A stretch of 57,005 nucleotides of DNA from an uncultured virus (IMG/VR IMGVR_UViG_3300042452_000440) (taxonomy: Duplodnaviria; Heunggongvirae; Uroviricota; Caudoviricetes). Shown here one piece after another: positions 1 to 57,005 of this stretch; within the stretch, counting starts at the first letter, position 1, and each line of letters opens with the position of its first letter. A model generated the notes under the pieces. It did no database searches. It saw only the letters and a program-made list of their open reading frames with translations, and was not told the DNA's origin. The stretch lies in the IMG/VR virus record IMGVR_UViG_3300042452_000440. One strand, 5' to 3'. A program made the position numbers and the translations under genes.

Positions 1-424
1 CGGTTTCCCATCTTATAATTATTGGAACAGTTCCAACTCCAAAATTTCCTGATGAAATATTTGCACTCAGACCATTTAATGTTTGTGCATGTGCAAAGTT
101 TTGGCAGGAGTGTATGTTAAATTCACGCTCATTACCTCCTGTCATCCCCCAAAAATATTGTGATCCATTATATAAATCTGAAGTTTGATTACTACACCTA
201 ATACAAGGTGCTGGTGCATATGAATATGCTTCTAATGAATTAAACTGTGCAGACATGTACAAATAACTTTCTGATGCAGATCTTTGCTTTGAATAGTTAT
301 AAGTCCAAATGGTATAGTTTGCCTGATCTCCCATACCACTTACTTCTGTCATAACATACTCACCTGTCGCAACTAATTTAGTTGCTGCTGCTGTTGTTGT
401 TGCGTTTAGTATGGATCTACCCAT
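1..424 (-). CDS. Hypothetical virion/tail-associated protein, partial (runs off window start)
   Basis: Hand-translated open frame MGRSILNATTAAATKLVATGEYVMTEV... from ATG at 424, AAGGA RBS upstream, no stop before position 1. Confidence 0.7.
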   Translation of the reverse strand, partial: MGRSILNATTTAAATKLVATGEYVMTEVSGMGDQANYTIWTYNYSKQRSASESYLYMSAQFNSLEAYSYAPAPCIRCSNQTSDLYNGSQYFWGMTGGNEREFNIHSCQNFAHAQTLNGLSANISSGNFGVGTVPIIIRWET

Positions 425-454
425 TTGAATTTCCTTAACTATTTTGTTGATTTG

Positions 455-766
455 TTAAGATATTTCTACGCCCCAAATATTAAAAGATACGTTTCCATTT
501 AAAGAGTTAACTGCAACTGCGTCACCCGTTCCTAAAACAATTCCAGTTCTCTCTATAACTGCTGCTGCCGTTAGACCGGCGAGAGTTTCTATCTCATGAC
601 GATCACCTCTAGTTGCACCAGAATTAACAAGAGCAACTGAAACTGATGTTGCTGCACCAGCTCTGTTAGTTGCAGAAATATTCACAACTATTGGAGTTGT
701 TGCAGTAAATGCAGTTGTCCAAGTATTTGCCGAAGATATTAGTGATGTTTGTAATCCAGATGCCAT
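455..766 (-). CDS. Small tail-fibre-associated protein (paralog family with 2406..2732 and 11339..11680)
   Basis: 103 aa beta-rich; ...IERTGIVLGTGDAVAV... pattern; GGAG RBS; late promoter upstream. Confidence 0.65.
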   Translation of the reverse strand: MASGLQTSLISSANTWTTAFTATTPIVVNISATNRAGAATSVSVALVNSGATRGDRHEIETLAGLTAAAVIERTGIVLGTGDAVAVNSLNGNVSFNIWGVEIS

Positions 767-790
767 TTAATGTAGTCTCCTTTTCTGTAA

Positions 791-798
791 TATTTATA
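791..798 (-). promoter_or_regulatory. T4-type late promoter TATAAATA
   Basis: Exact TATAAATA on minus strand, 25 nt upstream of the 766 start. Confidence 0.75.
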
Positions 799-807
799 TT
801 CTATAAC

Positions 808-1389
808 TTAGAAAGATCCGCAGAAATATGAAAAAGCAATTCCACCACTTCCCATATTTTTATAAGTGGTGCCATTTTCCGAAAATTCCCACTTACCAGT
901 ACTATGATTATATCTTATTTCCCTAGAAGAAGTTACATTACCAGAACCATCAGTAGTTTGAATAACTCTAATACCACCAGTACCAGCAGTAATACTATTT
1001 CCAGATCTAAGATCAATAGTATTATCCTTTATAGAAAGGTTAACAGTATCAATGGTTGTTGTGGTTCCATTGACCGTTAAGTTTCCACCAATAACGGCAT
1101 TACCAGTTACGGTCATTGCACCACCGACCTGAACATCGGTCAGTGTTAATGTATTCGTTACATTAAGATTAGAAGCAGTAATAACCCCAGCAGTGGCATT
1201 TAGATTGCCAGTAACTGTCAGATTACCACTGTTCGTAAGATTGCCACTGTTCGTAAAGTTACCAGCGTTAGTAATACTACCAGTGCTTGTTACAGAAACA
1301 ATACCCGTCACAGCAAGAGTATTGGTTTCAGGAACAGTAACAACTGTCCCAGTTCTTGATTTAATATTGTCTACTCTTAATGTTGACAT
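808..1389 (-). CDS. Tail fibre-like protein
   Basis: MSTLRVDNIKSR N-terminus and GNLTV repeats typical of cyanomyovirus fibre proteins. Confidence 0.65.
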   Translation of the reverse strand: MSTLRVDNIKSRTGTVVTVPETNTLAVTGIVSVTSTGSITNAGNFTNSGNLTNSGNLTVTGNLNATAGVITASNLNVTNTLTLTDVQVGGAMTVTGNAVIGGNLTVNGTTTTIDTVNLSIKDNTIDLRSGNSITAGTGGIRVIQTTDGSGNVTSSREIRYNHSTGKWEFSENGTTYKNMGSGGIAFSYFCGSF

Positions 1390-1416
1390 CTTGAACTTAC
1401 TTTTTAGTTATTTAGA

Positions 1417-1617
1417 TTAGTTTTCTTCTATAATCAAAATACAACCATCACCAACACTCAGTTGAAATCCAGGTTCAACATCAACAGTTACATCCTCATC
1501 GTGAAGTATAAAGGATGTTTTATAAGGTGGTTCAATATCAATATTAGATTCTATCACATTCTTTTGAGTATCACGAAAAGTATTATCAACAAAACCTAAC
1601 TGAACTGGGATTGTCAT
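1417..1617 (-). CDS. Small virion-associated protein; copy of the C-terminal module of the upstream gene
   Basis: KNVIESNIDI..P.KT...DVTVD.E.G..LSVGDG shared with 1614..2015; ATGA overlap. Confidence 0.6.
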   Translation of the reverse strand: MTIPVQLGFVDNTFRDTQKNVIESNIDIEPPYKTSFILHDEDVTVDVEPGFQLSVGDGCILIIEEN

Positions 1618-2015
1618 ATATCTACAATGCTAAAAAATACTCCATCACCAACACTCAATGTTGACCCAGATTCAATATCAACAGTTACATCTGGATCAGC
1701 ATAAATCACAGCAGTTTTTTGTGGTAGATCAAGATCAATATTAGAATCAATCACATTCTTATAAGCAAATACTGTGGCATCATAAACGACTGATGCTCCA
1801 CCACCACCAGAAATACTAATATCTACTCGATTATTATGAACTGCAAAAGTATTACCAGTGCCAACAAAGTTCAATGCGGTAATGATACCACTATGAATAG
1901 CAATACCACCAGAATGAATACCAATTCCCCTAATACCATCGGTAGCAGTAAGAACTCCTACTTGAATATTAGTGGTATCCTTAATAATTCCACCTTGTAT
2001 CTTAGTAAGTGCCAT
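1614..2015 (-). CDS. Tail fibre-associated protein
   Basis: MALTKI start and IGIHSGG...ITALNFVGTGNTF module of cyanophage fibres. Confidence 0.6.
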   Translation of the reverse strand: MALTKIQGGIIKDTTNIQVGVLTATDGIRGIGIHSGGIAIHSGIITALNFVGTGNTFAVHNNRVDISISGGGGASVVYDATVFAYKNVIDSNIDLDLPQKTAVIYADPDVTVDIESGSTLSVGDGVFFSIVDI

Positions 2016-2023
2016 AGTTCTAC

Positions 2024-2404
2024 CTAGAAGAGACCAAGAACATTGGTTTGTAAAGTAGTTCCCGATGCTATTCTAAAAGTCGCACCAGAAGCAACTACAA
2101 TATCTGATGCTCTTGTGAATGCTACACTACCTTCATCAGATCCAACTTCAACACTTATAGAAGTTCCAGCAGCAATCCTAAGTTCCTTTGGAGTCTTAAA
2201 GACCTGAAAGAGTGGTGATGATTGACTTGGTGAAAGTGCTGTTGCAAATCCACTCACACCACTAAGTTGAGATCCATCACCAACAAATGAAGTAGCAGTT
2301 ACAACACCAGCAAAAGTTGCACCAGAACCAACAATACCACCCGTAAAATTCAACGGGTCTTCAAGTGAGTTACCACCTACTTTTGTGATTCTTGAAAGTG
2401 CCAT
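2024..2404 (-). CDS. Tail fibre-associated protein
   Basis: GVVTATSFVGDGSQLSGV fibre motif. Confidence 0.6.
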   Translation of the reverse strand: MALSRITKVGGNSLEDPLNFTGGIVGSGATFAGVVTATSFVGDGSQLSGVSGFATALSPSQSSPLFQVFKTPKELRIAAGTSISVEVGSDEGSVAFTRASDIVVASGATFRIASGTTLQTNVLGLF

Positions 2405-2405
2405 A

Positions 2406-2732
2406 TCAGGTCATCTCCAAGATAGTCAGAGCAACATCAATACTATTATTTGTGTCACTCTGAACCGTAAGAGTATCTGTTGCTTCTAATACAATCTTAT
2501 TTCCCTGCATAAACTCCAAAGTTGATCCCTGTGGAATGGGAACATTTTTGAGAAGTTTAATACTATCCGAACTTACTCTACTTACACCTACACCAACATT
2601 AATACCAGAACCAGAAGTATTCGCAAGTGTGATTCCAATTACCGTTGTTGTAGTTGCTGCTGGAACAGTATAAACCGAAACCGTAGTCACTCCTACGTTT
2701 GCCTTCGTTTTGAGTTTGAATACGTTCGCCAT
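2406..2732 (-). CDS. Small tail-fibre-associated protein
   Basis: YTVPAATTT...IPQGSTLE...KIVLEATDTL...LTILE family signature. Confidence 0.65.
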   Translation of the reverse strand: MANVFKLKTKANVGVTTVSVYTVPAATTTTVIGITLANTSGSGINVGVGVSRVSSDSIKLLKNVPIPQGSTLEFMQGNKIVLEATDTLTVQSDTNNSIDVALTILEMT

Positions 2733-2737
2733 TTATA

Positions 2738-3508
2738 CTATCCGAATACAATGGAATAAATCAAAGCGTCATCAAGAACGCTACGACCATTAACTCTATA
2801 AGTTCCTGAGATATTTATATCCCCTCCAACATCCAGTTTATACGCTGGTTGGACGCTATTAATACCAACACTGCCAGTTGAAGGAATAAAAACAAATCCA
2901 GTTGATGCAATACCAACCGAACTTACACCAGTATTATTCGCAAATGTTGGATATACAGGAGATGCCGTTAAATCCTGAGGAATAACATTAAAAGCATTAA
3001 CCCCTATAAGGTTAGAACCATCACCATAGAATGCAACAGCACTGACAATGCCGGTAGGACCGTACATCGTAATTGCAGATCCAACTTGCAATGTTGATTG
3101 CGGATTGGTTGTCCCAATACCCAAGTTTCCGGGATTCGGAACAAATACAATCTTATTAGTTGAAATACCAACCGAAGTTACACCAGTATTATTCGCAAAG
3201 GTTGGATATACTGGTGAAGATGTTAGATCTTGGTTAATGACATTGAATGCATTAACCCCTATAAGATTAGAACCATCACCATAATAGACAACAGTTGTGA
3301 TTCCAGGTTGAGAAGAAGTTACAATACCTGAGGATGTAACTTTAACCTGATCAAGTATTACATCACCAACAACGTGAAGTTTTGCCTGTGGATTTGTGGT
3401 CCCGATGCCGACATAGGGAGTCGCTGTCGTAGCAATACCAATATTTCTATTGGAGTCGTCTACTATTATAAAACCAGCAACCTGTGACAGCTCCCTATTA
3501 TTTGCCAT
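2738..3508 (-). CDS. Tail fibre protein
   Basis: GIGTTNP repeats; two YGDGSNLIGVNAFNV modules. Confidence 0.7.
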   Translation of the reverse strand: MANNRELSQVAGFIIVDDSNRNIGIATTATPYVGIGTTNPQAKLHVVGDVILDQVKVTSSGIVTSSQPGITTVVYYGDGSNLIGVNAFNVINQDLTSSPVYPTFANNTGVTSVGISTNKIVFVPNPGNLGIGTTNPQSTLQVGSAITMYGPTGIVSAVAFYGDGSNLIGVNAFNVIPQDLTASPVYPTFANNTGVSSVGIASTGFVFIPSTGSVGINSVQPAYKLDVGGDINISGTYRVNGRSVLDDALIYSIVFG

Positions 3509-3553
3509 TAGAAAGTTATCTTTCTAGTTATTTATTGAACTTCTTTACCCGTA

Positions 3554-4273
3554 TCATTCCAAAATATGATGAGGTACAAATGGCATTTCTGATTTAACAC
3601 CAGAGATCAAATCCTTAATATCATCATACTGATTGCACAGATCATCTTCAACAATTCCATAAGATGGATATAAGGTTTTTACTTCTCCTAAATTTGCAAT
3701 TTCAGTTTCATTAATTGAAGTTTTTTTTCCAAGAAGTCCGAATGATTTCACATAGAAATTAGAAAGATCAAAGTTTTTTACCCTATCAATTTCAAAGTAA
3801 TCACAAACAATATCAATAGTTTCTTTCTTGTTGCCCAAAAAAGAATTTGTCTCTATCCATAATATTTCAGGAGTATCACTTATCCATTGAATAATATTCA
3901 ACCATATAAAAACAATTTTTTCCAAATCACTATCAAACTGATATTCTTTCAATGACGGATGACAATGATTTAGATGATACTCATACTTCGTAGATACTAT
4001 ATTATCAATATAATTTGATGTCTTAATCTTATATAAGTGATGCTTTAATTTCCTATACAGGAATACTTTTTTTCCAGTAAGATGTCCAGAATAGTGACAT
4101 AAAGAACTTTGAAACTTTATGACAGTATTATCGGTTAATTCTTCAATCAGTTTATCATTCTGTATGAGATTATGAATCCAAGACGGTTCAGCATATACAA
4201 CTGTAGAATTTGCAAGCAACGTTGCCATTAAAGTAGAACCACAATGAGACGTATGATATATTTGATTAATCAT
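3554..4273 (-). CDS. Putative sulfotransferase-fold protein
   Basis: N-terminal YHTSHCGSTL resembles the HxxRxGST(L) PAPS-binding loop; followed by YAEP and later FLYR. Confidence 0.45.
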   Translation of the reverse strand: MINQIYHTSHCGSTLMATLLANSTVVYAEPSWIHNLIQNDKLIEELTDNTVIKFQSSLCHYSGHLTGKKVFLYRKLKHHLYKIKTSNYIDNIVSTKYEYHLNHCHPSLKEYQFDSDLEKIVFIWLNIIQWISDTPEILWIETNSFLGNKKETIDIVCDYFEIDRVKNFDLSNFYVKSFGLLGKKTSINETEIANLGEVKTLYPSYGIVEDDLCNQYDDIKDLISGVKSEMPFVPHHILE

Positions 4274-4931
4274 TTGCTTCTATGCCATCCACATGTATTC
4301 CAAAAAAATGAGATACGCAATATCTACCATACCCTGAATAGTAATCAGAATCTTCTATTGATACATTCTTAACTCCGTGCTCAATATATGATGGTAATAG
4401 AATCAAACTATTGTTCATACATTGAAACTCATAATCATCATACTCTGGAAAATAAAGTTCTCCACCAGAAAACTTTCTTGGTTCTTTATGAAAGTAACTA
4501 AACGCTAAAAAGTCGTGTCTGATATCTGTGTGTGGTTCATAATAATCGCCATCATGATAATATCTTACCTTTGTTCTACAATAATTAATATGATTTATTC
4601 TTTTATGTTGTGGAAATTTATCATAGAAAATATTCAAAAATCCGTGATTGAATAATTTTTGAGTTACGGTTATAATATTAGAAAGATTTTTATCGGCATA
4701 GACAGTATCCAGACATAAAGATCTGGATTTTGTCATAAATTCTTGTGTCTCAAAATTCCACGCCCCATGATGCTGACCAGGATCATAAAGTTTTCCAGGT
4801 TTTGTGAGGAACTTTAATTCTTCCCAAATCAATTCTAGTTCTTCGTCAGTGTAAAAATTTTCAATAATCAAATGTGGAAATGGATCTTTTAAAATATTAA
4901 TTCTTCTTTCCATAATATACCATCTATTCAA
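4266..4931 (-). CDS. 2OG-Fe(II) oxygenase (prolyl-4-hydroxylase-like)
   Basis: YYHDGDYYEPHTD (HxD), GGELYF, HGV, GRYC motifs; start may be the second Met (4913). Confidence 0.8.
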   Translation of the reverse strand: MNRWYIMERRINILKDPFPHLIIENFYTDEELELIWEELKFLTKPGKLYDPGQHHGAWNFETQEFMTKSRSLCLDTVYADKNLSNIITVTQKLFNHGFLNIFYDKFPQHKRINHINYCRTKVRYYHDGDYYEPHTDIRHDFLAFSYFHKEPRKFSGGELYFPEYDDYEFQCMNNSLILLPSYIEHGVKNVSIEDSDYYSGYGRYCVSHFFGIHVDGIEAND

Positions 4932-4950
4932 ATCATTATATCATACTAAA

Positions 4951-5394
4951 TCAACTTTCTGCGTTCCAGGGTCTCCATCCTTCTGAACCTTCAACAAGAT
5001 CCCAAGTTAAAGTTTCTTCATTCCACAAATATCTAAAAGTATCTACTGGTTTTTGAACAGGAGCGACAAATCTATTTCTTTCTGTGCTCCAAACCCAAGA
5101 AGGAAATTTTGGCGGCAATGCATAAGTATCATATTCTTCAAGGTAAACATACCCTGGCGAAACAAAAGCATCTCTTTCTGGATCGTAAGTATCTCCTATT
5201 GCAGCATACTTATATCTAAATTTGTTATTATAAGATGTCTGTATCCAGTTTCTATCTTGACCATACAAATTTTTACAAAACTGAATTCCTACTTGTTCAG
5301 ATTCATTTCCATTCTCATCAAGAATATCATCATTTGAAATGACAACTACTTGTGTTACTACGTTATTTTGATCTAATTCTGCGAAATGTGCCAT
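4951..5394 (-). CDS. Conserved phage protein that typically accompanies glycine-rich fibre genes
   Basis: MAHFAELD...WIQTSYN..FR..YA.IG.TYD...DAF...P.FPSW.W signature. Confidence 0.7.
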   Translation of the reverse strand: MAHFAELDQNNVVTQVVVISNDDILDENGNESEQVGIQFCKNLYGQDRNWIQTSYNNKFRYKYAAIGDTYDPERDAFVSPGYVYLEEYDTYALPPKFPSWVWSTERNRFVAPVQKPVDTFRYLWNEETLTWDLVEGSEGWRPWNAES

Positions 5395-5402
5395 TGTTAT
5401 TA

Positions 5403-6266
5403 TTAATTTACAGTAAAAGTTCCACCAGCAGTGAAGTCGTGAATCACATAATCCGTTCCAGAAACATTTGCGGTGGTAATTGTTCCACCAGTTGCTTTTG
5501 TAGTTGTTCCAGTATATCTCACAATGACTCTTCCAGATCCTCCTGATGCGGAAGTTGTATAGGAATTAGAATTTCTTGCACCACCACCAGTATTGGCAGC
5601 AGGTGAAGAAGTTGTAGTTCCATCACCATTATTTCCAATAGAAGAACTAGAAAGAGTGCCACCAGCGCCACCACCACCAAATGCAACTGTCAACGAACTA
5701 CCACCTCTAAAAGTTGCCAAATCATATCCAGATCCACCAGCGGCGCCATTATTAGGTCCAGCAGTTACACCAGCACTCCCCTTTCCTCCACCACCTCCAC
5801 AACCAACAGATGACCTACTTACAAAACTACCACCGCCACCAGCATTTCCCTGCCCTGATGTTCCAGCACCACCAGAAGTAGCATGTCCACCAGATCCAGA
5901 TCCACCAGGTTGACCCACTACTCCCACAGTATAGGGGGGATTGAATCCACGTGCTGTTCCATATCCACCACCGATAGCATTACTGGCACCAGTAAATGAA
6001 GTCACAGACCCATTGTTTTTTCCGCTTCCTCCACCACCTATTGTGACTGTACTGCTACTTCCAGGATTTAAAGTTGCTGAGTAAATATACAATCCACCAG
6101 CACCTCCTCCACCTCCACCATAAACAGCGAAATCATCATCTGAAGTCGTAAACGTAGTAGATAAAGCAGCATAATCACTGTAAGTTCCACCTCCACCTGC
6201 CATCATAAGAACTTCTATATCTAATGACGTTGTTGTAGTTACAAAAAAGGTTTGAAGTATAGACAT
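5403..6266 (-). CDS. Glycine-rich virion/tail protein
   Basis: AGGGG..GGGGAGG repeats; GGSGRVIVRY...ATGG...YVIHDFT C-terminus. Confidence 0.75.
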   Translation of the reverse strand: MSILQTFFVTTTTSLDIEVLMMAGGGGTYSDYAALSTTFTTSDDDFAVYGGGGGGAGGLYIYSATLNPGSSSTVTIGGGGSGKNNGSVTSFTGASNAIGGGYGTARGFNPPYTVGVVGQPGGSGSGGHATSGGAGTSGQGNAGGGGSFVSRSSVGCGGGGGKGSAGVTAGPNNGAAGGSGYDLATFRGGSSLTVAFGGGGAGGTLSSSSIGNNGDGTTTSSPAANTGGGARNSNSYTTSASGGSGRVIVRYTGTTTKATGGTITTANVSGTDYVIHDFTAGGTFTVN

Positions 6267-6267
6267 A

Positions 6268-7488
6268 TTAGGTTAATCCTCCTCCCATAATTACAAATGT
6301 ATTTGAGGCAACACAAAGAATAGTAGCAACTCCTCTTTGTGCCAGAGTTCTATTTCCAGTCGTTGCTGTTCCAACAAGATACATCGTTACAGAAGTTCCT
6401 TGAGTAATTGTTTGATTACTTGAGGAATTATTGTATATAGATACCGTATCACCTACACTGAATATACCAGAGTTAACTGTAACTCCGCCAGTGGTAATAG
6501 ATATATGCTTTCCAACATCTGATGCGGCAAGAATGTATGCAGAGGTTTGAGCGTTTTGTGGAACTGCACGAACATTTCCAATAGAATCATTTACAGTAGT
6601 TGCAGTAACTACTCCAACTGAAATTCCATTAGATGTGCTGTTTCCTCTATTTGTAACTGAGTTTAAAGTATCAGTTTCAGTGTAAGAGGTTATATAAGTT
6701 GAAGAATCAACAGATCCATCTGCTTTTAGGAATTGACTTGAAGTCCCACCAGATTTGACAAATGAAGTTGCAGTTGCAACTCCAACTGAAATTCCATTAG
6801 ATGTACTATTACCTCTTGAAGTTACATTCGCAAGTGTACTTGTTTCCGTATAAGAAGTTAAGTATGTTGAAGAATCAACAGATCCATCTGCTTTTAGGAA
6901 TTGACTTGAAGTTCCACCAGATTTAATAAACGATGATGCAGTAGAAACACCAGAAACACTTAACTGATTTGTAAAAGTTGTTCCAGTAACAGTAACACCA
7001 GTTCCAATGGTTTCAAATTTTTTATTATCATTATAATAAAGTTCTACTGCACCTCCACTTACGAATTTTGCAAAGTTTTTATTTGTTGAATGTTGTTGAA
7101 TATTAATATCAGATCCTGATATGTAAAGAGATCCTGATCCAGTTTCCTCAATTCTACTATCAGTTCCATCATTATAGATTCTCAGATCATTATTATCACC
7201 AATATTTAAGTTATATCCATTTCTAACACTAATTGCACCTTCAAATGTTGAGACACCAGTTACTGTCAGACTAGTTGCAGAAACTGCTCCACCAACCACT
7301 GAGGACGATACTCCACTGATATTAGCATAATTTATAGTTCCTGATAGAACCACCCCAGTCAATTGACTTCCATTACCAACAAAGGAAGTTGCACTTATAA
7401 TACCTGCGGTAATATTCCCACCAGAACTTATTGTGGCACCAGTTCCTACCTCAAGTCCGTTTTTGACCCTAAAATTCTGATTAGGCAA
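6268..7488 (-). CDS. Tail fibre protein
   Basis: NFRVKNGL start, DLRIY/GAVELYY..KKFET module, internal 56-aa repeat, GNRTLAQRG C-terminal domain. Confidence 0.75.
   Translation of the reverse strand: MPNQNFRVKNGLEVGTGATISSGGNITAGIISATSFVGNGSQLTGVVLSGTINYANISGVSSSVVGGAVSATSLTVTGVSTFEGAISVRNGYNLNIGDNNDLRIYNDGTDSRIEETGSGSLYISGSDINIQQHSTNKNFAKFVSGGAVELYYNDNKKFETIGTGVTVTGTTFTNQLSVSGVSTASSFIKSGGTSSQFLKADGSVDSSTYLTSYTETSTLANVTSRGNSTSNGISVGVATATSFVKSGGTSSQFLKADGSVDSSTYITSYTETDTLNSVTNRGNSTSNGISVGVVTATTVNDSIGNVRAVPQNAQTSAYILAASDVGKHISITTGGVTVNSGIFSVGDTVSIYNNSSSNQTITQGTSVTMYLVGTATTGNRTLAQRGVATILCVASNTFVIMGGGLT
6611..6924. repeat. Tandem intragenic duplication, 168-bp period
   Basis: ACTCCAACTGAAATTCCATTAGATGT at 6611 and 6779; encodes SF(I/V)KSGGTSSQFLKADGSVDSSTY twice. 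Confidence 0.85.
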
Positions 7489-7520
7489 GGTTCAATATCC
7501 CCTTACTTTTTAGGTATTTA

Positions 7521-10500
7521 TCAGACCTTAATCGCAGTAAACTTAATCTTATAACTTGTAGAAGAAGAACTTGTAGGAGTAACGAGCAGTCTCATATTAC
7601 CACCAGAAATATCTACATCAAATGAACCCAAAGAACCATTTGTATAGATGGTTCCATATTCAGTAGGATATGCCAGAGTTCCATTATGGATCGCAAGAAC
7701 TTTTGTGACGTGATAGTTACTTCCTTGCGTTGCTTGAATCATATACTCAACTGAACGATAAGAACTTGCACTCAATGTATGAATAGCAGTTTGGGATGTT
7801 GTTGAGGTTGATGCTGTTACTGTATAATCATTGACCCAATAAGATCCATCATAAGTTAGATTTTCACCTGCTGCTGGTGGAAGAGACAGATTAACATCTG
7901 AAAGATCATCAAGAAGTGTTGCTCCACTTCCGCCACCACCTCCTCCTCCACCAGTGCTGGTTGTGTTATAAGAAACAAACTCAACAATATCATTAGCAAA
8001 TGCGGGGGAGTTTAATGTAACTGATGTACCGTTAGTTGCAACATATTCACTTGCCGTCAACTTAACACCATTTACAAATACATCTAAGAAGTTTACATTA
8101 TAACTGAAACTAAATGATGATTGACCAGAAGTAGCAGTATTAATACCAGTTGTTCTAAGAGTTGGGAATGTTGCCCAAGTTACTCCAACTCCTGTCGATT
8201 GCAGATATTGTCCTGTTGTTCCTGTGGTTGATCCTGTGCTTACATAACTGTTTAGAACAATTCCATCTTTAAATGTTGATACACCAACAACAGATAGACC
8301 AGCACCAACAATTGCACCACCATTAAATGTAGATACACCGACAACATATAGACCACCACCAACACTAACATCACTTCTTGCAGTGATGACTCCAATAGAA
8401 TCAACATTGGTTACGTCTTCATAAGTTAATGTTCCCGCAATAGAAACATTACCAGTAAATGATGCAGATGTAGCACTTATGTGCCCTAAGGTAGAAATGC
8501 CAGGAGAAACTGTAAGATTTAAGAATGTTGGTGTATCAGAAACTCTGACCGTAGCAACACCATTAGGTTGAGGATCAGCAGAAGCAATGATGTTATTGCC
8601 TCTGAAATCAAGAGTCGTAATGCTTCCAGAAGTACCTACAACAAGTCCTTCATCATATACATTAAATCCGTTCAGGATATTATTAACAGAGAAAATACCA
8701 GGAATAGATGCCCATTCCCAAGTGCCAGTACCAGTTGCTCTTAAGATATATTGAGCACCACCAAAATCAATTCCATCTGGTGAAATCTGATTTACATCAA
8801 GTTTGTTGATGGTTGCGATACCAGCGTTTACATCACCAACAAACTGTCTTGCAGTGGCAACACCAGAAATTAAAGTATCACCAACAACTTGTAATTTTGC
8901 TGTCGGATTTGTTGAACCAATACCAAGATTTCCAAATTCAGGAACATAACCAATTTGAGTTGGTGCAATACCAATCGAAGTAACGCCTGTGCTATTTGCA
9001 AAGGTTGGAAATACTGGTGATGATGTAATATCCTGCTGAATAACATTAAATGCATTAACACCAATCAGGTTAGAACCATCACCATAATACTTAACTGTGG
9101 TTACTCCTGGTTGTGATGATGTGACAATACCAGAAGCGATTGTAACACCATCAATAGTACCGATTCCAGATACAAATAGATTTGTAGCACTAATGATTGA
9201 TGCTGGACCTGTTGCTTCAATGTCACCAACAAACTTTTGTGCTGTTATGATTCCAGTAAAGATTGCATTACCAACAACATTTAACTTAGCAATTGGATTT
9301 GTTGAACCAATACCAAGATTTCCTGATGTGGGAACGAATCCCATCTCAGTATCGGCAATACCAATTGAAGTAACACCAATGTTATTAGCAAAGGTTGGAT
9401 ATACAGGAGATGCTGATAAAACTTGATTGACAACATTAAATGCATTAACACCAATCAGGTTCGAACCGTCACCATAATACTTAACAGTTGTTACTCCTGG
9501 TTGAGAAGAAGTTACAATACCACTTGAAATTGTAACACCATCAATGGTGCCAATACCAGTATAATTGAGATTAGTGCCACTAAGATTAGTGATATTAGCA
9601 TTGGTGATAGTAGCAACACCAGCATTAATATCACCAACAAATTGGCGAGCAGTGACTACACCATTGAAAATGCCATTATCAATGAATGTTACTGTTGGTT
9701 TAGTGTCAGAGGATAAATTAATTGCCTGATATCCTTGACCACTATTAATTTGACCAACACCAATAGTGCCTTGAAATGCTACATTACCAGTTCCGTCATA
9801 AACATAGAATGCATTGGTTCCATTTGCCGACTGATAATATCCAGTGCTTGGACGGAAAGAGGAACCTGTTACAATTCCAGTCGCATTCAGTTGAGTTGTA
9901 TTGAGTGTCCCATAAACGGTTGCACCAATACCAGAAGTTTCAAATGTTTTTACATTATCATAATAAAGTGCTACTGAACCATTTGAAGTAAAAACAGCAA
10001 GATTTTCTGATGAACTGGAATTTTGAATAAAGTGTGTGCCAGCTCTGTAATAAGTGTTAGATGCATCAATGAAAAGATTTCCAGTTCCAACATCCTGAAT
10101 AAAACTATCAAAACTATTATGGAATATTCTTAGGTCATTTCCATCACCAAGATATAGATTTGCATTATCGGCAAGTCTTACATTACTTCTGAATGTCGAT
10201 ACACCAGAAACACTTAATTGCTTGGAGAATAAAGTATCTCCAGTAACAGTTGTAATTCCAGCAAATGTGGATACACCAGAAACATTTAAATTCCCAGTGA
10301 GAACTGCATTACGAGCATTAAACTCATCAAAGAAAATATCATCCTTTACATAAAGATCTCCACCCACATAGAGATCGCCACCAGTTGTAGTAATACCACC
10401 ATTTGAAGCGAGAGTGGTAATACCAGTTACATTTAAATTATTGGAAAGATTCAGATTAGGGGCACTGATTGTATCATCAGTAAATTGAATTCCCTTAACT

Positions 10501-11330
10501 GCAAAACGAACTCCGTTTGGAACCAGAGTTGATCCAATACCAACTGCATAGTTAAACATCCAGGCATCGGTTGTCCCAATACCATAAGAGTTTGCACCAA
10601 CCCACATTAACTGCTTGTAGGTTGCTGGTAAACTACTAAATCCAGTAAGAGCAAGATTAACTAATGGGGAACCTTCGGTAGAAGCGATTGCAATACCGCC
10701 GTGATTAGCAGTAATATCATTTGAGACATCATTCCCAAAAGCATCAGTCGTGATACCAAGAGTAATTTCTTTGTCAAAGATTCTTAAATCCTGAGCACTA
10801 ATAACTGTTGTGGTTCCACCAATACTCAGATTTCCTGCAACATAAAGATTGTTATGGAATACTGCCTGAGTATCATAAACATCAAAACCAGTCTGAACAT
10901 TCAGGTTTTGAATTGTTGCAATACCAGTTACATTTAGATTATCTAATGTAGTCCCATTGACAACATCAAGACCAGCATTTGCATCAATAGATCCATTGAA
11001 TGTAGAAATACCAGATGCTAAAAGATTTCGTGTGGTAATGTCTTCACCAATTGAAGCACCACCAGTAACATTTACACCACCAACATAAAGTTGATTCTGA
11101 ACATATAAACTATCTCTAAATGTTCCGACACCGACAAATGTAGATGCCCCACCTACATTGATATCACCAGCAATATTTGTTGACCCAACAACAAACAAAG
11201 AGTGGTTTTGTGCGTTTGTTGTTCCAATCCCAACCTTACCGATAGTCTGTAAGACTGTGCGATTCTCGGTAACTGAGGTAATACCAAGATTAAGATTCTG
11301 TTGTCTACCGCTCTTATATGGTTGGGACAT
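7521..11330 (-). CDS. Long tail fibre protein (1269 aa)
   Basis: VGIGTTN, VSGVSTF and YGDGSNLIGVNAF repeats; C-terminal YRSVEYMIQ...EYG domain. Confidence 0.8.
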   Translation of the reverse strand: MSQPYKSGRQQNLNLGITSVTENRTVLQTIGKVGIGTTNAQNHSLFVVGSTNIAGDINVGGASTFVGVGTFRDSLYVQNQLYVGGVNVTGGASIGEDITTRNLLASGISTFNGSIDANAGLDVVNGTTLDNLNVTGIATIQNLNVQTGFDVYDTQAVFHNNLYVAGNLSIGGTTTVISAQDLRIFDKEITLGITTDAFGNDVSNDITANHGGIAIASTEGSPLVNLALTGFSSLPATYKQLMWVGANSYGIGTTDAWMFNYAVGIGSTLVPNGVRFAVKGIQFTDDTISAPNLNLSNNLNVTGITTLASNGGITTTGGDLYVGGDLYVKDDIFFDEFNARNAVLTGNLNVSGVSTFAGITTVTGDTLFSKQLSVSGVSTFRSNVRLADNANLYLGDGNDLRIFHNSFDSFIQDVGTGNLFIDASNTYYRAGTHFIQNSSSSENLAVFTSNGSVALYYDNVKTFETSGIGATVYGTLNTTQLNATGIVTGSSFRPSTGYYQSANGTNAFYVYDGTGNVAFQGTIGVGQINSGQGYQAINLSSDTKPTVTFIDNGIFNGVVTARQFVGDINAGVATITNANITNLSGTNLNYTGIGTIDGVTISSGIVTSSQPGVTTVKYYGDGSNLIGVNAFNVVNQVLSASPVYPTFANNIGVTSIGIADTEMGFVPTSGNLGIGSTNPIAKLNVVGNAIFTGIITAQKFVGDIEATGPASIISATNLFVSGIGTIDGVTIASGIVTSSQPGVTTVKYYGDGSNLIGVNAFNVIQQDITSSPVFPTFANSTGVTSIGIAPTQIGYVPEFGNLGIGSTNPTAKLQVVGDTLISGVATARQFVGDVNAGIATINKLDVNQISPDGIDFGGAQYILRATGTGTWEWASIPGIFSVNNILNGFNVYDEGLVVGTSGSITTLDFRGNNIIASADPQPNGVATVRVSDTPTFLNLTVSPGISTLGHISATSASFTGNVSIAGTLTYEDVTNVDSIGVITARSDVSVGGGLYVVGVSTFNGGAIVGAGLSVVGVSTFKDGIVLNSYVSTGSTTGTTGQYLQSTGVGVTWATFPTLRTTGINTATSGQSSFSFSYNVNFLDVFVNGVKLTASEYVATNGTSVTLNSPAFANDIVEFVSYNTTSTGGGGGGGGSGATLLDDLSDVNLSLPPAAGENLTYDGSYWVNDYTVTASTSTTSQTAIHTLSASSYRSVEYMIQATQGSNYHVTKVLAIHNGTLAYPTEYGTIYTNGSLGSFDVDISGGNMRLLVTPTSSSSTSYKIKFTAIKV

Positions 11331-11338
11331 TTCTGATA

Positions 11339-11680
11339 TTAGTTAAGTGTTTCTAAGATGCTTCCAATAAATTTAACATTAGTGGCACTATCAGAACTAA
11401 TCTGGATAGAGTCACCTGTTTCAAGAATTAATTTACCAAATAAAAGATTTGTAGAATCATTTGCAGGTATTGGCAAATCTTTCACAATTTCAGTAGTCAC
11501 TGCAATACCAGCAACTGATCTCTTATGTGAGAATGAAACAGTATGGGTCTGACTACCAATGTTCGCCGCCTGCGCCAGTAGAATAATTCCACTATATCCT
11601 ACTGGTGCAGTATAAATTCCGACCGTATTGGTATTAACAACTCTTGTAACAGTCTGATATACGTTTAATGGTAATGGCAT
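11339..11680 (-). CDS. Small tail-fibre-associated protein
   Basis: YTAPVG...IPANDS...KLILETGDSI...SILET family signature. Confidence 0.65.
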   Translation of the reverse strand: MPLPLNVYQTVTRVVNTNTVGIYTAPVGYSGIILLAQAANIGSQTHTVSFSHKRSVAGIAVTTEIVKDLPIPANDSTNLLFGKLILETGDSIQISSDSATNVKFIGSILETLN

Positions 11681-11683
11681 TTT

Positions 11684-13555
11684 TTATTCTCCTCCTAGTG
11701 CTAGAATAAATGGAGTCATTGTGGCAAACAAACTCTTGGAATAGAATGTACCAGAAATAGTTCCTGTAACTTGGTTAATTTGGACACCATCACCGATTCG
11801 GAAGTTACCTGCCTGATCTGTGCTTGTATAAACAACGAGTCCTCCATTTCTAGCGTCTGTCTCATTTTCTTGAATCGGAACTCCACCTTGTGCAGGAAGA
11901 GCAGCGTTAATATTAGTTCCAGAACCAATGTATTCAAATGAATGACCAGAAGCAAGAACACGACTTTGCTTAAAGAATGGAACTGTTGTACCAACACCAA
12001 CAGCATAAGGAACGTTTTCATTCAATACAATGGTACAAATTCCAGCCGATATTGGTGTTGAACGAGTGATTGAATAATAAGTTGGAATTAGTTCTGCTGT
12101 CCCTGTTGCTATATTTATTCCCACATCTGGGGCGGAGAATGTGACTGTTGGAGTTGAAGTATATCCTCTACCATTGGATACCATCTCAACATTCGTTACT
12201 GAATTTCCAGTTAATTCTACAACTCCTGTTGCAGCAACTCCCCATTCATTTACAGTACTTGGATCAGCAATCGTAACTGTTGGTGGAGTGTTGTATCCAC
12301 TTCCAGGATTAGTAATATTAATTTCTTTGACTGTATAATATAAGTCTTCAAAATAAACAACCTGCCCATCAAATGGTCTTATTGTATTAATCTTAACTGT
12401 TCCACTTCCTTGATATGTGTGGGGAAGAGTTGATGCCCCAACATAAGCAGAAAAACTATTTGCGGCACCTACCGAATCCACACTAAAAACATATCCATAG
12501 TTGCCACTTGGATAAGTCACAATACCTGGACCAGAAGGGCAAGTAAATTGAAGTCCAGAAATTGTAACTCCCATCCCAACACTTAGGTTATGATTTGTGT
12601 TAGTCGTAACTGTCAAGATACCAGTTACATTATCATAGGATGCGGTTTGAATTCCAAGCGTTGGTACGTTCAGATCAAGAACAAATGTATCAGAATTTTC
12701 TGCGGAAGCAGTACTCACAATTCCAGTATATTGAAGTGCGCTTACACCATCAGCAACAAGAGCATAGTTACCAAATGAAGCGTTTGAGTTTGTTAAGTCA
12801 CAAGCACCACCAGATCCACAGTAAACGGCAATGTCATCACAGATTGTAAATAGTGAAACCAACTGTGCATATCCACTGTTGGTGATTGAAACTCCAATAC
12901 CACCCTGATTATATTGGGTGAAGGAGTCGGTCACCATTGACTTGGTTGGACCAATAACATTTTTGCCATCAATTTTCATTCCAATACTATTTGGAATGAA
13001 GTTAGTGCAGTTACGAATATAGGGTGACTGATCAGAATATCTAATAGTATCTGGGTCAAACGCAAAAACTGCCTTACCAGGATTCAGTGTTCCTGTATAA
13101 GACATTTCAGTCACGTAATTACCTGGTGCTACGTGAAATAGATCTTGATTCGCATTCTGAGGAACAATAGAAACCTCTCTTAAACTATCCCCAACAACAC
13201 TGACTTGGGGTCCAAGTTTAATTGGATTATCTTCTACGTAAGTTCCAGAAGCAACTTTAACAACTGCTCCTGGAATGGTTGATGCAATCGCTACTGCTGC
13301 CTTAATAGTGAGTTTTGCATCACCAAGTTTTAATCCAGTATTAGTATCCTTTCCGTCTTTTGTAACATAAAAGATATTAGTAACGCTTACACCCGAACCG
13401 ACTCTGACGACATCTGTTCCGATACCAGGACGAGATCTTATCGTAAAAAGATCTGCATCAAATGTGTTAAGAGCTAATTCGCCTAGTTGAAGATCTGTTA
13501 CGGCAGGAACCTTTCCTGGTACAGCAGATCGTTTAATTCTAAATGGAGTCGCCAT
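11684..13555 (-). CDS. Virion structural/tail protein with beta-helix-like region
   Basis: IKRSAVPGKVP...GELALN N-terminal fibre anchor; FYVTKDGKDTNTG...TIKAA..GTYVE; NPGSGY repeats. Confidence 0.75.
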   Translation of the reverse strand: MATPFRIKRSAVPGKVPAVTDLQLGELALNTFDADLFTIRSRPGIGTDVVRVGSGVSVTNIFYVTKDGKDTNTGLKLGDAKLTIKAAVAIASTIPGAVVKVASGTYVEDNPIKLGPQVSVVGDSLREVSIVPQNANQDLFHVAPGNYVTEMSYTGTLNPGKAVFAFDPDTIRYSDQSPYIRNCTNFIPNSIGMKIDGKNVIGPTKSMVTDSFTQYNQGGIGVSITNSGYAQLVSLFTICDDIAVYCGSGGACDLTNSNASFGNYALVADGVSALQYTGIVSTASAENSDTFVLDLNVPTLGIQTASYDNVTGILTVTTNTNHNLSVGMGVTISGLQFTCPSGPGIVTYPSGNYGYVFSVDSVGAANSFSAYVGASTLPHTYQGSGTVKINTIRPFDGQVVYFEDLYYTVKEINITNPGSGYNTPPTVTIADPSTVNEWGVAATGVVELTGNSVTNVEMVSNGRGYTSTPTVTFSAPDVGINIATGTAELIPTYYSITRSTPISAGICTIVLNENVPYAVGVGTTVPFFKQSRVLASGHSFEYIGSGTNINAALPAQGGVPIQENETDARNGGLVVYTSTDQAGNFRIGDGVQINQVTGTISGTFYSKSLFATMTPFILALGGE

Positions 13556-13614
13556 CTATTCGCATTCGGTATTTACCAGAAGAAGCAGTATATACTGCCT
13601 TTTCATATATTTAT

Positions 13615-13986
13615 TCAAGATGCGTTATTCCTTCTTGGACGATAAGCAAACAGGTTTGTCGGAGGATCTGGTTTCATCCATTCTTCTATTTTGTTAAATC
13701 TTTCTTCACTATAAAAATATTGCTGAACATACCACAACTTCCAATGCTCATGCCCCTTTGACTGGTTACAATCATGGCAGCAGCAAACTACGTTTTTTGT
13801 AACGTCTGCCCCACCTTTTGATTGGGGAACAATGTGATCAATTGTGAGTCTCTCCTCTGACCCACAATAAGCACATTGATGTCCCCATTCTTCTTTTATG
13901 TTTTGCCTCCACATTCGTTTCGCCTCCCCAGAACTTGTTACGTGTAAGTTAAACAAGTATTCTTTTGGAGAATGTAGAGGTCCCAT
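13615..13986 (-). CDS. HNH endonuclease
   Basis: CAYCG...LTIDHIVPQSKGG....NVVCCCHDCNQSKG. Confidence 0.9.
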   Translation of the reverse strand: MGPLHSPKEYLFNLHVTSSGEAKRMWRQNIKEEWGHQCAYCGSEERLTIDHIVPQSKGGADVTKNVVCCCHDCNQSKGHEHWKLWYVQQYFYSEERFNKIEEWMKPDPPTNLFAYRPRRNNAS

Positions 13987-14005
13987 AAGTTACTGCGACT
14001 TATGA

Positions 14006-14197
14006 TTATTTATTTTGCTTCTTCTTACAAACACTCCTTGCCCAAGCACGACTTAAACTATTCACATAAGAACAAGATTTTCCAGATTCCCCACAGTATG
14101 GACATTTCTCATCTGGGGGATCTTTAAGATAACCCTCAGGTGTGTACATCTTTTTCTTTTTAAGATTCTCAGTTTGTTTATGCTTTCTGTGATTCAT
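14006..14197 (-). CDS. Small hypothetical protein (Cys-rich)
   Basis: CPYC...C...C pattern; ATGA-coupled to upstream gene. Confidence 0.55.
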   Translation of the reverse strand: MNHRKHKQTENLKKKKMYTPEGYLKDPPDEKCPYCGESGKSCSYVNSLSRAWARSVCKKKQNK

Positions 14198-14499
14198 ACA
14201 ACCACAGGTTCTCCTTGACCTTGTGGAAGTTGAATTAGACCGACATCTTCTAGTTGTTCACGACGAGGAGCACAGCCATTTTCTTTTACATTTGAAGCAA
14301 CAACATTTGAAGTTGGAAGTGCTTTTGGAATCTCAATGTCTACAACAGGACCCATTAGAAACTTATTTCTTGTAATCGTTCTATTCTGTGGATCAAAAGC
14401 AACCATTGCCAGTGCATCAATTTCGTCACCACAATCAACAATCTTCCTTCCAGTCTTGGTCTCAATGACTGAAAAATATTCTTCGTTATACTTTTTCAT
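14194..14499 (-). CDS. Hypothetical protein
   Basis: ORF track 14194..14580; start trimmed to MKKYNEEY. Confidence 0.55.
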   Translation of the reverse strand: MKKYNEEYFSVIETKTGRKIVDCGDEIDALAMVAFDPQNRTITRNKFLMGPVVDIEIPKALPTSNVVASNVKENGCAPRREQLEDVGLIQLPQGQGEPVVV

Positions 14500-14608
14500 T
14501 TTCTGATTTCTTTTTTTCATTATAAGACGGTTCTGGTTTTCTGTAAAGACCTGGCCAAGTATCACGAATGATCTCTGCAAGTTTGTATGGAGTTTCAGAA
14601 GTAATCAT
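14486..14608 (-). CDS. Small hypothetical protein (40 aa)
   Basis: MITSETPYKLAEIIRDTWPGLYR..., the 3' part of ORF 14486..14773, downstream of the psbD terminator. Confidence 0.5.
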   Translation of the reverse strand: MITSETPYKLAEIIRDTWPGLYRKPEPSYNEKKKSENEKV

Positions 14609-14685
14609 AAATCTTGTGCAATAGACAATATAAACATAAGGATTCCGAACAGTTGGAATACAAGGAGGATGTAAAGAAAGTCCAT

Positions 14686-14711
14686 AAAAAAGGAGTTCTT
14701 GTGGAACTCCC
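14686..14711 (-). terminator. Rho-independent terminator after psbD
   Basis: GGAGTTC-CACAA-GAACTCC followed by T6 on minus strand. Confidence 0.8.
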
Positions 14712-14720
14712 TTATTTATT

Positions 14721-15782
14721 TTAGAGTGCGTTGCCCCTAGGGAGAACTTCCTCTGGAAATACAAATTGTTCATGAGGTTGATCTACTGGAGCCATCCAAG
14801 CACGAAGACCTTCATTCAGAAGAATGTTCTTTGTATAGAAGGTTTCAAACTCAGGATCCTCAGCGGCACGAATCTCCTGACTTACAAAGTCGTAAGCACG
14901 AAGATTAAGGGCAAGACCAATGATACCAATGCTGGAAGTCCAAAGACCCATGACAGGAACAAATAGCATGAAGAAATGCAACCAACGCTTGTTACTAAAA
15001 GCAATACCAAATATCTGTGACCAGAATCGGTTTGCAGTAACCATTGAATACGTTTCTTCTTCCTGTGTAGGTTCAAATGCTTTAAAAGTGTTCGCTTGTT
15101 CACTATCTTCAAATAGAGTGTTTTCTACTGTTGCACCGTGAATCGCACAGAGCAGTGCTCCTCCCAGTATACCAGCAACTCCCATCATATGAAAGGGGTT
15201 AAGAGTCCAGTTGTGGAAACCTTGTAGGAACAGCAGGAAGCGGAAGATAGCAGCAACTCCAAATGAAGGTGCAAAGAACCAACTGGATTGTCCCAGTGGA
15301 TACATTAGGAACACAGAAACGAATACTGCGATAGGACCAGAAAATGCGATTGCATTATAAGGACGGATGCCGACCAGACGAGCAATCTCAAACTGGCGAA
15401 GCATAAATCCAATCAAAGCGAAAGATCCATGGAGCGCCACAAAAGGCCAGAGTCCCCCAAGTTGGCACCACCTGACGAAATCTCCCTGAGACTCAGGACC
15501 CCAAAGTAGAAGAAGAGAATGACCCATAGCATCTGCAGGCGTCGAAACAGCTGCTGTGAGAAAATTAGCCCCTTCAAGGTAACTAGACGCCAACCCGTGA
15601 GTGTACCAGCTTGTAACAAACGTTGTACCAGTAAGCCAGCCACCAAGGGCCAAATAAGCAGTGGGAAAAAGAAGTAATCCAGACCAACCCACAAATACAA
15701 AGCGATCTCGTTTAAGCCAGTCATCCAAGACATCAAACCATCCTCGTTGGTTAATTGGTTGTGAAAGTGTTGAAGAAGTCAT
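14721..15782 (-). CDS. psbD: Photosystem II D2 protein
   Basis: [23 protein letters not shown]...[18 protein letters not shown]. Confidence 0.99.
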
Positions 15783-15802
15783 AACCTCCTATGTATTTCT
15801 CA

Positions 15803-15836
15803 TATTTAGTTTACAATACTTTACAATCGAAGTCAA
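15803..15836 (-). promoter_or_regulatory. psbD promoter: sigma70-type TTGACT-N17-TAAACT, overlapping late-like CTAAATA and an HLR1 (RpaB-type) direct repeat
   Basis: -35 at 15831-15836, -10 at 15808-15813; TTTACAAT-AC-TTTACAAT at 15810-15827 on + strand. Confidence 0.7.
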
Positions 15837-15845
15837 TGAGTGATT

Positions 15846-16634
15846 CTACTTAAAGAAATTATCAAGTGGCGCAAAAGAAGAAATTCTATTTTCTGCCATA
15901 TCAATATACTCTTGATGTATTTCAATTCCAAGATATTGACGTTTGAGATCTACACAAGAAATAGCAGTTGTTCCACTTCCCATGAAAGGATCCAAAACTA
16001 CATCACCAACATAAGAATAATACTTGATAATCTTATCACTTAGTTCTTTTGGATATGGTGCAAGATGTTTCGATGCAGTCTCTGGATTTATTTTCCACAC
16101 ATTTGATCGTTCATATTCTTCTTTAACTAAGGACTGTTCCAAAATATCTCCCTCATAAGATCTCACAACTTTATCAATCAAAAAGTTTGCTGGTTTCTGA
16201 AAGATAAAGATAGTTTCACTTACAATATTTGGTTTGTAAGCAACTGGTTTACGATGTTGATAGAAACCACCATTACGATTAATAGCAGCGCCTTCGGGTT
16301 TTACCCAAACAATATCATCAATGTACTTCCATCCCATATTCTCCATTAAAGAAAAGAAATGAAATGGAATAGCGAGTCTTTTACTCTCATGTGCTCTCGA
16401 TTCTCTTGCTTCAATAACAGGAGAAAGATTTACCGCACACATTCTTCCTGGTTTGGTAACTCTTAGAACCTCAACAAATACATTATCAAGAAATTGCAAA
16501 TACTCTTCATAAGTTGGCCAAATAGAATATTCACGAGCATTATAATAAGGAGGAGAAGTGCAGGTTAAATGCACACTCTCACTCTCAATATCTTTTAAAA
16601 CCTCAGAACAATCTCCTAGAAAAATTTTATTCAT
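15846..16634 (-). CDS. DNA methyltransferase, N4-C/N6-A beta class
   Basis: TSPPY catalytic motif precedes H.APYP and VLDPFMGSGTT SAM-binding motif. Confidence 0.92.
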   Translation of the reverse strand: MNKIFLGDCSEVLKDIESESVHLTCTSPPYYNAREYSIWPTYEEYLQFLDNVFVEVLRVTKPGRMCAVNLSPVIEARESRAHESKRLAIPFHFFSLMENMGWKYIDDIVWVKPEGAAINRNGGFYQHRKPVAYKPNIVSETIFIFQKPANFLIDKVVRSYEGDILEQSLVKEEYERSNVWKINPETASKHLAPYPKELSDKIIKYYSYVGDVVLDPFMGSGTTAISCVDLKRQYLGIEIHQEYIDMAENRISSFAPLDNFFK

Positions 16635-17062
16635 CCGATATTACGAGCAGAAGATTTATTAGAGTTGCAGTCACCATTTTCAATTGACTTTTTACCATGA
16701 CATAACTTACAAAAAGTCTTCACGTTACCTGGAATATTATTATAATGGTTTCCATCAAGATGGTCAAGGTCAAGAGAATTTTGAAATCCAATCCATCCGT
16801 CACGGGGAACTGGACACTTGAACCCAAGTTGACTATCAAAATTTTCACAAAAAGTTTTTTTGTGAATGGTTACACCAGGAATTGTTTTTCCTTTCTTACG
16901 AGCATTTGTGCATCGTGAACATTCTGATTTAAAGGACCAATATTTCCACTCACGAACTAAAACTTTTTTATCACACCCATCATTTACACAAATTGGATGT
17001 TGATTTCCCTCAGAAAGAAACTTTGCTTCCATTTGTTTAGAAAGTTCAGAGCGGGGTGCCAT
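16631..17062 (-). CDS. HNH endonuclease with Cys-rich N-terminal region
   Basis: LDLDHLDGNHYNNIPGNVKTFCKLCH; start trimmed to MAPRSELSK because the longer ORF crosses the psbA terminator. Confidence 0.8.
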   Translation of the reverse strand: MAPRSELSKQMEAKFLSEGNQHPICVNDGCDKKVLVREWKYWSFKSECSRCTNARKKGKTIPGVTIHKKTFCENFDSQLGFKCPVPRDGWIGFQNSLDLDHLDGNHYNNIPGNVKTFCKLCHGKKSIENGDCNSNKSSARNIG

Positions 17063-17084
17063 TTGATTTGTTTGAACTGAAGTT

Positions 17085-17140
17085 ATTATAATACAAAAAA
17101 AGACCCCTTGCGGGGTCCTTGTGACAGTTATTAAATTGTC
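17085..17140 (-). promoter_or_regulatory. Putative early promoter of the HNH-MTase cassette
   Basis: Imperfect inverted repeat GACAATT-TAAT-AACTGTCAC (17121-17140) plus TATAAT (17085-17090); related motifs at 38872 and 48739. Confidence 0.55.
17095..17118 (-). terminator. Rho-independent terminator after psbA
   Basis: GACCCC-GCAA-GGGGTC then T7. Confidence 0.9.
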
Positions 17141-17142
17141 TA

Positions 17143-18225
17143 TCAACCGATGGTTGGAGCAGTCAAGGCAATAGGTGTATTCTCAACAGCAGCCAAATCC
17201 AGAGGGAAGTTGTGTGCGTTCCTCTCGTGCATTACTTCCATCCCAAGACCAGCACGGTTCAGAACATCTGCCCAAGTATTGAGCACACGACCCTGAGAGT
17301 CAATGATGGACTGGTTGAAATTGAATCCGTTGAGGTTGAATGCCATCGTGGAAACACCAAGAGCGGTGAACCAGATGCCTACGACAGGCCAAGCAGCGAG
17401 GAAGAAGTGCAGCGAACGGGAGTTATTGAAGGAAGCATATTGGAAGATAAGGCGACCAAAATAACCGTGGGCAGCAACGATGTTATAAGTCTCTTCTTCT
17501 TGACCGAACTTGTAACCATAGTTCTGTGACTCTTGCTCAGTGGTTTCACGAACCAGTGAGGAAGTAACCAGAGAACCGTGCATAGCACTGAACAGAGAAC
17601 CACCGAAGACACCAGCAACTCCAAGCATATGGAAGGGGTGCATCAGGATGTTGTGCTCAGCCTGGAACACCAGCATGTAGTTGAAAGTACCAGAAATACC
17701 AAGAGGCATTGCATCAGAGAAAGAACCTTGACCGAAAGGATAGACCAGGAATACTGCGGATGCAGCAGCAACAGGTGCAGAGTATGCAACACAGATCCAA
17801 GGACGCATACCAAGACGGTAAGAAAGTTCCCACTCACGACCCATATAGGCGTAGATACCAATCAGGAAGTGGAACACAACCAGTTGGAAAGGTCCACCGT
17901 TGTAAAGCCACTCATCTAGGGAAGCAGCTTCCCAGATAGGATAAAAGTGCAGTCCAATAGCATTGGACGAAGGAATCACAGCACCAGAGATGATGTTGTT
18001 TCCGTACATGAGTGAACCAGCAACGGGTTCACGGATACCGTCGATGTCCACTGGGGGAGCACCGATAAATGCGATGATGAAACACGTTGTTGCGGCAAGC
18101 AAGCAAGGGATCATCAGGACTCCAAACCAACCGACATAAAGACGATTATCGGTTGAAGTAACCCAGTTGCAGAACTGTTCCCAAGTATTCGATTGTTGTT
18201 GACGTGAAGCAATTGAAGCAGTCAT
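17143..18225 (-). CDS. psbA: Photosystem II D1 protein, intron-less, Glu130 form
   Basis: [14 protein letters not shown]...[16 protein letters not shown]...[13 protein letters not shown]; continuous 360-aa ORF. Confidence 0.99.
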
Positions 18226-18240
18226 TTTTTTAAAAGAGTA

Positions 18241-18343
18241 GTAAGACCATCAGGGAAATGGTGGTGATACTATTCCCCAGTCACCCTCAGACTGGGTATG
18301 AGAGACGTAATTTATACACCCATAGGTCTCGGTTAACGGGTGT
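18241..18343 (-). ncRNA. Structured psbA 5' leader, probably the PhotoRC-II RNA motif
   Basis: ACACCCG/TGGGTGT stem, GAGAC/GTCTC pairing, CCCAGTC-TGAGGGT-GACTGGG and ACCAT/ATGGT hairpins directly upstream of phage psbA; family name from recall, not a search. Confidence 0.65.
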
Positions 18344-18350
18344 TCGCAAT

Positions 18351-18421
18351 GTTAAGAATTGTTAGAGATCCGTAACATTTGTTTACCTATTTATCATAGC
18401 ACCGTCTGCTTCTGGTGTCAA
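18351..18421 (-). promoter_or_regulatory. psbA promoter TTGACA-N17-TATGAT, overlapping late-like GATAAATA, with downstream HLR1-like repeats
   Basis: -35 18416-18421, -10 18393-18398; GTTAAGAATTGTTAGAGA at 18351 on + strand. Confidence 0.7.
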
Positions 18422-18846
18422 GGGTTCATTCCAGTTTTTTTTAACTCTTTATTAAGTTGATTTAATTTTTCATCAATAAGTGATTTTTTTCTCTCTGGTT
18501 TTTTAAACAACTTTTTCACTAGATTTTTTCTTTTCGCATACTTCTTCTTTTCTATTTCAGCATTTTCATTTACAAAATCTTTTGATACTAGTTGTTTATA
18601 ACTCAACACACCTGCTGGACTCTTAAAAGTTTTTGGATCAGTAAGTTCAATATTCTTTTTAATTGATTTTTGAAGACGTTTAAACAGTTTTATATTCTCC
18701 GGAAAATGAGTGTCAATATATTCTTTTGATAATTCTAATCGATGGTTAAGTAATACATTTCTATCAAATTCAAATAGTTCCTCTATATCTTCTAATGTTA
18801 TATTTTCTAATGTAATTACTTTACCCCTATGAATTATTTTCTCCAT
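18418..18846 (-). CDS. Hypothetical Lys/Glu-rich protein
   Basis: 142-aa ORF coupled to the upstream gene; no recognisable motif. Confidence 0.6.
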   Translation of the reverse strand: MEKIIHRGKVITLENITLEDIEELFEFDRNVLLNHRLELSKEYIDTHFPENIKLFKRLQKSIKKNIELTDPKTFKSPAGVLSYKQLVSKDFVNENAEIEKKKYAKRKNLVKKLFKKPERKKSLIDEKLNQLNKELKKTGMNP

Positions 18847-19853
18847 TATACTCCTCCCAATAAACTTGGTATAAGATTATTCAATATTTTCTGATTTTTT
18901 TCTCCGGGTAAACCTTGATACAATTGCTTTATTGCATTATCTCTGGTAGATCCAGGTGGACTTTTTCTAACAATATCTATGAGTGCTTCAGTTTGAAGTG
19001 GAGTTAAACCAGCAATATATCCGTAAGGTTGTGCTGGTCCTGGATAATAATTTGGATCACCAAGATTATACCTATCTAAAACAATCGGTTTAGGAGGTAT
19101 GGCAGGAACCTCCGGAACTTCAGGAGATCCTGGATCAGTCATAAAACGATTTGGTAAAGCAACACCACTTGCATCTGTTGGAATGTATAATGTATATGAG
19201 TACAAAGCATAGTCTGCTTTCGGAGTTGTAAAAGCAGTCAAATTAGAAGGATAATATTGTGATGCTCCCTTACAATCACCAAAAAGACAATCTAATGAAC
19301 CCCAAAGATAAATTACTTTTTGCGTGTAATGTTCAAAGATAGTTCCTGGTTTACCAAGATCATAATAAGCTTGTTGATAAGCACGTCCTAAATCAGTTGA
19401 AGCATTTGCATAAACACCAACAGAAGCAACAGAAGTAAATCCACCAGAACTCAAATATCCCACATAATATGTGGATAACCACCCATCACGCACTCCAAAT
19501 GCAAGTGGTGTTACTCCATTAGGATATGTCCCATCTATTTGTCTTATTGCTGCTACTTGTTCTCCATTATAAGTAGTGTATAAGTTGGAAGGTATATTGA
19601 CTGGAGCATTTGGATTACTTCCATCTCCCTGATTTCCCCATACAAAATCATTTGTATTAGAAAGTCCTCCAGTTACATTTTCATAAGTTGGCGGAACTGC
19701 AGGAATTCCTGGAACTGCTGGAACACCACTGTCAAGACCAGTTGTAAAATAAAAACCAGAAGAAGTCATTCTCTCATTCAGAAGACTAATCTTGTGATCT
19801 ATTTCTTCCGATTTGAGATGATTTAATATTTTGGTATATTTATTTTTTCCCAC
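18846..19853 (-). CDS. Hypothetical protein with Pro-rich segments (possible virion protein)
   Basis: 335 aa; PAVPGIPAVPP and PEVPEVPAIPP flank a central domain; late-like AATAAATA upstream. Confidence 0.65.
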   Translation of the reverse strand: MGKNKYTKILNHLKSEEIDHKISLLNERMTSSGFYFTTGLDSGVPAVPGIPAVPPTYENVTGGLSNTNDFVWGNQGDGSNPNAPVNIPSNLYTTYNGEQVAAIRQIDGTYPNGVTPLAFGVRDGWLSTYYVGYLSSGGFTSVASVGVYANASTDLGRAYQQAYYDLGKPGTIFEHYTQKVIYLWGSLDCLFGDCKGASQYYPSNLTAFTTPKADYALYSYTLYIPTDASGVALPNRFMTDPGSPEVPEVPAIPPKPIVLDRYNLGDPNYYPGPAQPYGYIAGLTPLQTEALIDIVRKSPPGSTRDNAIKQLYQGLPGEKNQKILNNLIPSLLGGV

Positions 19854-19880
19854 TACAAAAATTCAGGTTTAAAATATTTA

Positions 19881-20045
19881 TTATACCCTATATTCTTCTA
19901 TCTTATCCAATACCTTATTCAGATAATGATGTGCCAACCACTTTGGGTCATATCCAGACTTATTCATCCACTCTTTATCCAAGTCTGCTTTTAATTTAAT
20001 AACTTCACACTTGATAATATCCTTAGTCAATTGTCCTCTTGGCAT
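19881..20045 (-). CDS. Small hypothetical protein (54 aa)
   Basis: Hand-translated MPRGQLTKDIIKCEVIKLK...AHHYLNKVLDKIEEYRV. Confidence 0.65.
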   Translation of the reverse strand: MPRGQLTKDIIKCEVIKLKADLDKEWMNKSGYDPKWLAHHYLNKVLDKIEEYRV

Positions 20046-20049
20046 ATAC

Positions 20050-20083
20050 AAAAAAACTCTGCTGCCTATTTAGCAACAGAGTT
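20050..20083 (-). terminator. Terminator after peroxiredoxin, with late-like GCTAAATA at the hairpin apex
   Basis: AACTCTGTTGC...GCAGCAGAGTT then T-tract. Confidence 0.65.
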
Positions 20084-20103
20084 GAATAGTATTAAGTGTT
20101 ATA

Positions 20104-20631
20104 TCAGGCAGTAGCACCAACCTTCACATTTGCCGAAACATACTCTAGTACATTTTCTGGTGTCGATACTTCATATGGATCAGTGTCCGCATTGTCACGC
20201 TTACCGTTTTCCACGAATAGTTTCTCGATGACTCCGTTATCCACGACCGCAGCATAACGCCAAGAGCGATCCCCGAAACCTAGGTTAGACTTGTTGACAA
20301 GCATTCCCATAGAACGTGTGAAGTAAGCATTGCCATCTGGAATGAGTTTGACTTTCTCAATGTTCTGGTCTTGTGCCCAAGCATTCATCACAAACCCATC
20401 ATTAACAGAGATGCAGTAAATATCGTCGATGCCAAGACCAATAAAGTCGTCGTATTTCTCTTCGAATCCAGGAAGCTGATAGGCACTGCAAGTAGGAGTG
20501 AAAGCACCAGGCAGGCTAAAAATGACCACACGCTTTCCATTGAAGAGTTCAGAAGATGTACGAGTTACAAATTCGCCAGATTCACGAAATTGGAATTGAA
20601 CTTCGGGAATAACATAACCTTCAGTACGCAT
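20104..20631 (-). CDS. Peroxiredoxin (type II/Prx5-like)
   Basis: FSLPGAFTPTCS, SVNDGFVMNAW, GFGDRSWRYA; start trimmed to MRTEGY after GGAGG RBS. Confidence 0.93.
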   Translation of the reverse strand: MRTEGYVIPEVQFQFRESGEFVTRTSSELFNGKRVVIFSLPGAFTPTCSAYQLPGFEEKYDDFIGLGIDDIYCISVNDGFVMNAWAQDQNIEKVKLIPDGNAYFTRSMGMLVNKSNLGFGDRSWRYAAVVDNGVIEKLFVENGKRDNADTDPYEVSTPENVLEYVSANVKVGATA

Positions 20632-20642
20632 ATTAACCTCCA

Positions 20643-20762
20643 TCAGAATACACCAGGAATAATTTGTCCAGTGACAAGATAAGAACCAGCGGCGGCAACG
20701 AATCCAATCATTGCAGCCCAACCATTAATACGTTCTGCCTTTTCAGTAAAAATTTTGTTCAT
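20643..20762 (-). CDS. hli: High-light inducible protein (39 aa)
   Basis: Hand-translated [39 protein letters not shown]; AERxNGxxAMIG and TGQIIPG motifs. Confidence 0.93.
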   Translation of the reverse strand: MNKIFTEKAERINGWAAMIGFVAAAGSYLVTGQIIPGVF

Positions 20763-21037
20763 TGTTTTTCTCCTTTATAAGGGTGTTGTTGTTTAAGTTC
20801 TGGATTGGGTTGGGAGAAAACCATAGGACTTCTTGTTTTATTTTTGATTACGATAAAAGCATCGTTCTGATAGGATACGGTTCCAAATGGTTTTGCCCAC
20901 TTTACATTTGCATCTGGGTGAGTTGCAGTTCCAGTTACTGCTACACCACCAATTTCAACCACAATTTCATCTTCTCCAGTCCATTTAAGTTCTTGAAGGG
21001 CAATAGAAAGTTGTCCCAACCAGTCAGAACTTCTCAC
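20759..21037 (-). CDS. Conserved cyanophage-type hypothetical protein
   Basis: [11 protein letters not shown]...VEIGG...[11 protein letters not shown]; likely GTG start overlapping the petF stop (GTGA). Confidence 0.6.
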
Positions 21038-21324
21038 AGGTTTTCTTCCTGTTCGGTCAGAATCACACAATCAGACTTGGGATAAGCAACACAGAGAAGT
21101 GCAAACCCTTCTGCCATCTGGTCATCATCAAGGAAAGATTGTTCTTCATTATCAATCTCACCAGAGACAACTTTACCAGCACAGGAGGAACAAGCACCTG
21201 CCTTACAAGAATAAGGAAGGTCAATACCTGCCTCTTCTGCTGCTTCAAGAATATATTGATCTTCGGCACACTGGATAGTGGTTTCGGTGCCGTCAGGGGT
21301 TTGAAGTGTAACGTTGAATGTCAT
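21034..21324 (-). CDS. petF: Plant-type [2Fe-2S] ferredoxin
   Basis: [15 protein letters not shown]...LLCVAYP. Confidence 0.96.
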
Positions 21325-21325
21325 T

Positions 21326-21412
21326 TCAATAAGTTTCCGCAACTTTCTCTACAGCATAGCACAGGAGCACAAAAAAGGCAACTGATGTGACAGTGAAAAT
21401 TGTTTCAGTCAT
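21326..21412 (-). CDS. 28-aa single-transmembrane microprotein
   Basis: [33 protein letters not shown]-coupled to hli, ends 1 nt before the petF ATG. Confidence 0.6.
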
Positions 21413-21606
21413 CAGAAGATACCGAAGAAGAAGTTGCCAGTGCTAACATAAGAAATGATGCCAGCAACAAAACCGACCATTGCCCAGCGTCCATTGGTTC
21501 GCTCCTTTACTTGATTAGGTGTGAGCATACCATAGTTCTCATAATACATGGTGGGCTCTTTGGCAAACATATTCTGTTGCCCATACTCATTAGTTGTTAC
21601 GGTCAT
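21412..21606 (-). CDS. hli: High-light inducible protein (64 aa)
   Basis: MTVTTNEYGQQNMFAKEP...ERTNGRWAMVGFVAG...TGNFFFGIF. Confidence 0.92.
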   Translation of the reverse strand: MTVTTNEYGQQNMFAKEPTMYYENYGMLTPNQVKERTNGRWAMVGFVAGIISYVSTGNFFFGIF

Positions 21607-21615
21607 TGTAAATTC

Positions 21616-21662
21616 GTTAAGAATTGTTACACAATTATATAGCAAAAATAAAGGGAGGTCAA
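21616..21662 (-). promoter_or_regulatory. hli promoter TTGACC-N17-TATAAT with downstream HLR1-like repeat
   Basis: -35 21657-21662, -10 21634-21639; GTTAAGAATTGTTACACA at 21616 on + strand. Confidence 0.7.
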
Positions 21663-21706
21663 GCCTCCCTGTTACGGTTTTCACATATTATAAGTATAAA
21701 TGCTTA

Positions 21707-22504
21707 CTATTTTCCTTCCCAACCAGGAGGTAGTCTACCCAGATATGGATCATAATCAAAAAATGGATTCCAATCGGATACATCAGCAGATTGATTTCTC
21801 CAAAACTGCCATAATCCATCATGACTACTGCGATGAAATACATCAACATGAATATCATGAATATCAGATCCTAAATCAATCTTATACAAGAATAAAGGAA
21901 TCGCAAAAGTATTCCCAGAGTTATAAATCAAATCATCAGCAACTGCTCTTGGTTTAACACCCTGATCAAGTTTATACTTATCACCACGACAATGAAGATT
22001 GATAAGTTTCTGTGCGTGATGGCGAGTGATCATATAGCAGGCAGTTGAAAAGTCATTCACAAAACGACGATGCAACTGGACGTGAACCTGTGCAGGATTA
22101 ATGATTGCAAGTTGTATCACATCATAATCATAAGGAACTTTTGCATAGAAATCTTTCCAAGAAAATCCCCAATGAATGACAGTGCTTATGTCACAATCAT
22201 CTTCCATCATTAAAGCACAAGGGGAATCAGAAGTCTCCAACCAATGCTTCATTGCTTTGAGATGTGAAGTTACACATCCAACTTCACCAGAAGACATCAT
22301 ATCAGGATAACGACCTTTGAGAATATCTCCAAGATCTTTATCTCCCCGACCATCATATGCAGAGATACGAGTATAGTTTTCAACTTCCCAGTATTTAAAC
22401 TGATCTTCCATAAACTGTGCTCTCTCTGGTTTTTCATCCAGATTGATATAGTAAATGGGAGGAAGACCTTTGAGTTTATATGCTGATTTATTTTTATCCA
22501 TCAT
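21707..22504 (-). CDS. Glycosyltransferase family 25
   Basis: IYYINLD...R, RISAYDG, GEVGCVTSH, MEDD motifs. Confidence 0.85.
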   Translation of the reverse strand: MMDKNKSAYKLKGLPPIYYINLDEKPERAQFMEDQFKYWEVENYTRISAYDGRGDKDLGDILKGRYPDMMSSGEVGCVTSHLKAMKHWLETSDSPCALMMEDDCDISTVIHWGFSWKDFYAKVPYDYDVIQLAIINPAQVHVQLHRRFVNDFSTACYMITRHHAQKLINLHCRGDKYKLDQGVKPRAVADDLIYNSGNTFAIPLFLYKIDLGSDIHDIHVDVFHRSSHDGLWQFWRNQSADVSDWNPFFDYDPYLGRLPPGWEGK

Positions 22505-23253
22505 TCGGAAAGAATACTTTCAATAATTTGATTGAACACTTTTGTCTTATTGGCAAGAGGATCTTCAGACCCTCTCCAATTAGAATGCCAATTAGTAGCA
22601 GCACGATAATGAAGAAATTTACCATCCAGATGTAACTCAAAATTATATCCTCTGGTTACCTCTTCATTTTGCAAATCAATGTCATTGAAATGCGTTGGAT
22701 ATTGAACATCAGTTTCCTTCATCCAAAAATTGTTTCGCTTAAAATAATAATAAGTATTTCCACCAACATCAGTGAGTTCACCATTTACTACGCCATCAGA
22801 AAAATCAATATTATAATCTTTTATCTTTGGCATATTGAAAAACATAATACCATTCCACATATAAGTGATAGATCCTCTGTATTGTGGCAAACCCGCAATA
22901 ATAGCATCTTCCATATACTCGGATATGCTGAAATCATCAATTAAGAATAAATCAGAATCACAAAAGAATACAACGTCATTTTGATGATCAACTTTAATGA
23001 TATTATCATAAGTCCACTGAACAGTATCAGCACAAGCTTGTGCAGGATTTAATGCTACTGTCCTTTCTGGTTTTTTATAATAAGAGAACCCATTATCAAA
23101 ACAGATTGATTTAAATTGCTCCGAAATCGACGATTCGATAGAGTCATCGACAATATGGAATTGATATTGATCTTTTAAAAATTTTTTAAAGAGTTTATCT
23201 TGCAATTCAATAAACTCTGGGCGATTAACGACCGAAGTAAAAATATGAATCAT
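22501..23253 (-). CDS. Putative GT-A fold glycosyltransferase
   Basis: IVDDS and FCDSDLF (DxD); island context. Confidence 0.55.
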   Translation of the reverse strand: MIHIFTSVVNRPEFIELQDKLFKKFLKDQYQFHIVDDSIESSISEQFKSICFDNGFSYYKKPERTVALNPAQACADTVQWTYDNIIKVDHQNDVVFFCDSDLFLIDDFSISEYMEDAIIAGLPQYRGSITYMWNGIMFFNMPKIKDYNIDFSDGVVNGELTDVGGNTYYYFKRNNFWMKETDVQYPTHFNDIDLQNEEVTRGYNFELHLDGKFLHYRAATNWHSNWRGSEDPLANKTKVFNQIIESILSE

Positions 23254-24152
23254 AGTTTAGATTGAATCCAGTCTTCCAGTTTAACTTTTGGTTGCCAACT
23301 AAAAACACCATGCATTCGATCAGTATTGGCAAGAGTAACTCTTGATTCTCCAACACGTGGAGGAATATTTACAGTGTTGTCTGAGATCATAGCAGCAAGT
23401 TCATTCACAGAGTAATTTACTCCAGATCCAATATTAAAAACTTCACCATAAATCTCTGGATCGGGATTTGAAATTGCTACCTTAATATTTGCATCTACAA
23501 CATCGCCAACATAAGTAAAGTCTCTACGTTGTTCACCATCACCAACGATTGTCAATGGTTCACCAGCGGCAAGTTGACGAAGAAAAATACCAACAACAGG
23601 AGCATACTGTCCACGAAGAGGTTGACGTTCACCATAGACATTAAAGTATCTGAAAATAACAGTTTTCAGTCCAAATAGTTGAGTGTACATTGTACACAGT
23701 TTCTCGCCATTGACTTTTGAAACTGAATATGGATTCAGACAATTATCAGGTTGAGTTTCTACGTTAGGAGGTTGATTAATCATTCCATAAGCAGAAGAAG
23801 TAGATGAGTAAATTACTTTCTGCACACCTGCTTCTCTTGCACATTGTAGAACTGTACAGGTTCCGACAGAGTTAATACTCACCGCCTCAATTGGATTAAC
23901 AATTGCTGGTTGAATACGTGCCTCTGCCGCAAGATGAAACACATAATCCACACCATCGTAAAGAGGACGAGTGTTTTCATAGTCACGAATATCATACTTA
24001 TAATTTCGTGCATTATCGTTCCAGTAAAATTGATCGTGAGCATCAGAATACTCATTATCAATTACAACAACCTCATGACCCATTTCAAGAAGACGGTCTA
24101 CAAGGTTTGAACCAATAAATCCAGCACCACCAGTAACTAGTGATTTAGTCAT
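23250..24152 (-). CDS. NAD-dependent nucleotide-sugar epimerase/dehydratase
   Basis: VTGGAGFIGS, YSVSK (YxxxK), RYFNVYG. Confidence 0.93.
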   Translation of the reverse strand: MTKSLVTGGAGFIGSNLVDRLLEMGHEVVVIDNEYSDAHDQFYWNDNARNYKYDIRDYENTRPLYDGVDYVFHLAAEARIQPAIVNPIEAVSINSVGTCTVLQCAREAGVQKVIYSSTSSAYGMINQPPNVETQPDNCLNPYSVSKVNGEKLCTMYTQLFGLKTVIFRYFNVYGERQPLRGQYAPVVGIFLRQLAAGEPLTIVGDGEQRRDFTYVGDVVDANIKVAISNPDPEIYGEVFNIGSGVNYSVNELAAMISDNTVNIPPRVGESRVTLANTDRMHGVFSWQPKVKLEDWIQSKL

Positions 24153-24799
24153 ACAATTCTCTCAGGTAGGAAATAAGTTTTATTAAAGTTAAAGCATTCC
24201 TCAGTAGGGTAGCTAGTCAGTGGATTCACAGTTCCATGATATCCACTTGTTTGGAAGAAAAATGGATCATCAAAAGTATAAACATTAAACCAACGCTGAA
24301 TCTCAGCAAATCCAATATCTTGATAATCTTCAATTACATAACCAGCATGATAGGTTATCCTTTGACACATTCTAACATATTCATCAGTAAGATACAATAC
24401 TGAATGACCACCAAGCATATTATACACACGATAAAGATCATCCTTAACGTGTTCATACTGAACATAAGGTCCAGAATGTCCGTTCATTCTTCCCCAAGAT
24501 GAAATACCAAGATAAACTGCATCGGCATCATCGGGAACTTCAATCTCTGGACGAAAGTTCTTGATTACACAGTCATCCTCAAATAAAATAAAGGGAGGAT
24601 CTATCTCAGATAGACCCTTGTGATGAGCAGAAGAACATCCAGCAACTGGATTATCTGGACGAGCAACTCCTTCTACACGAATGATATGTTTAAATCCACA
24701 TTCTTTTAAAAGAGTTTGCATACTCTCATTCTTTTCGGTATGCTGCTCCAAATTCATGTAAAGAGCAGGTATTTCTCTAAGGTCTATTTTCATATTCAT
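24149..24799 (-). CDS. GT25-like glycosyltransferase
   Basis: YMNL, GCSSAH, FEDD; start set at the ATGA overlap. Confidence 0.65.
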   Translation of the reverse strand: MNMKIDLREIPALYMNLEQHTEKNESMQTLLKECGFKHIIRVEGVARPDNPVAGCSSAHHKGLSEIDPPFILFEDDCVIKNFRPEIEVPDDADAVYLGISSWGRMNGHSGPYVQYEHVKDDLYRVYNMLGGHSVLYLTDEYVRMCQRITYHAGYVIEDYQDIGFAEIQRWFNVYTFDDPFFFQTSGYHGTVNPLTSYPTEECFNFNKTYFLPERIV

Positions 24800-25509
24800 T
24801 TTTGAACTAAAATCCAAGTTTGCGACTGACAATGATCTACATTTTCGATTATTCCATCAGTCATAACATCAAAAGTATTAGGCCACCCAAAATGAGTAAA
24901 AATGTGATTTATATAAGAAAGATTTCCCCAGTATCCACATTCAAGTATATTAAAACCAACACTTGCACATAAAGTACATAACCCAGTTGGCGTCATACCC
25001 CAAAAATGAAATGGAACTTGATGTGGAATGTTAATAGTCGGAACAGTAGTGTATAGATAACCACCAGGTTTTAAATGATCATACAAATTTTTTATACTAA
25101 TAAAAGGATTGTATAGATGCTCCAAAGTTTGATTGAAAATAATCATATCATAATCTTTATCATCCAAGTCTATCTTATGAAGATCATATTTTTTATCTTG
25201 AAGATAATCGCATACAGTAATACTATCGTAACTAATGTATTCTAATTCACAATCTCCTGAGCAAGTCGATAGAAGTTTTTCAACGTGATTTAAATCATAT
25301 TTTCCAACCCAATCTTTAAAATCAAATAAAGATGCTAATCTAGGAAAATCACAGTTAAACCATTTTTGTTTTTCTGAGTCAGAAAGTTTTTGATATTCAT
25401 CATGCGCTTTTCTATAATATTCCTCAGGTTTTTCAACATGTTTGTTGTAAATATCGATTATTTCTTCTTCGGTTAATAAATTAATTTCTAAATTTACTTT
25501 TGTACTCAT
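24796..25509 (-). CDS. Class I SAM-dependent methyltransferase
   Basis: YDMIIFNQTLEHLYNP...LKPGGYLYTTVP. Confidence 0.8.
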   Translation of the reverse strand: MSTKVNLEINLLTEEEIIDIYNKHVEKPEEYYRKAHDEYQKLSDSEKQKWFNCDFPRLASLFDFKDWVGKYDLNHVEKLLSTCSGDCELEYISYDSITVCDYLQDKKYDLHKIDLDDKDYDMIIFNQTLEHLYNPFISIKNLYDHLKPGGYLYTTVPTINIPHQVPFHFWGMTPTGLCTLCASVGFNILECGYWGNLSYINHIFTHFGWPNTFDVMTDGIIENVDHCQSQTWILVQK

Positions 25510-26201
25510 GATCTCAACTCACTATGATTTTTCTTTAAAGCAATAATTTTGGGAGAAAATGGATAGTCTGGATTTTCCATTTGTTCTTCTGCAAAACAAT
25601 ATGAAGGAGTAAGACTTAAAGTTGGTGGATTATCAATCAGATAGCGATTCATCTGCGACTCATCGTGCCATAAAGCAATCACACCATTTTCAAGGTCCTT
25701 GGTCACACGATCTGCAAGAACCTCTGCCATTTCTAGAAATCTTTTTGTAGATCCACCATTAAATCCGCCAGCATAATAGTGCTCTCCTTCCTCACCCACA
25801 GGAACGTATGCCAGCGACTGTGGATTTCTATCATACGACCTCTGCTCCTTAGGATAGAAGGACTGGTAGGGGTGCTGAGTGGCAACCAGGTCGCTTAGAA
25901 CCTCATCACCAACATTATCCACCAGACCCATATCCACATCAAAGTAAAAACAATAATCAAACTGAGAGATAAACTCTTTTTCTTTTACAAAGTAATTGTA
26001 TCTCTTTAAAGTAGGCATTGGCCAAAGTTCATGGTCAATCTGACAAACTCTTACATTATCGGATGCTTCTACTTCATGATCTGTAAATAGCAAGCATTCA
26101 ATTTCATGTCCGTTCAGAAAGTTCTCTTCAATGTTATCAAGAAGTCTCTCAACAAACTGAATATATTTGTTTGTCGCAATAGTAAGAATGCAGATTTTCA
26201 T
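25506..26201 (-). CDS. Glycosyltransferase family 6 (ABO/alpha-1,3-Gal(NAc) transferase-like)
   Basis: IATNKY, FTD, FDVDM (DxD), YYAGGFNGG, WHDESQMNRY. Confidence 0.88.
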   Translation of the reverse strand: MKICILTIATNKYIQFVERLLDNIEENFLNGHEIECLLFTDHEVEASDNVRVCQIDHELWPMPTLKRYNYFVKEKEFISQFDYCFYFDVDMGLVDNVGDEVLSDLVATQHPYQSFYPKEQRSYDRNPQSLAYVPVGEEGEHYYAGGFNGGSTKRFLEMAEVLADRVTKDLENGVIALWHDESQMNRYLIDNPPTLSLTPSYCFAEEQMENPDYPFSPKIIALKKNHSELRS

Positions 26202-26791
26202 ACTTGAATATACCAAACATGAACTGGTCCAGGTACTCCTTGAACCTCATCACCATAATGTTCCAAAACCGCTTTCTGAACACCAGGAAATCCACTATGT
26301 TCCCAATCATGACCCATTACATATCCACCTTTACGAACACGATTATGCCAATAATTAATGTCATTATAGCAATTCTCATAATCATGAATGGCATCGATGA
26401 AAACAAAATCAAGAGATTCATCCTCAAAATCTGGTGCCGCTTCGGTAGATTTTTTACGTACTAGTTCCACACGATCACCATATTGACTTAACATTTCACT
26501 GACTTCTCTAAACAATCCATCAAATCCACCATAGTCATCATCTACACTAAAAAATTGATGCATGTCCCAACTATCAGAAATAAATGGGTCAACACCGTAG
26601 ATTTTTTCAATTTTAGTGTTATCTAAAAGTGCTTTAATATGTTGCCCACCAGCAATGCCAATTTCAGCACCAACTTTTAAATCAGTATGTTTATTAAAAA
26701 AGTCTACTGTCCAGTCATAAGTATTTTCCCAGATAAGACGGGTTTTCCCTCTTGTCGGATCAGCAATTAAATTCTCTTTAAGTTTACCCAT
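26198..26791 (-). CDS. SAM-dependent methyltransferase (Methyltransf_24-like)
   Basis: GAEIG, GVDP, DFVFIDAIHDY, GG...GHD. Confidence 0.85.
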   Translation of the reverse strand: MGKLKENLIADPTRGKTRLIWENTYDWTVDFFNKHTDLKVGAEIGIAGGQHIKALLDNTKIEKIYGVDPFISDSWDMHQFFSVDDDYGGFDGLFREVSEMLSQYGDRVELVRKKSTEAAPDFEDESLDFVFIDAIHDYENCYNDINYWHNRVRKGGYVMGHDWEHSGFPGVQKAVLEHYGDEVQGVPGPVHVWYIQV

Positions 26792-27417
26792 TAGTTTTTC
26801 TCCGTTTTAATATAGAGGGCATCTCCCCATTTATACCAAGTCTCTGGCCAATGAGTTTCAACTCTCTCAAATCCATAATCACCAAGAAATGTATCTAGTT
26901 CTTCAACCATAGGATTTCCCTCATACATCTCACCACGATTCACTTCACAATATATGTAATCAATGTGATTTAAAGTTTTTTTACCACCTTTAAATACTTC
27001 TAATTCATACCCCTGAACATCAACATTAATAAAATTTGCATCACCAATATCATAACTGTCAAGGGTATCAACTTCAACTTCTTCAGTCCCATCAAAAGAA
27101 ACATCTGGATGATGTTCCAAATGTTCTTTTGGTTTTAAAATAGAACTACTTTGAGCCTCATTGCTACTAAGATACATCGTAGCACTTCCCTTTTTACTAC
27201 CAAGAGCAACTTGATGCCCACTAATGTCGGCATTTACGTCTTTTAAACGTTCAAATAAAATATCAAAATTCTTTGAAAGGGGTTCAAAAACGGTAATTTT
27301 TTGAATACCATTATCAACATACTCTTGAATTTCTTCACCGTAGTGAGCACCAATATGGACTATACCCTTGATGTCCATATTATATTTGGTTTGAAGATTT
27401 GTGAAACTTATTAACAT
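26791..27417 (-). CDS. FkbM-family methyltransferase
   Basis: HIGAHYG, FEP, SSSIL, NVDVQGYELEVFKG, WGDALY. Confidence 0.88.
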   Translation of the reverse strand: MLISFTNLQTKYNMDIKGIVHIGAHYGEEIQEYVDNGIQKITVFEPLSKNFDILFERLKDVNADISGHQVALGSKKGSATMYLSSNEAQSSSILKPKEHLEHHPDVSFDGTEEVEVDTLDSYDIGDANFINVDVQGYELEVFKGGKKTLNHIDYIYCEVNRGEMYEGNPMVEELDTFLGDYGFERVETHWPETWYKWGDALYIKTEKN

Positions 27418-27419
27418 TT

Positions 27420-28301
27420 TTATTTTGAAATTATTTTTGCAATTTGATTTAAGGTTCCATCCCAAGTCAAATACTTATCATAAACCATTCTACCATACTC
27501 TAGATATTTTTCATACTCACCAGTTTCCAAAAGGTTATCAACGATTCTTGGAATATTATCTATACTATTTTCATCGATAAGTATTGCTGCCTTATCCCAC
27601 TCAATTTCATCTTCAAAAGGTAACCAAAAAATATCACTAATGTAGATAGGAATTGCATCCATTTGCATGGTTTCATATAATCTAAAAGAAGTTGGACCAT
27701 ATCCTCTTGGAGCCAACCCAAATACAGAATCGTAGATAATATTTCTAAATGCTCCCGACAATCCGTCAGAAAGATTAACGGCAAATTCATATCCATCAAT
27801 TCCCATTAACTTATCACACATTACTTTACGAATTGGATGAGTATCATTTCGCCCAGCAAATCCAACTTTATTCATTCGATTCTCTTTCGGAAAACCAGGA
27901 TGGGGATCAGAAAGCAAAGGAATAGGTATGTATTCTGTCGTTTCAGATTTAGGAGACTTTGGAGAATTTGAAGAGGCAAATATTTTACAGTTATCAATAG
28001 AAACTAATGTACCATCATCATATTGAACAATAGTAAAAAATTTTTCTCCTGGATATTTTGAAGAAAGTTCATTCACCCAATTTTGAATTTCACCAATTTT
28101 TTCCTTATCATTTCCCCAGTTATTACTACAATGATATTGAGTCCATTGAATAGGAATGTAAATGTAACTACTATCAACATCAACAGTAGTAAAATAAGAA
28201 AAAGCCCTCTCTTCAATCAATGGATTTAATCCTTGATGAGGGGGATAACTAAATGTATTTTTTGGTAACCACTTTTGTGGAGTATCTACAATTCTAATCA
28301 T
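27420..28301 (-). CDS. Exostosin-family (GT47-like) glycosyltransferase
   Basis: FGLAPRGYGPTSFRLYE...IPIYISD..WLPF. Confidence 0.8.
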   Translation of the reverse strand: MIRIVDTPQKWLPKNTFSYPPHQGLNPLIEERAFSYFTTVDVDSSYIYIPIQWTQYHCSNNWGNDKEKIGEIQNWVNELSSKYPGEKFFTIVQYDDGTLVSIDNCKIFASSNSPKSPKSETTEYIPIPLLSDPHPGFPKENRMNKVGFAGRNDTHPIRKVMCDKLMGIDGYEFAVNLSDGLSGAFRNIIYDSVFGLAPRGYGPTSFRLYETMQMDAIPIYISDIFWLPFEDEIEWDKAAILIDENSIDNIPRIVDNLLETGEYEKYLEYGRMVYDKYLTWDGTLNQIAKIISK

Positions 28302-29041
28302 AAGTTTACTATTTGCTCTTTATAATATTCAACCGACTGTGCAGAATAAGATCCACAAGCATTCCAATTACTCTGGGGACGAAGACGATGATTGTGTCTT
28401 AGATCATTTACAACCACGAATTCACCACCATTCTTTAACCAAAAATAATATGCAGCCGCAGTGTCTGCATGAAGTAGTGGTGTACTATCATTTTCATATG
28501 GATGTGCAAGGGAATCCAAATACATTTGACGATTTACTACATAATTACCACTATTCAAAAACCAATCAAACCACTTTGTTTTCTTAAAAATAGCGTCTTT
28601 GCTTTCTTCAATACCAATTATATCATATTTGAAAGTATAATCAGAAATATGTTCATAGTCTATTTTATCGTCATTCTTACAAAACAGTTGTCTTGGTGAA
28701 TAACAAATATTAGAATGATCATCAGGTATATTTCTAATAATCTGATATGTTTCCTCAAAGGGATGGTTATCACTATCTAACAAATATACCCACTCATTGG
28801 TACAGTTTTTAACTGTGAGATATTTGTTTCGAAAAGCTCCAAGATTTCTTTGATTACGAAATACCTTTATCTTACTAATTTCATTAGATAAAGAAACAAT
28901 ATTTTCATACTCTTGTTGGGAAGAAAAATCATCATTCACAACAATTTCAGAAACAAATTCATCTTCAACTGCATACTTAATACAATCCAAAAAATATTCA
29001 GAAGTATTATAAAAAGGTATGGCTAAACTAATAGTTTTCAT
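28298..29041 (-). CDS. Glycosyltransferase family 2
   Basis: ISLAIPFYN, VNDDFS, NLGAFRNK, LLDSD. Confidence 0.8.
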   Translation of the reverse strand: MKTISLAIPFYNTSEYFLDCIKYAVEDEFVSEIVVNDDFSSQQEYENIVSLSNEISKIKVFRNQRNLGAFRNKYLTVKNCTNEWVYLLDSDNHPFEETYQIIRNIPDDHSNICYSPRQLFCKNDDKIDYEHISDYTFKYDIIGIEESKDAIFKKTKWFDWFLNSGNYVVNRQMYLDSLAHPYENDSTPLLHADTAAAYYFWLKNGGEFVVVNDLRHNHRLRPQSNWNACGSYSAQSVEYYKEQIVNL

Positions 29042-29793
29042 TTTTTTAGAATAAACTCGGCAAGTTTTGTAGAGTCAACGACCATATTATCATACTGATC
29101 AATTTTAGCAACATCAATAAATCTTCTAAAAGAAATATTAAGAGCACGACATACATCGATATATTGATCACAATATTGATGTGGATTTGGTGGATAGATC
29201 TCAACCACATCAGCATTCTTATTAGCAAAAATAGTAAATGTCAACCCACCACTTTGAGGTGCGACAATTTGAGTTGCTTTTCTTACAATTTGAATTTTTT
29301 GCCTCATCGTATAGTCTTCAAAGAAAATTGGTCTAATACCAATTTTTTCTAAAGATTCAACAACTTCATTTTCATTTATAATCTGCCTACGCCTAGCATT
29401 TCCATCCTGAACATTTCCTAGAAGAAGATGTGCTCTGCCGCGACAGATATAAATTTTTTCAAATCCAGTAGTATCAAAATCATCTTCTACCCTAGAATTA
29501 AAAAGTTCTCTCAAAAAATAATAAGTACTATGATCAATAAGAGGAAGACCACTATTATTAGTAAAATCAAGAGGTTTTACTGATGGTATTAATTGCACAT
29601 CATCAGTTTTAGGAACAACATTCAAAACATCAGACAAAATTTCGAATGATTCTTTTTGATATGAGAGATAATCTTCCATATCAAAACATATGTCAATTTT
29701 ATTAGACAAATCGACATCTTTTAATGCACCAAGCATAAGAGCAATCCAATGAAATATCCATTGAGCTCCCGCTTCTTCTATTTTATAAATCAT
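29038..29793 (-). CDS. Glycosyltransferase family 61 (DUF563-like)
   Basis: FHW, KIYICR...RRQIINENEV, QKIQI...VAPQSGGLT...VVEI. Confidence 0.75.
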   Translation of the reverse strand: MIYKIEEAGAQWIFHWIALMLGALKDVDLSNKIDICFDMEDYLSYQKESFEILSDVLNVVPKTDDVQLIPSVKPLDFTNNSGLPLIDHSTYYFLRELFNSRVEDDFDTTGFEKIYICRGRAHLLLGNVQDGNARRRQIINENEVVESLEKIGIRPIFFEDYTMRQKIQIVRKATQIVAPQSGGLTFTIFANKNADVVEIYPPNPHQYCDQYIDVCRALNISFRRFIDVAKIDQYDNMVVDSTKLAEFILKK

Positions 29794-30230
29794 AAAATTG
29801 CAGTGTAATCAGTACATATGCCATATGGAGTTTCGCCATATGGTACAAAACATTCAACATCATCTTTATCAATTAATGGAATAATTGTATTTTCATCAAT
29901 TTTCATAGAAAGATCGTGTAACCATATTTTTCCAGTTGATGTATATGTAAATGGATCTCCCGTATGGCAAAAAGAATGATATGCCCAACATTCCTTTGCT
30001 GCTTCAAGATTTTTACAATGCAACCATAGATAATGTCTACGTTTATCTAACCAGTTATGGTCAACTTTATATTGAGGAAAATCATGACCCAACCACAACT
30101 CTCCATCTATTGAACGAATATCAATTTCTACATGATATCCATTTCCAATTGCACAGTCAATATAACTTGGACGATTTTCTTTATCAGGAACTGGTCCCCG
30201 AATATTACCACGATGAGAAATAATAATCAC
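29790..30230 (-). CDS. Small phosphodiesterase-like (GDPD-like) protein
   Basis: ISHRGN...EN.P, VEIDI, LGHD, HCKN, GICTD. Confidence 0.6.
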   Translation of the reverse strand: MIIISHRGNIRGPVPDKENRPSYIDCAIGNGYHVEIDIRSIDGELWLGHDFPQYKVDHNWLDKRRHYLWLHCKNLEAAKECWAYHSFCHTGDPFTYTSTGKIWLHDLSMKIDENTIIPLIDKDDVECFVPYGETPYGICTDYTAIL

Positions 30231-30538
30231 AGTTCTTCAATCCTTAACGACTTATCTTCAATGAACAAGTCATAGAATGGTTTATCTACTCTTAGTTCAT
30301 GATATTTTGCTCCCCATGCCGCAAGTTGTCTTGCAGTAAGTTCCGTCCAGTCAATTTGCTTTCTCGATCCACGAGCAGTCCAATAAACTATTGTATGACC
30401 TTCATCATAAAGTTTATTAATTTTATCTATATTTTCTTGAACGGGTTTTGCCTTTGAATAATCGTGAGTGGTCCCAAAGTCAACAGAAGTTTCGCGCTGA
30501 CAAATAGTTTCATCAATATCAACATAAATGATTTTCAT
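30227..30538 (-). CDS. HAD-superfamily phosphatase (capsule-biosynthesis type)
   Basis: VDIDETIC (DxDxT), WTARG, KP.YDLFIEDK. Confidence 0.8.
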   Translation of the reverse strand: MKIIYVDIDETICQRETSVDFGTTHDYSKAKPVQENIDKINKLYDEGHTIVYWTARGSRKQIDWTELTARQLAAWGAKYHELRVDKPFYDLFIEDKSLRIEEL

Positions 30539-31206
30539 TGATACATATTTCTCCTATAATTTTCATTTGGGCAAGTATCAACATCAGCGACTTCTTGTTC
30601 GGTCAAAAACTTAACCCCACCCAAAAGTTTTGCTCCAATAAAAATATCGGCAGACTTTTCGCACATTAAAGTGGAAGCTGCACAATCTTTCTTAGATGCA
30701 GATGCTGAAATTATACCATGATTTTGTAGGAGAATCAACTTAGGAAAATATCCCTCATCATCCACAAACTTTGAGACATGTTTATCAACTAACTTTAAAA
30801 TTGCTTCGCCAGGAGGAGCATAAGGAACCACACAAGACTTGATTCCATTCCTCACAATCTGATCGGGAAACCAACGGTGTTCTGCAAAATCATAGAGAAC
30901 AGTTGGTTCAGAACAAAGAATCTTTGTTGTATGTGGTGGATGTGTATGTGCAATAAAATTAATATCAGGAAATGTCTTCATAATCCAAGCATGGAATGAA
31001 GTTTCAATACTTGGTTTTTTATGGAGAAGTTCTATCTGAGATCCATTTGTATTGCACAAGGTCAAGTCTTCTTCTGACAATGTATGAAGACTTGTTCCAC
31101 TTGCTTTGATTAGGAATGTATTTTCATCTACTCTTACCGATACATTACCTTCACCACAGATGGTGTATTCACTAATTTCTCTTGCTAATTCTAGTATTTC
31201 AGACAT
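30535..31206 (-). CDS. Class II aldolase/adducin family protein
   Basis: EGNVSVR, KPSIETSFH, AHTHP, LQNHG. Confidence 0.88.
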   Translation of the reverse strand: MSEILELAREISEYTICGEGNVSVRVDENTFLIKASGTSLHTLSEEDLTLCNTNGSQIELLHKKPSIETSFHAWIMKTFPDINFIAHTHPPHTTKILCSEPTVLYDFAEHRWFPDQIVRNGIKSCVVPYAPPGEAILKLVDKHVSKFVDDEGYFPKLILLQNHGIISASASKKDCAASTLMCEKSADIFIGAKLLGGVKFLTEQEVADVDTCPNENYRRNMYQ

Positions 31207-32302
31207 CTTTAAGGAATAATGCTAGTTTATTTAGATTTACCTTCCAAGGAGAGTTTAGACCGCCAGAGATAGAAAGAGCACCATCACTTTCTACACTTTC
31301 TTCTACTTTTTCTACAAACTCCGTATCATTAAAGTGATGAAGTTGAGTATGTGACATTGAATATTCGAATCGTGTATTAACATCAAAGAACAAAGGACTA
31401 TTAATAGAAATAACTTTTGTTTCTGGTGGTGAGAAGATTACATTACACATACCACCACCAATTGGTCCAGCAACATACTTAGCAGAGTTAAATAAACCAA
31501 TCTTCTCTTTCATCGTCATATTTTCACAGAAGACTTCTTCATATCCATGAGACTTGAAAAGTTCTGCTACTTCATCCTCATTCACACAACGACGACGCTC
31601 AGTATAGTTGGTTCCAATATTATCGAAATTATTATGCAACCAAGTGCGCCGTGAAATATAAATCTTTTCTGGTCCCTGACATTCTCCCTTCATACGATTG
31701 ATAATATCAAATACACCAGAATGTGGTGGAGTATTTGAAAGACCGTTATGAGTCAATGAAGAAGACACTACAACAGTATTATAAAGAGTCTCTGAGTTCA
31801 GAAATACAACATCTTTTCTTCTAATGCCAAGAAGTTCCAAACATTCCCATACAAATGGGTATAAATCATCTTTACCTTCTGGTGAACTTACAAGGAGTTT
31901 AAGATCTGGATGAATCTCTTTCTCATTGAAGTAAGAGTAGAGATAAGGCAACGTATCGTAGATAAAATGATAGTAGTTCGCCATATTATATACAAAGTAA
32001 AATACAGGAACTGAGCAGAAGTTCTTAAAATGAAAAGGAAGTTCTACTTCATACTCCATTGTTTCTTCATAAACTGTTCCTCTTCCAAGAGACATAAACA
32101 TTTCTTTGGTTGGAAGAGTCAGTCGATGAGTTTGATGTGAATAGATCAGTGGTTGTGGGTAATGTTTAGATAGACCTACAAATTGGCAAGAAAAGAAATA
32201 CGCTACTTCTATATCTCTACCATTTTCATCCTTTTCTTTTATAAGTCTTGTTCTTCCAGAATTCCAGTATTCAATTGGTAAAATAGTCTTTTGAGTATTC
32301 AT
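31199..32302 (-). CDS. Glycosyltransferase family 61 (DUF563-like)
   Basis: NYYHFIYDTLP, KIYISRR...RRCVNEDEV, GPIGGGMCN; start uncertain (32302 or 32317). Confidence 0.75.
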   Translation of the reverse strand: MNTQKTILPIEYWNSGRTRLIKEKDENGRDIEVAYFFSCQFVGLSKHYPQPLIYSHQTHRLTLPTKEMFMSLGRGTVYEETMEYEVELPFHFKNFCSVPVFYFVYNMANYYHFIYDTLPYLYSYFNEKEIHPDLKLLVSSPEGKDDLYPFVWECLELLGIRRKDVVFLNSETLYNTVVVSSSLTHNGLSNTPPHSGVFDIINRMKGECQGPEKIYISRRTWLHNNFDNIGTNYTERRRCVNEDEVAELFKSHGYEEVFCENMTMKEKIGLFNSAKYVAGPIGGGMCNVIFSPPETKVISINSPLFFDVNTRFEYSMSHTQLHHFNDTEFVEKVEESVESDGALSISGGLNSPWKVNLNKLALFLKDV

Positions 32303-33824
32303 AAGGATGCCATTCAACTTTATTAAAAAATCTTTGCCAATATTGATATGTTTTTAAATCGTTAGGTGTACCCCAACAAATGTAGTTATCAATCTCAAAA
32401 TTCTTTACTTTGTATCCCAACTCTATTGCCTCGTTGAGCATACTATCTACATAAAACTCACCATTAGTTCTGCTATCATTATCATATAGAGATTTTAAAG
32501 AACGGAAAAAGATTTCCCTTGAACGGAAAAACATAGTTCCAGTGATAGCAAACTCGTTTACAGGATCAGTTCCAGTAAACTTTTTAACATCGACACGACT
32601 TACATTTCCATCTTCATCACATTTAACCCAAGAATATGCTTCTGGTTGCAAATGACTAGTATAGTTATTTCTATAAGTCCATACTATTATATCATTTTCT
32701 TCATCATTTACCAAATCTAAAAACTTATCAGCATCGTAAAATACTCCATTATCACAAGCAGAAATCAAAATAGAAGAATCTGGATCAATCACATTGACGA
32801 TTCTTTCAGTAGTACATGCTTGTCCTTCAAGAACATCATCAATCCAAATAGTATTTTGACCAGGAGACTGATGACCTTTTAAGCAAGCATAAATGACATC
32901 ATCAGTTTTTGGTAGGCAGCGAACTGCCTGATCTACCATATTTTTACCATTGACTTGAATGAATGGTTTGGGTGCATCATAACCTTCTTTTGAGAAACGA
33001 CTTCCAGCACCTGCCATTGGAAGAGCAAGAATACAGTTTTCAAGTCTAACTTCTTTCTGACCTTCTAATGCTTTACGATAATAGTTTGACCAACTATTAT
33101 AAACATCAAGATCAAATGGAGTTCCCCATTGAAGCATATAAGGAACTTCATAAACTTGGTTATTCAAACCATCACGAATGAGAAGGTTATATACAAGACT
33201 TACATAATACTCACCATTGATGTTAATATCTTCATCAATCAACTGTTTAAAGTATTTTTTAACGTAACTTCCTTTTCTAAAATAATAATTTCCAGCAGAA
33301 GCAAACTCAGACATTTTATCGTCTGTAAATGGTTGCTTCTCACGAACTTCTAGGATTCTATTACTCTCATCAGTTTTGCAGAAAGCATAGTTATCACTTC
33401 CCAACATATGTGGATGAAAACCAGTATAGCATATTACGCATCCATCACACTCCGTCGCATCAACAAAACCCTTAAAATGACGATAATCCCAATAGATTGA
33501 AAAATCACAATAGTTGATAATGACTTCTTCATCATCATCGATTAAATTTTCAAACTCAGAAACAGAAAATACTGGACCCCTTTTATGTCTAGGGATAGTG
33601 ACTATTTCTTTTTGCTCTACAAGTTTATCTAATACATCTACAATATTGGTTTCTTCCTTATGCTTATCATTGATAATAAAAACAAATTTACTATCTTCCG
33701 GATAAAGATTGACGATATGTTCTATAACCTTTCTTCCATCAACTTCAATAAGATATTTTGGAATATCATATCCAGCAGCAACAAATCTGCTGCTCATGCC
33801 AGACATCGGAATAACAACTTTCAT
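32271..33824 (-). CDS. Tandem two-domain sugar nucleotidyltransferase-like protein
   Basis: Two NTP-transferase starts (IPMSGMSSRF...PKYLI; LPMAGAGSRF...PKPFI), each ending NGE(Y/F)YV...WGTP.DL. Confidence 0.82.
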   Translation of the reverse strand: MKVVIPMSGMSSRFVAAGYDIPKYLIEVDGRKVIEHIVNLYPEDSKFVFIINDKHKEETNIVDVLDKLVEQKEIVTIPRHKRGPVFSVSEFENLIDDDEEVIINYCDFSIYWDYRHFKGFVDATECDGCVICYTGFHPHMLGSDNYAFCKTDESNRILEVREKQPFTDDKMSEFASAGNYYFRKGSYVKKYFKQLIDEDININGEYYVSLVYNLLIRDGLNNQVYEVPYMLQWGTPFDLDVYNSWSNYYRKALEGQKEVRLENCILALPMAGAGSRFSKEGYDAPKPFIQVNGKNMVDQAVRCLPKTDDVIYACLKGHQSPGQNTIWIDDVLEGQACTTERIVNVIDPDSSILISACDNGVFYDADKFLDLVNDEENDIIVWTYRNNYTSHLQPEAYSWVKCDEDGNVSRVDVKKFTGTDPVNEFAITGTMFFRSREIFFRSLKSLYDNDSRTNGEFYVDSMLNEAIELGYKVKNFEIDNYICWGTPNDLKTYQYWQRFFNKVEWHPYEYSKDYFTN

Positions 33825-33845
33825 AAGAAAAAACTTTTAAAATAT

Positions 33846-34547
33846 TTATTGATGCCTGGAAGAATCTAGTATATAAGGTTGCTGAAAGTAGTTAATGGTT
33901 AATTGTTTATCATAAGCATTTTGAGTTACAGATGGTTCAAAACTACATTGATATCTTCCATCAAATAATTCTACCATTTCCATACAAAAATTATGAGTAT
34001 CCGTATATGCCCTCATTGATTCTCGGTTTCCATACACAGTTGCATCAGAAACCCATGAAACTAATTCACCATATCCCAATGGATTTCGGGTTAGAACTGG
34101 TACAGTATAATTACACCAAGGAACAACAGAAAATATTTCATATTCTTCACTTTTTTTAACATTAGGTAAACTTGAAGTTATAATATCAGATCTATATTTA
34201 AGATAAGCATCATATTCAAACATATTTTCATCAGCATATTCAGTAGCCATATCAAATGCTTTCCTATCATTGAAAAACATAGACATAGGATTGTAAGGTT
34301 TTGGTTCTGGACTATTTGTATTCATGTTAATAAAAATTTCCATAAACCTTTGTGGAAATGAATATGGAGAAACATATAATCCCTTTAACCAGGGAGATAG
34401 ATTTTTTCTAACACTATCATAGTATTCACATTCAACATCATTAATTGATGCAAAAAGATCGACATTATATTTCGCATTTTGCAGCAAAGGTAAGAGACAC
34501 GACTCATAGCACTTAATGCGCCCAGAAATTAAAAGTGCAATTCTCAT
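33846..34547 (-). CDS. Putative glycosyltransferase/hypothetical protein
   Basis: MRIALLISGRI..., YDAYLKYRSD motif common in phage glycan islands. Confidence 0.55.
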   Translation of the reverse strand: MRIALLISGRIKCYESCLLPLLQNAKYNVDLFASINDVECEYYDSVRKNLSPWLKGLYVSPYSFPQRFMEIFINMNTNSPEPKPYNPMSMFFNDRKAFDMATEYADENMFEYDAYLKYRSDIITSSLPNVKKSEEYEIFSVVPWCNYTVPVLTRNPLGYGELVSWVSDATVYGNRESMRAYTDTHNFCMEMVELFDGRYQCSFEPSVTQNAYDKQLTINYFQQPYILDSSRHQ

Positions 34548-35344
34548 ATTACAATCCATCCTGGAATATATAGATCGCTAATATCTTTGGAAGCATCTGG
34601 TCCAGCAAACCAAATACTAGGAGCAACTGTTTTTTTACTTTTTGCTAACCAAGCGCCCCACCAAGAGAATGAGGAGTTTGCAATGATATGATAAGTACAA
34701 AGAGATTGAAGACAAAGATCAACGCCAGTACTATTTCCTTCTGCAAAAATAAAACGATCTCCCTGAAAAACTTCTTGTTCTTTACACCACTCAATCCCAT
34801 CAGAAAAAATCATAACTGGAATGTCTTCTGGCATATGGGACAATCCCTGAGCATAATACTCTAACGTTTGTACTGGGTGATGTGGATATTGCAGATAATC
34901 TCCCCTACGAAGATGAATTGCAATTACTTCTTCATTACCAAAATTTGATTTAAATGCTTCTTCTGTTGGTTCACGAATTTCATCGGCAAAAGTAAATGCC
35001 TCACGAATTTGCTTTTCAATATGTTTGAAATACTTCTCAGTCTGAAAATATCCATAGAGACTGATATTATCAGGACATCTTTCCCAGAGATTTTGATCTA
35101 ATCCAAAATTTGCTTCCATTACTTTTGGAAAATTAGTCACATATTTTGGTGCTTCGGGAATCTTAAAGCACTCAAACATTGTAATATCCGAGTTTACACA
35201 ATTAATATCTCTTGTCGCAACAACTGCTCTTGGTGGCAAGCAATACTCATATCCATGTCTTTGAGCAAGACCACGAAGAGCAGTATATTGAAACATCTGG
35301 TTACCAAGTCTTCCCAGATTTCCTAGATCATCATTTGCAAGCAT
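34544..35344 (-). CDS. Alpha-1,2-fucosyltransferase (GT11)
   Basis: GRLGNQMFQY, GYFQTEKYF, HLRRGDY, IANSSFSWWGAWL. Confidence 0.93.
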   Translation of the reverse strand: MLANDDLGNLGRLGNQMFQYTALRGLAQRHGYEYCLPPRAVVATRDINCVNSDITMFECFKIPEAPKYVTNFPKVMEANFGLDQNLWERCPDNISLYGYFQTEKYFKHIEKQIREAFTFADEIREPTEEAFKSNFGNEEVIAIHLRRGDYLQYPHHPVQTLEYYAQGLSHMPEDIPVMIFSDGIEWCKEQEVFQGDRFIFAEGNSTGVDLCLQSLCTYHIIANSSFSWWGAWLAKSKKTVAPSIWFAGPDASKDISDLYIPGWIVI

Positions 35345-36266
35345 AATCTTTGTACCATTCGTAAGTTGATTTAATACCTTCTTTTAATGAAATTTTTGGT
35401 TCCCAACCAAGTGCCTTGATTTTATCTACATTCAAAACTTTGCGCGGAGTACCATTTGGTTTTGTAGTATCCCAATTAATATAACGATCATAACCAACAA
35501 CATCAGCGATAGTTTCAGCAAGTTCTTTGATCGTTACATCTTCACCAGTACCAACATTAATGTGTTCAGATTCATTATAGTCTCTCATGCAAATAAAACA
35601 CGCTTCTGCAAGATCATCAACGTGCAGAAATTCTCTCATTGCAGAACCATCACCCCAGAGTTTCACTTCCCAATGTCTACTATGATTGAGAGCAGTATGA
35701 AACTTAGCAATCATTGCAGGAAGAACGTGTGATGTTTCCAAATCAAAATTATCATTAGGACCATAAAGATTTGTGGGCATCAAAGAGATAGCATTAAATC
35801 CATACTGCTTTCGATATGCCTGACACATCTTAATGCCAGCAATTTTAGCAATCGCATAAGCATCATTTGTTGGTTCAAGAGCACCAGTCATCAATTGGTC
35901 TTCTGTGATTGGTTGAGTTGCAAACTTAGGATAGATACAGGATGAACCAAGAAACAAAAGTTTCTTTACACCAAACTTTCTAGCAGCATCGATGATGTTT
36001 GTTTGAATCATCAAGTTATCATAGATGAAGTGTGCTGGATAGTCATTGTTTGCACCAATACCACCAACTTTTGCTGCTGCAAGATAGACATACTCTGGTT
36101 CATTTACTCTAAAAAATCTCTCAACATCTTCTTGCCTTCTCAAATCCCAATGAGAAGATGGTGTTGAAATAATATTCGTATATCCCTTCATATGAAGCAT
36201 ACGAACAATTGCAGAACCGACTAATCCTGTATTTCCAGCAACATAAACACGACTTTCACTGTCCAT
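35331..36266 (-). CDS. fcl: GDP-L-fucose synthase
   Basis: [50 protein letters not shown]. Confidence 0.96.
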
Positions 36267-37257
36267 AAATGCACATATCCTCAACAAGTTGTTTAAAAGA
36301 AATTTTAGGTTCCCAACCTAGATTTTCCTTTGCCTTAGTGGCATCACCTAATAAAGTCTCTACTTCAGCAGGTCGAAAATATTTAGGATTAACCTTAATG
36401 ACCGTTCTACCAGTAGTCTTATCAATACCTACTTCATCAAGTCCTTCACCTTCCCAAACAATATTCATACCAAAATAAGGTGCCGATTCTTCTACAAACT
36501 CCTTTACAGAATACTGAACACCAGTAGCAATCACATAATCTTCTGGTTCATCTTGTTGGAGCATCAACCACATTGCCTCCACAAAGTCCTTTGCGTGTCC
36601 CCAGTCACGTTTTGCATTTAGATTACCAAGTTCAAGAACATCTTGAAGACCAGAAGAAATTTTAGAAAGTCCACGAGTAATCTTACGAGTCACGAAAGTT
36701 TCACCACGCCTAGGAGATTCGTGATTGAACAGAATGCCAGTACAAGCATACATTCCATATGCCTCACGATAGTTCTTTGTAATCCAGTACCCATAAAGCT
36801 TCGCCACACCATAGGGAGAACGGGGGTAGAAGGGTGTGGTCTCCTTCTGTGGGGTTTCCTGAACTAGTCCGTAGAGTTCGCTAGTAGATGCCTGATAGAT
36901 CCGCACACGGTCTTCCATGCCCAGAAGACGCACTGCTTCAAGGATACGTAGAGTTCCCACACCATCGACATCAGCAGTGTATTCAGGCATCTCAAAGGAT
37001 ACTTTGACATGGCTCTGAGCACCAAGATTGTAAATTTCATCTGGTTGGACTTTTTGTATGACTCTTACTATATTAGTAGAATCTGTTAAGTCTCCGTAAT
37101 GTAACTTAACATTTTGATACAAATGATCAATTCGATGGGTATTGATTAGAGAAGACCTTCTTACAATACCATGAACTTGATAACCCTTTTCCAAAAGAAG
37201 TTCGGCAAGATAAGATCCATCTTGTCCTGTAATACCAGTAATTAAAGCAACTTTCAT
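36256..37257 (-). CDS. gmd: GDP-mannose 4,6-dehydratase
   Basis: [50 protein letters not shown]. Confidence 0.98.
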
Positions 37258-37277
37258 ATAATAAAGTCTTTCGTATC

Positions 37278-37313
37278 ATTATACTAAAAAAGGAGAGTTT
37301 ATGCAACTCTCCC
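37278..37313 (-). terminator. Terminator overlapping a sigma70 promoter (TTGCAT-N17-TATAAT) for the gmd operon
   Basis: GGAGAGTT-GCATA-AACTCTCC-T6; -35 37301-37306, -10 37278-37283. Confidence 0.65.
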
Positions 37314-37315
37314 AT

Positions 37316-37425
37316 TAGGTCTTTCATGCACGCCACCAATTCTTTGACTGGAAATTGGAAACCAGGCGGGAGTTATAAACCCCATCCGCACCAGTCGGCA
37401 TATTTAACGTCCATCCGACGAGGAC
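37316..37425 (-). ncRNA. Structured RNA upstream of gmd/fcl, probably the wcaG RNA motif
   Basis: GTCGG/CCGAC and CCAATT/AATTGG stems, CTGG/CCAG pseudoknot potential, repeated TGGYG; position upstream of gmd-fcl; family name from recall. Confidence 0.6.
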
Positions 37426-37433
37426 AATTAAAT

Positions 37434-37958
37434 TTAAATTTTATCTGGAGGCATACTCGAAAAAAATGTAAGTGTCATCCTACTATTTTCTTTTGTATTT
37501 CCAAATAAATCTGTTGGTCCATGCATATTTCTTGCATTGTAGAAAATCATCCTATTAAAAACATTTTCAACAGAAAACAAAAAATTGCGGGCATCATCAT
37601 AAAAGGAAGTTCCAGAATTAGAAGTAGGATTTGGTGTTAGGTATACTAAACCAGCATACTCACAAAAGTCAGGATGAACTTTCCATTCATGAAAATCATA
37701 TGGACACGTCCATTTATTTTTTTCTAGTGAATATCTAAAAACAAAATAAAATTTTTCTATTTCCCTAGACTCAGTAACATGATTATGAATCATGCTAGTA
37801 AACTCTCTTGAAAGATTTTCATCAGTTATATGATGAGTATATCCAAGAAATGGATCTTCAAAATATTCAGATTCAAGAGATATGTCCCTTATATTATTTG
37901 GACATTCAAAAAAATTTTCTACTATTTTAACGTTCATATGGGTCATTGACTCCACCAC
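37434..37958 (-). CDS. 2OG-Fe(II) oxygenase-like protein
   Basis: VHPD...YAGLVYLTP...SGTSFY...NVFNRMIFY...HG...RMTLTFF; start uncertain. Confidence 0.72.
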   Translation of the reverse strand: MVESMTHMNVKIVENFFECPNNIRDISLESEYFEDPFLGYTHHITDENLSREFTSMIHNHVTESREIEKFYFVFRYSLEKNKWTCPYDFHEWKVHPDFCEYAGLVYLTPNPTSNSGTSFYDDARNFLFSVENVFNRMIFYNARNMHGPTDLFGNTKENSRMTLTFFSSMPPDKI

Positions 37959-37964
37959 TTGGTT

Positions 37965-38192
37965 TTAAGAAACCAAGAAAAGTTGGGTTAACTTTGATAT
38001 TTCGGTAATACCAAAGAATGCTATCAGAAACAGCACATCCCAAAGTTTAAGTTTGATTGCAAAAGGAATACCAAGTAGTCCTCCGATAAACTTAATGATT
38101 AAACCGTTTTTAAAATCTCCCCATAACATGATTTGATAACCAAGTAAGAGGAGAAAGTTCCCAAGATACCTTAGGATACTTATTTTAGACAT
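37965..38192 (-). CDS. Small membrane protein
   Basis: 75 aa with three hydrophobic segments. Confidence 0.6.
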   Translation of the reverse strand: MSKISILRYLGNFLLLLGYQIMLWGDFKNGLIIKFIGGLLGIPFAIKLKLWDVLFLIAFFGITEISKLTQLFLVS

Positions 38193-38218
38193 AAGGGGTT
38201 TGCTCCCGACCAGTGCTT

Positions 38219-38470
38219 TTAAAGACTCTCCGTGTCTTCATCATCTCTAACATAACAAGGAACTCTGTCTGGATCTAACCATTTCGCATACTCAATATCC
38301 TCCATTGCAGTAGAACATTGTAGAACATTATCAAAAAGATAAATGTCATTCCAGCGTTTGGTATAATAATTTTGCTTTTGCAAACGATAATCGGGTTTAC
38401 CGTTTATCTCAAGAATACCCGCTTCAATAAAGCGGTATCCTTCACGTTCCAGAAGAACTTTGGTTTTCAT
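38219..38470 (-). CDS. Conserved cyanophage-type hypothetical protein
   Basis: GILEINGKPDYRLQK...YLFDN..QC..AMED.EYAKWL. Confidence 0.7.
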   Translation of the reverse strand: MKTKVLLEREGYRFIEAGILEINGKPDYRLQKQNYYTKRWNDIYLFDNVLQCSTAMEDIEYAKWLDPDRVPCYVRDDEDTESL

Positions 38471-38471
38471 A

Positions 38472-38603
38472 TCAATTCAAGTAGATATAATCTGGATGTT
38501 GCACTTTAAATGAATTAACTTGCTCTTCATTTTTAAAAAACTTACGAAGAACAGTATTTTGATGTTCTTTGAACAGATACTTTACTTCAATTAGTTTTTC
38601 CAT
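38472..38603 (-). CDS. Small hypothetical protein (43 aa)
   Basis: Hand-translated MEKLIEVKYLFKEHQ...HPDYIYLN; fills the gap, TGATG-coupled. Confidence 0.5.
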   Translation of the reverse strand: MEKLIEVKYLFKEHQNTVLRKFFKNEEQVNSFKVQHPDYIYLN

Positions 38604-38818
38604 CACGCAACCTCAATAGATTCAAGATCTTGATCGATGTACTCCATAAGCATTTCGTAATCATCAAGGGGGTCACCAGAAAATACGACGCCTTCGTTTT
38701 CATAAAAGCGACGAACCTTTTTATAAAGTTTCGGATTCTTTACATCAAGGTAGATTTCCCCGTTAGCAGCAAGACGAAGAGTGCTAACATCTTTCTTGAA
38801 TTTTTGGATCAGAGACAT
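38603..38818 (-). CDS. Hypothetical protein (71 aa)
   Basis: MSLIQKFKKDV...; start trimmed to lie downstream of the 38841-38869 promoter. Confidence 0.7.
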   Translation of the reverse strand: MSLIQKFKKDVSTLRLAANGEIYLDVKNPKLYKKVRRFYENEGVVFSGDPLDDYEMLMEYIDQDLESIEVA

Positions 38819-38840
38819 TGTTTTGTTTGTTGACCTAGTT

Positions 38841-38891
38841 ATTATAAGGTGTTTAGACTTGTGTGTCAAGTGTGCCAGTGAAGTAACTGGC
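38841..38891 (-). promoter_or_regulatory. Consensus sigma70 early promoter with upstream inverted-repeat motif
   Basis: TTGACA (38864-38869)-N17-TATAAT (38841-38846), preceded by GCCAGTTACTTCACTGGCAC. Confidence 0.85.
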
Positions 38892-38894
38892 GAG

Positions 38895-38969
38895 TCGGGG
38901 TGACAGAATTCGAATCTGCGACTTCCGCTTCCCAAAAGCGGCGCTCTATCCAAGCTGAGCTACACCCCG
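38895..38969 (-). tRNA. tRNA-Pro(TGG)
   Basis: Cloverleaf CGGGGTG...CCGCT-TTTGGGA-AGCGG...CACCCCGA. Confidence 0.92.
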
Positions 38970-39009
38970 TTGCGTTGAGTAGTCTTGCTTCTCAACAGAA
39001 CTAATTATA

Positions 39010-39162
39010 CTACTTCTTGTACCCTTTGTCAAATGGTGCCCAGTGCTGCCAGTTGTATTTATGAATTGCCCAGATACCCATAATAGGAAGCACAATCAAA
39101 ATATATCCAAGAAATCCAAGAGTATAGGGGTTTTCAAGAACCCATCGTGCAAAGTGTCCCAT
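39010..39162 (-). CDS. Small membrane protein (50 aa)
   Basis: Hand-translated MGHFARWVLENPYTLGFLGYILIVLPIMGIWAIHKYNWQHWAPFDKGYKK. Confidence 0.55.
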   Translation of the reverse strand: MGHFARWVLENPYTLGFLGYILIVLPIMGIWAIHKYNWQHWAPFDKGYKK

Positions 39163-39383
39163 CAATATCCCCTCCAAGTTTTAAATTCATAATAAAAATA
39201 TTGATCCAGTATCCTATCATCCAATGGGGCATTTTCAGTTCTATGAGCCCATACCTCACAGAATTCTAAGATACGACGATCGTGTAATGAACTATGCCCC
39301 CACATTCTTACAAATGCCGATACTGCAAAGTGATACCGCTGTCTAATGTGCGGTTCCGTTTCCTTTATACTTTTCGGTATCAT
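39162..39383 (-). CDS. Hypothetical protein
   Basis: ORF track 73 aa; 5' end overlaps the ndhP-like gene, so start is uncertain. Confidence 0.5.
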   Translation of the reverse strand: MIPKSIKETEPHIRQRYHFAVSAFVRMWGHSSLHDRRILEFCEVWAHRTENAPLDDRILDQYFYYEFKTWRGY

Positions 39384-39465
39384 AATACCCTCCTTTTGTT
39401 CCGAAATAAAGAGTTGTTAATACGAAAGGAATTGAAACAAATAAAAGTGCTTTTGCTAATAACAT
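39343..39465 (-). CDS. ndhP: NdhP-like small subunit of photosynthetic NDH-1L (40 aa)
   Basis: MLLAKALLFVSIPFVLTTLYFGTKGGYYDTEKYKGNGTAH: one TM helix plus the FGT+xG(F/Y)YDTxxYxGNG(S/T)AH NdhP C-terminal signature. Confidence 0.82.
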   Translation of the reverse strand: MLLAKALLFVSIPFVLTTLYFGTKGGYYDTEKYKGNGTAH

Positions 39466-39965
39466 CATACCATCTCCATTGCTCTTGAAAGTTCAATATA
39501 GTGATTGATTTCATCCACTGCGATTTCACCTATTCTGGCGTCTTCTGGATGATCCCAGAAGTAGTTTAGATAGGTTTCTGTGGCGTGATACTCAATACCT
39601 GCATTCAGGTGATAAGCAGAGACAGGAGCAATAAAATAATAACCCACCAAAATCCAATAATAGACGAGAACCAAGTGATAAGCAATAAAACGGTCATGCC
39701 AACGGTCGGCACCACCACGCCTTTCCATTTCGATGAGATGTTCGGTTTCATTGAGTGTCTGTGCAAAGTGTTCTTTCATTAAGTAGTAGTGTGATAAATC
39801 TCTGAGTCCTAATGATTCTTTAAGATGCAGCACACTCACGAAAGCAAAGTATGGTGCTCTGGCAATTGTTTCCAAAACCCAGAATCTTTGTATGGGTAAG
39901 TCACGATACAGAAAGTCAATGATTGATATCGTGACTAGCAGGATTGTATCGTTGAACTTTTTCAT
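39465..39965 (-). CDS. ptox: Plastoquinol terminal oxidase (alternative oxidase family)
   Basis: RFWVLETIARAPYFAF.SVLH..ESLG, NETEHL, E.HA.ETY, DEINH di-iron ligands. Confidence 0.92.
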   Translation of the reverse strand: MKKFNDTILLVTISIIDFLYRDLPIQRFWVLETIARAPYFAFVSVLHLKESLGLRDLSHYYLMKEHFAQTLNETEHLIEMERRGGADRWHDRFIAYHLVLVYYWILVGYYFIAPVSAYHLNAGIEYHATETYLNYFWDHPEDARIGEIAVDEINHYIELSRAMEMV

Positions 39966-40129
39966 AAAAATACGCCTGGTTTGTAATCTACTAACTTTCG
40001 AATCTCATCCAGAAGTGCTCCATACTCTTTAAATTTTCTGTCACCAGCGATAAAATGTCTTTGCCTTGTCCAGACTGCATCTGCTAAAAGTTTCAGTTCG
40101 TATTCTGATAATCCGTTAAATCTTTCCAT
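39962..40129 (-). CDS. Small hypothetical protein (55 aa)
   Basis: Hand-translated MERFNGLSEYELKLLADAVW...; AGGAG RBS; ATGA-coupled to PTOX. Confidence 0.6.
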   Translation of the reverse strand: MERFNGLSEYELKLLADAVWTRQRHFIAGDRKFKEYGALLDEIRKLVDYKPGVFL

Positions 40130-40140
40130 TTAATAACTCC

Positions 40141-41184
40141 TTATCTTACGTGATGACCACCGAACATATAACGCATTCCATTTAAGATTTTTGCTCCGAA
40201 GGATCCGAGATTGCGTGAGTTAAATCTTTCAAATAGTGCAGTAGTAATGACAGGAGCGGGAACCCCCAGATCCACAGCGGCAGAAACAGTCCAACGACCC
40301 TCACCACTGTCGGATACGCCGCCAGAGAACTGTTTAAGCTCACCATCCCTGCGTAACACATCAGCAGTAAGATCGAGTAACCAAGACCCAACCACGCTAC
40401 CACGACGCCATAACTCAGCCACCTCAGCAACATCAATATCATAACAATAACTTTCGGGGTCTGCCATTGGGGCAACCTCTGCATCTCCTTCTCTGACATA
40501 CTTGGCACCTGCATTGGCGTTTTTAATAATGTTAAATCCTTCTGCATATGCCTGCATTATTCCATACTCAATTCCATTATGAACCATTTTAACAAAGTGC
40601 CCTGCGCCTGGACCACCACAATGCAACCAACCAAACTCAGCAGAAGTTACGTCTGAGTTAAATTGAGTCCTGGTGGCAGCACCGATTCCTGGTGCGAGGG
40701 CATCAAAAATGCTTGCACAAGTGGCGACTGCAGTATTTCCACCTCCAACCATAAGACAGTATCCACGATCCAAGCCATAAACACCACCGCTAGTGCCGCA
40801 ATCAATATATTGGATACCCAACTTTGCAAGACGCTCTGCTCTTTTCCGACTGTCTTTAAAATTGCTATTGCCATGATCAATAATAATATCTCCTTCGTCA
40901 CAATATCGTAGTAACTCATTAATCGTCTCCTCTACTGTTTCTGCTGGTACAACCATCATAAAGATGCCTGGTCCATATTTGTCTGATACTCCACTCTGAG
41001 TATGTTTTACTACTTGAGCAAGGCTTTGTATAGAAGTTGTAATACCATTAACATATCCGTTTTCGTATGCTTCGTTTGCTTTTTCATAATTTCTTCGATA
41101 CCCCCAAACTTCTATTCCTGCTTTCATCATACGGCGAGACATGCCCTCACCCATTCTTCCCAAACCAATTAATCCTACTTTCAT
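40141..41184 (-). CDS. gnd: 6-phosphogluconate dehydrogenase (decarboxylating, short form)
   Basis: GLIGLGRMG, DCGTSGG, GAGHFVKMVHNGIEYG, DSGEGRW, FGGH. Confidence 0.96.
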   Translation of the reverse strand: MKVGLIGLGRMGEGMSRRMMKAGIEVWGYRRNYEKANEAYENGYVNGITTSIQSLAQVVKHTQSGVSDKYGPGIFMMVVPAETVEETINELLRYCDEGDIIIDHGNSNFKDSRKRAERLAKLGIQYIDCGTSGGVYGLDRGYCLMVGGGNTAVATCASIFDALAPGIGAATRTQFNSDVTSAEFGWLHCGGPGAGHFVKMVHNGIEYGIMQAYAEGFNIIKNANAGAKYVREGDAEVAPMADPESYCYDIDVAEVAELWRRGSVVGSWLLDLTADVLRRDGELKQFSGGVSDSGEGRWTVSAAVDLGVPAPVITTALFERFNSRNLGSFGAKILNGMRYMFGGHHVR

Positions 41185-41276
41185 ACAACTCCTGGATATG
41201 CGTGTGTAAGTCCCCAATAAATGAATAGTATAATAGAACCAAAAAGTAAAAATGAAGATATAAAAAGATTACTCAT
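41181..41276 (-). CDS. 31-aa single-TM microprotein
   Basis: MSNLFISSFLLFGSIILFIYWGLTHAYPGVV; stop overlaps the gnd ATG (ATGA). Confidence 0.55.
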   Translation of the reverse strand: MSNLFISSFLLFGSIILFIYWGLTHAYPGVV

Positions 41277-41382
41277 CGTCCTCATCCTCATAAGTTGAAG
41301 GTTCTTCAAATAGTTCGTCTATTTTCTGTTGTAAAACTCTCCTTTGGAGTTCTTGCAAATCTTTTTCTGTAATTATCCCCAT
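41269..41382 (-). CDS. Small acidic protein (37 aa)
   Basis: MGIITEKDLQELQRRVLQQKIDELFEEPSTYEDEDDE; TAATG-coupled. Confidence 0.5.
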   Translation of the reverse strand: MGIITEKDLQELQRRVLQQKIDELFEEPSTYEDEDDE

Positions 41383-41588
41383 TAGTTTAAAGTAATTTTA
41401 AGAAATGGAAGTAACGGGGGAATAACCCCAATCAACCTTAAAAGTCCCTCAGCAAATAAAGCAAGAACCACCCAACCGACGCACATACTAATGATAGAAG
41501 CATTACGGTTGTGTCGTCGTATTGCAGCATCGATCATCTCCTGCACTTCTGTGCGAGTTACATAATCATCGTCAAATGGTTCCATCAT
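41382..41588 (-). CDS. Small membrane protein
   Basis: EVQEMIDAAIRRHNRNASIISMCVGW plus TM segment. Confidence 0.65.
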   Translation of the reverse strand: MMEPFDDDYVTRTEVQEMIDAAIRRHNRNASIISMCVGWVVLALFAEGLLRLIGVIPPLLPFLKITLN

Positions 41589-41734
41589 TTCTCATCTCCA
41601 AGAAACTTTGCCAGAGGATCTCTTCTGGTTTTAACGATTTCTACTGCTCTCTTATAGAACATATTATCGGTGTTCCCAGAAGATTCAAAAGTCTCCTTGA
41701 TCTTCACCCAATTGTCATAGGTGTGCTGATCCAT
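41585..41734 (-). CDS. Small hypothetical protein (49 aa)
   Basis: Hand-translated MDQHTYDNWVKIKETFESSGNTDNMFYKRAVEIVKTRRDPLAKFLGDEK. Confidence 0.6.
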   Translation of the reverse strand: MDQHTYDNWVKIKETFESSGNTDNMFYKRAVEIVKTRRDPLAKFLGDEK

Positions 41735-41846
41735 AGGGTTTTAGGTTGAATACTACTAGTTATTCTAGTAAGTACTTTTACTATGTCAAGTTTGTGTTGA
41801 TACAAAAATATAGATTAAGAAAATCTAAAATTTGTAATATTTGTAA

Positions 41847-41930
41847 CGGAAGCGGTTGGATTCGAACCAACGGTGCTATTAACACGCTTGTTTTCAAGAC
41901 AAGTTCCTTAAACCACTCGGACACGCTTCC
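41847..41930 (-). tRNA. tRNA-Ser(TGA)
   Basis: Type II cloverleaf; CTTGT-CTTGAAA-ACAAG. Confidence 0.93.
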
Positions 41931-41941
41931 AATAAAAGTCC

Positions 41942-42199
41942 TTAACGGACTTCAAAATCTAAACGTCTTACTTTACGTTGTCTCCTTGCCTCCTGAAAGG
42001 CAAGATCTTCATTAGTCAGAACACCAGGTTTTGATTTGTGTCCATAAGAGTTTAACATAACAACAGCAGATAAGTCAACTGCCGAAATCTTATCACCACG
42101 AATGGATGCCATATTAGGGCAACCACAAGACACAGTTTTCGTAGGATGCCCTTCTAACTCCCTACCACAGGAGCGGCATCTAATTCTTAAATTTTCCAT
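41942..42199 (-). CDS. Putative Zn-binding hypothetical protein
   Basis: CRSC...CGCPN. Confidence 0.7.
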   Translation of the reverse strand: MENLRIRCRSCGRELEGHPTKTVSCGCPNMASIRGDKISAVDLSAVVMLNSYGHKSKPGVLTNEDLAFQEARRQRKVRRLDFEVR

Positions 42200-42215
42200 C
42201 TCTATAATAAGTTAA

Positions 42216-42653
42216 TTATTTTTCAGTAAATGAGCGAAGCATCCAAACGAACTTACCGTGTGCTTCATTTAAATCATCAAGAAGATTGATCGTTCCTCTT
42301 GACTTCTGTTCCTCTGCTTCAGTAGCAGCATTGGAAAGCATAGTAATTATTTTTTGATGACCATCCATCAAATCACGAATCATTTCCATTTCGGAAATAT
42401 TAGATTTTGCTTCACCAACACCAGAAACCTCTATTACCCTTGACAATGAACTAACTGGTTTTGCACCAAGATACCTCATATGCTCAGAAACACGATCAAC
42501 TTCCTCTTGAATAGCAAGATATTGCTCACCAAATAAGTCGTGAATCTGCTTAAAGTCAGGCCCAACAATGTGCCAATGATAAACCCAAGTTTTCTGAAAT
42601 AAGACAAAAAGACTTGCCTGAGTGTCAGAAAGTAACTTATATAATTTTTCCAT
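42216..42653 (-). CDS. dps: Dps-family ferritin-like protein
   Basis: HWHIVGPDFKQIHDLF...D.VSE..R...H.KFVWML. Confidence 0.9.
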   Translation of the reverse strand: MEKLYKLLSDTQASLFVLFQKTWVYHWHIVGPDFKQIHDLFGEQYLAIQEEVDRVSEHMRYLGAKPVSSLSRVIEVSGVGEAKSNISEMEMIRDLMDGHQKIITMLSNAATEAEEQKSRGTINLLDDLNEAHGKFVWMLRSFTEK

Positions 42654-42670
42654 TATACCAGTTTTTTAGG

Positions 42671-42678
42671 TATTTATA
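42671..42678 (-). promoter_or_regulatory. T4-type late promoter TATAAATA for dps
   Basis: Exact motif 18 nt upstream of the dps ATG. Confidence 0.75.
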
Positions 42679-42680
42679 AG

Positions 42681-42752
42681 TGGGCAATATCGGATTCGAA
42701 CCAATGACCGTCTGCGTGTAAAGCAGCTGCGCTACCGCTGCGCCAATCGCCC
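42681..42752 (-). tRNA. tRNA-Val(TAC)
   Basis: GGGCGAT...CTGC-TTTACAC-GCAG...ATTGCCCA; lies outside the main array. Confidence 0.9.
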
Positions 42753-42760
42753 ATAAAAAG

Positions 42761-42925
42761 TCAATACTGACTCATAAGATATTCTACTGTATTTGCTACA
42801 TCATTCATAGCATCTCGTAGATCTGTTTGCTGCCCTGACTCTTGCTTAATAATCGGACGATGATCATCAGTTAGAGTCCAACGCCATTGATCCATATCCT
42901 TACAGAACCAGAGATTAATTTTCAT
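42761..42925 (-). CDS. Small hypothetical protein (54 aa)
   Basis: Hand-translated MKINLWFCKDMDQWRWTL...QESGQ..DLRDAMNDVANTVEY. Confidence 0.6.
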   Translation of the reverse strand: MKINLWFCKDMDQWRWTLTDDHRPIIKQESGQQTDLRDAMNDVANTVEYLMSQY

Positions 42926-43073
42926 TCTTAAAATACTCCAATTCTATCCAGCGAAGAAGTGTGTTATAGGCATAGATTGATGCTTCTGTACAGTTGTCTT
43001 CTTTAAGTCTCTGGATATAATACTCAAGTGCCTCAATAACCATTTGACGGTCCATCTGGGAAATAAGAGACAT
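42915..43073 (-). CDS. Small hypothetical protein (52 aa)
   Basis: Hand-translated MSLISQMDRQMVIEALEYY...; AGGAGG RBS. Confidence 0.6.
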   Translation of the reverse strand: MSLISQMDRQMVIEALEYYIQRLKEDNCTEASIYAYNTLLRWIELEYFKNEN

Positions 43074-43102
43074 AACCCTCCTAACTCGTTATCTATAATA
43101 CA

Positions 43103-43492
43103 CTAAAAAGGGGGTTTTGTCAACTCCCCCTCTTCTTGTTTGTTTTTGTTGACTTGTTTAGCACTCCAAACAATGATAGATATGAGCGCAAAGTAAAACA
43201 GATAGTCGTCAATCATAACCAAAAAGAAAATAACTGAACCACCTATTCTCAAATAATCTGGCATTGGAATCTTGTTACAGACCCAACGAACTTGTTTTTC
43301 AAAGATAAAGTATAGTGGTATGAGTGCAGTGACTACAAACTCACTATACGGAATCACAAAATATAGAGAGAGCAATATAAAGATTGGGAAGTATTGCCTC
43401 TCTGGTATCCTCTTTAGATATGAAACATATAGATCAATCCATCCCTGACGGGTTTTTGGTCTTTTTTTCCAACGCTTGATCAATTGCTTCAT
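43103..43492 (-). CDS. Membrane protein
   Basis: 129 aa with several hydrophobic segments. Confidence 0.6.
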   Translation of the reverse strand: MKQLIKRWKKRPKTRQGWIDLYVSYLKRIPERQYFPIFILLSLYFVIPYSEFVVTALIPLYFIFEKQVRWVCNKIPMPDYLRIGGSVIFFLVMIDDYLFYFALISIIVWSAKQVNKNKQEEGELTKPPF

Positions 43493-43516
43493 ATTTAAAA
43501 ATTAATACTATCTATA

Positions 43517-44494
43517 TCACTTCTCACCCATACCGATTTGTTGAACCTTGATACGGGATTTATTCAAAATAGAACCAGCAAGAGGAACATAACCAAGATC
43601 ATCAGCAAGTGATTGTGCCTTAGAACTTAGAGCATAGTTGATAGCATCACGAACTGCGGTTGCCTTACCAGGAGCATAACCACTCTTATAGGCAATAATC
43701 CAGGTCAGAGTGGAGATAGGATATGCCTGAGCACCTGCGGGGTTAGGATCTTCACCAGCAAGGGTCACGGGGTCCAATTTGATGCCATTCAGAGCAGCGG
43801 CACCAGTTACAGCAGAAGGTCCAACGAACTTACCTGCCTTGTTTTGGAGAACTGCTGCTTGAAGTTTGTTGGGACGAACAAATCCAGTGTTCACATAACC
43901 AATGGCACCAGGAGTGTTCTTGATCGTGCCAGAGACACCTTCATTACCCTTAGCACCAACACCAGTAGGCCAGTTTACGGACTTACCCACACCAGGAGCC
44001 CAACCACCAAAAGCATCCAGAGAGTTGGTGAACGCATAAGTAGTTCCAGAACCATCAGAACGATGAACAACCATCATCTTACCAGCAGTACAACCGACTT
44101 GTTTCCAGTCCTTAATACGACCAGAAAAAATATCAACGGTTTGTTTCTGAGTTAGTTTCAGTTTGCAACCAGGTTTGTTATAGGCAATAGCAATCGTTCC
44201 ACCCACCATAGGAATCTGAACGACACCACGCTTTACTTTCTTTGCTTCAGATGACTTAATGGGTTCATCAGAGGCACCGAAATCTACGGTTCCAGCAACA
44301 AATTGACGAATACCAGCACCAGAACCAACGGACTGATAGTTCACACGGTTACCAGAAGATGTGGAGTAATCCTGGAACCAACGTTGATAGATGGGTGCGG
44401 GGAACGTAGCACCAGCACCATTAATAGCAGGTCCAGCAAGTGCAGAAGTAGGTGCAAGAGCAAGACCAATTGTAGCAATGTGTTTGAGTTTCAT
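43517..44494 (-). CDS. pstS: Phosphate ABC transporter substrate-binding protein
   Basis: Signal peptide; GAGATFPAPIY, YQSVGSGAG, DFGASD, HRSDGSGTT, YPI. Confidence 0.97.
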   Translation of the reverse strand: MKLKHIATIGLALAPTSALAGPAINGAGATFPAPIYQRWFQDYSTSSGNRVNYQSVGSGAGIRQFVAGTVDFGASDEPIKSSEAKKVKRGVVQIPMVGGTIAIAYNKPGCKLKLTQKQTVDIFSGRIKDWKQVGCTAGKMMVVHRSDGSGTTYAFTNSLDAFGGWAPGVGKSVNWPTGVGAKGNEGVSGTIKNTPGAIGYVNTGFVRPNKLQAAVLQNKAGKFVGPSAVTGAAALNGIKLDPVTLAGEDPNPAGAQAYPISTLTWIIAYKSGYAPGKATAVRDAINYALSSKAQSLADDLGYVPLAGSILNKSRIKVQQIGMGEK

Positions 44495-44516
44495 AAAAAT
44501 TAAAAACTTCTTTGTA

Positions 44517-44549
44517 ATTGTACTTGATTGAGTTTAAGAGAAAGTTAAA
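44517..44549 (-). promoter_or_regulatory. Putative pho box and -10 upstream of pstS
   Basis: TTTAACTT-TCT-CTTAAACT (11-bp period; cyanobacterial YTTAAYYW consensus), 8 nt above TACAAT. Confidence 0.6.
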
Positions 44550-44563
44550 TGTCACCAAACACC

Positions 44564-44588
44564 AAAAAACCTCCCCGAAAGGAGGTTT
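44564..44588 (-). terminator. Terminator after porin
   Basis: AAACCTCC-TTTCGG-GGAGGTTT plus T-tract. Confidence 0.8.
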
Positions 44589-44606
44589 AGAGGTATCAGG
44601 ATTCTA

Positions 44607-46085
44607 TCAGAAACGGAAGGTCGTCTGAATCACACCACCATAGTTAGAAGATGCGTTCTTAAATGCCTGATTATTAGAAACATAGAAGATTGCAGGAGTC
44701 ACGCTGATGTTATCGCTAACCTTGTAACGATAGAAGGCTTCCCACATCAGAGCGTCTTTGGTCAGCGTAGGTGCGTTGCCAGGTTGACCGATGGCAAAAC
44801 CAGAGGCATTACCCTTAGCAAACACATCACTCCACTGAACACCAGCCATCCAAGTTTGGGAGTTGGTAGCAGCATTAGGAGTTGCAGGACCACTCACATA
44901 GTTCCAACCATAAGCGGCAGAGACCGAAGGAATGATGCCAGACTTCTTAGGTTGCCAGTAAGCATTCAGAGCATAACCGTTAGAGGTTTGGTTAGCGGCA
45001 AGAGTACCACCATTACCAGCAACACCATTGAAGGTACGAACACGAGTGCCTTCCGTACCATTACGATAACCGAAAGCAATACCGTATTGAGGAGCACGAT
45101 AACCAACTTGTGCCAGAGTATTCAGAGCACCAGAGGCATCAAATTCACCTTTGGTAGAATCAGAACCGTTCTGAGCAACATAGTTCAAGTTAGCAACGAA
45201 ACCTTTCTTACCCGCTTGTGCCCACTGAGCACCGAAACCAGAACCAGTTGCCTTGTTATAGACACCAGGAGCACCAGCAACAGCAAAGAAGTCAAGAACA
45301 TCCGACTTGTATGCAGTAGGAATCCATGCCATCTCAGTGTTACGAACCAGAGCACCAGCAGTCAGGGTTACGCCCTTAGCAAGTGCGGGGAAGCTGTAGT
45401 ACAGACGGTCAAGATTGACTTGGTTTGCATAAGATTCTGCCTTATCCAGTTTGAACAGAGAAGAGGAAGAACCGAAAGGTTGCGAAGAGAAGTTACCAGA
45501 ACGCAGACGAGTGCGAAGCAGATCCTTACCAGTGAAGGAAGTATCAAAGTTCAGACGAAGATCGTAGTTGAATGCGGTGTTACCAACGTTGGTTCCGTTA
45601 GCAAGACGAGCACCTTCTACACCACCAAGAACGAAGGTTGCTTCACCTTTCAGTTTGGTAGTAGTAGAAAACTGAGTTGCTTGAAGTTGACCAACTTGTG
45701 CTTCCAGTTTATCAACACGACCACGAATAACAGCAAGTTCTTCACGGAACTCAGTAGCAAGACGTTGAAGTTCATCAGTAACTTCGGTTACACGATCAAG
45801 GCAAGCATTCAGAAGTGCAGCTGCCTCATAACGAGTCATTGCCTTACCACCACCATAGGTGCCGTTAGGATAACCAGCAACACAACCATAACGCTCAACA
45901 AGATTATTGAGTGCCTGATATGCCCAATCAGTAGGTTGAACATCAGACAGTTGAGTGATACTTGAAACCTGTTCCGAAGTGGAATATTGGTTGACTGCTA
46001 CCATATTCAGATCTGCGGCATTCGCAGTAACAGGAGCAACCATTCCCAGAGCAACAGGTGCAAGCATCAGTTGTTTGAGTTTCAT
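44607..46085 (-). CDS. Cyanobacterial outer-membrane porin (SomA/OprB-type with SLH domain)
   Basis: SDVQPTDWAYQAL..LVERYGCVAGYP...TRYEAAALLNACL, FSTTTKL.G, terminal TTFRF. Confidence 0.93.
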   Translation of the reverse strand: MKLKQLMLAPVALGMVAPVTANAADLNMVAVNQYSTSEQVSSITQLSDVQPTDWAYQALNNLVERYGCVAGYPNGTYGGGKAMTRYEAAALLNACLDRVTEVTDELQRLATEFREELAVIRGRVDKLEAQVGQLQATQFSTTTKLKGEATFVLGGVEGARLANGTNVGNTAFNYDLRLNFDTSFTGKDLLRTRLRSGNFSSQPFGSSSSLFKLDKAESYANQVNLDRLYYSFPALAKGVTLTAGALVRNTEMAWIPTAYKSDVLDFFAVAGAPGVYNKATGSGFGAQWAQAGKKGFVANLNYVAQNGSDSTKGEFDASGALNTLAQVGYRAPQYGIAFGYRNGTEGTRVRTFNGVAGNGGTLAANQTSNGYALNAYWQPKKSGIIPSVSAAYGWNYVSGPATPNAATNSQTWMAGVQWSDVFAKGNASGFAIGQPGNAPTLTKDALMWEAFYRYKVSDNISVTPAIFYVSNNQAFKNASSNYGGVIQTTFRF

Positions 46086-46155
46086 AAAAATTTGTTTTTA
46101 GTACTAAACGACATAGTGAAAATCGTGCAAGTAGTTGCGGCACGATTGATCACGG

Positions 46156-46189
46156 TATTTATCTTAACATTTTCTTTGGGATCAGTCAA
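46156..46189 (-). promoter_or_regulatory. Porin promoter TTGACT-N17-TAAGAT overlapping late-like GATAAATA
   Basis: -35 46184-46189, -10 46161-46166. Confidence 0.6.
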
Positions 46190-46206
46190 GTTTTTTGGTT
46201 TTCATA

Positions 46207-46278
46207 AGCGGAAGACGAGATTCGAACTCGCAACAACCTGCTTGGAAGGCAGGGACTCTACCGTTGAGTTACTTCCGC
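46207..46278 (-). tRNA. tRNA-Gly(TCC)
   Basis: CCTGC-CTTCCAA-GCAGG. Confidence 0.93.
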
Positions 46279-46280
46279 AA

Positions 46281-46334
46281 TGGTGGGGATTTACCCAGCC
46301 TCAGAGTTTCCTCTTCACAGGCACGGAACCCCAC
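46281..46334 (-). ncRNA. Unknown small RNA with kink-turn and CCA-ended stem
   Basis: GTGGGG...GCC-TGT-GA-AGAG-GAAA-CTCT-GA-GGC...CCCCACCA. Confidence 0.45.
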
Positions 46335-46360
46335 GCACTTCACTTCACACGGACTTGTAA

Positions 46361-46389
46361 AGTATATGACATAATGATCATTATGTCAA
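46361..46389 (-). promoter_or_regulatory. Sigma70 promoter TTGACA-N17-TATACT containing a perfect 22-bp palindrome
   Basis: TGACATAATGATCATTATGTCA at 46367-46388. Confidence 0.7.
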
Positions 46390-46390
46390 G

Positions 46391-46463
46391 AGCCCCCGAC
46401 AAGACTTGAACTTGCGACAACCGCTTTACAAAAGCGGTGCTCTACCAGCTGAGCTACAAGGGC
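46391..46463 (-). tRNA. tRNA-Thr(TGT)
   Basis: CCGCT-TTTGTAA-AGCGG. Confidence 0.93.
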
Positions 46464-46466
46464 GAA

Positions 46467-46674
46467 TGGGTATCGAGTGCCCGACACCCGCAGAAGACAC
46501 TTTCTGCGATTTTCACTGCATTAGAGGGCAGTGATAAAAGAAAACACCAAACCTTATTTTTCCTGTTCTCAGGAAGGCACCCAAATGGGGTGGGAGACCT
46601 TGCAAGGGTTTATACCTCCAAAGTTTGTCCAGCGTTTTCAATTTGAAAGAATCGGACATTTCCAATCCTTTCAA
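46467..46674 (-). ncRNA. ~200-nt multi-helix structured RNA of unknown family
   Basis: At least seven hand-identified helices, several with G-U pairs, filling the Asn-Thr spacer. Confidence 0.5.
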
Positions 46675-46747
46675 CTGGGGCGGCAGGGATCGAACCTGCG
46701 ACCTAGATGTTAACAGCATCCCGCTACTACCGCTGAGCTACACCCCA
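46675..46747 (-). tRNA. tRNA-Asn(GTT)
   Basis: GGATG-CTGTTAA-CATCT. Confidence 0.92.
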
Positions 46748-46812
46748 ATATTTGTTTTTATGTGTAAGGGAAAGGAGAGCTCTTGGACGGAACCGCAGGA
46801 TCACTTTCCCAG

Positions 46813-46883
46813 TGGAGAATAGCAGAATCGAACTGCTAATAAGTGCTTGCAAAGCACCCGTTATACCGTTTAACTAATTCCCC
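46813..46883 (-). tRNA. tRNA-Ala(TGC)
   Basis: GGTGC-TTTGCAA-GCACT; G3-U70 identity pair. Confidence 0.92.
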
Positions 46884-46890
46884 AAATTGG

Positions 46891-46962
46891 AGGCGGGGGG
46901 TGGAGTTGAACCACCTACCTGAAGCTTATGAGACTTCTGTGCAACCGTTACACTTCCCCACG
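46891..46962 (-). tRNA. tRNA with CAT anticodon (Met or Ile2), atypical
   Basis: GAAGT-CTCATAA-GCTTC; C1xC72 mismatch, A8, encoded CCA. Confidence 0.75.
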
Positions 46963-47026
46963 ATGATGGATTGAGTGTGATACATCTCATAAGGATGTAA
47001 CAGGGACTCAACCTCCAACAATTTAT

Positions 47027-47055
47027 ATAGTAACAAACTTTTGCAAGTTTGTCAA
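47027..47055 (-). promoter_or_regulatory. Internal sigma70 promoter TTGACA-N17-TACTAT in the tRNA array
   Basis: -35 47050-47055, -10 47027-47032. Confidence 0.7.
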
Positions 47056-47056
47056 G

Positions 47057-47130
47057 CGTCCTTTGAGAGATTCGAACTCCCGACACATAGGTTCGTAGCC
47101 TACTGCTCTATTCCACTGAGCTAAAAGGAC
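47057..47130 (-). tRNA. tRNA-Arg(ACG)
   Basis: GTAGG-CTACGAA-CCTAT. Confidence 0.93.
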
Positions 47131-47133
47131 AGG

Positions 47134-47205
47134 CGAAGGGTGAGGGATTTGAACCCCCATCGCAAGGTTTTGGAGACCTGCATCTTACCATTAGACCAAC
47201 CCAAC
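47134..47205 (-). tRNA. tRNA-Trp(CCA)
   Basis: AGGT-CTCCAAA-ACCT; two U-U mismatches in the acceptor stem. Confidence 0.8.
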
Positions 47206-47209
47206 AAGG

Positions 47210-47282
47210 TGTCCGTGAGAGGATTCGAACCTCCAACAAATAGATCCTTAGTCTATTGCCTCTTCCATTGGGCTACACGGAC
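47210..47282 (-). tRNA. tRNA-Leu(AAG), short variable arm
   Basis: ATAGA-CTAAGGA-TCTAT; G37, A73. Confidence 0.82.
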
Positions 47283-47285
47283 TGG

Positions 47286-47356
47286 TTGAGAAACTAGGAC
47301 TCGAACCTAGATAAACTCCTTCAAAGGGAGGTGTCCTGCCATTAGACGATTTCTCA
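47286..47356 (-). tRNA. tRNA-Gln(TTG)
   Basis: CTCC-CTTTGAA-GGAG; U1-A72; encoded CCA. Confidence 0.88.
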
Positions 47357-47361
47357 ATAGG

Positions 47362-47437
47362 AGTTCAGGGTGGGATTTGAACCCACGGTGAAAGAAGTTT
47401 TGCAGACTTCTGCATTCGACCACTCTGCCACCTGAAC
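47362..47437 (-). tRNA. tRNA-Cys(GCA)
   Basis: GAAGT-CTGCAAA-ACTTC; U73. Confidence 0.92.
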
Positions 47438-47439
47438 GG

Positions 47440-47511
47440 GGTGACGTATGGGAATCGAACCCATCTACCCAGATTCACAATCTGGTTCCTTATCCGCTAG
47501 GATAACGTCAC
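47440..47511 (-). tRNA. tRNA-His(GTG)
   Basis: CCAGA-TTGTGAA-TCTGG; C73. Confidence 0.9.
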
Positions 47512-47512
47512 A

Positions 47513-47586
47513 TAGCAGTAGGTGGATTTGAACCACCGTCCATAGGAATATGAGTCCCGTACTCTACCAGACTGAGCTATACTGCT
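47513..47586 (-). tRNA. tRNA-Met(CAT)
   Basis: GGGA-CTCATAT-TCCT; initiator vs elongator not resolved. Confidence 0.85.
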
Positions 47587-47590
47587 GAGG

Positions 47591-47673
47591 CGGAAGATGT
47601 TGGATTCGAACCAACGGAGGTTTTACCCTCACGGTTTAGCAAACCGCTGCATTAACCACTCTGCCAATCTTCC
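47591..47673 (-). tRNA. tRNA-Ser(GCT)
   Basis: Type II; GCGGT-TTGCTAA-ACCGT. Confidence 0.93.
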
Positions 47674-47787
47674 ATAAAGAAGGATAGTCAGTCCTCCTAC
47701 CTTTATTCTCCTTGTCGAAATACTTGTCTCTACGGATTGACTAGATCCTAAAACTTTCTTCCTCAGATGGATTAAGGTTCACCAGAG

Positions 47788-47859
47788 TGGAACCGACAAG
47801 ATTTGAACTTGTGACCGCTCGGTTATCAGCCGAGTGCTCTACCACTGAGCTACGGTTCC
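47788..47859 (-). tRNA. tRNA-Ile(GAT)
   Basis: CTCGG-CTGATAA-CCGAG. Confidence 0.95.
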
Positions 47860-47971
47860 AAAACTGGGTGAAAGGTCATTTGCTCTTTGCCCTTTCCATT
47901 CCACATTCAGAAGATTGCGTTTGCAACCACTTTCTTCCTATACCCAGTAAGTTTGAGAGTAAAACTCTCAA

Positions 47972-48045
47972 TGGGAACAATCGGATTTGAACCGATAACA
48001 CCTTGATCTTCAATCAAGTGCTCTACCAATTGGAGCTATGTTCCC
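47972..48045 (-). tRNA. tRNA-Phe(GAA)
   Basis: CTTGA-TTGAAGA-TCAAG. Confidence 0.93.
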
Positions 48046-48048
48046 AAG

Positions 48049-48120
48049 TCCAGAAGGTTGGATTTGAACCAACGTCCTCACCGCCCCAAACGGTGCCGTC
48101 TACCGCTGACTTACTCCTGG
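48049..48120 (-). tRNA. tRNA-Pro(TGG), second copy
   Basis: CACCG-TTTGGGG-CGGTG. Confidence 0.9.
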
Positions 48121-48124
48121 ATGG

Positions 48125-48196
48125 TAGTCTCGAAGGGATTTGAACCCTCGTTTTTGCTGTGAAAGAGCAACGTCCTAACCATTAGACGACGAGACC
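48125..48196 (-). tRNA. tRNA-Glu(TTC)
   Basis: TTGCT-CTTTCAC-AGCAA; encoded CCA. Confidence 0.92.
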
Positions 48197-48392
48197 AGAT
48201 GGGAGGGGTATCCCACACGAAGTTACTTACGGATTACGCTTCGTAGCCTTATGAATCCTGCCATCATCCGATGGTGGTTAGAAATCCCTCCCCAATTCCA
48301 GTTCTTGCTACGTCATTCCTTACCTAACTGGCAACATTCAGGATGACGTGCTACAACCGCCAAGGAGGGACACTCCATCGGCAGCGTAGCAA

Positions 48393-48465
48393 CGACCCTA
48401 ACGGGATTCGAACCCGTGATACCACCGTGACAGGGTAGCGTGATAGACCACTTCACTATAGGGTC
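48393..48465 (-). tRNA. tRNA-Asp(GTC)
   Basis: CTACC-CTGTCAC-GGTGG. Confidence 0.93.
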
Positions 48466-48469
48466 AAGG

Positions 48470-48560
48470 TGGGAGAGGAGGGAATTGAACCCCCGATGGT
48501 TCCGATGTAACGGTTTTACAGACCGCAGCCACACATATTGCCAACAGTAGCCACTCTCCC
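48470..48560 (-). tRNA. tRNA-Tyr(GTA) with enlarged D-arm
   Basis: GCGGT-CTGTAAA-ACCGT; long variable arm. Confidence 0.85.
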
Positions 48561-48563
48561 AAA

Positions 48564-48636
48564 TGGGTCTGGTCGGACTCGAACCGACGACTTACAGGTT
48601 AAAAGCCCGCTACTCTACCAACTGAGTTACAGACCC
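48564..48636 (-). tRNA. tRNA-Lys(TTT), first gene of the array
   Basis: GCGGG-CTTTTAA-CCTGT. Confidence 0.93.
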
Positions 48637-48660
48637 ACATAATATAGGATAAATATTCAG

Positions 48661-48696
48661 TTGTCTAGGTTCTCGGTGAGGGGTGATCCCTCAACC
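48661..48696 (-). promoter_or_regulatory. Putative boxB-boxA (rrn-type) antitermination element
   Basis: TGAGGG-ATCAC-CCCTCA hairpin followed by GAACCTAGACAA, close to cyanobacterial rrn boxA GAACCTTGAAAA. Confidence 0.5.
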
Positions 48697-48704
48697 ACTT
48701 GATT

Positions 48705-48761
48705 AGAATACCACCGTTTGGTCTCTGGGGGGAGATTGGTGGACGCTTAGGAAACTGTCAC
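48705..48761 (-). promoter_or_regulatory. Putative early promoter of the tRNA array
   Basis: GTGACAGTT-TCCT-AAGCGTCCAC inverted-repeat motif and extended -10 TGGTATTCT. Confidence 0.45.
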
Positions 48762-48768
48762 AGGCAAC

Positions 48769-48803
48769 AAAAAAGGGGAGGAAACTTTTGGTTTCTCTCC
48801 CCT
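48769..48803 (-). terminator. Intrinsic terminator (attenuator) between the leader ORF and the tRNA array
   Basis: GGGGAG-A-GAAAC-CAAAA-GTTTC-CTCCCC-TTTTTT. Confidence 0.85.
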
Positions 48804-48829
48804 GTCTTTTTGCTTTTATGGATTACATC

Positions 48830-48931
48830 TTACATATGTCTATCCATATCCGCAAACAGGGGAGCACCCTCAATATGCCAATAGCGGCAATCGAGATTAC
48901 TAAACTGTTTTGTGGGCATCGGGAAAGACAT
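48830..48931 (-). CDS. 33-aa leader peptide of a putative tRNA-sensing attenuator
   Basis: MSFPMPTKQFSNLDCRYWHIEGAPLFADMDRHM*; residues 5-23 are 19 different amino acids; overlaps the antiterminator arm. Confidence 0.8.
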   Translation of the reverse strand: MSFPMPTKQFSNLDCRYWHIEGAPLFADMDRHM

Positions 48932-48952
48932 TGTTTTCGACCTAAGTATGTT

Positions 48953-48983
48953 TATTTATAAGACTTTTATTTTAAAAAGTCAA
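48953..48983 (-). promoter_or_regulatory. Composite promoter of the leader: TTGACT-N17-TATAAA overlapping T4 late TATAAATA
   Basis: -35 48978-48983; TATAAATA 48953-48960; 22 nt above the leader ATG. Confidence 0.75.
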
Positions 48984-49057
48984 CGGGTTAGGTAGGATTC
49001 GAACCTACGACTCACGCTTTAGAAGAGCGTTACTCTATTCCACTGAGTTACTAACCC
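48984..49057 (-). tRNA. tRNA-Arg(TCT)
   Basis: ACGCT-CTTCTAA-AGCGT. Confidence 0.93.
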
Positions 49058-49071
49058 CTGTGAACCCTCAT

Positions 49072-49100
49072 ATTATAAGGTATGAGGAGAACCTTGTCAA
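49072..49100 (-). promoter_or_regulatory. Consensus sigma70 promoter for tRNA-Arg(TCT)
   Basis: TTGACA (49095-49100)-N17-TATAAT (49072-49077). Confidence 0.85.
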
Positions 49101-49103
49101 CCC

Positions 49104-49697
49104 TCAACCAAGATAAACATTGAAAGAGATAGAAATTCTATCTTCCATACTTTCATTTGCTTCCACATAATGCCACAAATATCCTGGCATCAAATATAAA
49201 CGTCCTTGCTTTGGTTCAAGATTAAGTTCTAACAAGTCAGAACGTCCATCATACAAATTACAATATTGTGACCCATCATTTCTTAAAATCACAAAGTTAC
49301 CAGAGTCTTCTGGAACAGAAACATAATAAATGCCAATCAGATCTGCACGACCGTGAGAATGCATTACATTATAGTTATAAGACTTATTAACATTTACCCA
49401 AAAGGAAAGTTCTCCAACATCAGATCGTAAGTTCTTTGAGATAAGAGTATCTTGTGCGAATACTTTTGCAGCGCCAATCAAAGTAGTTAATTGATTAAAT
49501 TGCTCGTACTCAAATGACTTCTCAGTAGTAAAACTGGGAGAATGATATCCATTACGATTTGAATTATCAGTATTTTCAAAAAAATCTTTAACCTGATAAC
49601 ATTCTTGGTTTAATATCTCTAAATCAATATTTGGTGAACAAGAACTAATAAAACTTGGAAAAATATCAGCATTAAAAGTTTGATTATAAAGATTCAT
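49104..49697 (-). CDS. Putative 2OG-Fe(II) oxygenase (TIGR02466-like)
   Basis: WVNVN...YNVMHSH..GIYYVSVP..SG...P.YLWHYVE.N...RISISFN. Confidence 0.82.
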   Translation of the reverse strand: MNLYNQTFNADIFPSFISSCSPNIDLEILNQECYQVKDFFENTDNSNRNGYHSPSFTTEKSFEYEQFNQLTTLIGAAKVFAQDTLISKNLRSDVGELSFWVNVNKSYNYNVMHSHGRADLIGIYYVSVPEDSGNFVILRNDGSQYCNLYDGRSDLLELNLEPKQGRLYLMPGYLWHYVEANESMEDRISISFNVYLG

Positions 49698-50097
49698 TTG
49701 AGACACAATCTTCCACCCATACTGCACAAATTCTCATTTCACCGCCTAGTAGTTTTTGCGCTTCACTACCGTCTGGTTCTTTTTCAATATACTTTGGTTT
49801 ATATTTTTGATTTGCTTCTCCGATTATTCTATCATATTCGGGAGAAACTTGCTTAATCGCCCTATCAACGTCTCTTTCTACTCTACGATTTACTTTATCA
49901 GGATCTTGAATAAGAATCTCATTGAGAATAGTTTGTGGAAAATACTTTCTTTGAACCTCATCCAATAAGTCCCAAAGTTTATTTTCCGATACTCCTGTGC
50001 ATTGTGAGAGTGATGCAATGAGAGTGGATAATACAATACTCAGTATTATAAGTTGCTTTTTATCGGGTTTCTTTTTACCAAAGTTAAAATTAATCAT
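49684..50097 (-). CDS. Hypothetical membrane-anchored protein
   Basis: N-terminal TM segment; LWDLLDEVQR; CAVWVEDC end. Confidence 0.65.
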   Translation of the reverse strand: MINFNFGKKKPDKKQLIILSIVLSTLIASLSQCTGVSENKLWDLLDEVQRKYFPQTILNEILIQDPDKVNRRVERDVDRAIKQVSPEYDRIIGEANQKYKPKYIEKEPDGSEAQKLLGGEMRICAVWVEDCVSNESL

Positions 50098-50135
50098 AGG
50101 GGAGTTAAACACTCCCCCGTATTTATTCTATTGTA

Positions 50136-50777
50136 TCAAACTTCTACCGTGATCAGTCGGTTGGCATAGTCATGTGCATAAGATGTACGGGCACCATGAT
50201 GCCCCCAACCAATCCAACTATACGCATAGTCCATGTAACGATTGATAGACTTACCAGGAGTTTTCATTCGGTCTTCAATACGTTGCCATTGAACCTCAGT
50301 CGTTAGATAACGAAGTTGCGTTGGAAGTGATGATGGAGAACCACCATACTTCTTAGCAAAATCACCCAATCCATAATAACGATCGGCAGATGTCCATTGG
50401 ATCAGACCATAACCACGTCCGCAGTGATGGTACTGAGTCCTACTACCACCTTCACAAATATTAGGAACGAATGTTGATTCTTGTCTAATATTGCCCATAA
50501 TGGTAGCAAGGGCGTTTCTGTCTTTAATACCACGATCCTGGAAAAATGCCAGGGTAGCATTCTCATGTTCATTACACCCTTTACAAATTAGCCTTTTCTC
50601 TTTTGGCTTTTCGGGAGCAACCTCTTTGGTCGCTGTCTTTAATGTAGGCTCCTCTTGAATAATAGCAAATGGTGGAGGACCACTTACAGGTGGAGGAGGA
50701 AACACGCCAGGCAGTGTTGCCGTATTGGTTGTAACCGATGCCAGAAGGGGCAGGGCTACAGTAAAGATGTTTTGCAT
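50136..50777 (-). CDS. Phage tail-type lysozyme (Phage_lysozyme2-like) cell-wall hydrolase
   Basis: ALATIMGNIRQES.F, GYGLIQWT...R, QLRYL; start uncertain. Confidence 0.75.
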   Translation of the reverse strand: MQNIFTVALPLLASVTTNTATLPGVFPPPPVSGPPPFAIIQEEPTLKTATKEVAPEKPKEKRLICKGCNEHENATLAFFQDRGIKDRNALATIMGNIRQESTFVPNICEGGSRTQYHHCGRGYGLIQWTSADRYYGLGDFAKKYGGSPSSLPTQLRYLTTEVQWQRIEDRMKTPGKSINRYMDYAYSWIGWGHHGARTSYAHDYANRLITVEV

Positions 50778-50988
50778 TAAAATTAATTGAACTCTACATC
50801 CGTATAGAAGGGGGGTACACCACCTCTCTCGAAGGGCACCTTCCACGGCTCTAATGTCACATCACAGACTCATGATGTAATCCCTGTTAGGGGATTTTCC
50901 ATATTAAGTTTTTATTTAGGATTTGTCAAGTATTCCACTTCTAAAAATGGTTACGCTAAATACTTGTAGTGTTTATTACTCAAGAAAA

Positions 50989-51453
50989 ATGAAGAAAGTT
51001 CTTTTAGTCCTTTCTACATTATTCTTAGTTAATCCTGCTGGTGCTGCTGAAATTACATCAAAAATTACTGATTCCGTTCAACTTGGTGTTCAGGGTGCAG
51101 CGATTCAAACTGAAAGAGTAGGGGCTTCCTATTCCGTTTCAGGTACAAATATTGACGTTACTACTCTTGGTGGAGTTGGTGGCGCAGGTTCATATGGCAT
51201 TGATACAAACGGTCAAGCATTTACTTTCTCAGAAACTCAACGTGCTGCTGATACAGCAGTCACCACTCAGTCGGTCTCTGGTGGAGCTATTGCTTCTCCC
51301 AACCTTTATGGGAATTCTACTACTCAGTTAGCAGGAGATAAAGGTTCTCTTGCAGGTTCTCTAAGTGGAACTGGCGTTCCTAGCGTAACTGCTGGTGGTC
51401 CTGGTACAACTGCAACAGCACAACGTACAATTGAACTGAGCGTATTCAAATGA
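50989..51453 (+). CDS. Secreted hypothetical protein
   Basis: Signal peptide MKKVLLVLSTLFLVNPAGA; late-like GCTAAATA upstream. Confidence 0.7.
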   Translation: MKKVLLVLSTLFLVNPAGAAEITSKITDSVQLGVQGAAIQTERVGASYSVSGTNIDVTTLGGVGGAGSYGIDTNGQAFTFSETQRAADTAVTTQSVSGGAIASPNLYGNSTTQLAGDKGSLAGSLSGTGVPSVTAGGPGTTATAQRTIELSVFK

Positions 51454-51815
51454 GACTTATAACTCCCGCGTTGCTTTTAGCAGCGGGAGTCATTTGTACT
51501 CCTGCATATGCTGAAAGTGTTGTACCTAATTTTACCAGAGGAACAATCACAGCAGAAACTAAAACTCGCACAGAAATCGTTGAAACGATTAAACAAATAG
51601 AATATACCACTGGGACATCTTATACAGTCACAGGCACGAATATCAATATTCCTGGTACTCCTGCTCCTGGTGCTAATTATAGCGTTATGACTCAAGGTGC
51701 TCCGTTCCAGTTCAGTGAAACCACACTTGGGCCTGGGGTGGCTAAGGAAACATGGATAGAAAGAACCACTACACAAGATTCAACAACAAACTCAGTATCG
51801 GTCTTTACACAATAG
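51450..51815 (+). CDS. Secreted hypothetical protein
   Basis: Signal peptide; VVPNFTRG...GAPFQFSET...SVSVFTQ. Confidence 0.7.
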   Translation: MRLITPALLLAAGVICTPAYAESVVPNFTRGTITAETKTRTEIVETIKQIEYTTGTSYTVTGTNINIPGTPAPGANYSVMTQGAPFQFSETTLGPGVAKETWIERTTTQDSTTNSVSVFTQ

Positions 51816-52366
51816 CAACCGTATTATTATTAACGCTTGCAGGTTCGAGTAGAAGTAAAGCACAACAAGCTCCATCTAATACAAATATAGCAGGACCTTC
51901 TGCGTCTGCTACTGGTAATGTCACAAACCAGGCAGTTCAGGTATTACAAGGTCCTTATGCCATGAATACTTTTGGTAGTGGAGTTAGTTGTCAAGGACCA
52001 ACAATGAGTCTCTCTCCTTTTGTTTTAGGAAGTCTAAATGGTGGAGGAGACCCAACACAATACCAATCTCATAGTGGAAATGCTGGTTTCTCAATGGGTT
52101 TTAACTTTCCTCTTGATGGAAGTCTTACTGAGATCTGTAAAGCAAGAGCAAAGGTAGAGATATCTAGACAACAAGCAGAAGCAGATAAGGCAAGACTTGA
52201 TTTTGAACTTGTAAGATTATTAAAGTGCGGTGAAGCGATTAAAAATGGAATTAGTTTCCATCCAGAAAGTCCCTATTTTAAAATTTGTGCTGATGTTGTT
52301 GTGAAGTATCCACGAGTACAGGATGTCGTCAATGGAAATACAACCAATCAAATCAGTAAAAATTGA
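51752..52366 (+). CDS. Secreted/membrane hypothetical protein
   Basis: GNVTNQAVQ, SCQGPT, RLDFELVRLLKCG motifs; start uncertain. Confidence 0.65.
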   Translation: MDRKNHYTRFNNKLSIGLYTIATVLLLTLAGSSRSKAQQAPSNTNIAGPSASATGNVTNQAVQVLQGPYAMNTFGSGVSCQGPTMSLSPFVLGSLNGGGDPTQYQSHSGNAGFSMGFNFPLDGSLTEICKARAKVEISRQQAEADKARLDFELVRLLKCGEAIKNGISFHPESPYFKICADVVVKYPRVQDVVNGNTTNQISKN

Positions 52367-53147
52367 TTCTCCACGAATCATACCTACAATAGAACCTCCT
52401 GTTACCCAAACTACACAACAACCACTTATTCGTGGATTGGAAGTACCAGTTATTAATATTACAAATCCAGCAATAAATTATCCTGTTATTAATGTCCCAA
52501 CACAAGAAGAATTTGATGCTGCTGTAAAAGCAGAAAAACAAAAACAGGAACCAGAGCAACAAGAAAAGAGTAGAGGTCTTCCAGATCCTACTCCCCCTCC
52601 CGAACTTCCTCAAGTTGCTCAAACCCCTCCCACTCAAACACCCATTGCTGAAATACCAGCAGATAAACCAACAACACCATCTTTTAGTGTTTATGGAGTC
52701 AATGTTAATCTACCTGACCCTTCTCTTGTTGCTACGGCTGGTGCTGTCGCAGTAGTTACTACCGCTGCTACTATGGCATCGACGGCTGTTTTAAATGTAG
52801 TTAAAAATGCTGCGGAACCAATAATAAGAGAAGCGACAAAGAATAAGTTTAAAATTAAAATCAAACAAGTCAAACCTGTTTTACATTATGTTATGTCTGA
52901 AGGGGGTCATGTTGATATATTTGAATACTCATCAGAAGGAACTCGTTTGGTGGCACAGACAGATAACGTAGAACAGTATCTTCGTGACCAAGTAGATACT
53001 AATTCTCTCTATGAAATTGAGAACAAAGTTATCATCGACGATGTGATGAAAGATAAATTCACAAAAGAGGGGCAAGAGAGATTTAAAGGTCTCTATGCCC
53101 CACCAAAAAAGATTGCTAAAAAATTATCAGCAAGATTATCCTTTTAA
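52323..53147 (+). CDS. Pro-rich membrane hypothetical protein
   Basis: Pro-rich N-terminal half; TAGAVAVVTTAATMAS hydrophobic segment. Confidence 0.65.
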   Translation: MSSMEIQPIKSVKIDSPRIIPTIEPPVTQTTQQPLIRGLEVPVINITNPAINYPVINVPTQEEFDAAVKAEKQKQEPEQQEKSRGLPDPTPPPELPQVAQTPPTQTPIAEIPADKPTTPSFSVYGVNVNLPDPSLVATAGAVAVVTTAATMASTAVLNVVKNAAEPIIREATKNKFKIKIKQVKPVLHYVMSEGGHVDIFEYSSEGTRLVAQTDNVEQYLRDQVDTNSLYEIENKVIIDDVMKDKFTKEGQERFKGLYAPPKKIAKKLSARLSF

Positions 53148-53342
53148 TTTATTTTTTAACTTAAAAGCAGCGTCACCAAGAAAAGAACCAACAGCAAGAG
53201 TAAGAACCTTAGCATAAGCATCACGACTCGTACTTTCAAGTTCCACTTGCCCCTCTGTACGAATAGCAACAGATTCAACAGCAGAAATCATACAAGCACT
53301 CCAAATAATAAGAAATAATCTAACAATATTAAAGTAAATCAC
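53136..53342 (-). CDS. Small membrane protein
   Basis: 68 aa, two hydrophobic segments; coupled to the nuclease gene. Confidence 0.5.
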   Translation of the reverse strand: MIYFNIVRLFLIIWSACMISAVESVAIRTEGQVELESTSRDAYAKVLTLAVGSFLGDAAFKLKNKLKG

Positions 53343-53752
53343 TTCTTACGCTTTGCGTCTAGTTCAGCAAAGTTCTTGACCTTTGTACCACCATCATAAT
53401 TCCAAGCATAACCTTCGGCAATCATCTGGTTATTCAGTGATGTTGATTCATCATTGATAAACAGATGACCGATAATTCTTCCATACTTCTCAGTAGAGTC
53501 AGGAAGTTCGGTCTTGATCAGAATGTTTTTAGCACCTTCGCAACGATGCTTTAACCATTCCTTTGATTCAAGTCCATATTTCTTTTCATTCGTGTCTGCT
53601 GTGCGTGATTCAGGAGTATCAACCCCAGCAAGGCGAATCCGTTTAGTAAGAGATATATCGAACCCCAAATCAATATCAGCGTCAATAGTGTCCCCATCGA
53701 CTACTTTATGGATTTCTCGAATACGATATATGTATGGATCTTGGTTTGACAT
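53339..53752 (-). CDS. Thermonuclease (SNase-like)
   Basis: VVDGDTID..IDLGF...RIRLAGVDTPESRT, EKYGR. Confidence 0.88.
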   Translation of the reverse strand: MSNQDPYIYRIREIHKVVDGDTIDADIDLGFDISLTKRIRLAGVDTPESRTADTNEKKYGLESKEWLKHRCEGAKNILIKTELPDSTEKYGRIIGHLFINDESTSLNNQMIAEGYAWNYDGGTKVKNFAELDAKRKK

Positions 53753-53964
53753 CAGAAAGGAAACTTAATACTCCCAGTATTTAGTTTTGGAATTGGTAAT
53801 TTCTCAAAAGCCTTATTGACCTGTTTCTCTACAACAGCACCAACAAATTCTTCGGGATTATTAAGAATCTTCTGTGCTTTCTGATAAGTGATATAAGCAC
53901 CCACGCCAATAGCAGCACTAATGCTTAGACTTGTGATCGATAGAATTAGACTCAGATGTTTCAT
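53752..53964 (-). CDS. Small membrane-anchored protein
   Basis: N-terminal TM segment, 70 aa. Confidence 0.6.
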   Translation of the reverse strand: MKHLSLILSITSLSISAAIGVGAYITYQKAQKILNNPEEFVGAVVEKQVNKAFEKLPIPKLNTGSIKFPF

Positions 53965-54069
53965 CTTTCATCTCCTCAGATGCTAACTTTAATATGTAGT
54001 AAATGATGTATGCGGTAAAAGTAAGTCCACAAGACAAGATTATCACAACACCATAAGGAAACTGATCCA

Positions 54070-54261
54070 TTATCTCCCCTCTTCTTTATGTATCCAAACT
54101 TTCAAATCTTTTACATATTTTCTTAATATTTCTGCTTGTGATAAATGCCAATCATCTCCTGTTTTGACATATGCCTTGACGTGCTCATCAACAGCGTCAA
54201 GGCATTTTTTAATTACAGGATTCCAAGGTTGCCGAATTGGAGTATTCCATTCACGTGGCAT
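54070..54261 (-). CDS. Small hypothetical protein
   Basis: MPREWNTPIRQPWN...LKVWIHKEE; GAGG RBS. Confidence 0.65.
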   Translation of the reverse strand: MPREWNTPIRQPWNPVIKKCLDAVDEHVKAYVKTGDDWHLSQAEILRKYVKDLKVWIHKEEGR

Positions 54262-54270
54262 AAAACCTCA

Positions 54271-54387
54271 TTATTTTTTCTTACCACCGTTCTTTGCTTT
54301 CTTAGCAGTAGCATTACCCTGATTCTGTTTGGAGTTCTTTTGACCTCCAGCAGAACCTTTCTTACCTTTGTTTGGTGACTTAGACAT
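54271..54387 (-). CDS. 38-aa Lys/Gly-rich basic peptide
   Basis: MSKSPNKGKKGSAGGQKNSKQNQGNATAKKAKNGGKKK; TAATG-coupled, GGAG RBS. Confidence 0.55.
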   Translation of the reverse strand: MSKSPNKGKKGSAGGQKNSKQNQGNATAKKAKNGGKKK

Positions 54388-54725
54388 TATGCTCCTGGAG
54401 TACGTGGTTGAACTTGACCCTCTTCAAGAGCTTCAACTCTTTCTTCAAGAGATGGAGCTGCTGCTTCGGTAGCAGGTGGTTCTGGTGGAGTTTCTACAAA
54501 CTCTTCCCTTTTAGGTTCTGCTTTTTTTTCATCTTCTTCATCTCCACCTTTCTTCATAGTATTAATTCCAAAGGTTGCGGCAGAGGCAGTAAAAACAGTC
54601 GCAATAAAAGTGGGGTCCATCTTGGATAGAGCCCCAGCATAACTAGCAGTTAGAAGAGCAGCAGACCATCCAAGGATGGCAATACGAATCACTTGCCCCA
54701 AAGCATTCTCCTTTTTCTTGTCCAT
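54387..54725 (-). CDS. Two-TM membrane protein
   Basis: IRIAILGWSAALLT...DPTFIATVFT...ATFGI; start trimmed to MDKKKEN. Confidence 0.65.
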   Translation of the reverse strand: MDKKKENALGQVIRIAILGWSAALLTASYAGALSKMDPTFIATVFTASAATFGINTMKKGGDEEDEKKAEPKREEFVETPPEPPATEAAAPSLEERVEALEEGQVQPRTPGA

Positions 54726-54762
54726 CAGTGTCCGTGTGATGAAGTCTGTCTTATTTAGGTTT

Positions 54763-56931
54763 TTAGAACCTAAACTTAACCTTTCCTGCGATAGAATTTG
54801 TAGTAACTCCACCATCAGATCCGTGAGAACCTTCAACGAACAAGAACTCTTTATAATCTAAGGATGCAGAAACTTCATAAGAACTATCAGTTGCATAAGA
54901 ACCTTCAACACTTACACCAAATAAATCTTTTTTCTTACCACCGAAACGGGTTTCTAACTTAATACCTGCTTCACCAACGTGAGTTGTCTTATTATATGCA
55001 TCAACTGTTCTTGCAGACTCAATAGAACCAGTTTCAGTATATCCATTCCTTCTTACATTCAGAACTGTATACCCAACAAATGGTTTTACTGATTTATTGA
55101 GATGCCAATATAAACGATTAGAAACCCACCACTCGTTTCCAGTTGTTTCGCCACCATTATTAAATACACCTTCTACGGTTCTATCATACTTATAATTGCT
55201 GTTTGCAATCGCAGCATTGGTATTCAGGGTTAAAGTATTACCTCTCAACTCACTGAATATTCCATAATGATTTTTATTTTGCTGGGTCTTTGAATCAACT
55301 CCGTTGAGGGTTATATTGATTTGATTATACTGGAATCCAACTGTCCAACCTTTGGTTACATCAAACTCAAATCCACCACCAAAGATTTTAGAATCAGCAG
55401 AATATCCATCAGCATTATACGATTGAGTAAAACGATTATTCTCAAATACTCTCAATCTTTCATTTCTCTTAGTTGGTTCGTGATTAAGAAGTCCATTAAT
55501 ACTATCATTAATGTTATCAAGAACATCAAACTGATCTATACGTCCAGAAAGAACATCATGAGTATTATTCGTATCAACAGAAAGAAGCAGTGAATAAATT
55601 ACAGTATTATCACTATAAGTATCTTGCTGCAATAAAGGAGTTTCAGTTGTAGTTGCAAAATCTCTTCTAATCTTCTGAACTCCATCTTTCTCAGATGATG
55701 TATGTGTTATCTCAGTTTTAGAAACAACAGGAAGTCCAGGTGCAGGAACAGTCACTGAGTTTATTAATGTTGGTGGAGTTGGAGTTGGTTCAGGTGTAGG
55801 TTCAGGAGTTGGTTCAGGAGTTGGTTCAGGAGTTGGTTCAGGAGTTGGTTCAGGAGTTGGTTCAGGTGTAGGTTGAGGAGTTGGTTCAGGAGTTGGTTCA
55901 GGTGTAGGTTGAGGAGTTGGTTCAGGTGTAGGTTGAGGAGTTGGTTCAGGTGTGGGCTCTGGTTCTGGAGTGGGTTCTGGTTCTGGAGTGGGTTCTGGTT
56001 CTGGTGTAGGTTCAGGAGTTGGAGTTGGTGCTACTTCATCAACAGATGGTGCATCTGGATTGTTTGGAGCAACAGGTGTAAATGCTTGACCATTCTGTGT
56101 TGTAGTTCCAGGCTGACTATCAACTAAGAGAACTGGTGATAATGCAGTGTCTCCAAGATTGAATACTGCAAATCCTAAGAGATAATCACCATCAGATCCT
56201 ACTTGATATGTTGAATACTGCCATCCAGTAGAACCATAAGTTCCTGTGGAATAATCACCAGTTCCAGGATTAGTAAATCCAAGTAATGCATAGTTTTGAA
56301 GTTGATTATTAACTGTTACTGTTGGAGATGAACCTGTTCCTTGATAGACAAGTGATGTAATAGAACCATCATTGAAAGGAACATAATCAGTTCCAATGTA
56401 GTTCCAAGACATTGTATAAACTTTACCTGTCTCTAAAACAACGGACTTTGTAATCCAAGCAGCATCAGTTGGATTTGGATTTCCTAATCCAGATGCTTGT
56501 TGTTGTTGGATGAGAAGATCTTTGATTGCTTGGTTTTCTGCCGCAGTTAATCCAAGTGCTTCTGTTGCTTGGTTAAATGTTGCTTGACCATTTGGTTGCA
56601 ATGCAGCACCAGCATCTCCATAAGGAGCAAACTCCCAAGTTGTTGGTGTTACTGCGGGTGCATGATATGGATTAGGAGATCCATCTTGTAGAGTTGGACT
56701 TCCTACTGCTCCGTGAGAAGGTGCATTGAAGATTACTGGATTATCTACAACACTAACACCCGTTCCCTGCCCAGTGATTGTACTGTCTAGTGTTCCTGTT
56801 TGAGTTCCAGTATTCCATCCTGTGGTATTTCCAGACTCAAAATCTGTACCAGAAATAGTATCTGCAAATGCAGTTGGTGCTCCCATTAAAAGAGCAGACG
56901 CTAAAACAAGCGCCTTCTTAGCGTAAGACAT
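54763..56931 (-). CDS. Autotransporter-like outer-membrane protein with Pro/Thr/Glu linker
   Basis: Signal peptide, passenger domain, (PTPE)n linker, beta-barrel ending GKVKFRF. Confidence 0.75.
55781..56029. repeat. Tandem 12/18-bp coding repeats (PEPT/PQPT)
   Basis: (GGTTCAGGAGTT)n and variants. Confidence 0.9.
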
Positions 56932-57005
56932 AAAAAGTCCTCTATGACTCAGTGTGTACTAAACGAAACAAACTAAAGTTGTTTAAAAGTAAAGTATTCA
57001 CCAAG

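Follow-up and report, generated by a model that had tools for sequence, protein, structure and literature searches.

A probable ribosome-dependent transcription attenuator ahead of the tRNA array of T4-like cyanophages

Known attenuators and tRNA-responsive leaders

The leader-peptide attenuators trpL, hisL, pheL, leuL, thrL, and ilvL share a short leader ORF, four pairing regions (1:2, 2:3, 3:4), a segment within the ORF that competes for the 5' arm of the terminator, and an intrinsic terminator ahead of the regulated genes, with slow decoding leading to read-through. Classical attenuators depend on tandem regulatory codons. The leader investigated here belongs to a group of T4-like cyanophages comprising the window (the whole analyzed DNA stretch of 57,005 nucleotides, IMG/VR record IMGVR_UViG_3300042452_000440), S-PM2, S-CREM1, and many uncultured relatives, and it is proposed to have the trpL-type features in common. 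In contrast to those systems, the genes to be regulated are tRNAs instead of enzymes, tandem codons are replaced by 17-20 amino-acid kinds occurring once or twice each, the entire ORF including its AUG folds into a single extended hairpin, the stop codon lies well past region 2, and the element is viral and placed behind a TATAAATA box. To our knowledge, tRNA genes are not under leader-peptide attenuation, and essentially nothing is known to us about the regulation of phage tRNA arrays. A search for a published precedent of a leader-peptide attenuator before a phage tRNA array retrieved none.

Further systems resemble the cyanophage leader in part. T-box riboswitches likewise sense tRNA status by a terminator/antiterminator switch; they differ by binding uncharged tRNA directly without any ORF and by regulating aminoacyl-tRNA synthetase and amino-acid genes. 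An assignment as T-box was rejected, there being no Rfam T-box match in the leader region. Among leader-ORF attenuators induced by translation inhibitors, we know of no counterpart to the codon-to-tRNA matching described below. BmrCD of Bacillus subtilis reportedly shares leader-ORF attenuation that senses general ribosome slowing rather than one amino acid, whereas attenuators of this type control bacterial resistance or transport genes (PMC4191407). The trn operon of Anabaena sp. PCC 7120 is reportedly a long supernumerary tRNA array induced by translational stress, thus sharing an expression that rises when translation is impaired (PMC8421152, PMC10272220). Its control is attributed to the protein repressor TrcR, and unlike the viral array it is cellular, residing on a megaplasmid (PMC8421152, PMC10272220). 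The term "leader peptide" does not occur in the full text of PMC8421152.

The leader, its tRNA array, and their conservation

The window stems from a freshwater cyanophage with a G+C content of 38%. The leader and its surroundings are organized as follows:

41846-41931: Ser(tga), outside the array (ARAGORN)
42680-42752: Val(tac), outside the array (ARAGORN)
46207..48637, minus strand: tRNA array of 20 genes, 19 from ARAGORN and one from Rfam
48667-48639, minus strand: sigma-70-like site with its -10 box abutting tRNA-Lys (promoter motif search)
48638..48768, minus strand: conserved structured spacer from terminator to tRNA-Lys (fold, S-PM2 comparison)
48769..48805, minus strand: predicted strong intrinsic terminator (fold, alignment)
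48830..48931, minus strand: leader ORF of 33 codons plus TAA (translation, conservation across relatives)
48896..48928, minus strand: variable 5' half, codons 2-12, SFPMPTKQFSN, the 5' strand of the ORF hairpin
48953..48983, minus strand: putative leader promoter with TTGACT (48983-48978), a 17-nt spacer, and TATAAATA (48960-48953) (sequence motif)
48984..49057, minus strand: tRNA-Arg(tct), directly upstream of the leader (ARAGORN)
49072..49100, minus strand: consensus sigma-70-type promoter TTGACA-17-TATAAT, matching at 12/12 positions

Between 46207 and 48637, ARAGORN called K, "Arg(gcg)", D, E, P, F, I, S(gct), M, H, C, Q, L(aag), W, R(acg), A, N, T(tgt), and G(tcc). Some tRNAs are missed by this program, and Rfam added a second CAT tRNA (46891-46962, 46.4 bits). 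The gene called Arg(gcg) (48468-48560) scores below every Rfam tRNA threshold and its D-arm region is aberrant; it occupies the position of the S-PM2 tRNA-Tyr, with which its acceptor stem and CTGTAAA anticodon loop align. If it is Tyr, the array totals 19 amino acids, and the 20 genes for 19 amino acids described in the original prediction were recovered on the proviso that this aberrant gene is accepted.

Transcripts from the consensus promoter upstream of tRNA-Arg(tct) are predicted to run into the leader. Of 116 unique upstream sequences, 115 carry the TATAAATA box, which we take to equal the T4 late-promoter consensus, without any mismatch; 81 have a -35 TTGACN and 27 have none. In T4 late promoters the box lies some 7 nt ahead of the transcription start, and no -35 box is required. 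Within the window the box occurs four times (4.25 expected by chance), always on the gene strand. A sigma-70-like site abuts tRNA-Lys in 44 of 119 unique spacers, the window's included, while 56 of the 119 contain no sigma-70-like promoter between terminator and tRNA-Lys. Promoter-like sites inside the array indeed end at 47027 and 46361, as had been pointed out beforehand. Because of the sites abutting tRNA-Lys and inside the array, read-through may not be needed for the expression of much of the array.

The ORF, its helices, the terminator, and the synteny with the array are conserved across the group. Of 304 loci examined, 281 carry the leader, S-PM2 and S-CREM1 among them, with an ORF of 31-37 codons that is retained in S-PM2 at 75% DNA identity. 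A conserved frame had been set as a check of the original prediction, and S-PM2, S-CREM1, and hundreds of uncultured contigs all share the ORF together with its start and stop. Downstream, the tRNA genes begin with Lys(ttt) at 204 of 219 loci, about 130 nt past the terminator. Of the 253 loci whose upstream sequence is long enough, 154 have tRNA-Arg(tct) as the nearest tRNA ahead of the leader. Indels within the ORF measure 3, 6, or 9 nt, including a 3-nt deletion and a 9-nt insertion in its core that both keep the frame, as compared with 1-4 nt in the flanks.

Folding of the leader and the competing pairings

For the 323-nt leader region, the folding energy is -93.2 kcal/mol (z = -4.6), which none of 100 shuffles matched. 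The following segments take part in the pairings:

48931-48922, minus strand: start-codon region, AUGUCUUUCC
48910-48905, minus strand: region 1, AAACAG, in the variable 5' half
48869..48895, minus strand: apical hairpin H1, CUCGAUUGCC-GCUAUU-GGCAUAUUGAG, codons 13-21 (helix 5, 100% paired)
48854..48865, minus strand: region 2, GCUCCCCUGUUU, codons 23-26 (predicted pairing)
48836..48845, minus strand: 3' strand of helix P0, GGAUAGACAU, pairing with the start-codon region
48805-48797, minus strand: region 3, ACAGGGGAG, in the intrinsic terminator

Region 2 has two alternative partners: in the off state, region 1 together with the 5' strand; in the antiterminator, the terminator 5' arm. Across 70 sequences the off-state model is 91.4% paired, with slid controls reaching 37-48%, and 22 of its pairs changed on both sides versus 10.6 ± 2.4 in shuffles (0/500). 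The 1:2 anti-antiterminator pairing (helices 3-4) accounts for 31 pairs, 12 of them changed on both sides, e.g., AAACAG:CUGUUU to AAGCA:UGCUU in the S-PM2 group. Compensatory changes were also found in H1 of S-CREM1 (UGCC/GGCA to UACC/GGUA) and in helix P0 (variants L031 and L008). The terminator consists of a G+C-rich 12-bp stem (AGGGGAGAGAAAC / GUUUCCUCCCCU), a CAAAA loop, and U6 (48774-48769); its helix 7 is 93.6% paired, with nine pairs changed on both sides.

The 9-bp pairing of regions 2 and 3 is kept to 91.6% versus 55-75% in slid controls. Covariation of the antiterminator within the main alignment is not significant, comprising two pairs, a count reached by 207 of 500 shuffles. In 12 of 12 usable representatives from five sequence classes, the best duplex between terminator 5' arm and ORF, at -11.7 to -20.2 kcal/mol, is located 7-10 codons ahead of the stop codon, eight of these duplexes beating shuffles at p<=0.013. 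The region-2 sequence follows the terminator arm from class to class (CUCCCCUG, UCCCUCC, GCCCCUG, CCCCCC). Counting against an attenuator, the antiterminator is thermodynamically weaker than the terminator, which wins the equilibrium folds. Furthermore, because the stop codon lies seven codons past region 2, a terminating ribosome would not mask region 2, unlike in trp.

Leader codons, alternative readings, and the proposed mechanism

The peptide translated from 48931-48833 on the minus strand is MSFPMPTKQFSNLDCRYWHIEGAPLFADMDRHM, with its stop at 48832-48830. Residues 5-23 (48919-48863) comprise 19 different amino acids, none repeated, there are no tandem codon runs, and Val is absent throughout. 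This is the longest repeat-free residue run over the six frames of the window (runner-up 16). The diversity as such is less extreme: at least 19 kinds occur in 76 of 11,458 33-residue segments of long ORFs and in three of 117 short ATG-ORFs, leader included. CTC, CGC, CCC, CTG, and GCG are among the rarest codons of the phage.

It had been claimed that this run mirrors the array exactly, which for the window proved accurate: the 19 amino acids of run and array are the same, Val is missing from the peptide while its tRNA lies apart from the array, Ser(tga) and Arg(tct) are outside as well, and the six-codon amino acids pair as AGT/GCT, CTC/AAG, and CGC/ACG. Taken literally, the leader would thus be built with exactly the amino acids and codon boxes of its array, one codon per tRNA. 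Comparison of 37 non-redundant leader/array combinations of relatives, the window itself excluded, largely refutes this reading, which we regard as very improbable. As a family rule the mirror failed, with 36 of the 37 showing no exact match; the one identity is L209, from a diverged leader class. The L212 leader, lacking only Arg and having no Arg tRNA seen in its 3.9 kb of array, also speaks for the literal reading. Against it, the mean set difference was 3.84 versus 3.90 ± 0.10 in shuffled pairings (p=0.37), leaders keep 18-20 amino-acid kinds whether their arrays serve 11 or 19, and diversity does not increase with array size (r = -0.24). L004-type leaders contain C, W, F, P, and L, the tRNAs for these five being missing from L004-type arrays, and a Val tRNA is present in 17 of 31 arrays paired with Val-less leaders. 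The joint absence of Val is weak evidence, because Val is missing from 47 of 61 main-class leader variants and no Val tRNA is visible within about 4 kb in 19 of 37 arrays. Moreover, 10 of the 19 run codons fall in the 3' part, where RNA pairing dictates the codon choice, rare codons included. The exact mirror is largely a coincidence of two near-complete sets.

The predicted relation between leader and array across homologues, absent for whole leaders, emerged in the variable 5' half. Its codons (here counted including codon 13, L, which belongs to H1) are served by the own array in 76.8% of cases versus 72.8 ± 0.9% in shuffles (0/3000). Among 23 informative sister pairs, the own array served better than that of the sister in 15, worse in two, and equally in six (p=0.002); the pairs may not be fully independent, because the loci are mosaic. 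This result is robust to four decoding rules and driven by 15 different codon kinds. The 3' part of the same ORFs showed no tracking over the 23 pairs (four better, eight worse, 11 tied), and a long-open-frame control gave a much smaller effect (mean +0.008). The association is small, at about 4-7 percentage points. A single-trait test for Pro was not significant, with 3-4 of six contrasts in the same direction (p 0.125-0.25). Under standard wobble, no array tRNA serves the 5'-half codons CCC (24 of 24 cases) and TCT (22 of 33). Also counting against the attenuator, S-PM2-type leaders hold only 15 kinds, and near-complete coverage is thus not universal. On sequence grounds, the variable 5' half thus appears modestly fitted to the array of its own locus, and the underlying idea that the leader reads the tRNAs supplied by the array gains real but limited support.

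Two further explanations do without attenuation. If the ORF were simply a gene for a small phage protein, equipped with a promoter and a terminator of its own and linked to the array by synteny only while other promoters drive the tRNAs, this would account for the gene-plus-terminator layout, the promoter-like sites beside tRNA-Lys and in the array, the annotation of the S-CREM1 ORF as hypothetical protein, and the main-class core peptide DCRYWHIEGxPLF. We nevertheless deem it quite unlikely: the core differs from class to class (SDWNLCVHIASESPSA and DYRWYIVETPLC), the protein sequence of the N-terminal half varies strongly, C-terminal residues are replaced wholesale (DRH, VGQ, ESL) while the start-region pairing persists, and the diverged class retains the region-2 motif with its codon phase changed. 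In addition, Pfam and PHROG searches returned no family for the peptide, which has only three representative clusters among 1.84 billion proteins. The other explanation is a structured non-coding RNA, e.g., a tRNA-precursor leader or processing platform or a small RNA ending at the terminator, in which the open frame is tolerated and unused. The strong fold, its covarying helices, and the sequestration of the start codon by P0 fit this reading, as do the further conserved hairpins between terminator and tRNA-Lys and the nucleotides invariant even at synonymous sites (a 20-mer inside H1, invariant in many relatives, occurs without mismatch in 108 IMG/VR stretches as well as S-PM2). It is unlikely too, however, as frame, start, and stop survive divergence and at least five in-frame indel events, and the 5'-half association with the tRNAs is hard to explain without decoding. 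Between 48638 and 48983, no Rfam family beyond the tRNA clan matched at E<=1, apart from a weak chance-level sRNA match over tRNA-Arg.

Taken together, the element before the tRNA-Lys-led array is probably a ribosome-dependent transcription attenuator, one that probably gives more tRNAs when translation runs slowly. We infer translation of the ORF, stalling, read-through, and their timing during infection. Transcription would start from the invariant TATAAATA box or from the tRNA-Arg promoter further upstream. With the ribosome absent or fast, the 31-37-codon ORF would fold on itself, its start region pairing with its end, region 1 with region 2, and H1 capping the stem; the hairpin would retain region 2, the terminator would form, and the transcript would end about 130 nt before tRNA-Lys. 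A ribosome lingering on the 5' half, the proposed sensing segment, would occupy the 5' strand, allowing region 2 to pair with the terminator 5' arm, and RNA polymerase would continue into the array. The leader lacks tandem codons and spreads 17-20 amino-acid kinds over its length, and the codons of its 5' half tend to be those that the tRNAs from the same locus decode. The quantity sensed would therefore be the decoding time added up over about a dozen different codons, a signal amounting to negative feedback on tRNA supply. Rather tentatively, we suggest that the virus thereby encodes a feedback in which the 5' half of ~12 codons is tuned by each lineage to its own array, with summed decoding time deciding on read-through.

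If true, this would be the first attenuator regulating tRNA genes and the first leader peptide to sense most of the tRNA pool simultaneously, and attenuation could sense overall decoding capacity instead of one amino acid. It would also explain a tRNA output matched to demand in a 38% G+C phage, its host being presumed G+C-richer, and would make the leader a compact natural part for sensing tRNA availability. Two cultured phage-host pairs whose phage carries the leader are S-PM2 with Synechococcus WH7803 and S-CREM1 with CB0101.

The leader reading frame and its conservation

All large ORFs of the window lie on the minus strand, at a G+C content of 38%. They encode, among others, psbA/psbD-type reaction-centre proteins, a PstS-like binding protein, 6-phosphogluconate dehydrogenase, a 2OG-Fe(II) oxygenase, and a phage tail lysozyme. 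The leader region has Synechococcus phage S-PM2 as its nearest cultured relative, and DNA near-identical to the window was found in lake and freshwater metagenomes. By this sequence evidence taken together, the window is therefore a piece of a T4-like cyanomyovirus genome. Its outer-membrane-type cargo, namely an OprB-family porin with SLH domain (44607-46085, minus strand), being the immediate downstream neighbour of the tRNA array, and an autotransporter beta-domain protein (54763-56931, minus strand), is unusual for a cyanophage. Upstream of the array, the following frame was translated:

48931-48833, minus strand: leader ORF, peptide MSFPMPTKQFSNLDCRYWHIEGAPLFADMDRHM, stop codon at 48832-48830

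In line with the original prediction, residues 5-23 are 19 consecutive different amino acids and Val is absent from the peptide. This repeat-free run is the longest in the six frames of the window, the runner-up reaching 16. At least 19 amino-acid kinds occur in 76 of 11,458 33-residue segments of long ORFs and in 3 of 117 short ORFs, the leader being one of these three; the diversity in itself is thus unusual, not extreme, and S-PM2-type leaders contain 15 kinds only.

The S-PM2 layout matches that of the window at 75% identity, comprising tRNA-Arg(tct), promoter, a 34-codon ORF, terminator, and tRNA-Lys. This ORF is unannotated in the S-PM2 record (L001), in which S-PM2d160, a 118-codon CDS on the opposite strand (3443-3799) and probably a mis-annotation, spans tRNA-Arg and leader. 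A 20-mer of the ORF core matched 108 IMG/VR stretches and 71 metagenome stretches. The terminator sequence matched 99 stretches, 40 of them lacking the exact 20-mer, so that the variation in these 40 is unselected: a synonymous exchange (CGC to CGT), replacements of Y by D, E, or K and of C by M, a 3-nt deletion, a 9-nt insertion, and a diverged leader class of 34-37 codons. The leader of S-CREM1, annotated as hypothetical protein, represents a further variant. Only three representative protein clusters matched the leader peptide. Conservation of the frame in homologues had been named as a check of the original prediction. The leader is present in 281 of 304 loci, and indels are multiples of three within the ORF vs. 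1-4 nt in its flanks, with the exception of one locus (L022) in which an 8-nt deletion near the ORF end created a new stop. The first tRNA to follow is Lys(ttt) in 204 of 219 loci, the usual distance from the stop being 170-200 nt.

Leader composition and the tRNA array

ARAGORN identified 19 tRNA genes in 46207-48637. Two positions deserve separate mention:

46891-46962, minus strand: second CAT-anticodon tRNA, missed by ARAGORN, found with Rfam (46.4 bits)
48468-48560, minus strand: tRNA-like gene of 93 nt in the tRNA-Tyr slot, called Arg(gcg) by ARAGORN

The latter shares acceptor stem and GTA anticodon loop with the S-PM2 tRNA-Tyr, its D-arm region being aberrant (replaced and longer), and in relatives the call is Tyr, Arg(gcg), or none; perhaps this is a tRNA that has degenerated or one of an unconventional type. 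The predicted inventory of 20 tRNAs for 19 amino acids without Val consequently holds provided that this gene is counted as Tyr. Val(tac), Ser(tga), and Arg(tct) are located outside the array, as had been stated, and no second leader was seen ahead of the tRNA-Val, tRNA-Ser(tga), or tRNA-Pro genes that stand apart. Four inter-tRNA spacers of the array measure 110-210 nt (48197-48391, 47860-47970, 47674-47786, and 46464-46673, minus strand), with no ORF noted in them.

The original prediction went further in proposing that the leader mirrors its array exactly. This is true of the window itself, which was left out of the family-wide comparison. That comparison used 37 non-redundant pairings of a leader with its array, each with 3.9 kb or more of downstream sequence; among those 37, only L209 matches exactly. 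Leaders contain 18-20 amino-acid kinds, their arrays serve 11-19, and the mean difference between both sets is 3.84 vs. 3.90 ± 0.10 after shuffling (p = 0.37). In L004-type arrays, for instance, tRNAs are missing for five amino acids that their leader contains (C, W, F, P, and L). A Val tRNA lies downstream of 17 of 31 leaders without Val vs. one of six with Val. The literal mirror is thus rejected as a family rule, there being no association over the whole leader.

An association does appear in the variable 5' half, the ORF part before the D of the conserved core peptide. Here, 1.03 amino-acid kinds lack a tRNA vs. 1.23 ± 0.07 in shuffled data (p = 0.005), Pro in the 5' half is associated with a Pro tRNA in the array (odds ratio 34), and 76.8% of the codons are served by the own array vs. 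72.8 ± 0.9% (0 of 3,000 shuffles). Since these shuffles disregard kinship among the loci, we built a sister-pair test on a tree of the DNA from leader core to tRNA-Glu, comparing own and sister's array for each leader half. In the first data set, the 5' half fitted its own array better in 10 pairs, worse in one, and equally in eight (p = 0.012). Addition of metagenome loci gave 15 better, two worse, and six equal (p = 0.002), a value to be read with the mosaic nature of the loci, by which sister pairs are perhaps not fully independent, and with the fact that some tRNAs are missed by ARAGORN. For the 3' part of these ORFs, which differs between sisters in 22 of 23 pairs, the counts were four better, eight worse, and 11 equal. 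The 5'-half result stood under each of four decoding rules, at 15:2 or 15:3 (p = 0.002-0.008), and is driven by 15 codon kinds; the effect amounts to a few codons in every hundred. As a control, long open frames from these loci showed no more than a small effect (mean +0.008). Underpowered independent-pairs tests of the single traits Pro and Phe gave p = 0.125-1.

RNA structure and a proposed attenuation model

Strong structure marks the leader region (z = -4.6). Minimum-energy folding makes the ORF a single long hairpin: its start region is paired to codons 30-32, the stretch around region 1 (AAACAG) to that around region 2 (GCUCCCCUGUUU, codons 23-26), and codons 13-21 form the apical hairpin H1; a terminator with a 12-bp stem and U6 follows 3' of it. 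This off-state model is 91.4% paired over 70 distinct sequences (slid controls 37-48%), and 22 of its pairs changed on both sides vs. 10.6 ± 2.4 in shuffled data (0 of 500). The helix is kept in variants with a wholly different C-terminal peptide, for example L031 (start AUGACCUACC with GGUAGGUCAA) and L008 (AUGACU with AGUCUU). Many helix codons are among the rarest of the phage within their family (CTC 7%, CGC 5%, CCG 3%, GCG 7%).

Region 2 also complements the terminator 5' arm (region 3). This 9-bp pairing is kept at 91.6% vs. 55-75% in slid controls, its covariation being not significant in the main alignment. Over five sequence classes the terminator arm varies and the ORF segment varies along with it, the best duplex lying 7-10 codons before the stop in all 12 usable representatives. 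In the diverged class, the region 2 motif is kept in another codon phase (UCC CCU UCU vs. GCU CCC CUG), which points to a constraint at RNA level.

The anatomy of the element is that of a trp-type attenuator, from which it differs in having no tandem codons and a stop codon 7 codons past region 2. A slow ribosome occupying the 5' half would leave region 2 free for the antiterminator, and read-through into the array would be set by how fast a dozen different codons are decoded. Given this anatomy, and given that the half tracking the array is the strand that would free region 2 when occupied, we lean towards a ribosome-dependent attenuator linking read-through to the decoding of those codons. 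Beyond the observed conservation, structure, and codon association, we infer translation, stalling, and read-through. In an equilibrium fold under a "ribosome footprint" constraint, the terminator was still thermodynamically favoured; a switch, if there is one, would therefore have to act kinetically, and the outcome speaks neither for nor against the model. The Anabaena trn operon, for which induction by translational stress has been described, is reported to be controlled by a protein repressor (PMC8421152, PMC10272220). Rfam, Pfam, and PHROGs contain no family for the leader element, and in open-access full texts and bioRxiv no work was found that connects a phage or bacterial tRNA array with attenuation or a leader peptide.

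Promoters and transcripts

An alternative origin of array transcripts would be a promoter in the spacer between terminator and tRNA-Lys:

48639-48667, minus strand: sigma-70-like site (TTGACA/TAGACA, 17 nt, TATTAT), conserved, abutting tRNA-Lys

Such a site is found in 63 of 119 spacers and absent from 56. In 44 spacers, including that of the window, 0-3 nt separate the end of the -10 box from the tRNA-Lys 5' end, so that transcription would start within the tRNA. On both counts we rejected it as the true promoter of the array, and it remains a caveat. Promoter-like sites occur inside the array as well, as originally noted, and part of the array may therefore escape leader control. In three studies, RNA libraries yielded contigs over leader relatives, which give no RNA ends, strand, or level, may reflect DNA carry-over, and were set aside as evidence; one 912-nt contig, subject to the same limits on ends, strand, and level, spans the terminator. 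Some relatives carry an extra insert of ~75 nt between terminator and tRNA-Lys.

Of 116 unique sequences upstream of the leader, 115 carry an exact TATAAATA box, which corresponds to the T4 late-promoter consensus, at a distance of 19-24 nt from the AUG; 27 sequences have no -35 box. The window contains four TATAAATA boxes, all on the gene strand, one of them (42671-42678, minus strand) lying directly after tRNA-Val, between it and the next ORF.

Follow-up and report, generated by a model that had tools for sequence, protein, structure and literature searches.

Organization of the leader region and the tRNA array

The window analyzed here is the whole 57,005-nucleotide stretch of DNA from an uncultured virus. 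Its minus strand carries, in order, a late promoter (TATAAATA), a 33-codon open reading frame (ORF), an intrinsic terminator, and tRNA-Lys with the rest of a tRNA array (Table 1). The region from this promoter to the terminator is called the leader below. Its upstream neighbor, tRNA-Arg(tct), has a sigma70-type promoter of its own, and transcripts from that promoter would also enter the leader. An earlier reading of this DNA, made from the letters alone (the sequence-only reading), had placed a late or sigma70 promoter 5' of the ORF, and both were found there, overlapping. The TATAAATA motif was unchanged across an 80-sequence alignment, and the window holds four such sites, all on the coding strand and 18-80 nt ahead of ORF starts. 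A passage in PMC3037559 quotes TATAAAT as the T4 late motif for cyanophages. The SD-like UAGGU was nearly invariant in the 80-sequence alignment, but was missing in L032, L042, L059, and L228; the sequence-only reading had also called the ribosome binding site weak.

The 20 tRNAs counted downstream by the sequence-only reading were all recovered, and three more tRNAs lie further downstream of this block. Judged by eye, there are few if any amino acids for which the phage lacks a tRNA gene. Sigma70-like promoters were also found within the array, at 47055-47027 and 46389-46361.

Table 1. Features of the leader and its surroundings, with positions in the window
Feature	Position	Strand	Details
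Sigma70-type promoter TTGACA-17-TATAAT	49072..49100	(-)	Before tRNA-Arg(tct); 12/12 consensus matches
tRNA-Arg(tct)	48984..49057	(-)	Upstream neighbor of the leader
Leader promoter	48953..48983	(-)	T4-type late motif TATAAATA at 48960-48953, overlapping sigma70-like TTGACT-17-TATAAA (48983-48955, TTGACT at 48983-48978; read by eye)
SD-like UAGGU	48940..48944	(-)	Weak; 8 nt 5' of AUG
Segment 1	48905..48934	(-)	Start codon and codons 1-9; partner segment 2
Leader ORF, 33 codons	48830..48931	(-)	MSFPMPTKQFSNLDCRYWHIEGAPLFADMDRHM*; TAA at 48832-48830
Central hairpin	48863..48901	(-)	Codons 11-23, encodes DCRYWHI; stem conserved, loop variable
Segment 2	48833..48864	(-)	Codons 23-33; partner segment 1 or 3
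Segment 3	48797..48829	(-)	Just past the stop codon to the G-run; partner segment 2 (antiterminator) or 4 (terminator)
Intrinsic terminator	48769..48803	(-)	5' arm 48803-48791, loop 48790-48786, 3' arm 48785-48775, T6 48774-48769
Conserved hairpin CCACC...GGUGG, then invariant TATTCT	48705..48742	(-)	TGGTATTCT
Hairpin and boxA-like element	48661..48696	(-)	Hairpin 48696-48675, GAACCTAGACAA 48672-48661; directly before tRNA-Lys
tRNA array from tRNA-Lys(ttt) on	46207..48637	(-)	19 tRNAs (ARAGORN) and one found by Rfam only (46962-46891)

Distribution of the leader in other viruses

Leaders that share the ORF, its frame, and the terminator were found in S-PM2 and S-CREM1 and in more than 150 contigs of uncultured viruses. 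The S-PM2 leader has 75% nucleotide identity to that of the window, a 20-mer from the core was identical in 108 viral contigs, and the peptide pattern had matches in 159. The nearest record was a 69-kb fragment (G001) with a single identical copy. The diverged forms are those of S-CREM1, where the ORF is annotated as hypothetical protein SCREM1_59, and of L228. Gene order around the leader was also conserved: among 68 homologous loci, tRNA-Lys(ttt) was next on the same strand in 66, a median of 187 nt past the stop codon, and the tRNA on the upstream side was Arg(tct) at 41 loci and Ala(tgc) at 17.

Among public RNA runs, seven metatranscriptomes had small shares, and contigs came from four runs. 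Only one contig, of 262 nt and from a relative (run X5), spans the ORF and the terminator (48717-48936); strand, ends, and level are not readable from contigs and the library may contain DNA, so this contig bears on neither translation nor regulation.

Mutually exclusive helices in the leader RNA

The sequence-only reading had noticed that CUCCCCUGUUU (48864-48854) is complementary to AGACAGGGGAG (48807-48797), and the two pair fully when G-U pairs are counted. The inner pairs UAUGGAU/AUCCAUA and ACAU/AUGU are likewise present, with the UAA stop in the apical loop. The terminator stem (48803-48775), followed by T6, folded at -22.9 kcal/mol (z -5.8), the structure of segments 2 and 3 (2:3) at -32.6 kcal/mol (z -6.7), and the helix of segments 1 and 2 (1:2) had a z-score of -4.3. 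The start codon lies inside helix 1:2.

The full-length minimum free energy (MFE) fold in the window, at -63.1 kcal/mol, combines helix 1:2 with the terminator, and in the full-length MFE folds of the family helix 1:2 was found in 76 of 78 and the terminator in all 78. When segment 1 was omitted, the outer 2:3 helix formed in 77/78, and the stop codon was at the apical loop in 78/78. When the whole leader was cut before the 3' arm of the terminator, the 2:3 helix was the MFE structure in 43/78 only, and when segment 1 was omitted with the full terminator present, the terminator conformer was the more stable one in 49/77 (median difference 4.0 kcal/mol).

Pairing in the 80-sequence alignment was scored against slid partners, with pair counts that are inflated by shared descent because most of the sequences are close relatives, and with shuffle controls that are not probabilities: the 2:3 structure had 90.1% of cells paired, against 41-59% with slid partners, and 8 pairs changed on both sides, while the alternative of helix 1:2, central hairpin, and terminator had 91.7% paired, against 37-48%, and 20 pairs changed on both sides, with 88.3% paired and 8 such pairs in helix 1:2 (helix 1), 100% paired in the central hairpin (helix 3 of the alignment test), and 97.2% paired over 79 distinct sequences and 7 pairs with double changes in the terminator.

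Compensation extended across three segments at once. The window has UCUUUCC in segment 1, GGAUAGA in segment 2, and AUCC in segment 3; the corresponding sequences in L032 and L042 are ACCUACC or ACUUACC, GGUAGGU, and ACC..ACC. In L009 and L059, GACUUUCC pairs with GGAAAGUC. The outer 2:3 duplex had energies of -14.2 to -24.5 kcal/mol in 80/80 sequences, where random 24-mers of the window averaged about -5.5 (SD about 3.3). In the five diverged lineages, the fractions of random windows that paired as well as 2:3 were 0, 0, 0.0033, 0.008, and 0, and those for 1:2 were 0.022, 0.041, 0.083, 0.015, and 0.0007. RNAalifold, run on the 80-sequence alignment, predicted the central hairpin and the terminator only, and neither of the long-range helices. 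Helices 1:2, 2:3, and 3:4 are kept in five diverged lineages with compensatory changes. The sequence-only reading had proposed looking for such pairing in homologs, and had held that homologs lacking the frame or the antiterminator complementarity would count against it; all five lineages retain both.

The spacer before tRNA-Lys

Two elements occupy the spacer between the terminator and tRNA-Lys. The upstream one contains TGGTATTCT, which is possibly an extended -10 promoter that would bypass the terminator. The downstream one ends in the boxA-like GAACCTAGACAA. Cyanobacterial boxA appears as GAACCTTGAAAA in a section of PMC8461337, and the boxA-like element agrees with it at 10/12 bases in the window and 11/12 in S-PM2, the consensus being a cyanobacterial one that may not be the host's own. 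The relatives have GCACCTTGAAAA, GCACCTTGACAA, and GAACCTCGAAAA at this place and, by eye, others with ACAT for ACCT. In a boxA search at one mismatch or fewer, 15 of 100 shuffles of the window gave at least as many matches, and a 17-mer around the site was not specific, as about 15 of the 29 contexts in which it occurred were those of unrelated promoters from other viruses. Folded as a single RNA, the spacer (48768-48638) had a z-score of -0.26, which does not support one structure over the whole.

A sigma70 match in the same place, TAGACA-17-TATTAT (48667-48639), was rejected as a tRNA-Lys promoter because transcription from it would begin within the tRNA, the -10 box is absent from S-PM2, and the -35 box belongs to the boxA-like element.

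The caveat of the sequence-only reading that an early promoter could bypass the leader stands, and is widened to TGGTATTCT, the hairpin and boxA-like leader, and the two sigma70-like promoters inside the array. Because of these elements, the array tRNAs may not depend on read-through of the terminator.

A candidate attenuator at the head of the tRNA array

The leader has the anatomy of a trp-type attenuator, with an ORF, competing helices, a terminator, and conserved synteny with tRNA-Lys. This part of the attenuator claimed by the sequence-only reading stood, while the accompanying claim, that a run of all-different residues is a selected trait, did not, as described below. With modest confidence, we interpret the locus as a leader-peptide attenuator that stands before the phage tRNA array and whose effect on transcription depends on the ribosome, and translation speed probably sets the transcription that reaches the tRNAs of S-PM2-like cyanobacterial viruses. 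What the analysis shows is the ORF, three helices that are conserved and covary, and an unchanging place before tRNA-Lys; that the ORF is translated, that the ribosome is coupled to the polymerase, which way the response runs, and what it senses are inferred.

Transcription would start at the TATAAATA/sigma70-like promoter or at the upstream tRNA-Arg promoter, and the transcripts would carry the 31-34-codon ORF, whose RNA could adopt two alternative folds. With no ribosome present, segment 1 would pair with segment 2 and segments 3 and 4 would form the terminator, so that transcription would stop before tRNA-Lys. A ribosome held at about codons 4-18 would mask segment 1, the 2:3 antiterminator would form with the stop codon in its apical loop, and the polymerase would continue into the tRNA genes. 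A ribosome that had reached the stop codon would cover the inner 2:3 helix, and the terminator would re-form. In other words, slow decoding would lead to more transcription of the phage tRNAs, and fast decoding to less.

Phage tRNA genes are usually regarded as constitutively expressed cargo whose role is to correct codon bias or to make good the tRNAs that host defenses cleave. If the attenuator interpretation is true, the phage measures translation and adjusts its own tRNA supply, and we know of no earlier attenuator of this type that acts on tRNA genes, on a late transcript of T4-like kind, or in a cyanobacterial system. What many cyanophage genomes show as a small "hypothetical protein" or as a gap in the annotation would then be a regulatory RNA. 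No published description of the leader switch was found in the literature searched. S-PM2 and S-CREM1 are culturable, so the switch would be directly testable.

Alternative explanations for the conserved leader

The likeliest alternative, still an improbable one, is that the ORF is a stand-alone small late gene, with the 33-residue peptide as its product, the terminator as the end of the unit, and the helices serving mRNA stability or controlling translation of that peptide. Such a gene would account for the invariant late promoter, the strong terminator, the conserved frame, and the annotation of a protein in S-CREM1, and the possible promoter in the downstream spacer means that the tRNAs need not depend on the leader. 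At the peptide level, the DCRYWHI core and PLF are highly conserved, and several codons vary only synonymously (all four codons for Gly, CTC/CTT for Leu, ACC/ACA for Thr, and TAC/TAT for Tyr). However, the variable columns fall almost evenly on the three codon positions (29, 27, and 31), with no concentration at the third. The core variants DMRYWHI, DCRAWHI, DCRDWHI, and DCQYWHI carry non-conservative substitutions (C>M, Y>A, Y>D, and R>Q), yet all of them retain the central hairpin, and codons at the N- and C-termini co-vary as base pairs (S>T, F>Y, R>G/S, and H>Q/L). Although the peptides of S-CREM1 and L228 can barely be aligned and have different residues at most positions, their RNAs preserve the layout of three helices and have the stop codon in the usual place. 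A small gene also leaves the complementarity between segment 2 and the 5' arm of the terminator in five lineages unexplained. The peptide matched no family in Pfam or PHROGs, a search of the ESM Atlas gave unnamed short-protein clusters only, at a recognition level below the useful range, and tblastn against cultured phages found S-PM2 only (E 0.7). Judged from these comparisons of sequence, the peptide is under less constraint than the RNA.

Strong constraint on the RNA would also be expected of a structured non-coding RNA or a factor-dependent switch in which the open frame is tolerated or secondary. The locus might then be a small RNA, or separate tRNA-Arg from tRNA-Lys as an insulator or processing element, or be an attenuator that responds to a protein or an RNA and not to a ribosome. 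This explanation is slightly less probable again. It fits the 20-nt core shared by the 108 contigs, which outside the loop varies by G-U/G-C swaps only, as well as the fold z-scores of -4.3 to -6.7 and the weak or missing SD-like motif in some members. It does not fit the signs of a maintained frame. An ATG...stop frame was present in 108 of 111 copies, the other three having no in-frame ATG or running past the fetched stretch, and every complete copy kept start, stop, and frame. The start codon does not vary, and the stop codon, whether TAA, TAG, or TGA, is at the same structural position in 78/78. The 58 distinct ORFs had lengths of 96, 99, 102, or 105 nt only, all length differences being multiples of three, and all five diverged lineages have an ATG...stop frame of 31-34 codons. 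An Rfam scan of 38000-50000 at E<=1 found no family matching the leader, T-box included. For the attenuator interpretation, the outcomes from Pfam, PHROGs, and Rfam are neutral.

Chance, with the residue run and the complementarity both accidental and functionless, is very improbable, for although the run is not conserved and an event with a probability of 5e-7 per site would be expected many times in a very large scan, the conservation of the element in two cultured phages as well as over 150 contigs, its compensatory changes, and its fixed synteny refute this explanation for the element as a whole.

Composition of the leader peptide

The sequence-only reading had drawn attention to a run of 19 different amino acids at residues 5-23 of the leader peptide. 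The run is present as described (MPTKQFSNLDCRYWHIEGA, Val alone missing), and recomputing its chance as 20!/20^19 gave about 4.6e-7 per position, in agreement with the earlier figure. No other all-different run in the window's six frames exceeded 16 residues, and when 50,000 random 33-mers were drawn at the composition of its long ORFs, none had a run as long as 19. Nevertheless, 5e-7 per position is not small over a scan of this size, so the run by itself is no evidence.

The homologs did not bear out an all-different composition as a selected trait. The 19-residue run was kept in only 4 of the 53 distinct family peptides, and the S-PM2 peptide has 15 residue types. The family is nonetheless unusually diverse, with 18-20 residue types in 48 of these 53 peptides, compared with 15.2 expected. 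A column-shuffle test found no excess of residue types (p 0.23). Enrichment of any amino acid or codon was not found in the leader peptides. The pan-amino-acid part of the earlier proposal is thus weak, and chance is the best reading of the exact run.

A broader version of the attenuator, in which the residue diversity of the family is functional and the leader is a general sensor of decoding capacity for the phage's own tRNA supply, is doubtful. Codons 4-18 encode about 14 different amino acids, and in such a sensor the ribosome would stall on segment 1, giving the polymerase access to the array, when almost any one of the charged tRNAs ran short. Possible causes of such a shortage are codon usage that does not match a GC-rich host, late-infection starvation, and anticodon nucleases of the host; translation would in this way feed back on the transcription of tRNA genes. 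Matching the leader codons to the phage tRNAs cannot discriminate here, because the phage has tRNAs for nearly every amino acid.

Comparison with known attenuators

The attenuator proposed here is most readily compared with the enterobacterial leader-peptide attenuators (trpL, hisL, pheL, leuL, and the multivalent thr and ilv leaders), which likewise have a short ORF before an intrinsic terminator. In those leaders there are also four segments with exclusive 1:2, 2:3, and 3:4 helices, the ORF also overlaps segments 1 and 2, and the default fold also terminates transcription. However, the cyanophage leader has no cluster of codons that singles out one amino acid or a small set of them, but instead 15-20 different residues in 31-34. 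Its stop codon lies in the 2:3 apical loop rather than between segments 1 and 2, and it has an extra central hairpin between those segments. Downstream are tRNAs, not biosynthetic enzymes, and the leader is phage-borne, behind a T4-type late promoter, with a cyanobacterial host. We know of no case in which leader-peptide attenuation has been shown in cyanobacteria or in T4-type late transcription.

In the E. coli pyrBI leader, attenuation is set by how closely the ribosome trails the polymerase. The signal there is UTP-dependent polymerase pausing, and a close ribosome blocks the terminator directly. The likeness is that formation of the terminator depends on how a ribosome advances along an ORF of ordinary composition, and not on a lack of the cognate amino acid. 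The cyanophage leader differs from pyrBI in that it conserves an antiterminator helix, and in that a slow ribosome would favor read-through.

T-box riboswitches are also transcription attenuators that report on tRNA or translation supply, but they lack a leader ORF and act by direct binding of uncharged tRNA. The boxB-boxA leaders of cyanobacterial rrn type resemble the spacer, in which a hairpin and then a boxA-like 12-mer lie right before the first tRNA of the array. In the cyanophage, in contrast, the boxA-like element is separate from the attenuator and 3' of its terminator, and the match in the window is inexact. The TTGACA-like core of this boxA-like element could pass for a -35 box.

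Organization of the leader locus

The window derives from an uncultured virus related to Synechococcus phage S-PM2 (Kyanoviridae), which is the top match among cultured phages, with 75% identity over the leader region. Re-reading of the minus strand confirmed what had been observed from the sequence alone: all of the coordinates proposed for the leader features matched, residues 5-23 of the 33-codon ORF are 19 consecutive different residues, and the 11-nt complementarity between 48864-48854 and 48807-48797 is present, as are the inner pairs that place the UAA stop in an apical loop.

Features of the leader region in order along the minus strand
Feature	Coordinates	Strand	Position
Perfect sigma70 promoter	49100-49072	minus	first in leader region
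tRNA-Arg(tct)	49057-48984	minus	between sigma70 promoter and leader promoter
Leader promoter, TTGACT-17-TATAAA overlapping T4-type late motif TATAAATA	48983-48953	minus	
Weak UAGGU	48944-48940	minus	ahead of ORF
33-codon ORF	48931-48830	minus	
Intrinsic terminator	48803-48769	minus	
131-nt spacer		minus	between terminator and tRNA-Lys
tRNA-Lys	48637-48563	minus	followed by remaining tRNA array

A layout matching that of the leader, with a late promoter right behind a tRNA, occurs elsewhere on this strand: a second TATAAATA at 42671-42678 lies directly behind tRNA-Val (42680-42752) and 18 nt ahead of an ORF at 42653-42216.

Conservation of the leader in related phages

S-PM2 carries an equivalent leader unit between tRNA-Arg and tRNA-Lys; its ORF, MSNISKQIEIIMESDCRYWHIAQSLLLANKDKRM, differs from that of the window by in-frame indels. 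A 20-mer from the leader core matched 108 viral contigs, and a peptide-pattern search found 159. ATG and stop were present in 108 of 111 copies, the remaining three having no in-frame ATG or running past the end of the fetched stretch. The 58 distinct ORFs were 96, 99, 102 or 105 nt long and ended in TAA, TAG or TGA; AGG was missing upstream of the ORF in four family members. Among 68 loci with flanks, 66 had a same-strand tRNA-Lys(ttt) downstream (median 187 nt from the stop), and the upstream tRNA, about 52 nt before the ATG, was Arg-tct at 41 loci and Ala-tgc at 17. The layout was also kept in two far more diverged leaders, those of S-CREM1 (peptide MNTAFIKEDIKFSDYRWYIVETPLCDKSVKLM) and contig L228 (peptide MTNLHSQPKSDYPMNRWFIGETLLVANMVSQS). 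The S-CREM1 ORF is annotated as hypothetical protein SCREM1_59, while the leader ORF is unannotated in the S-PM2 records. Both of these records (L001 2943-3299; L002 443-799) instead carry, on the strand opposite the leader, an annotated 118-aa ORF that overlaps tRNA-Arg and is probably spurious.

Predicted RNA structures

Four segments can form competing helices: the ORF start (segment 1), the ORF end (segment 2), the post-stop stretch including the terminator 5' arm (segment 3) and the terminator 3' arm (segment 4). The full-length window RNA folded into the 1:2 helix, a central hairpin and the terminator (-63.1 kcal/mol), and RNA cut before the terminator 3' arm recovered the 2:3 antiterminator proposed in the sequence-only reading (-45.2 kcal/mol). 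The stability of all three elements was far above that of shuffles: -32.6 kcal/mol for 2:3 (z -6.7), -35.2 for 1:2 (z -4.3) and -22.9 for the terminator (z -5.8).

In the 80-sequence alignment, 90.1% of cells were paired for 2:3 vs 41-59% when slid, with 8 pairs changed on both sides, and 91.7% vs 37-48% for 1:2 plus hairpin and terminator, with 20 such pairs; these cell counts overstate independent events, as most aligned sequences are close kin. Segment 3 tracks segment 2 (GGUAGGU is met by ACC..ACC in L032, L042, L147, L157 and L075), and the outer 2:3 complementarity is strong in each lineage despite different sequences. In all 80 sequences the 2:3 duplex scored -14.2 to -24.5 kcal/mol, compared with about -5.5 (SD about 3.3) for random windows.

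Outer antiterminator pairing and peptide composition by lineage (window, S-PM2 and L015 denote sequence types)
Lineage	Segment 2	Segment 3	Proportion of random 24-mers pairing equally well with terminator arm	Residue types in peptide
Window	CUCCCCUGU	ACAGGGGAG	0	19
S-PM2	CCCUCCU(G)CUUGC	GCAAGGGGAGGG	0	15
L015	CCCCUG	CAGGGG	0.0033	17
S-CREM1	CCCCCCUU	AAGGGGGG	0.008	17
L228	CCCUCUU	AAGAGGG	0	19

Folding was surveyed in 78 of 82 sequences, parsing having left out L011, L041, L046 and L228. The full-length minimum free energy (MFE) structure contained the terminator in 78/78 and 1:2 in 76/78; outer 2:3 formed in 77/78 once segment 1 was omitted. The stop codon lay at an apical loop in all 78, 24-31 nt from the arm. 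RNAalifold on the 80-sequence alignment predicted the central hairpin and terminator only and neither long-range helix, and 2:3 was the MFE structure of the whole leader cut before the terminator 3' arm in only 43/78. When segment 1 was omitted but the terminator was complete, 49/77 sequences favoured the terminator conformer (median difference 4.0 kcal/mol), so read-through would have to depend on the order of synthesis. Comparative evidence makes the predicted attenuator anatomy well supported, and leader-peptide attenuation as the mechanism is on balance plausible.

Four defining features of trp/his-type leader-peptide attenuators are matched by this anatomy, but the cognate-codon cluster that would be the fifth is absent. 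The predicted logic is closer to that of a general translation-rate sensor, for which pyrBI offers the nearest known parallel. Full-text literature outside subscription journals yielded no description of a leader of this kind upstream of tRNA genes in phages.

RNA and peptide constraint on the leader ORF

Both RNA and protein constraints are visible in the leader ORF, with RNA dominating. Variable columns among the 58 distinct ORFs were spread evenly over codon positions (29, 27, 31), and several codons varied only synonymously (those for Leu, Thr and Tyr, and also Gly, for which four codons occur). The peptide core DCRYWHI is encoded by the central hairpin UUGCC-loop-GGCAU, and among distinct sequences its only variation was CGC/CGT, in the loop, and ATT/ATC, which exchanges a G-U pair for G-C. 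The peptide search turned up the non-conservative variants DMRYWHI, DCRAWHI, DCRDWHI and DCQYWHI, in which the loop is altered or the stem re-drawn. Base pairing links changes in codons 2-4 to changes in codons 29-32 (UCUUUCC with GGAUAGA in the window, ACCUACC with GGUAGGU in L032, GACUUUCC with GGAAAGUC in L009), and the peptide shows corresponding S>T, F>Y, R>G/S and H>Q/L changes. The product is thus poorly constrained and the presence of the ORF (start, stop and frame) is kept, a pattern as expected of a leader peptide.

Residue diversity and the pan-amino-acid proposal

The 19-residue run, from which sensing of all amino acids had been proposed, is the longest all-different run in the window's six frames (next longest, 16). 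Among 53 distinct family peptides, 4 contained 20 residue types, 28 contained 19, 16 contained 18 and 5 contained 15-17; random 33-mers of phage composition averaged 15.15 (SD 1.43; P of 19 or more, 0.006). The longest all-different run ranged from 12 to 19 and reached 19 in only 4/53. When residues were shuffled within alignment columns, the number of types was not above expectation (p 0.23), and run length exceeded it only at a borderline level (p 0.04). The family is thus unusually diverse, but nothing indicates that diversity is being maintained as such, and part of it stems from the RNA-constrained core. A general sensor would also be limited because, given a ribosome footprint of about 30 nt, only stalls at approximately codons 4-18 would hide segment 1 yet leave segment 2 uncovered, the same limit as the earlier caveat that late-codon stalls may occlude the antiterminator. 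While the attenuator part of the proposal gained comparative support, the pan-amino-acid part is weak and appears unlikely.

Possible control of the tRNA array

The leader is positioned so that it could control the tRNAs. Between terminator and tRNA-Lys the family keeps a hairpin ending in invariant GGTGGTATTCT, a possible extended -10, then a second hairpin and a boxA-like 12-mer. The first hairpin, CCACC...GGUGG (48705-48742, minus strand; compensatory CCACU/AGUGG in relatives), could serve as an RNA element or, alternatively, as an extended -10 promoter behind the leader terminator. In L016 and L042 the unit of hairpin, GGTGGTATTCT and second hairpin is tandemly duplicated. The second hairpin and the 12-mer (48661-48696, minus strand), directly before tRNA-Lys, may serve the array as an antitermination leader of the rrn type. 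The 12-mer is GAACCTAGACAA in the window, GCACCTTGAAAA in S-PM2 and GCACCTTGACAA or GAACCTCGAAAA in other relatives; the window version shares 10/12 bases with the cyanobacterial rRNA-spacer boxA consensus, GAACCTTGAAAA, given in PMC8461337.

By our reading of the sequences and alignment, a sigma70-like promoter overlaps the leader terminator in S-CREM1 (TTGCAA-17-TATGAT, L192 790-845) and in L041 and L046 (TTGACA-17-TATTGT, alignment A3), each with its -35 inside the loop and its -10 immediately past the U-run. A promoter-like match right before tRNA-Lys was discounted, its predicted start falling inside the tRNA. The array probably comprises more than one transcription unit, perhaps several, since two sigma70-like promoters lie within it on the minus strand, TTGACA-17-TACTAT (47027-47055) and TTGACA-17-TATACT (46361-46389). 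Because of these other candidate promoters in the spacer, the array and, in relatives, the terminator, the switch may contribute late, or demand-dependent, transcription on top of a basal supply instead of gating the array as a whole.

Two tRNA calls in the array were unusual. ARAGORN called a 93-nt tRNA-Arg(gcg) at 48468-48560 (minus strand) in which the anticodon stem is mostly G-U pairs, the extra arm is very long and the CCA is encoded; the Rfam tRNA model had no match there, with only a weak tmRNA score (22.5 bits). This slot is tRNA-Tyr(gta) in many relatives, and the call may represent a degenerate or unusual tRNA. At 46891-46962 (minus strand) Rfam found a tRNA (46.4 bits) that ARAGORN missed at default settings and called, at lowered stringency, as tRNA-Met(cat) with its first acceptor pair mismatched.
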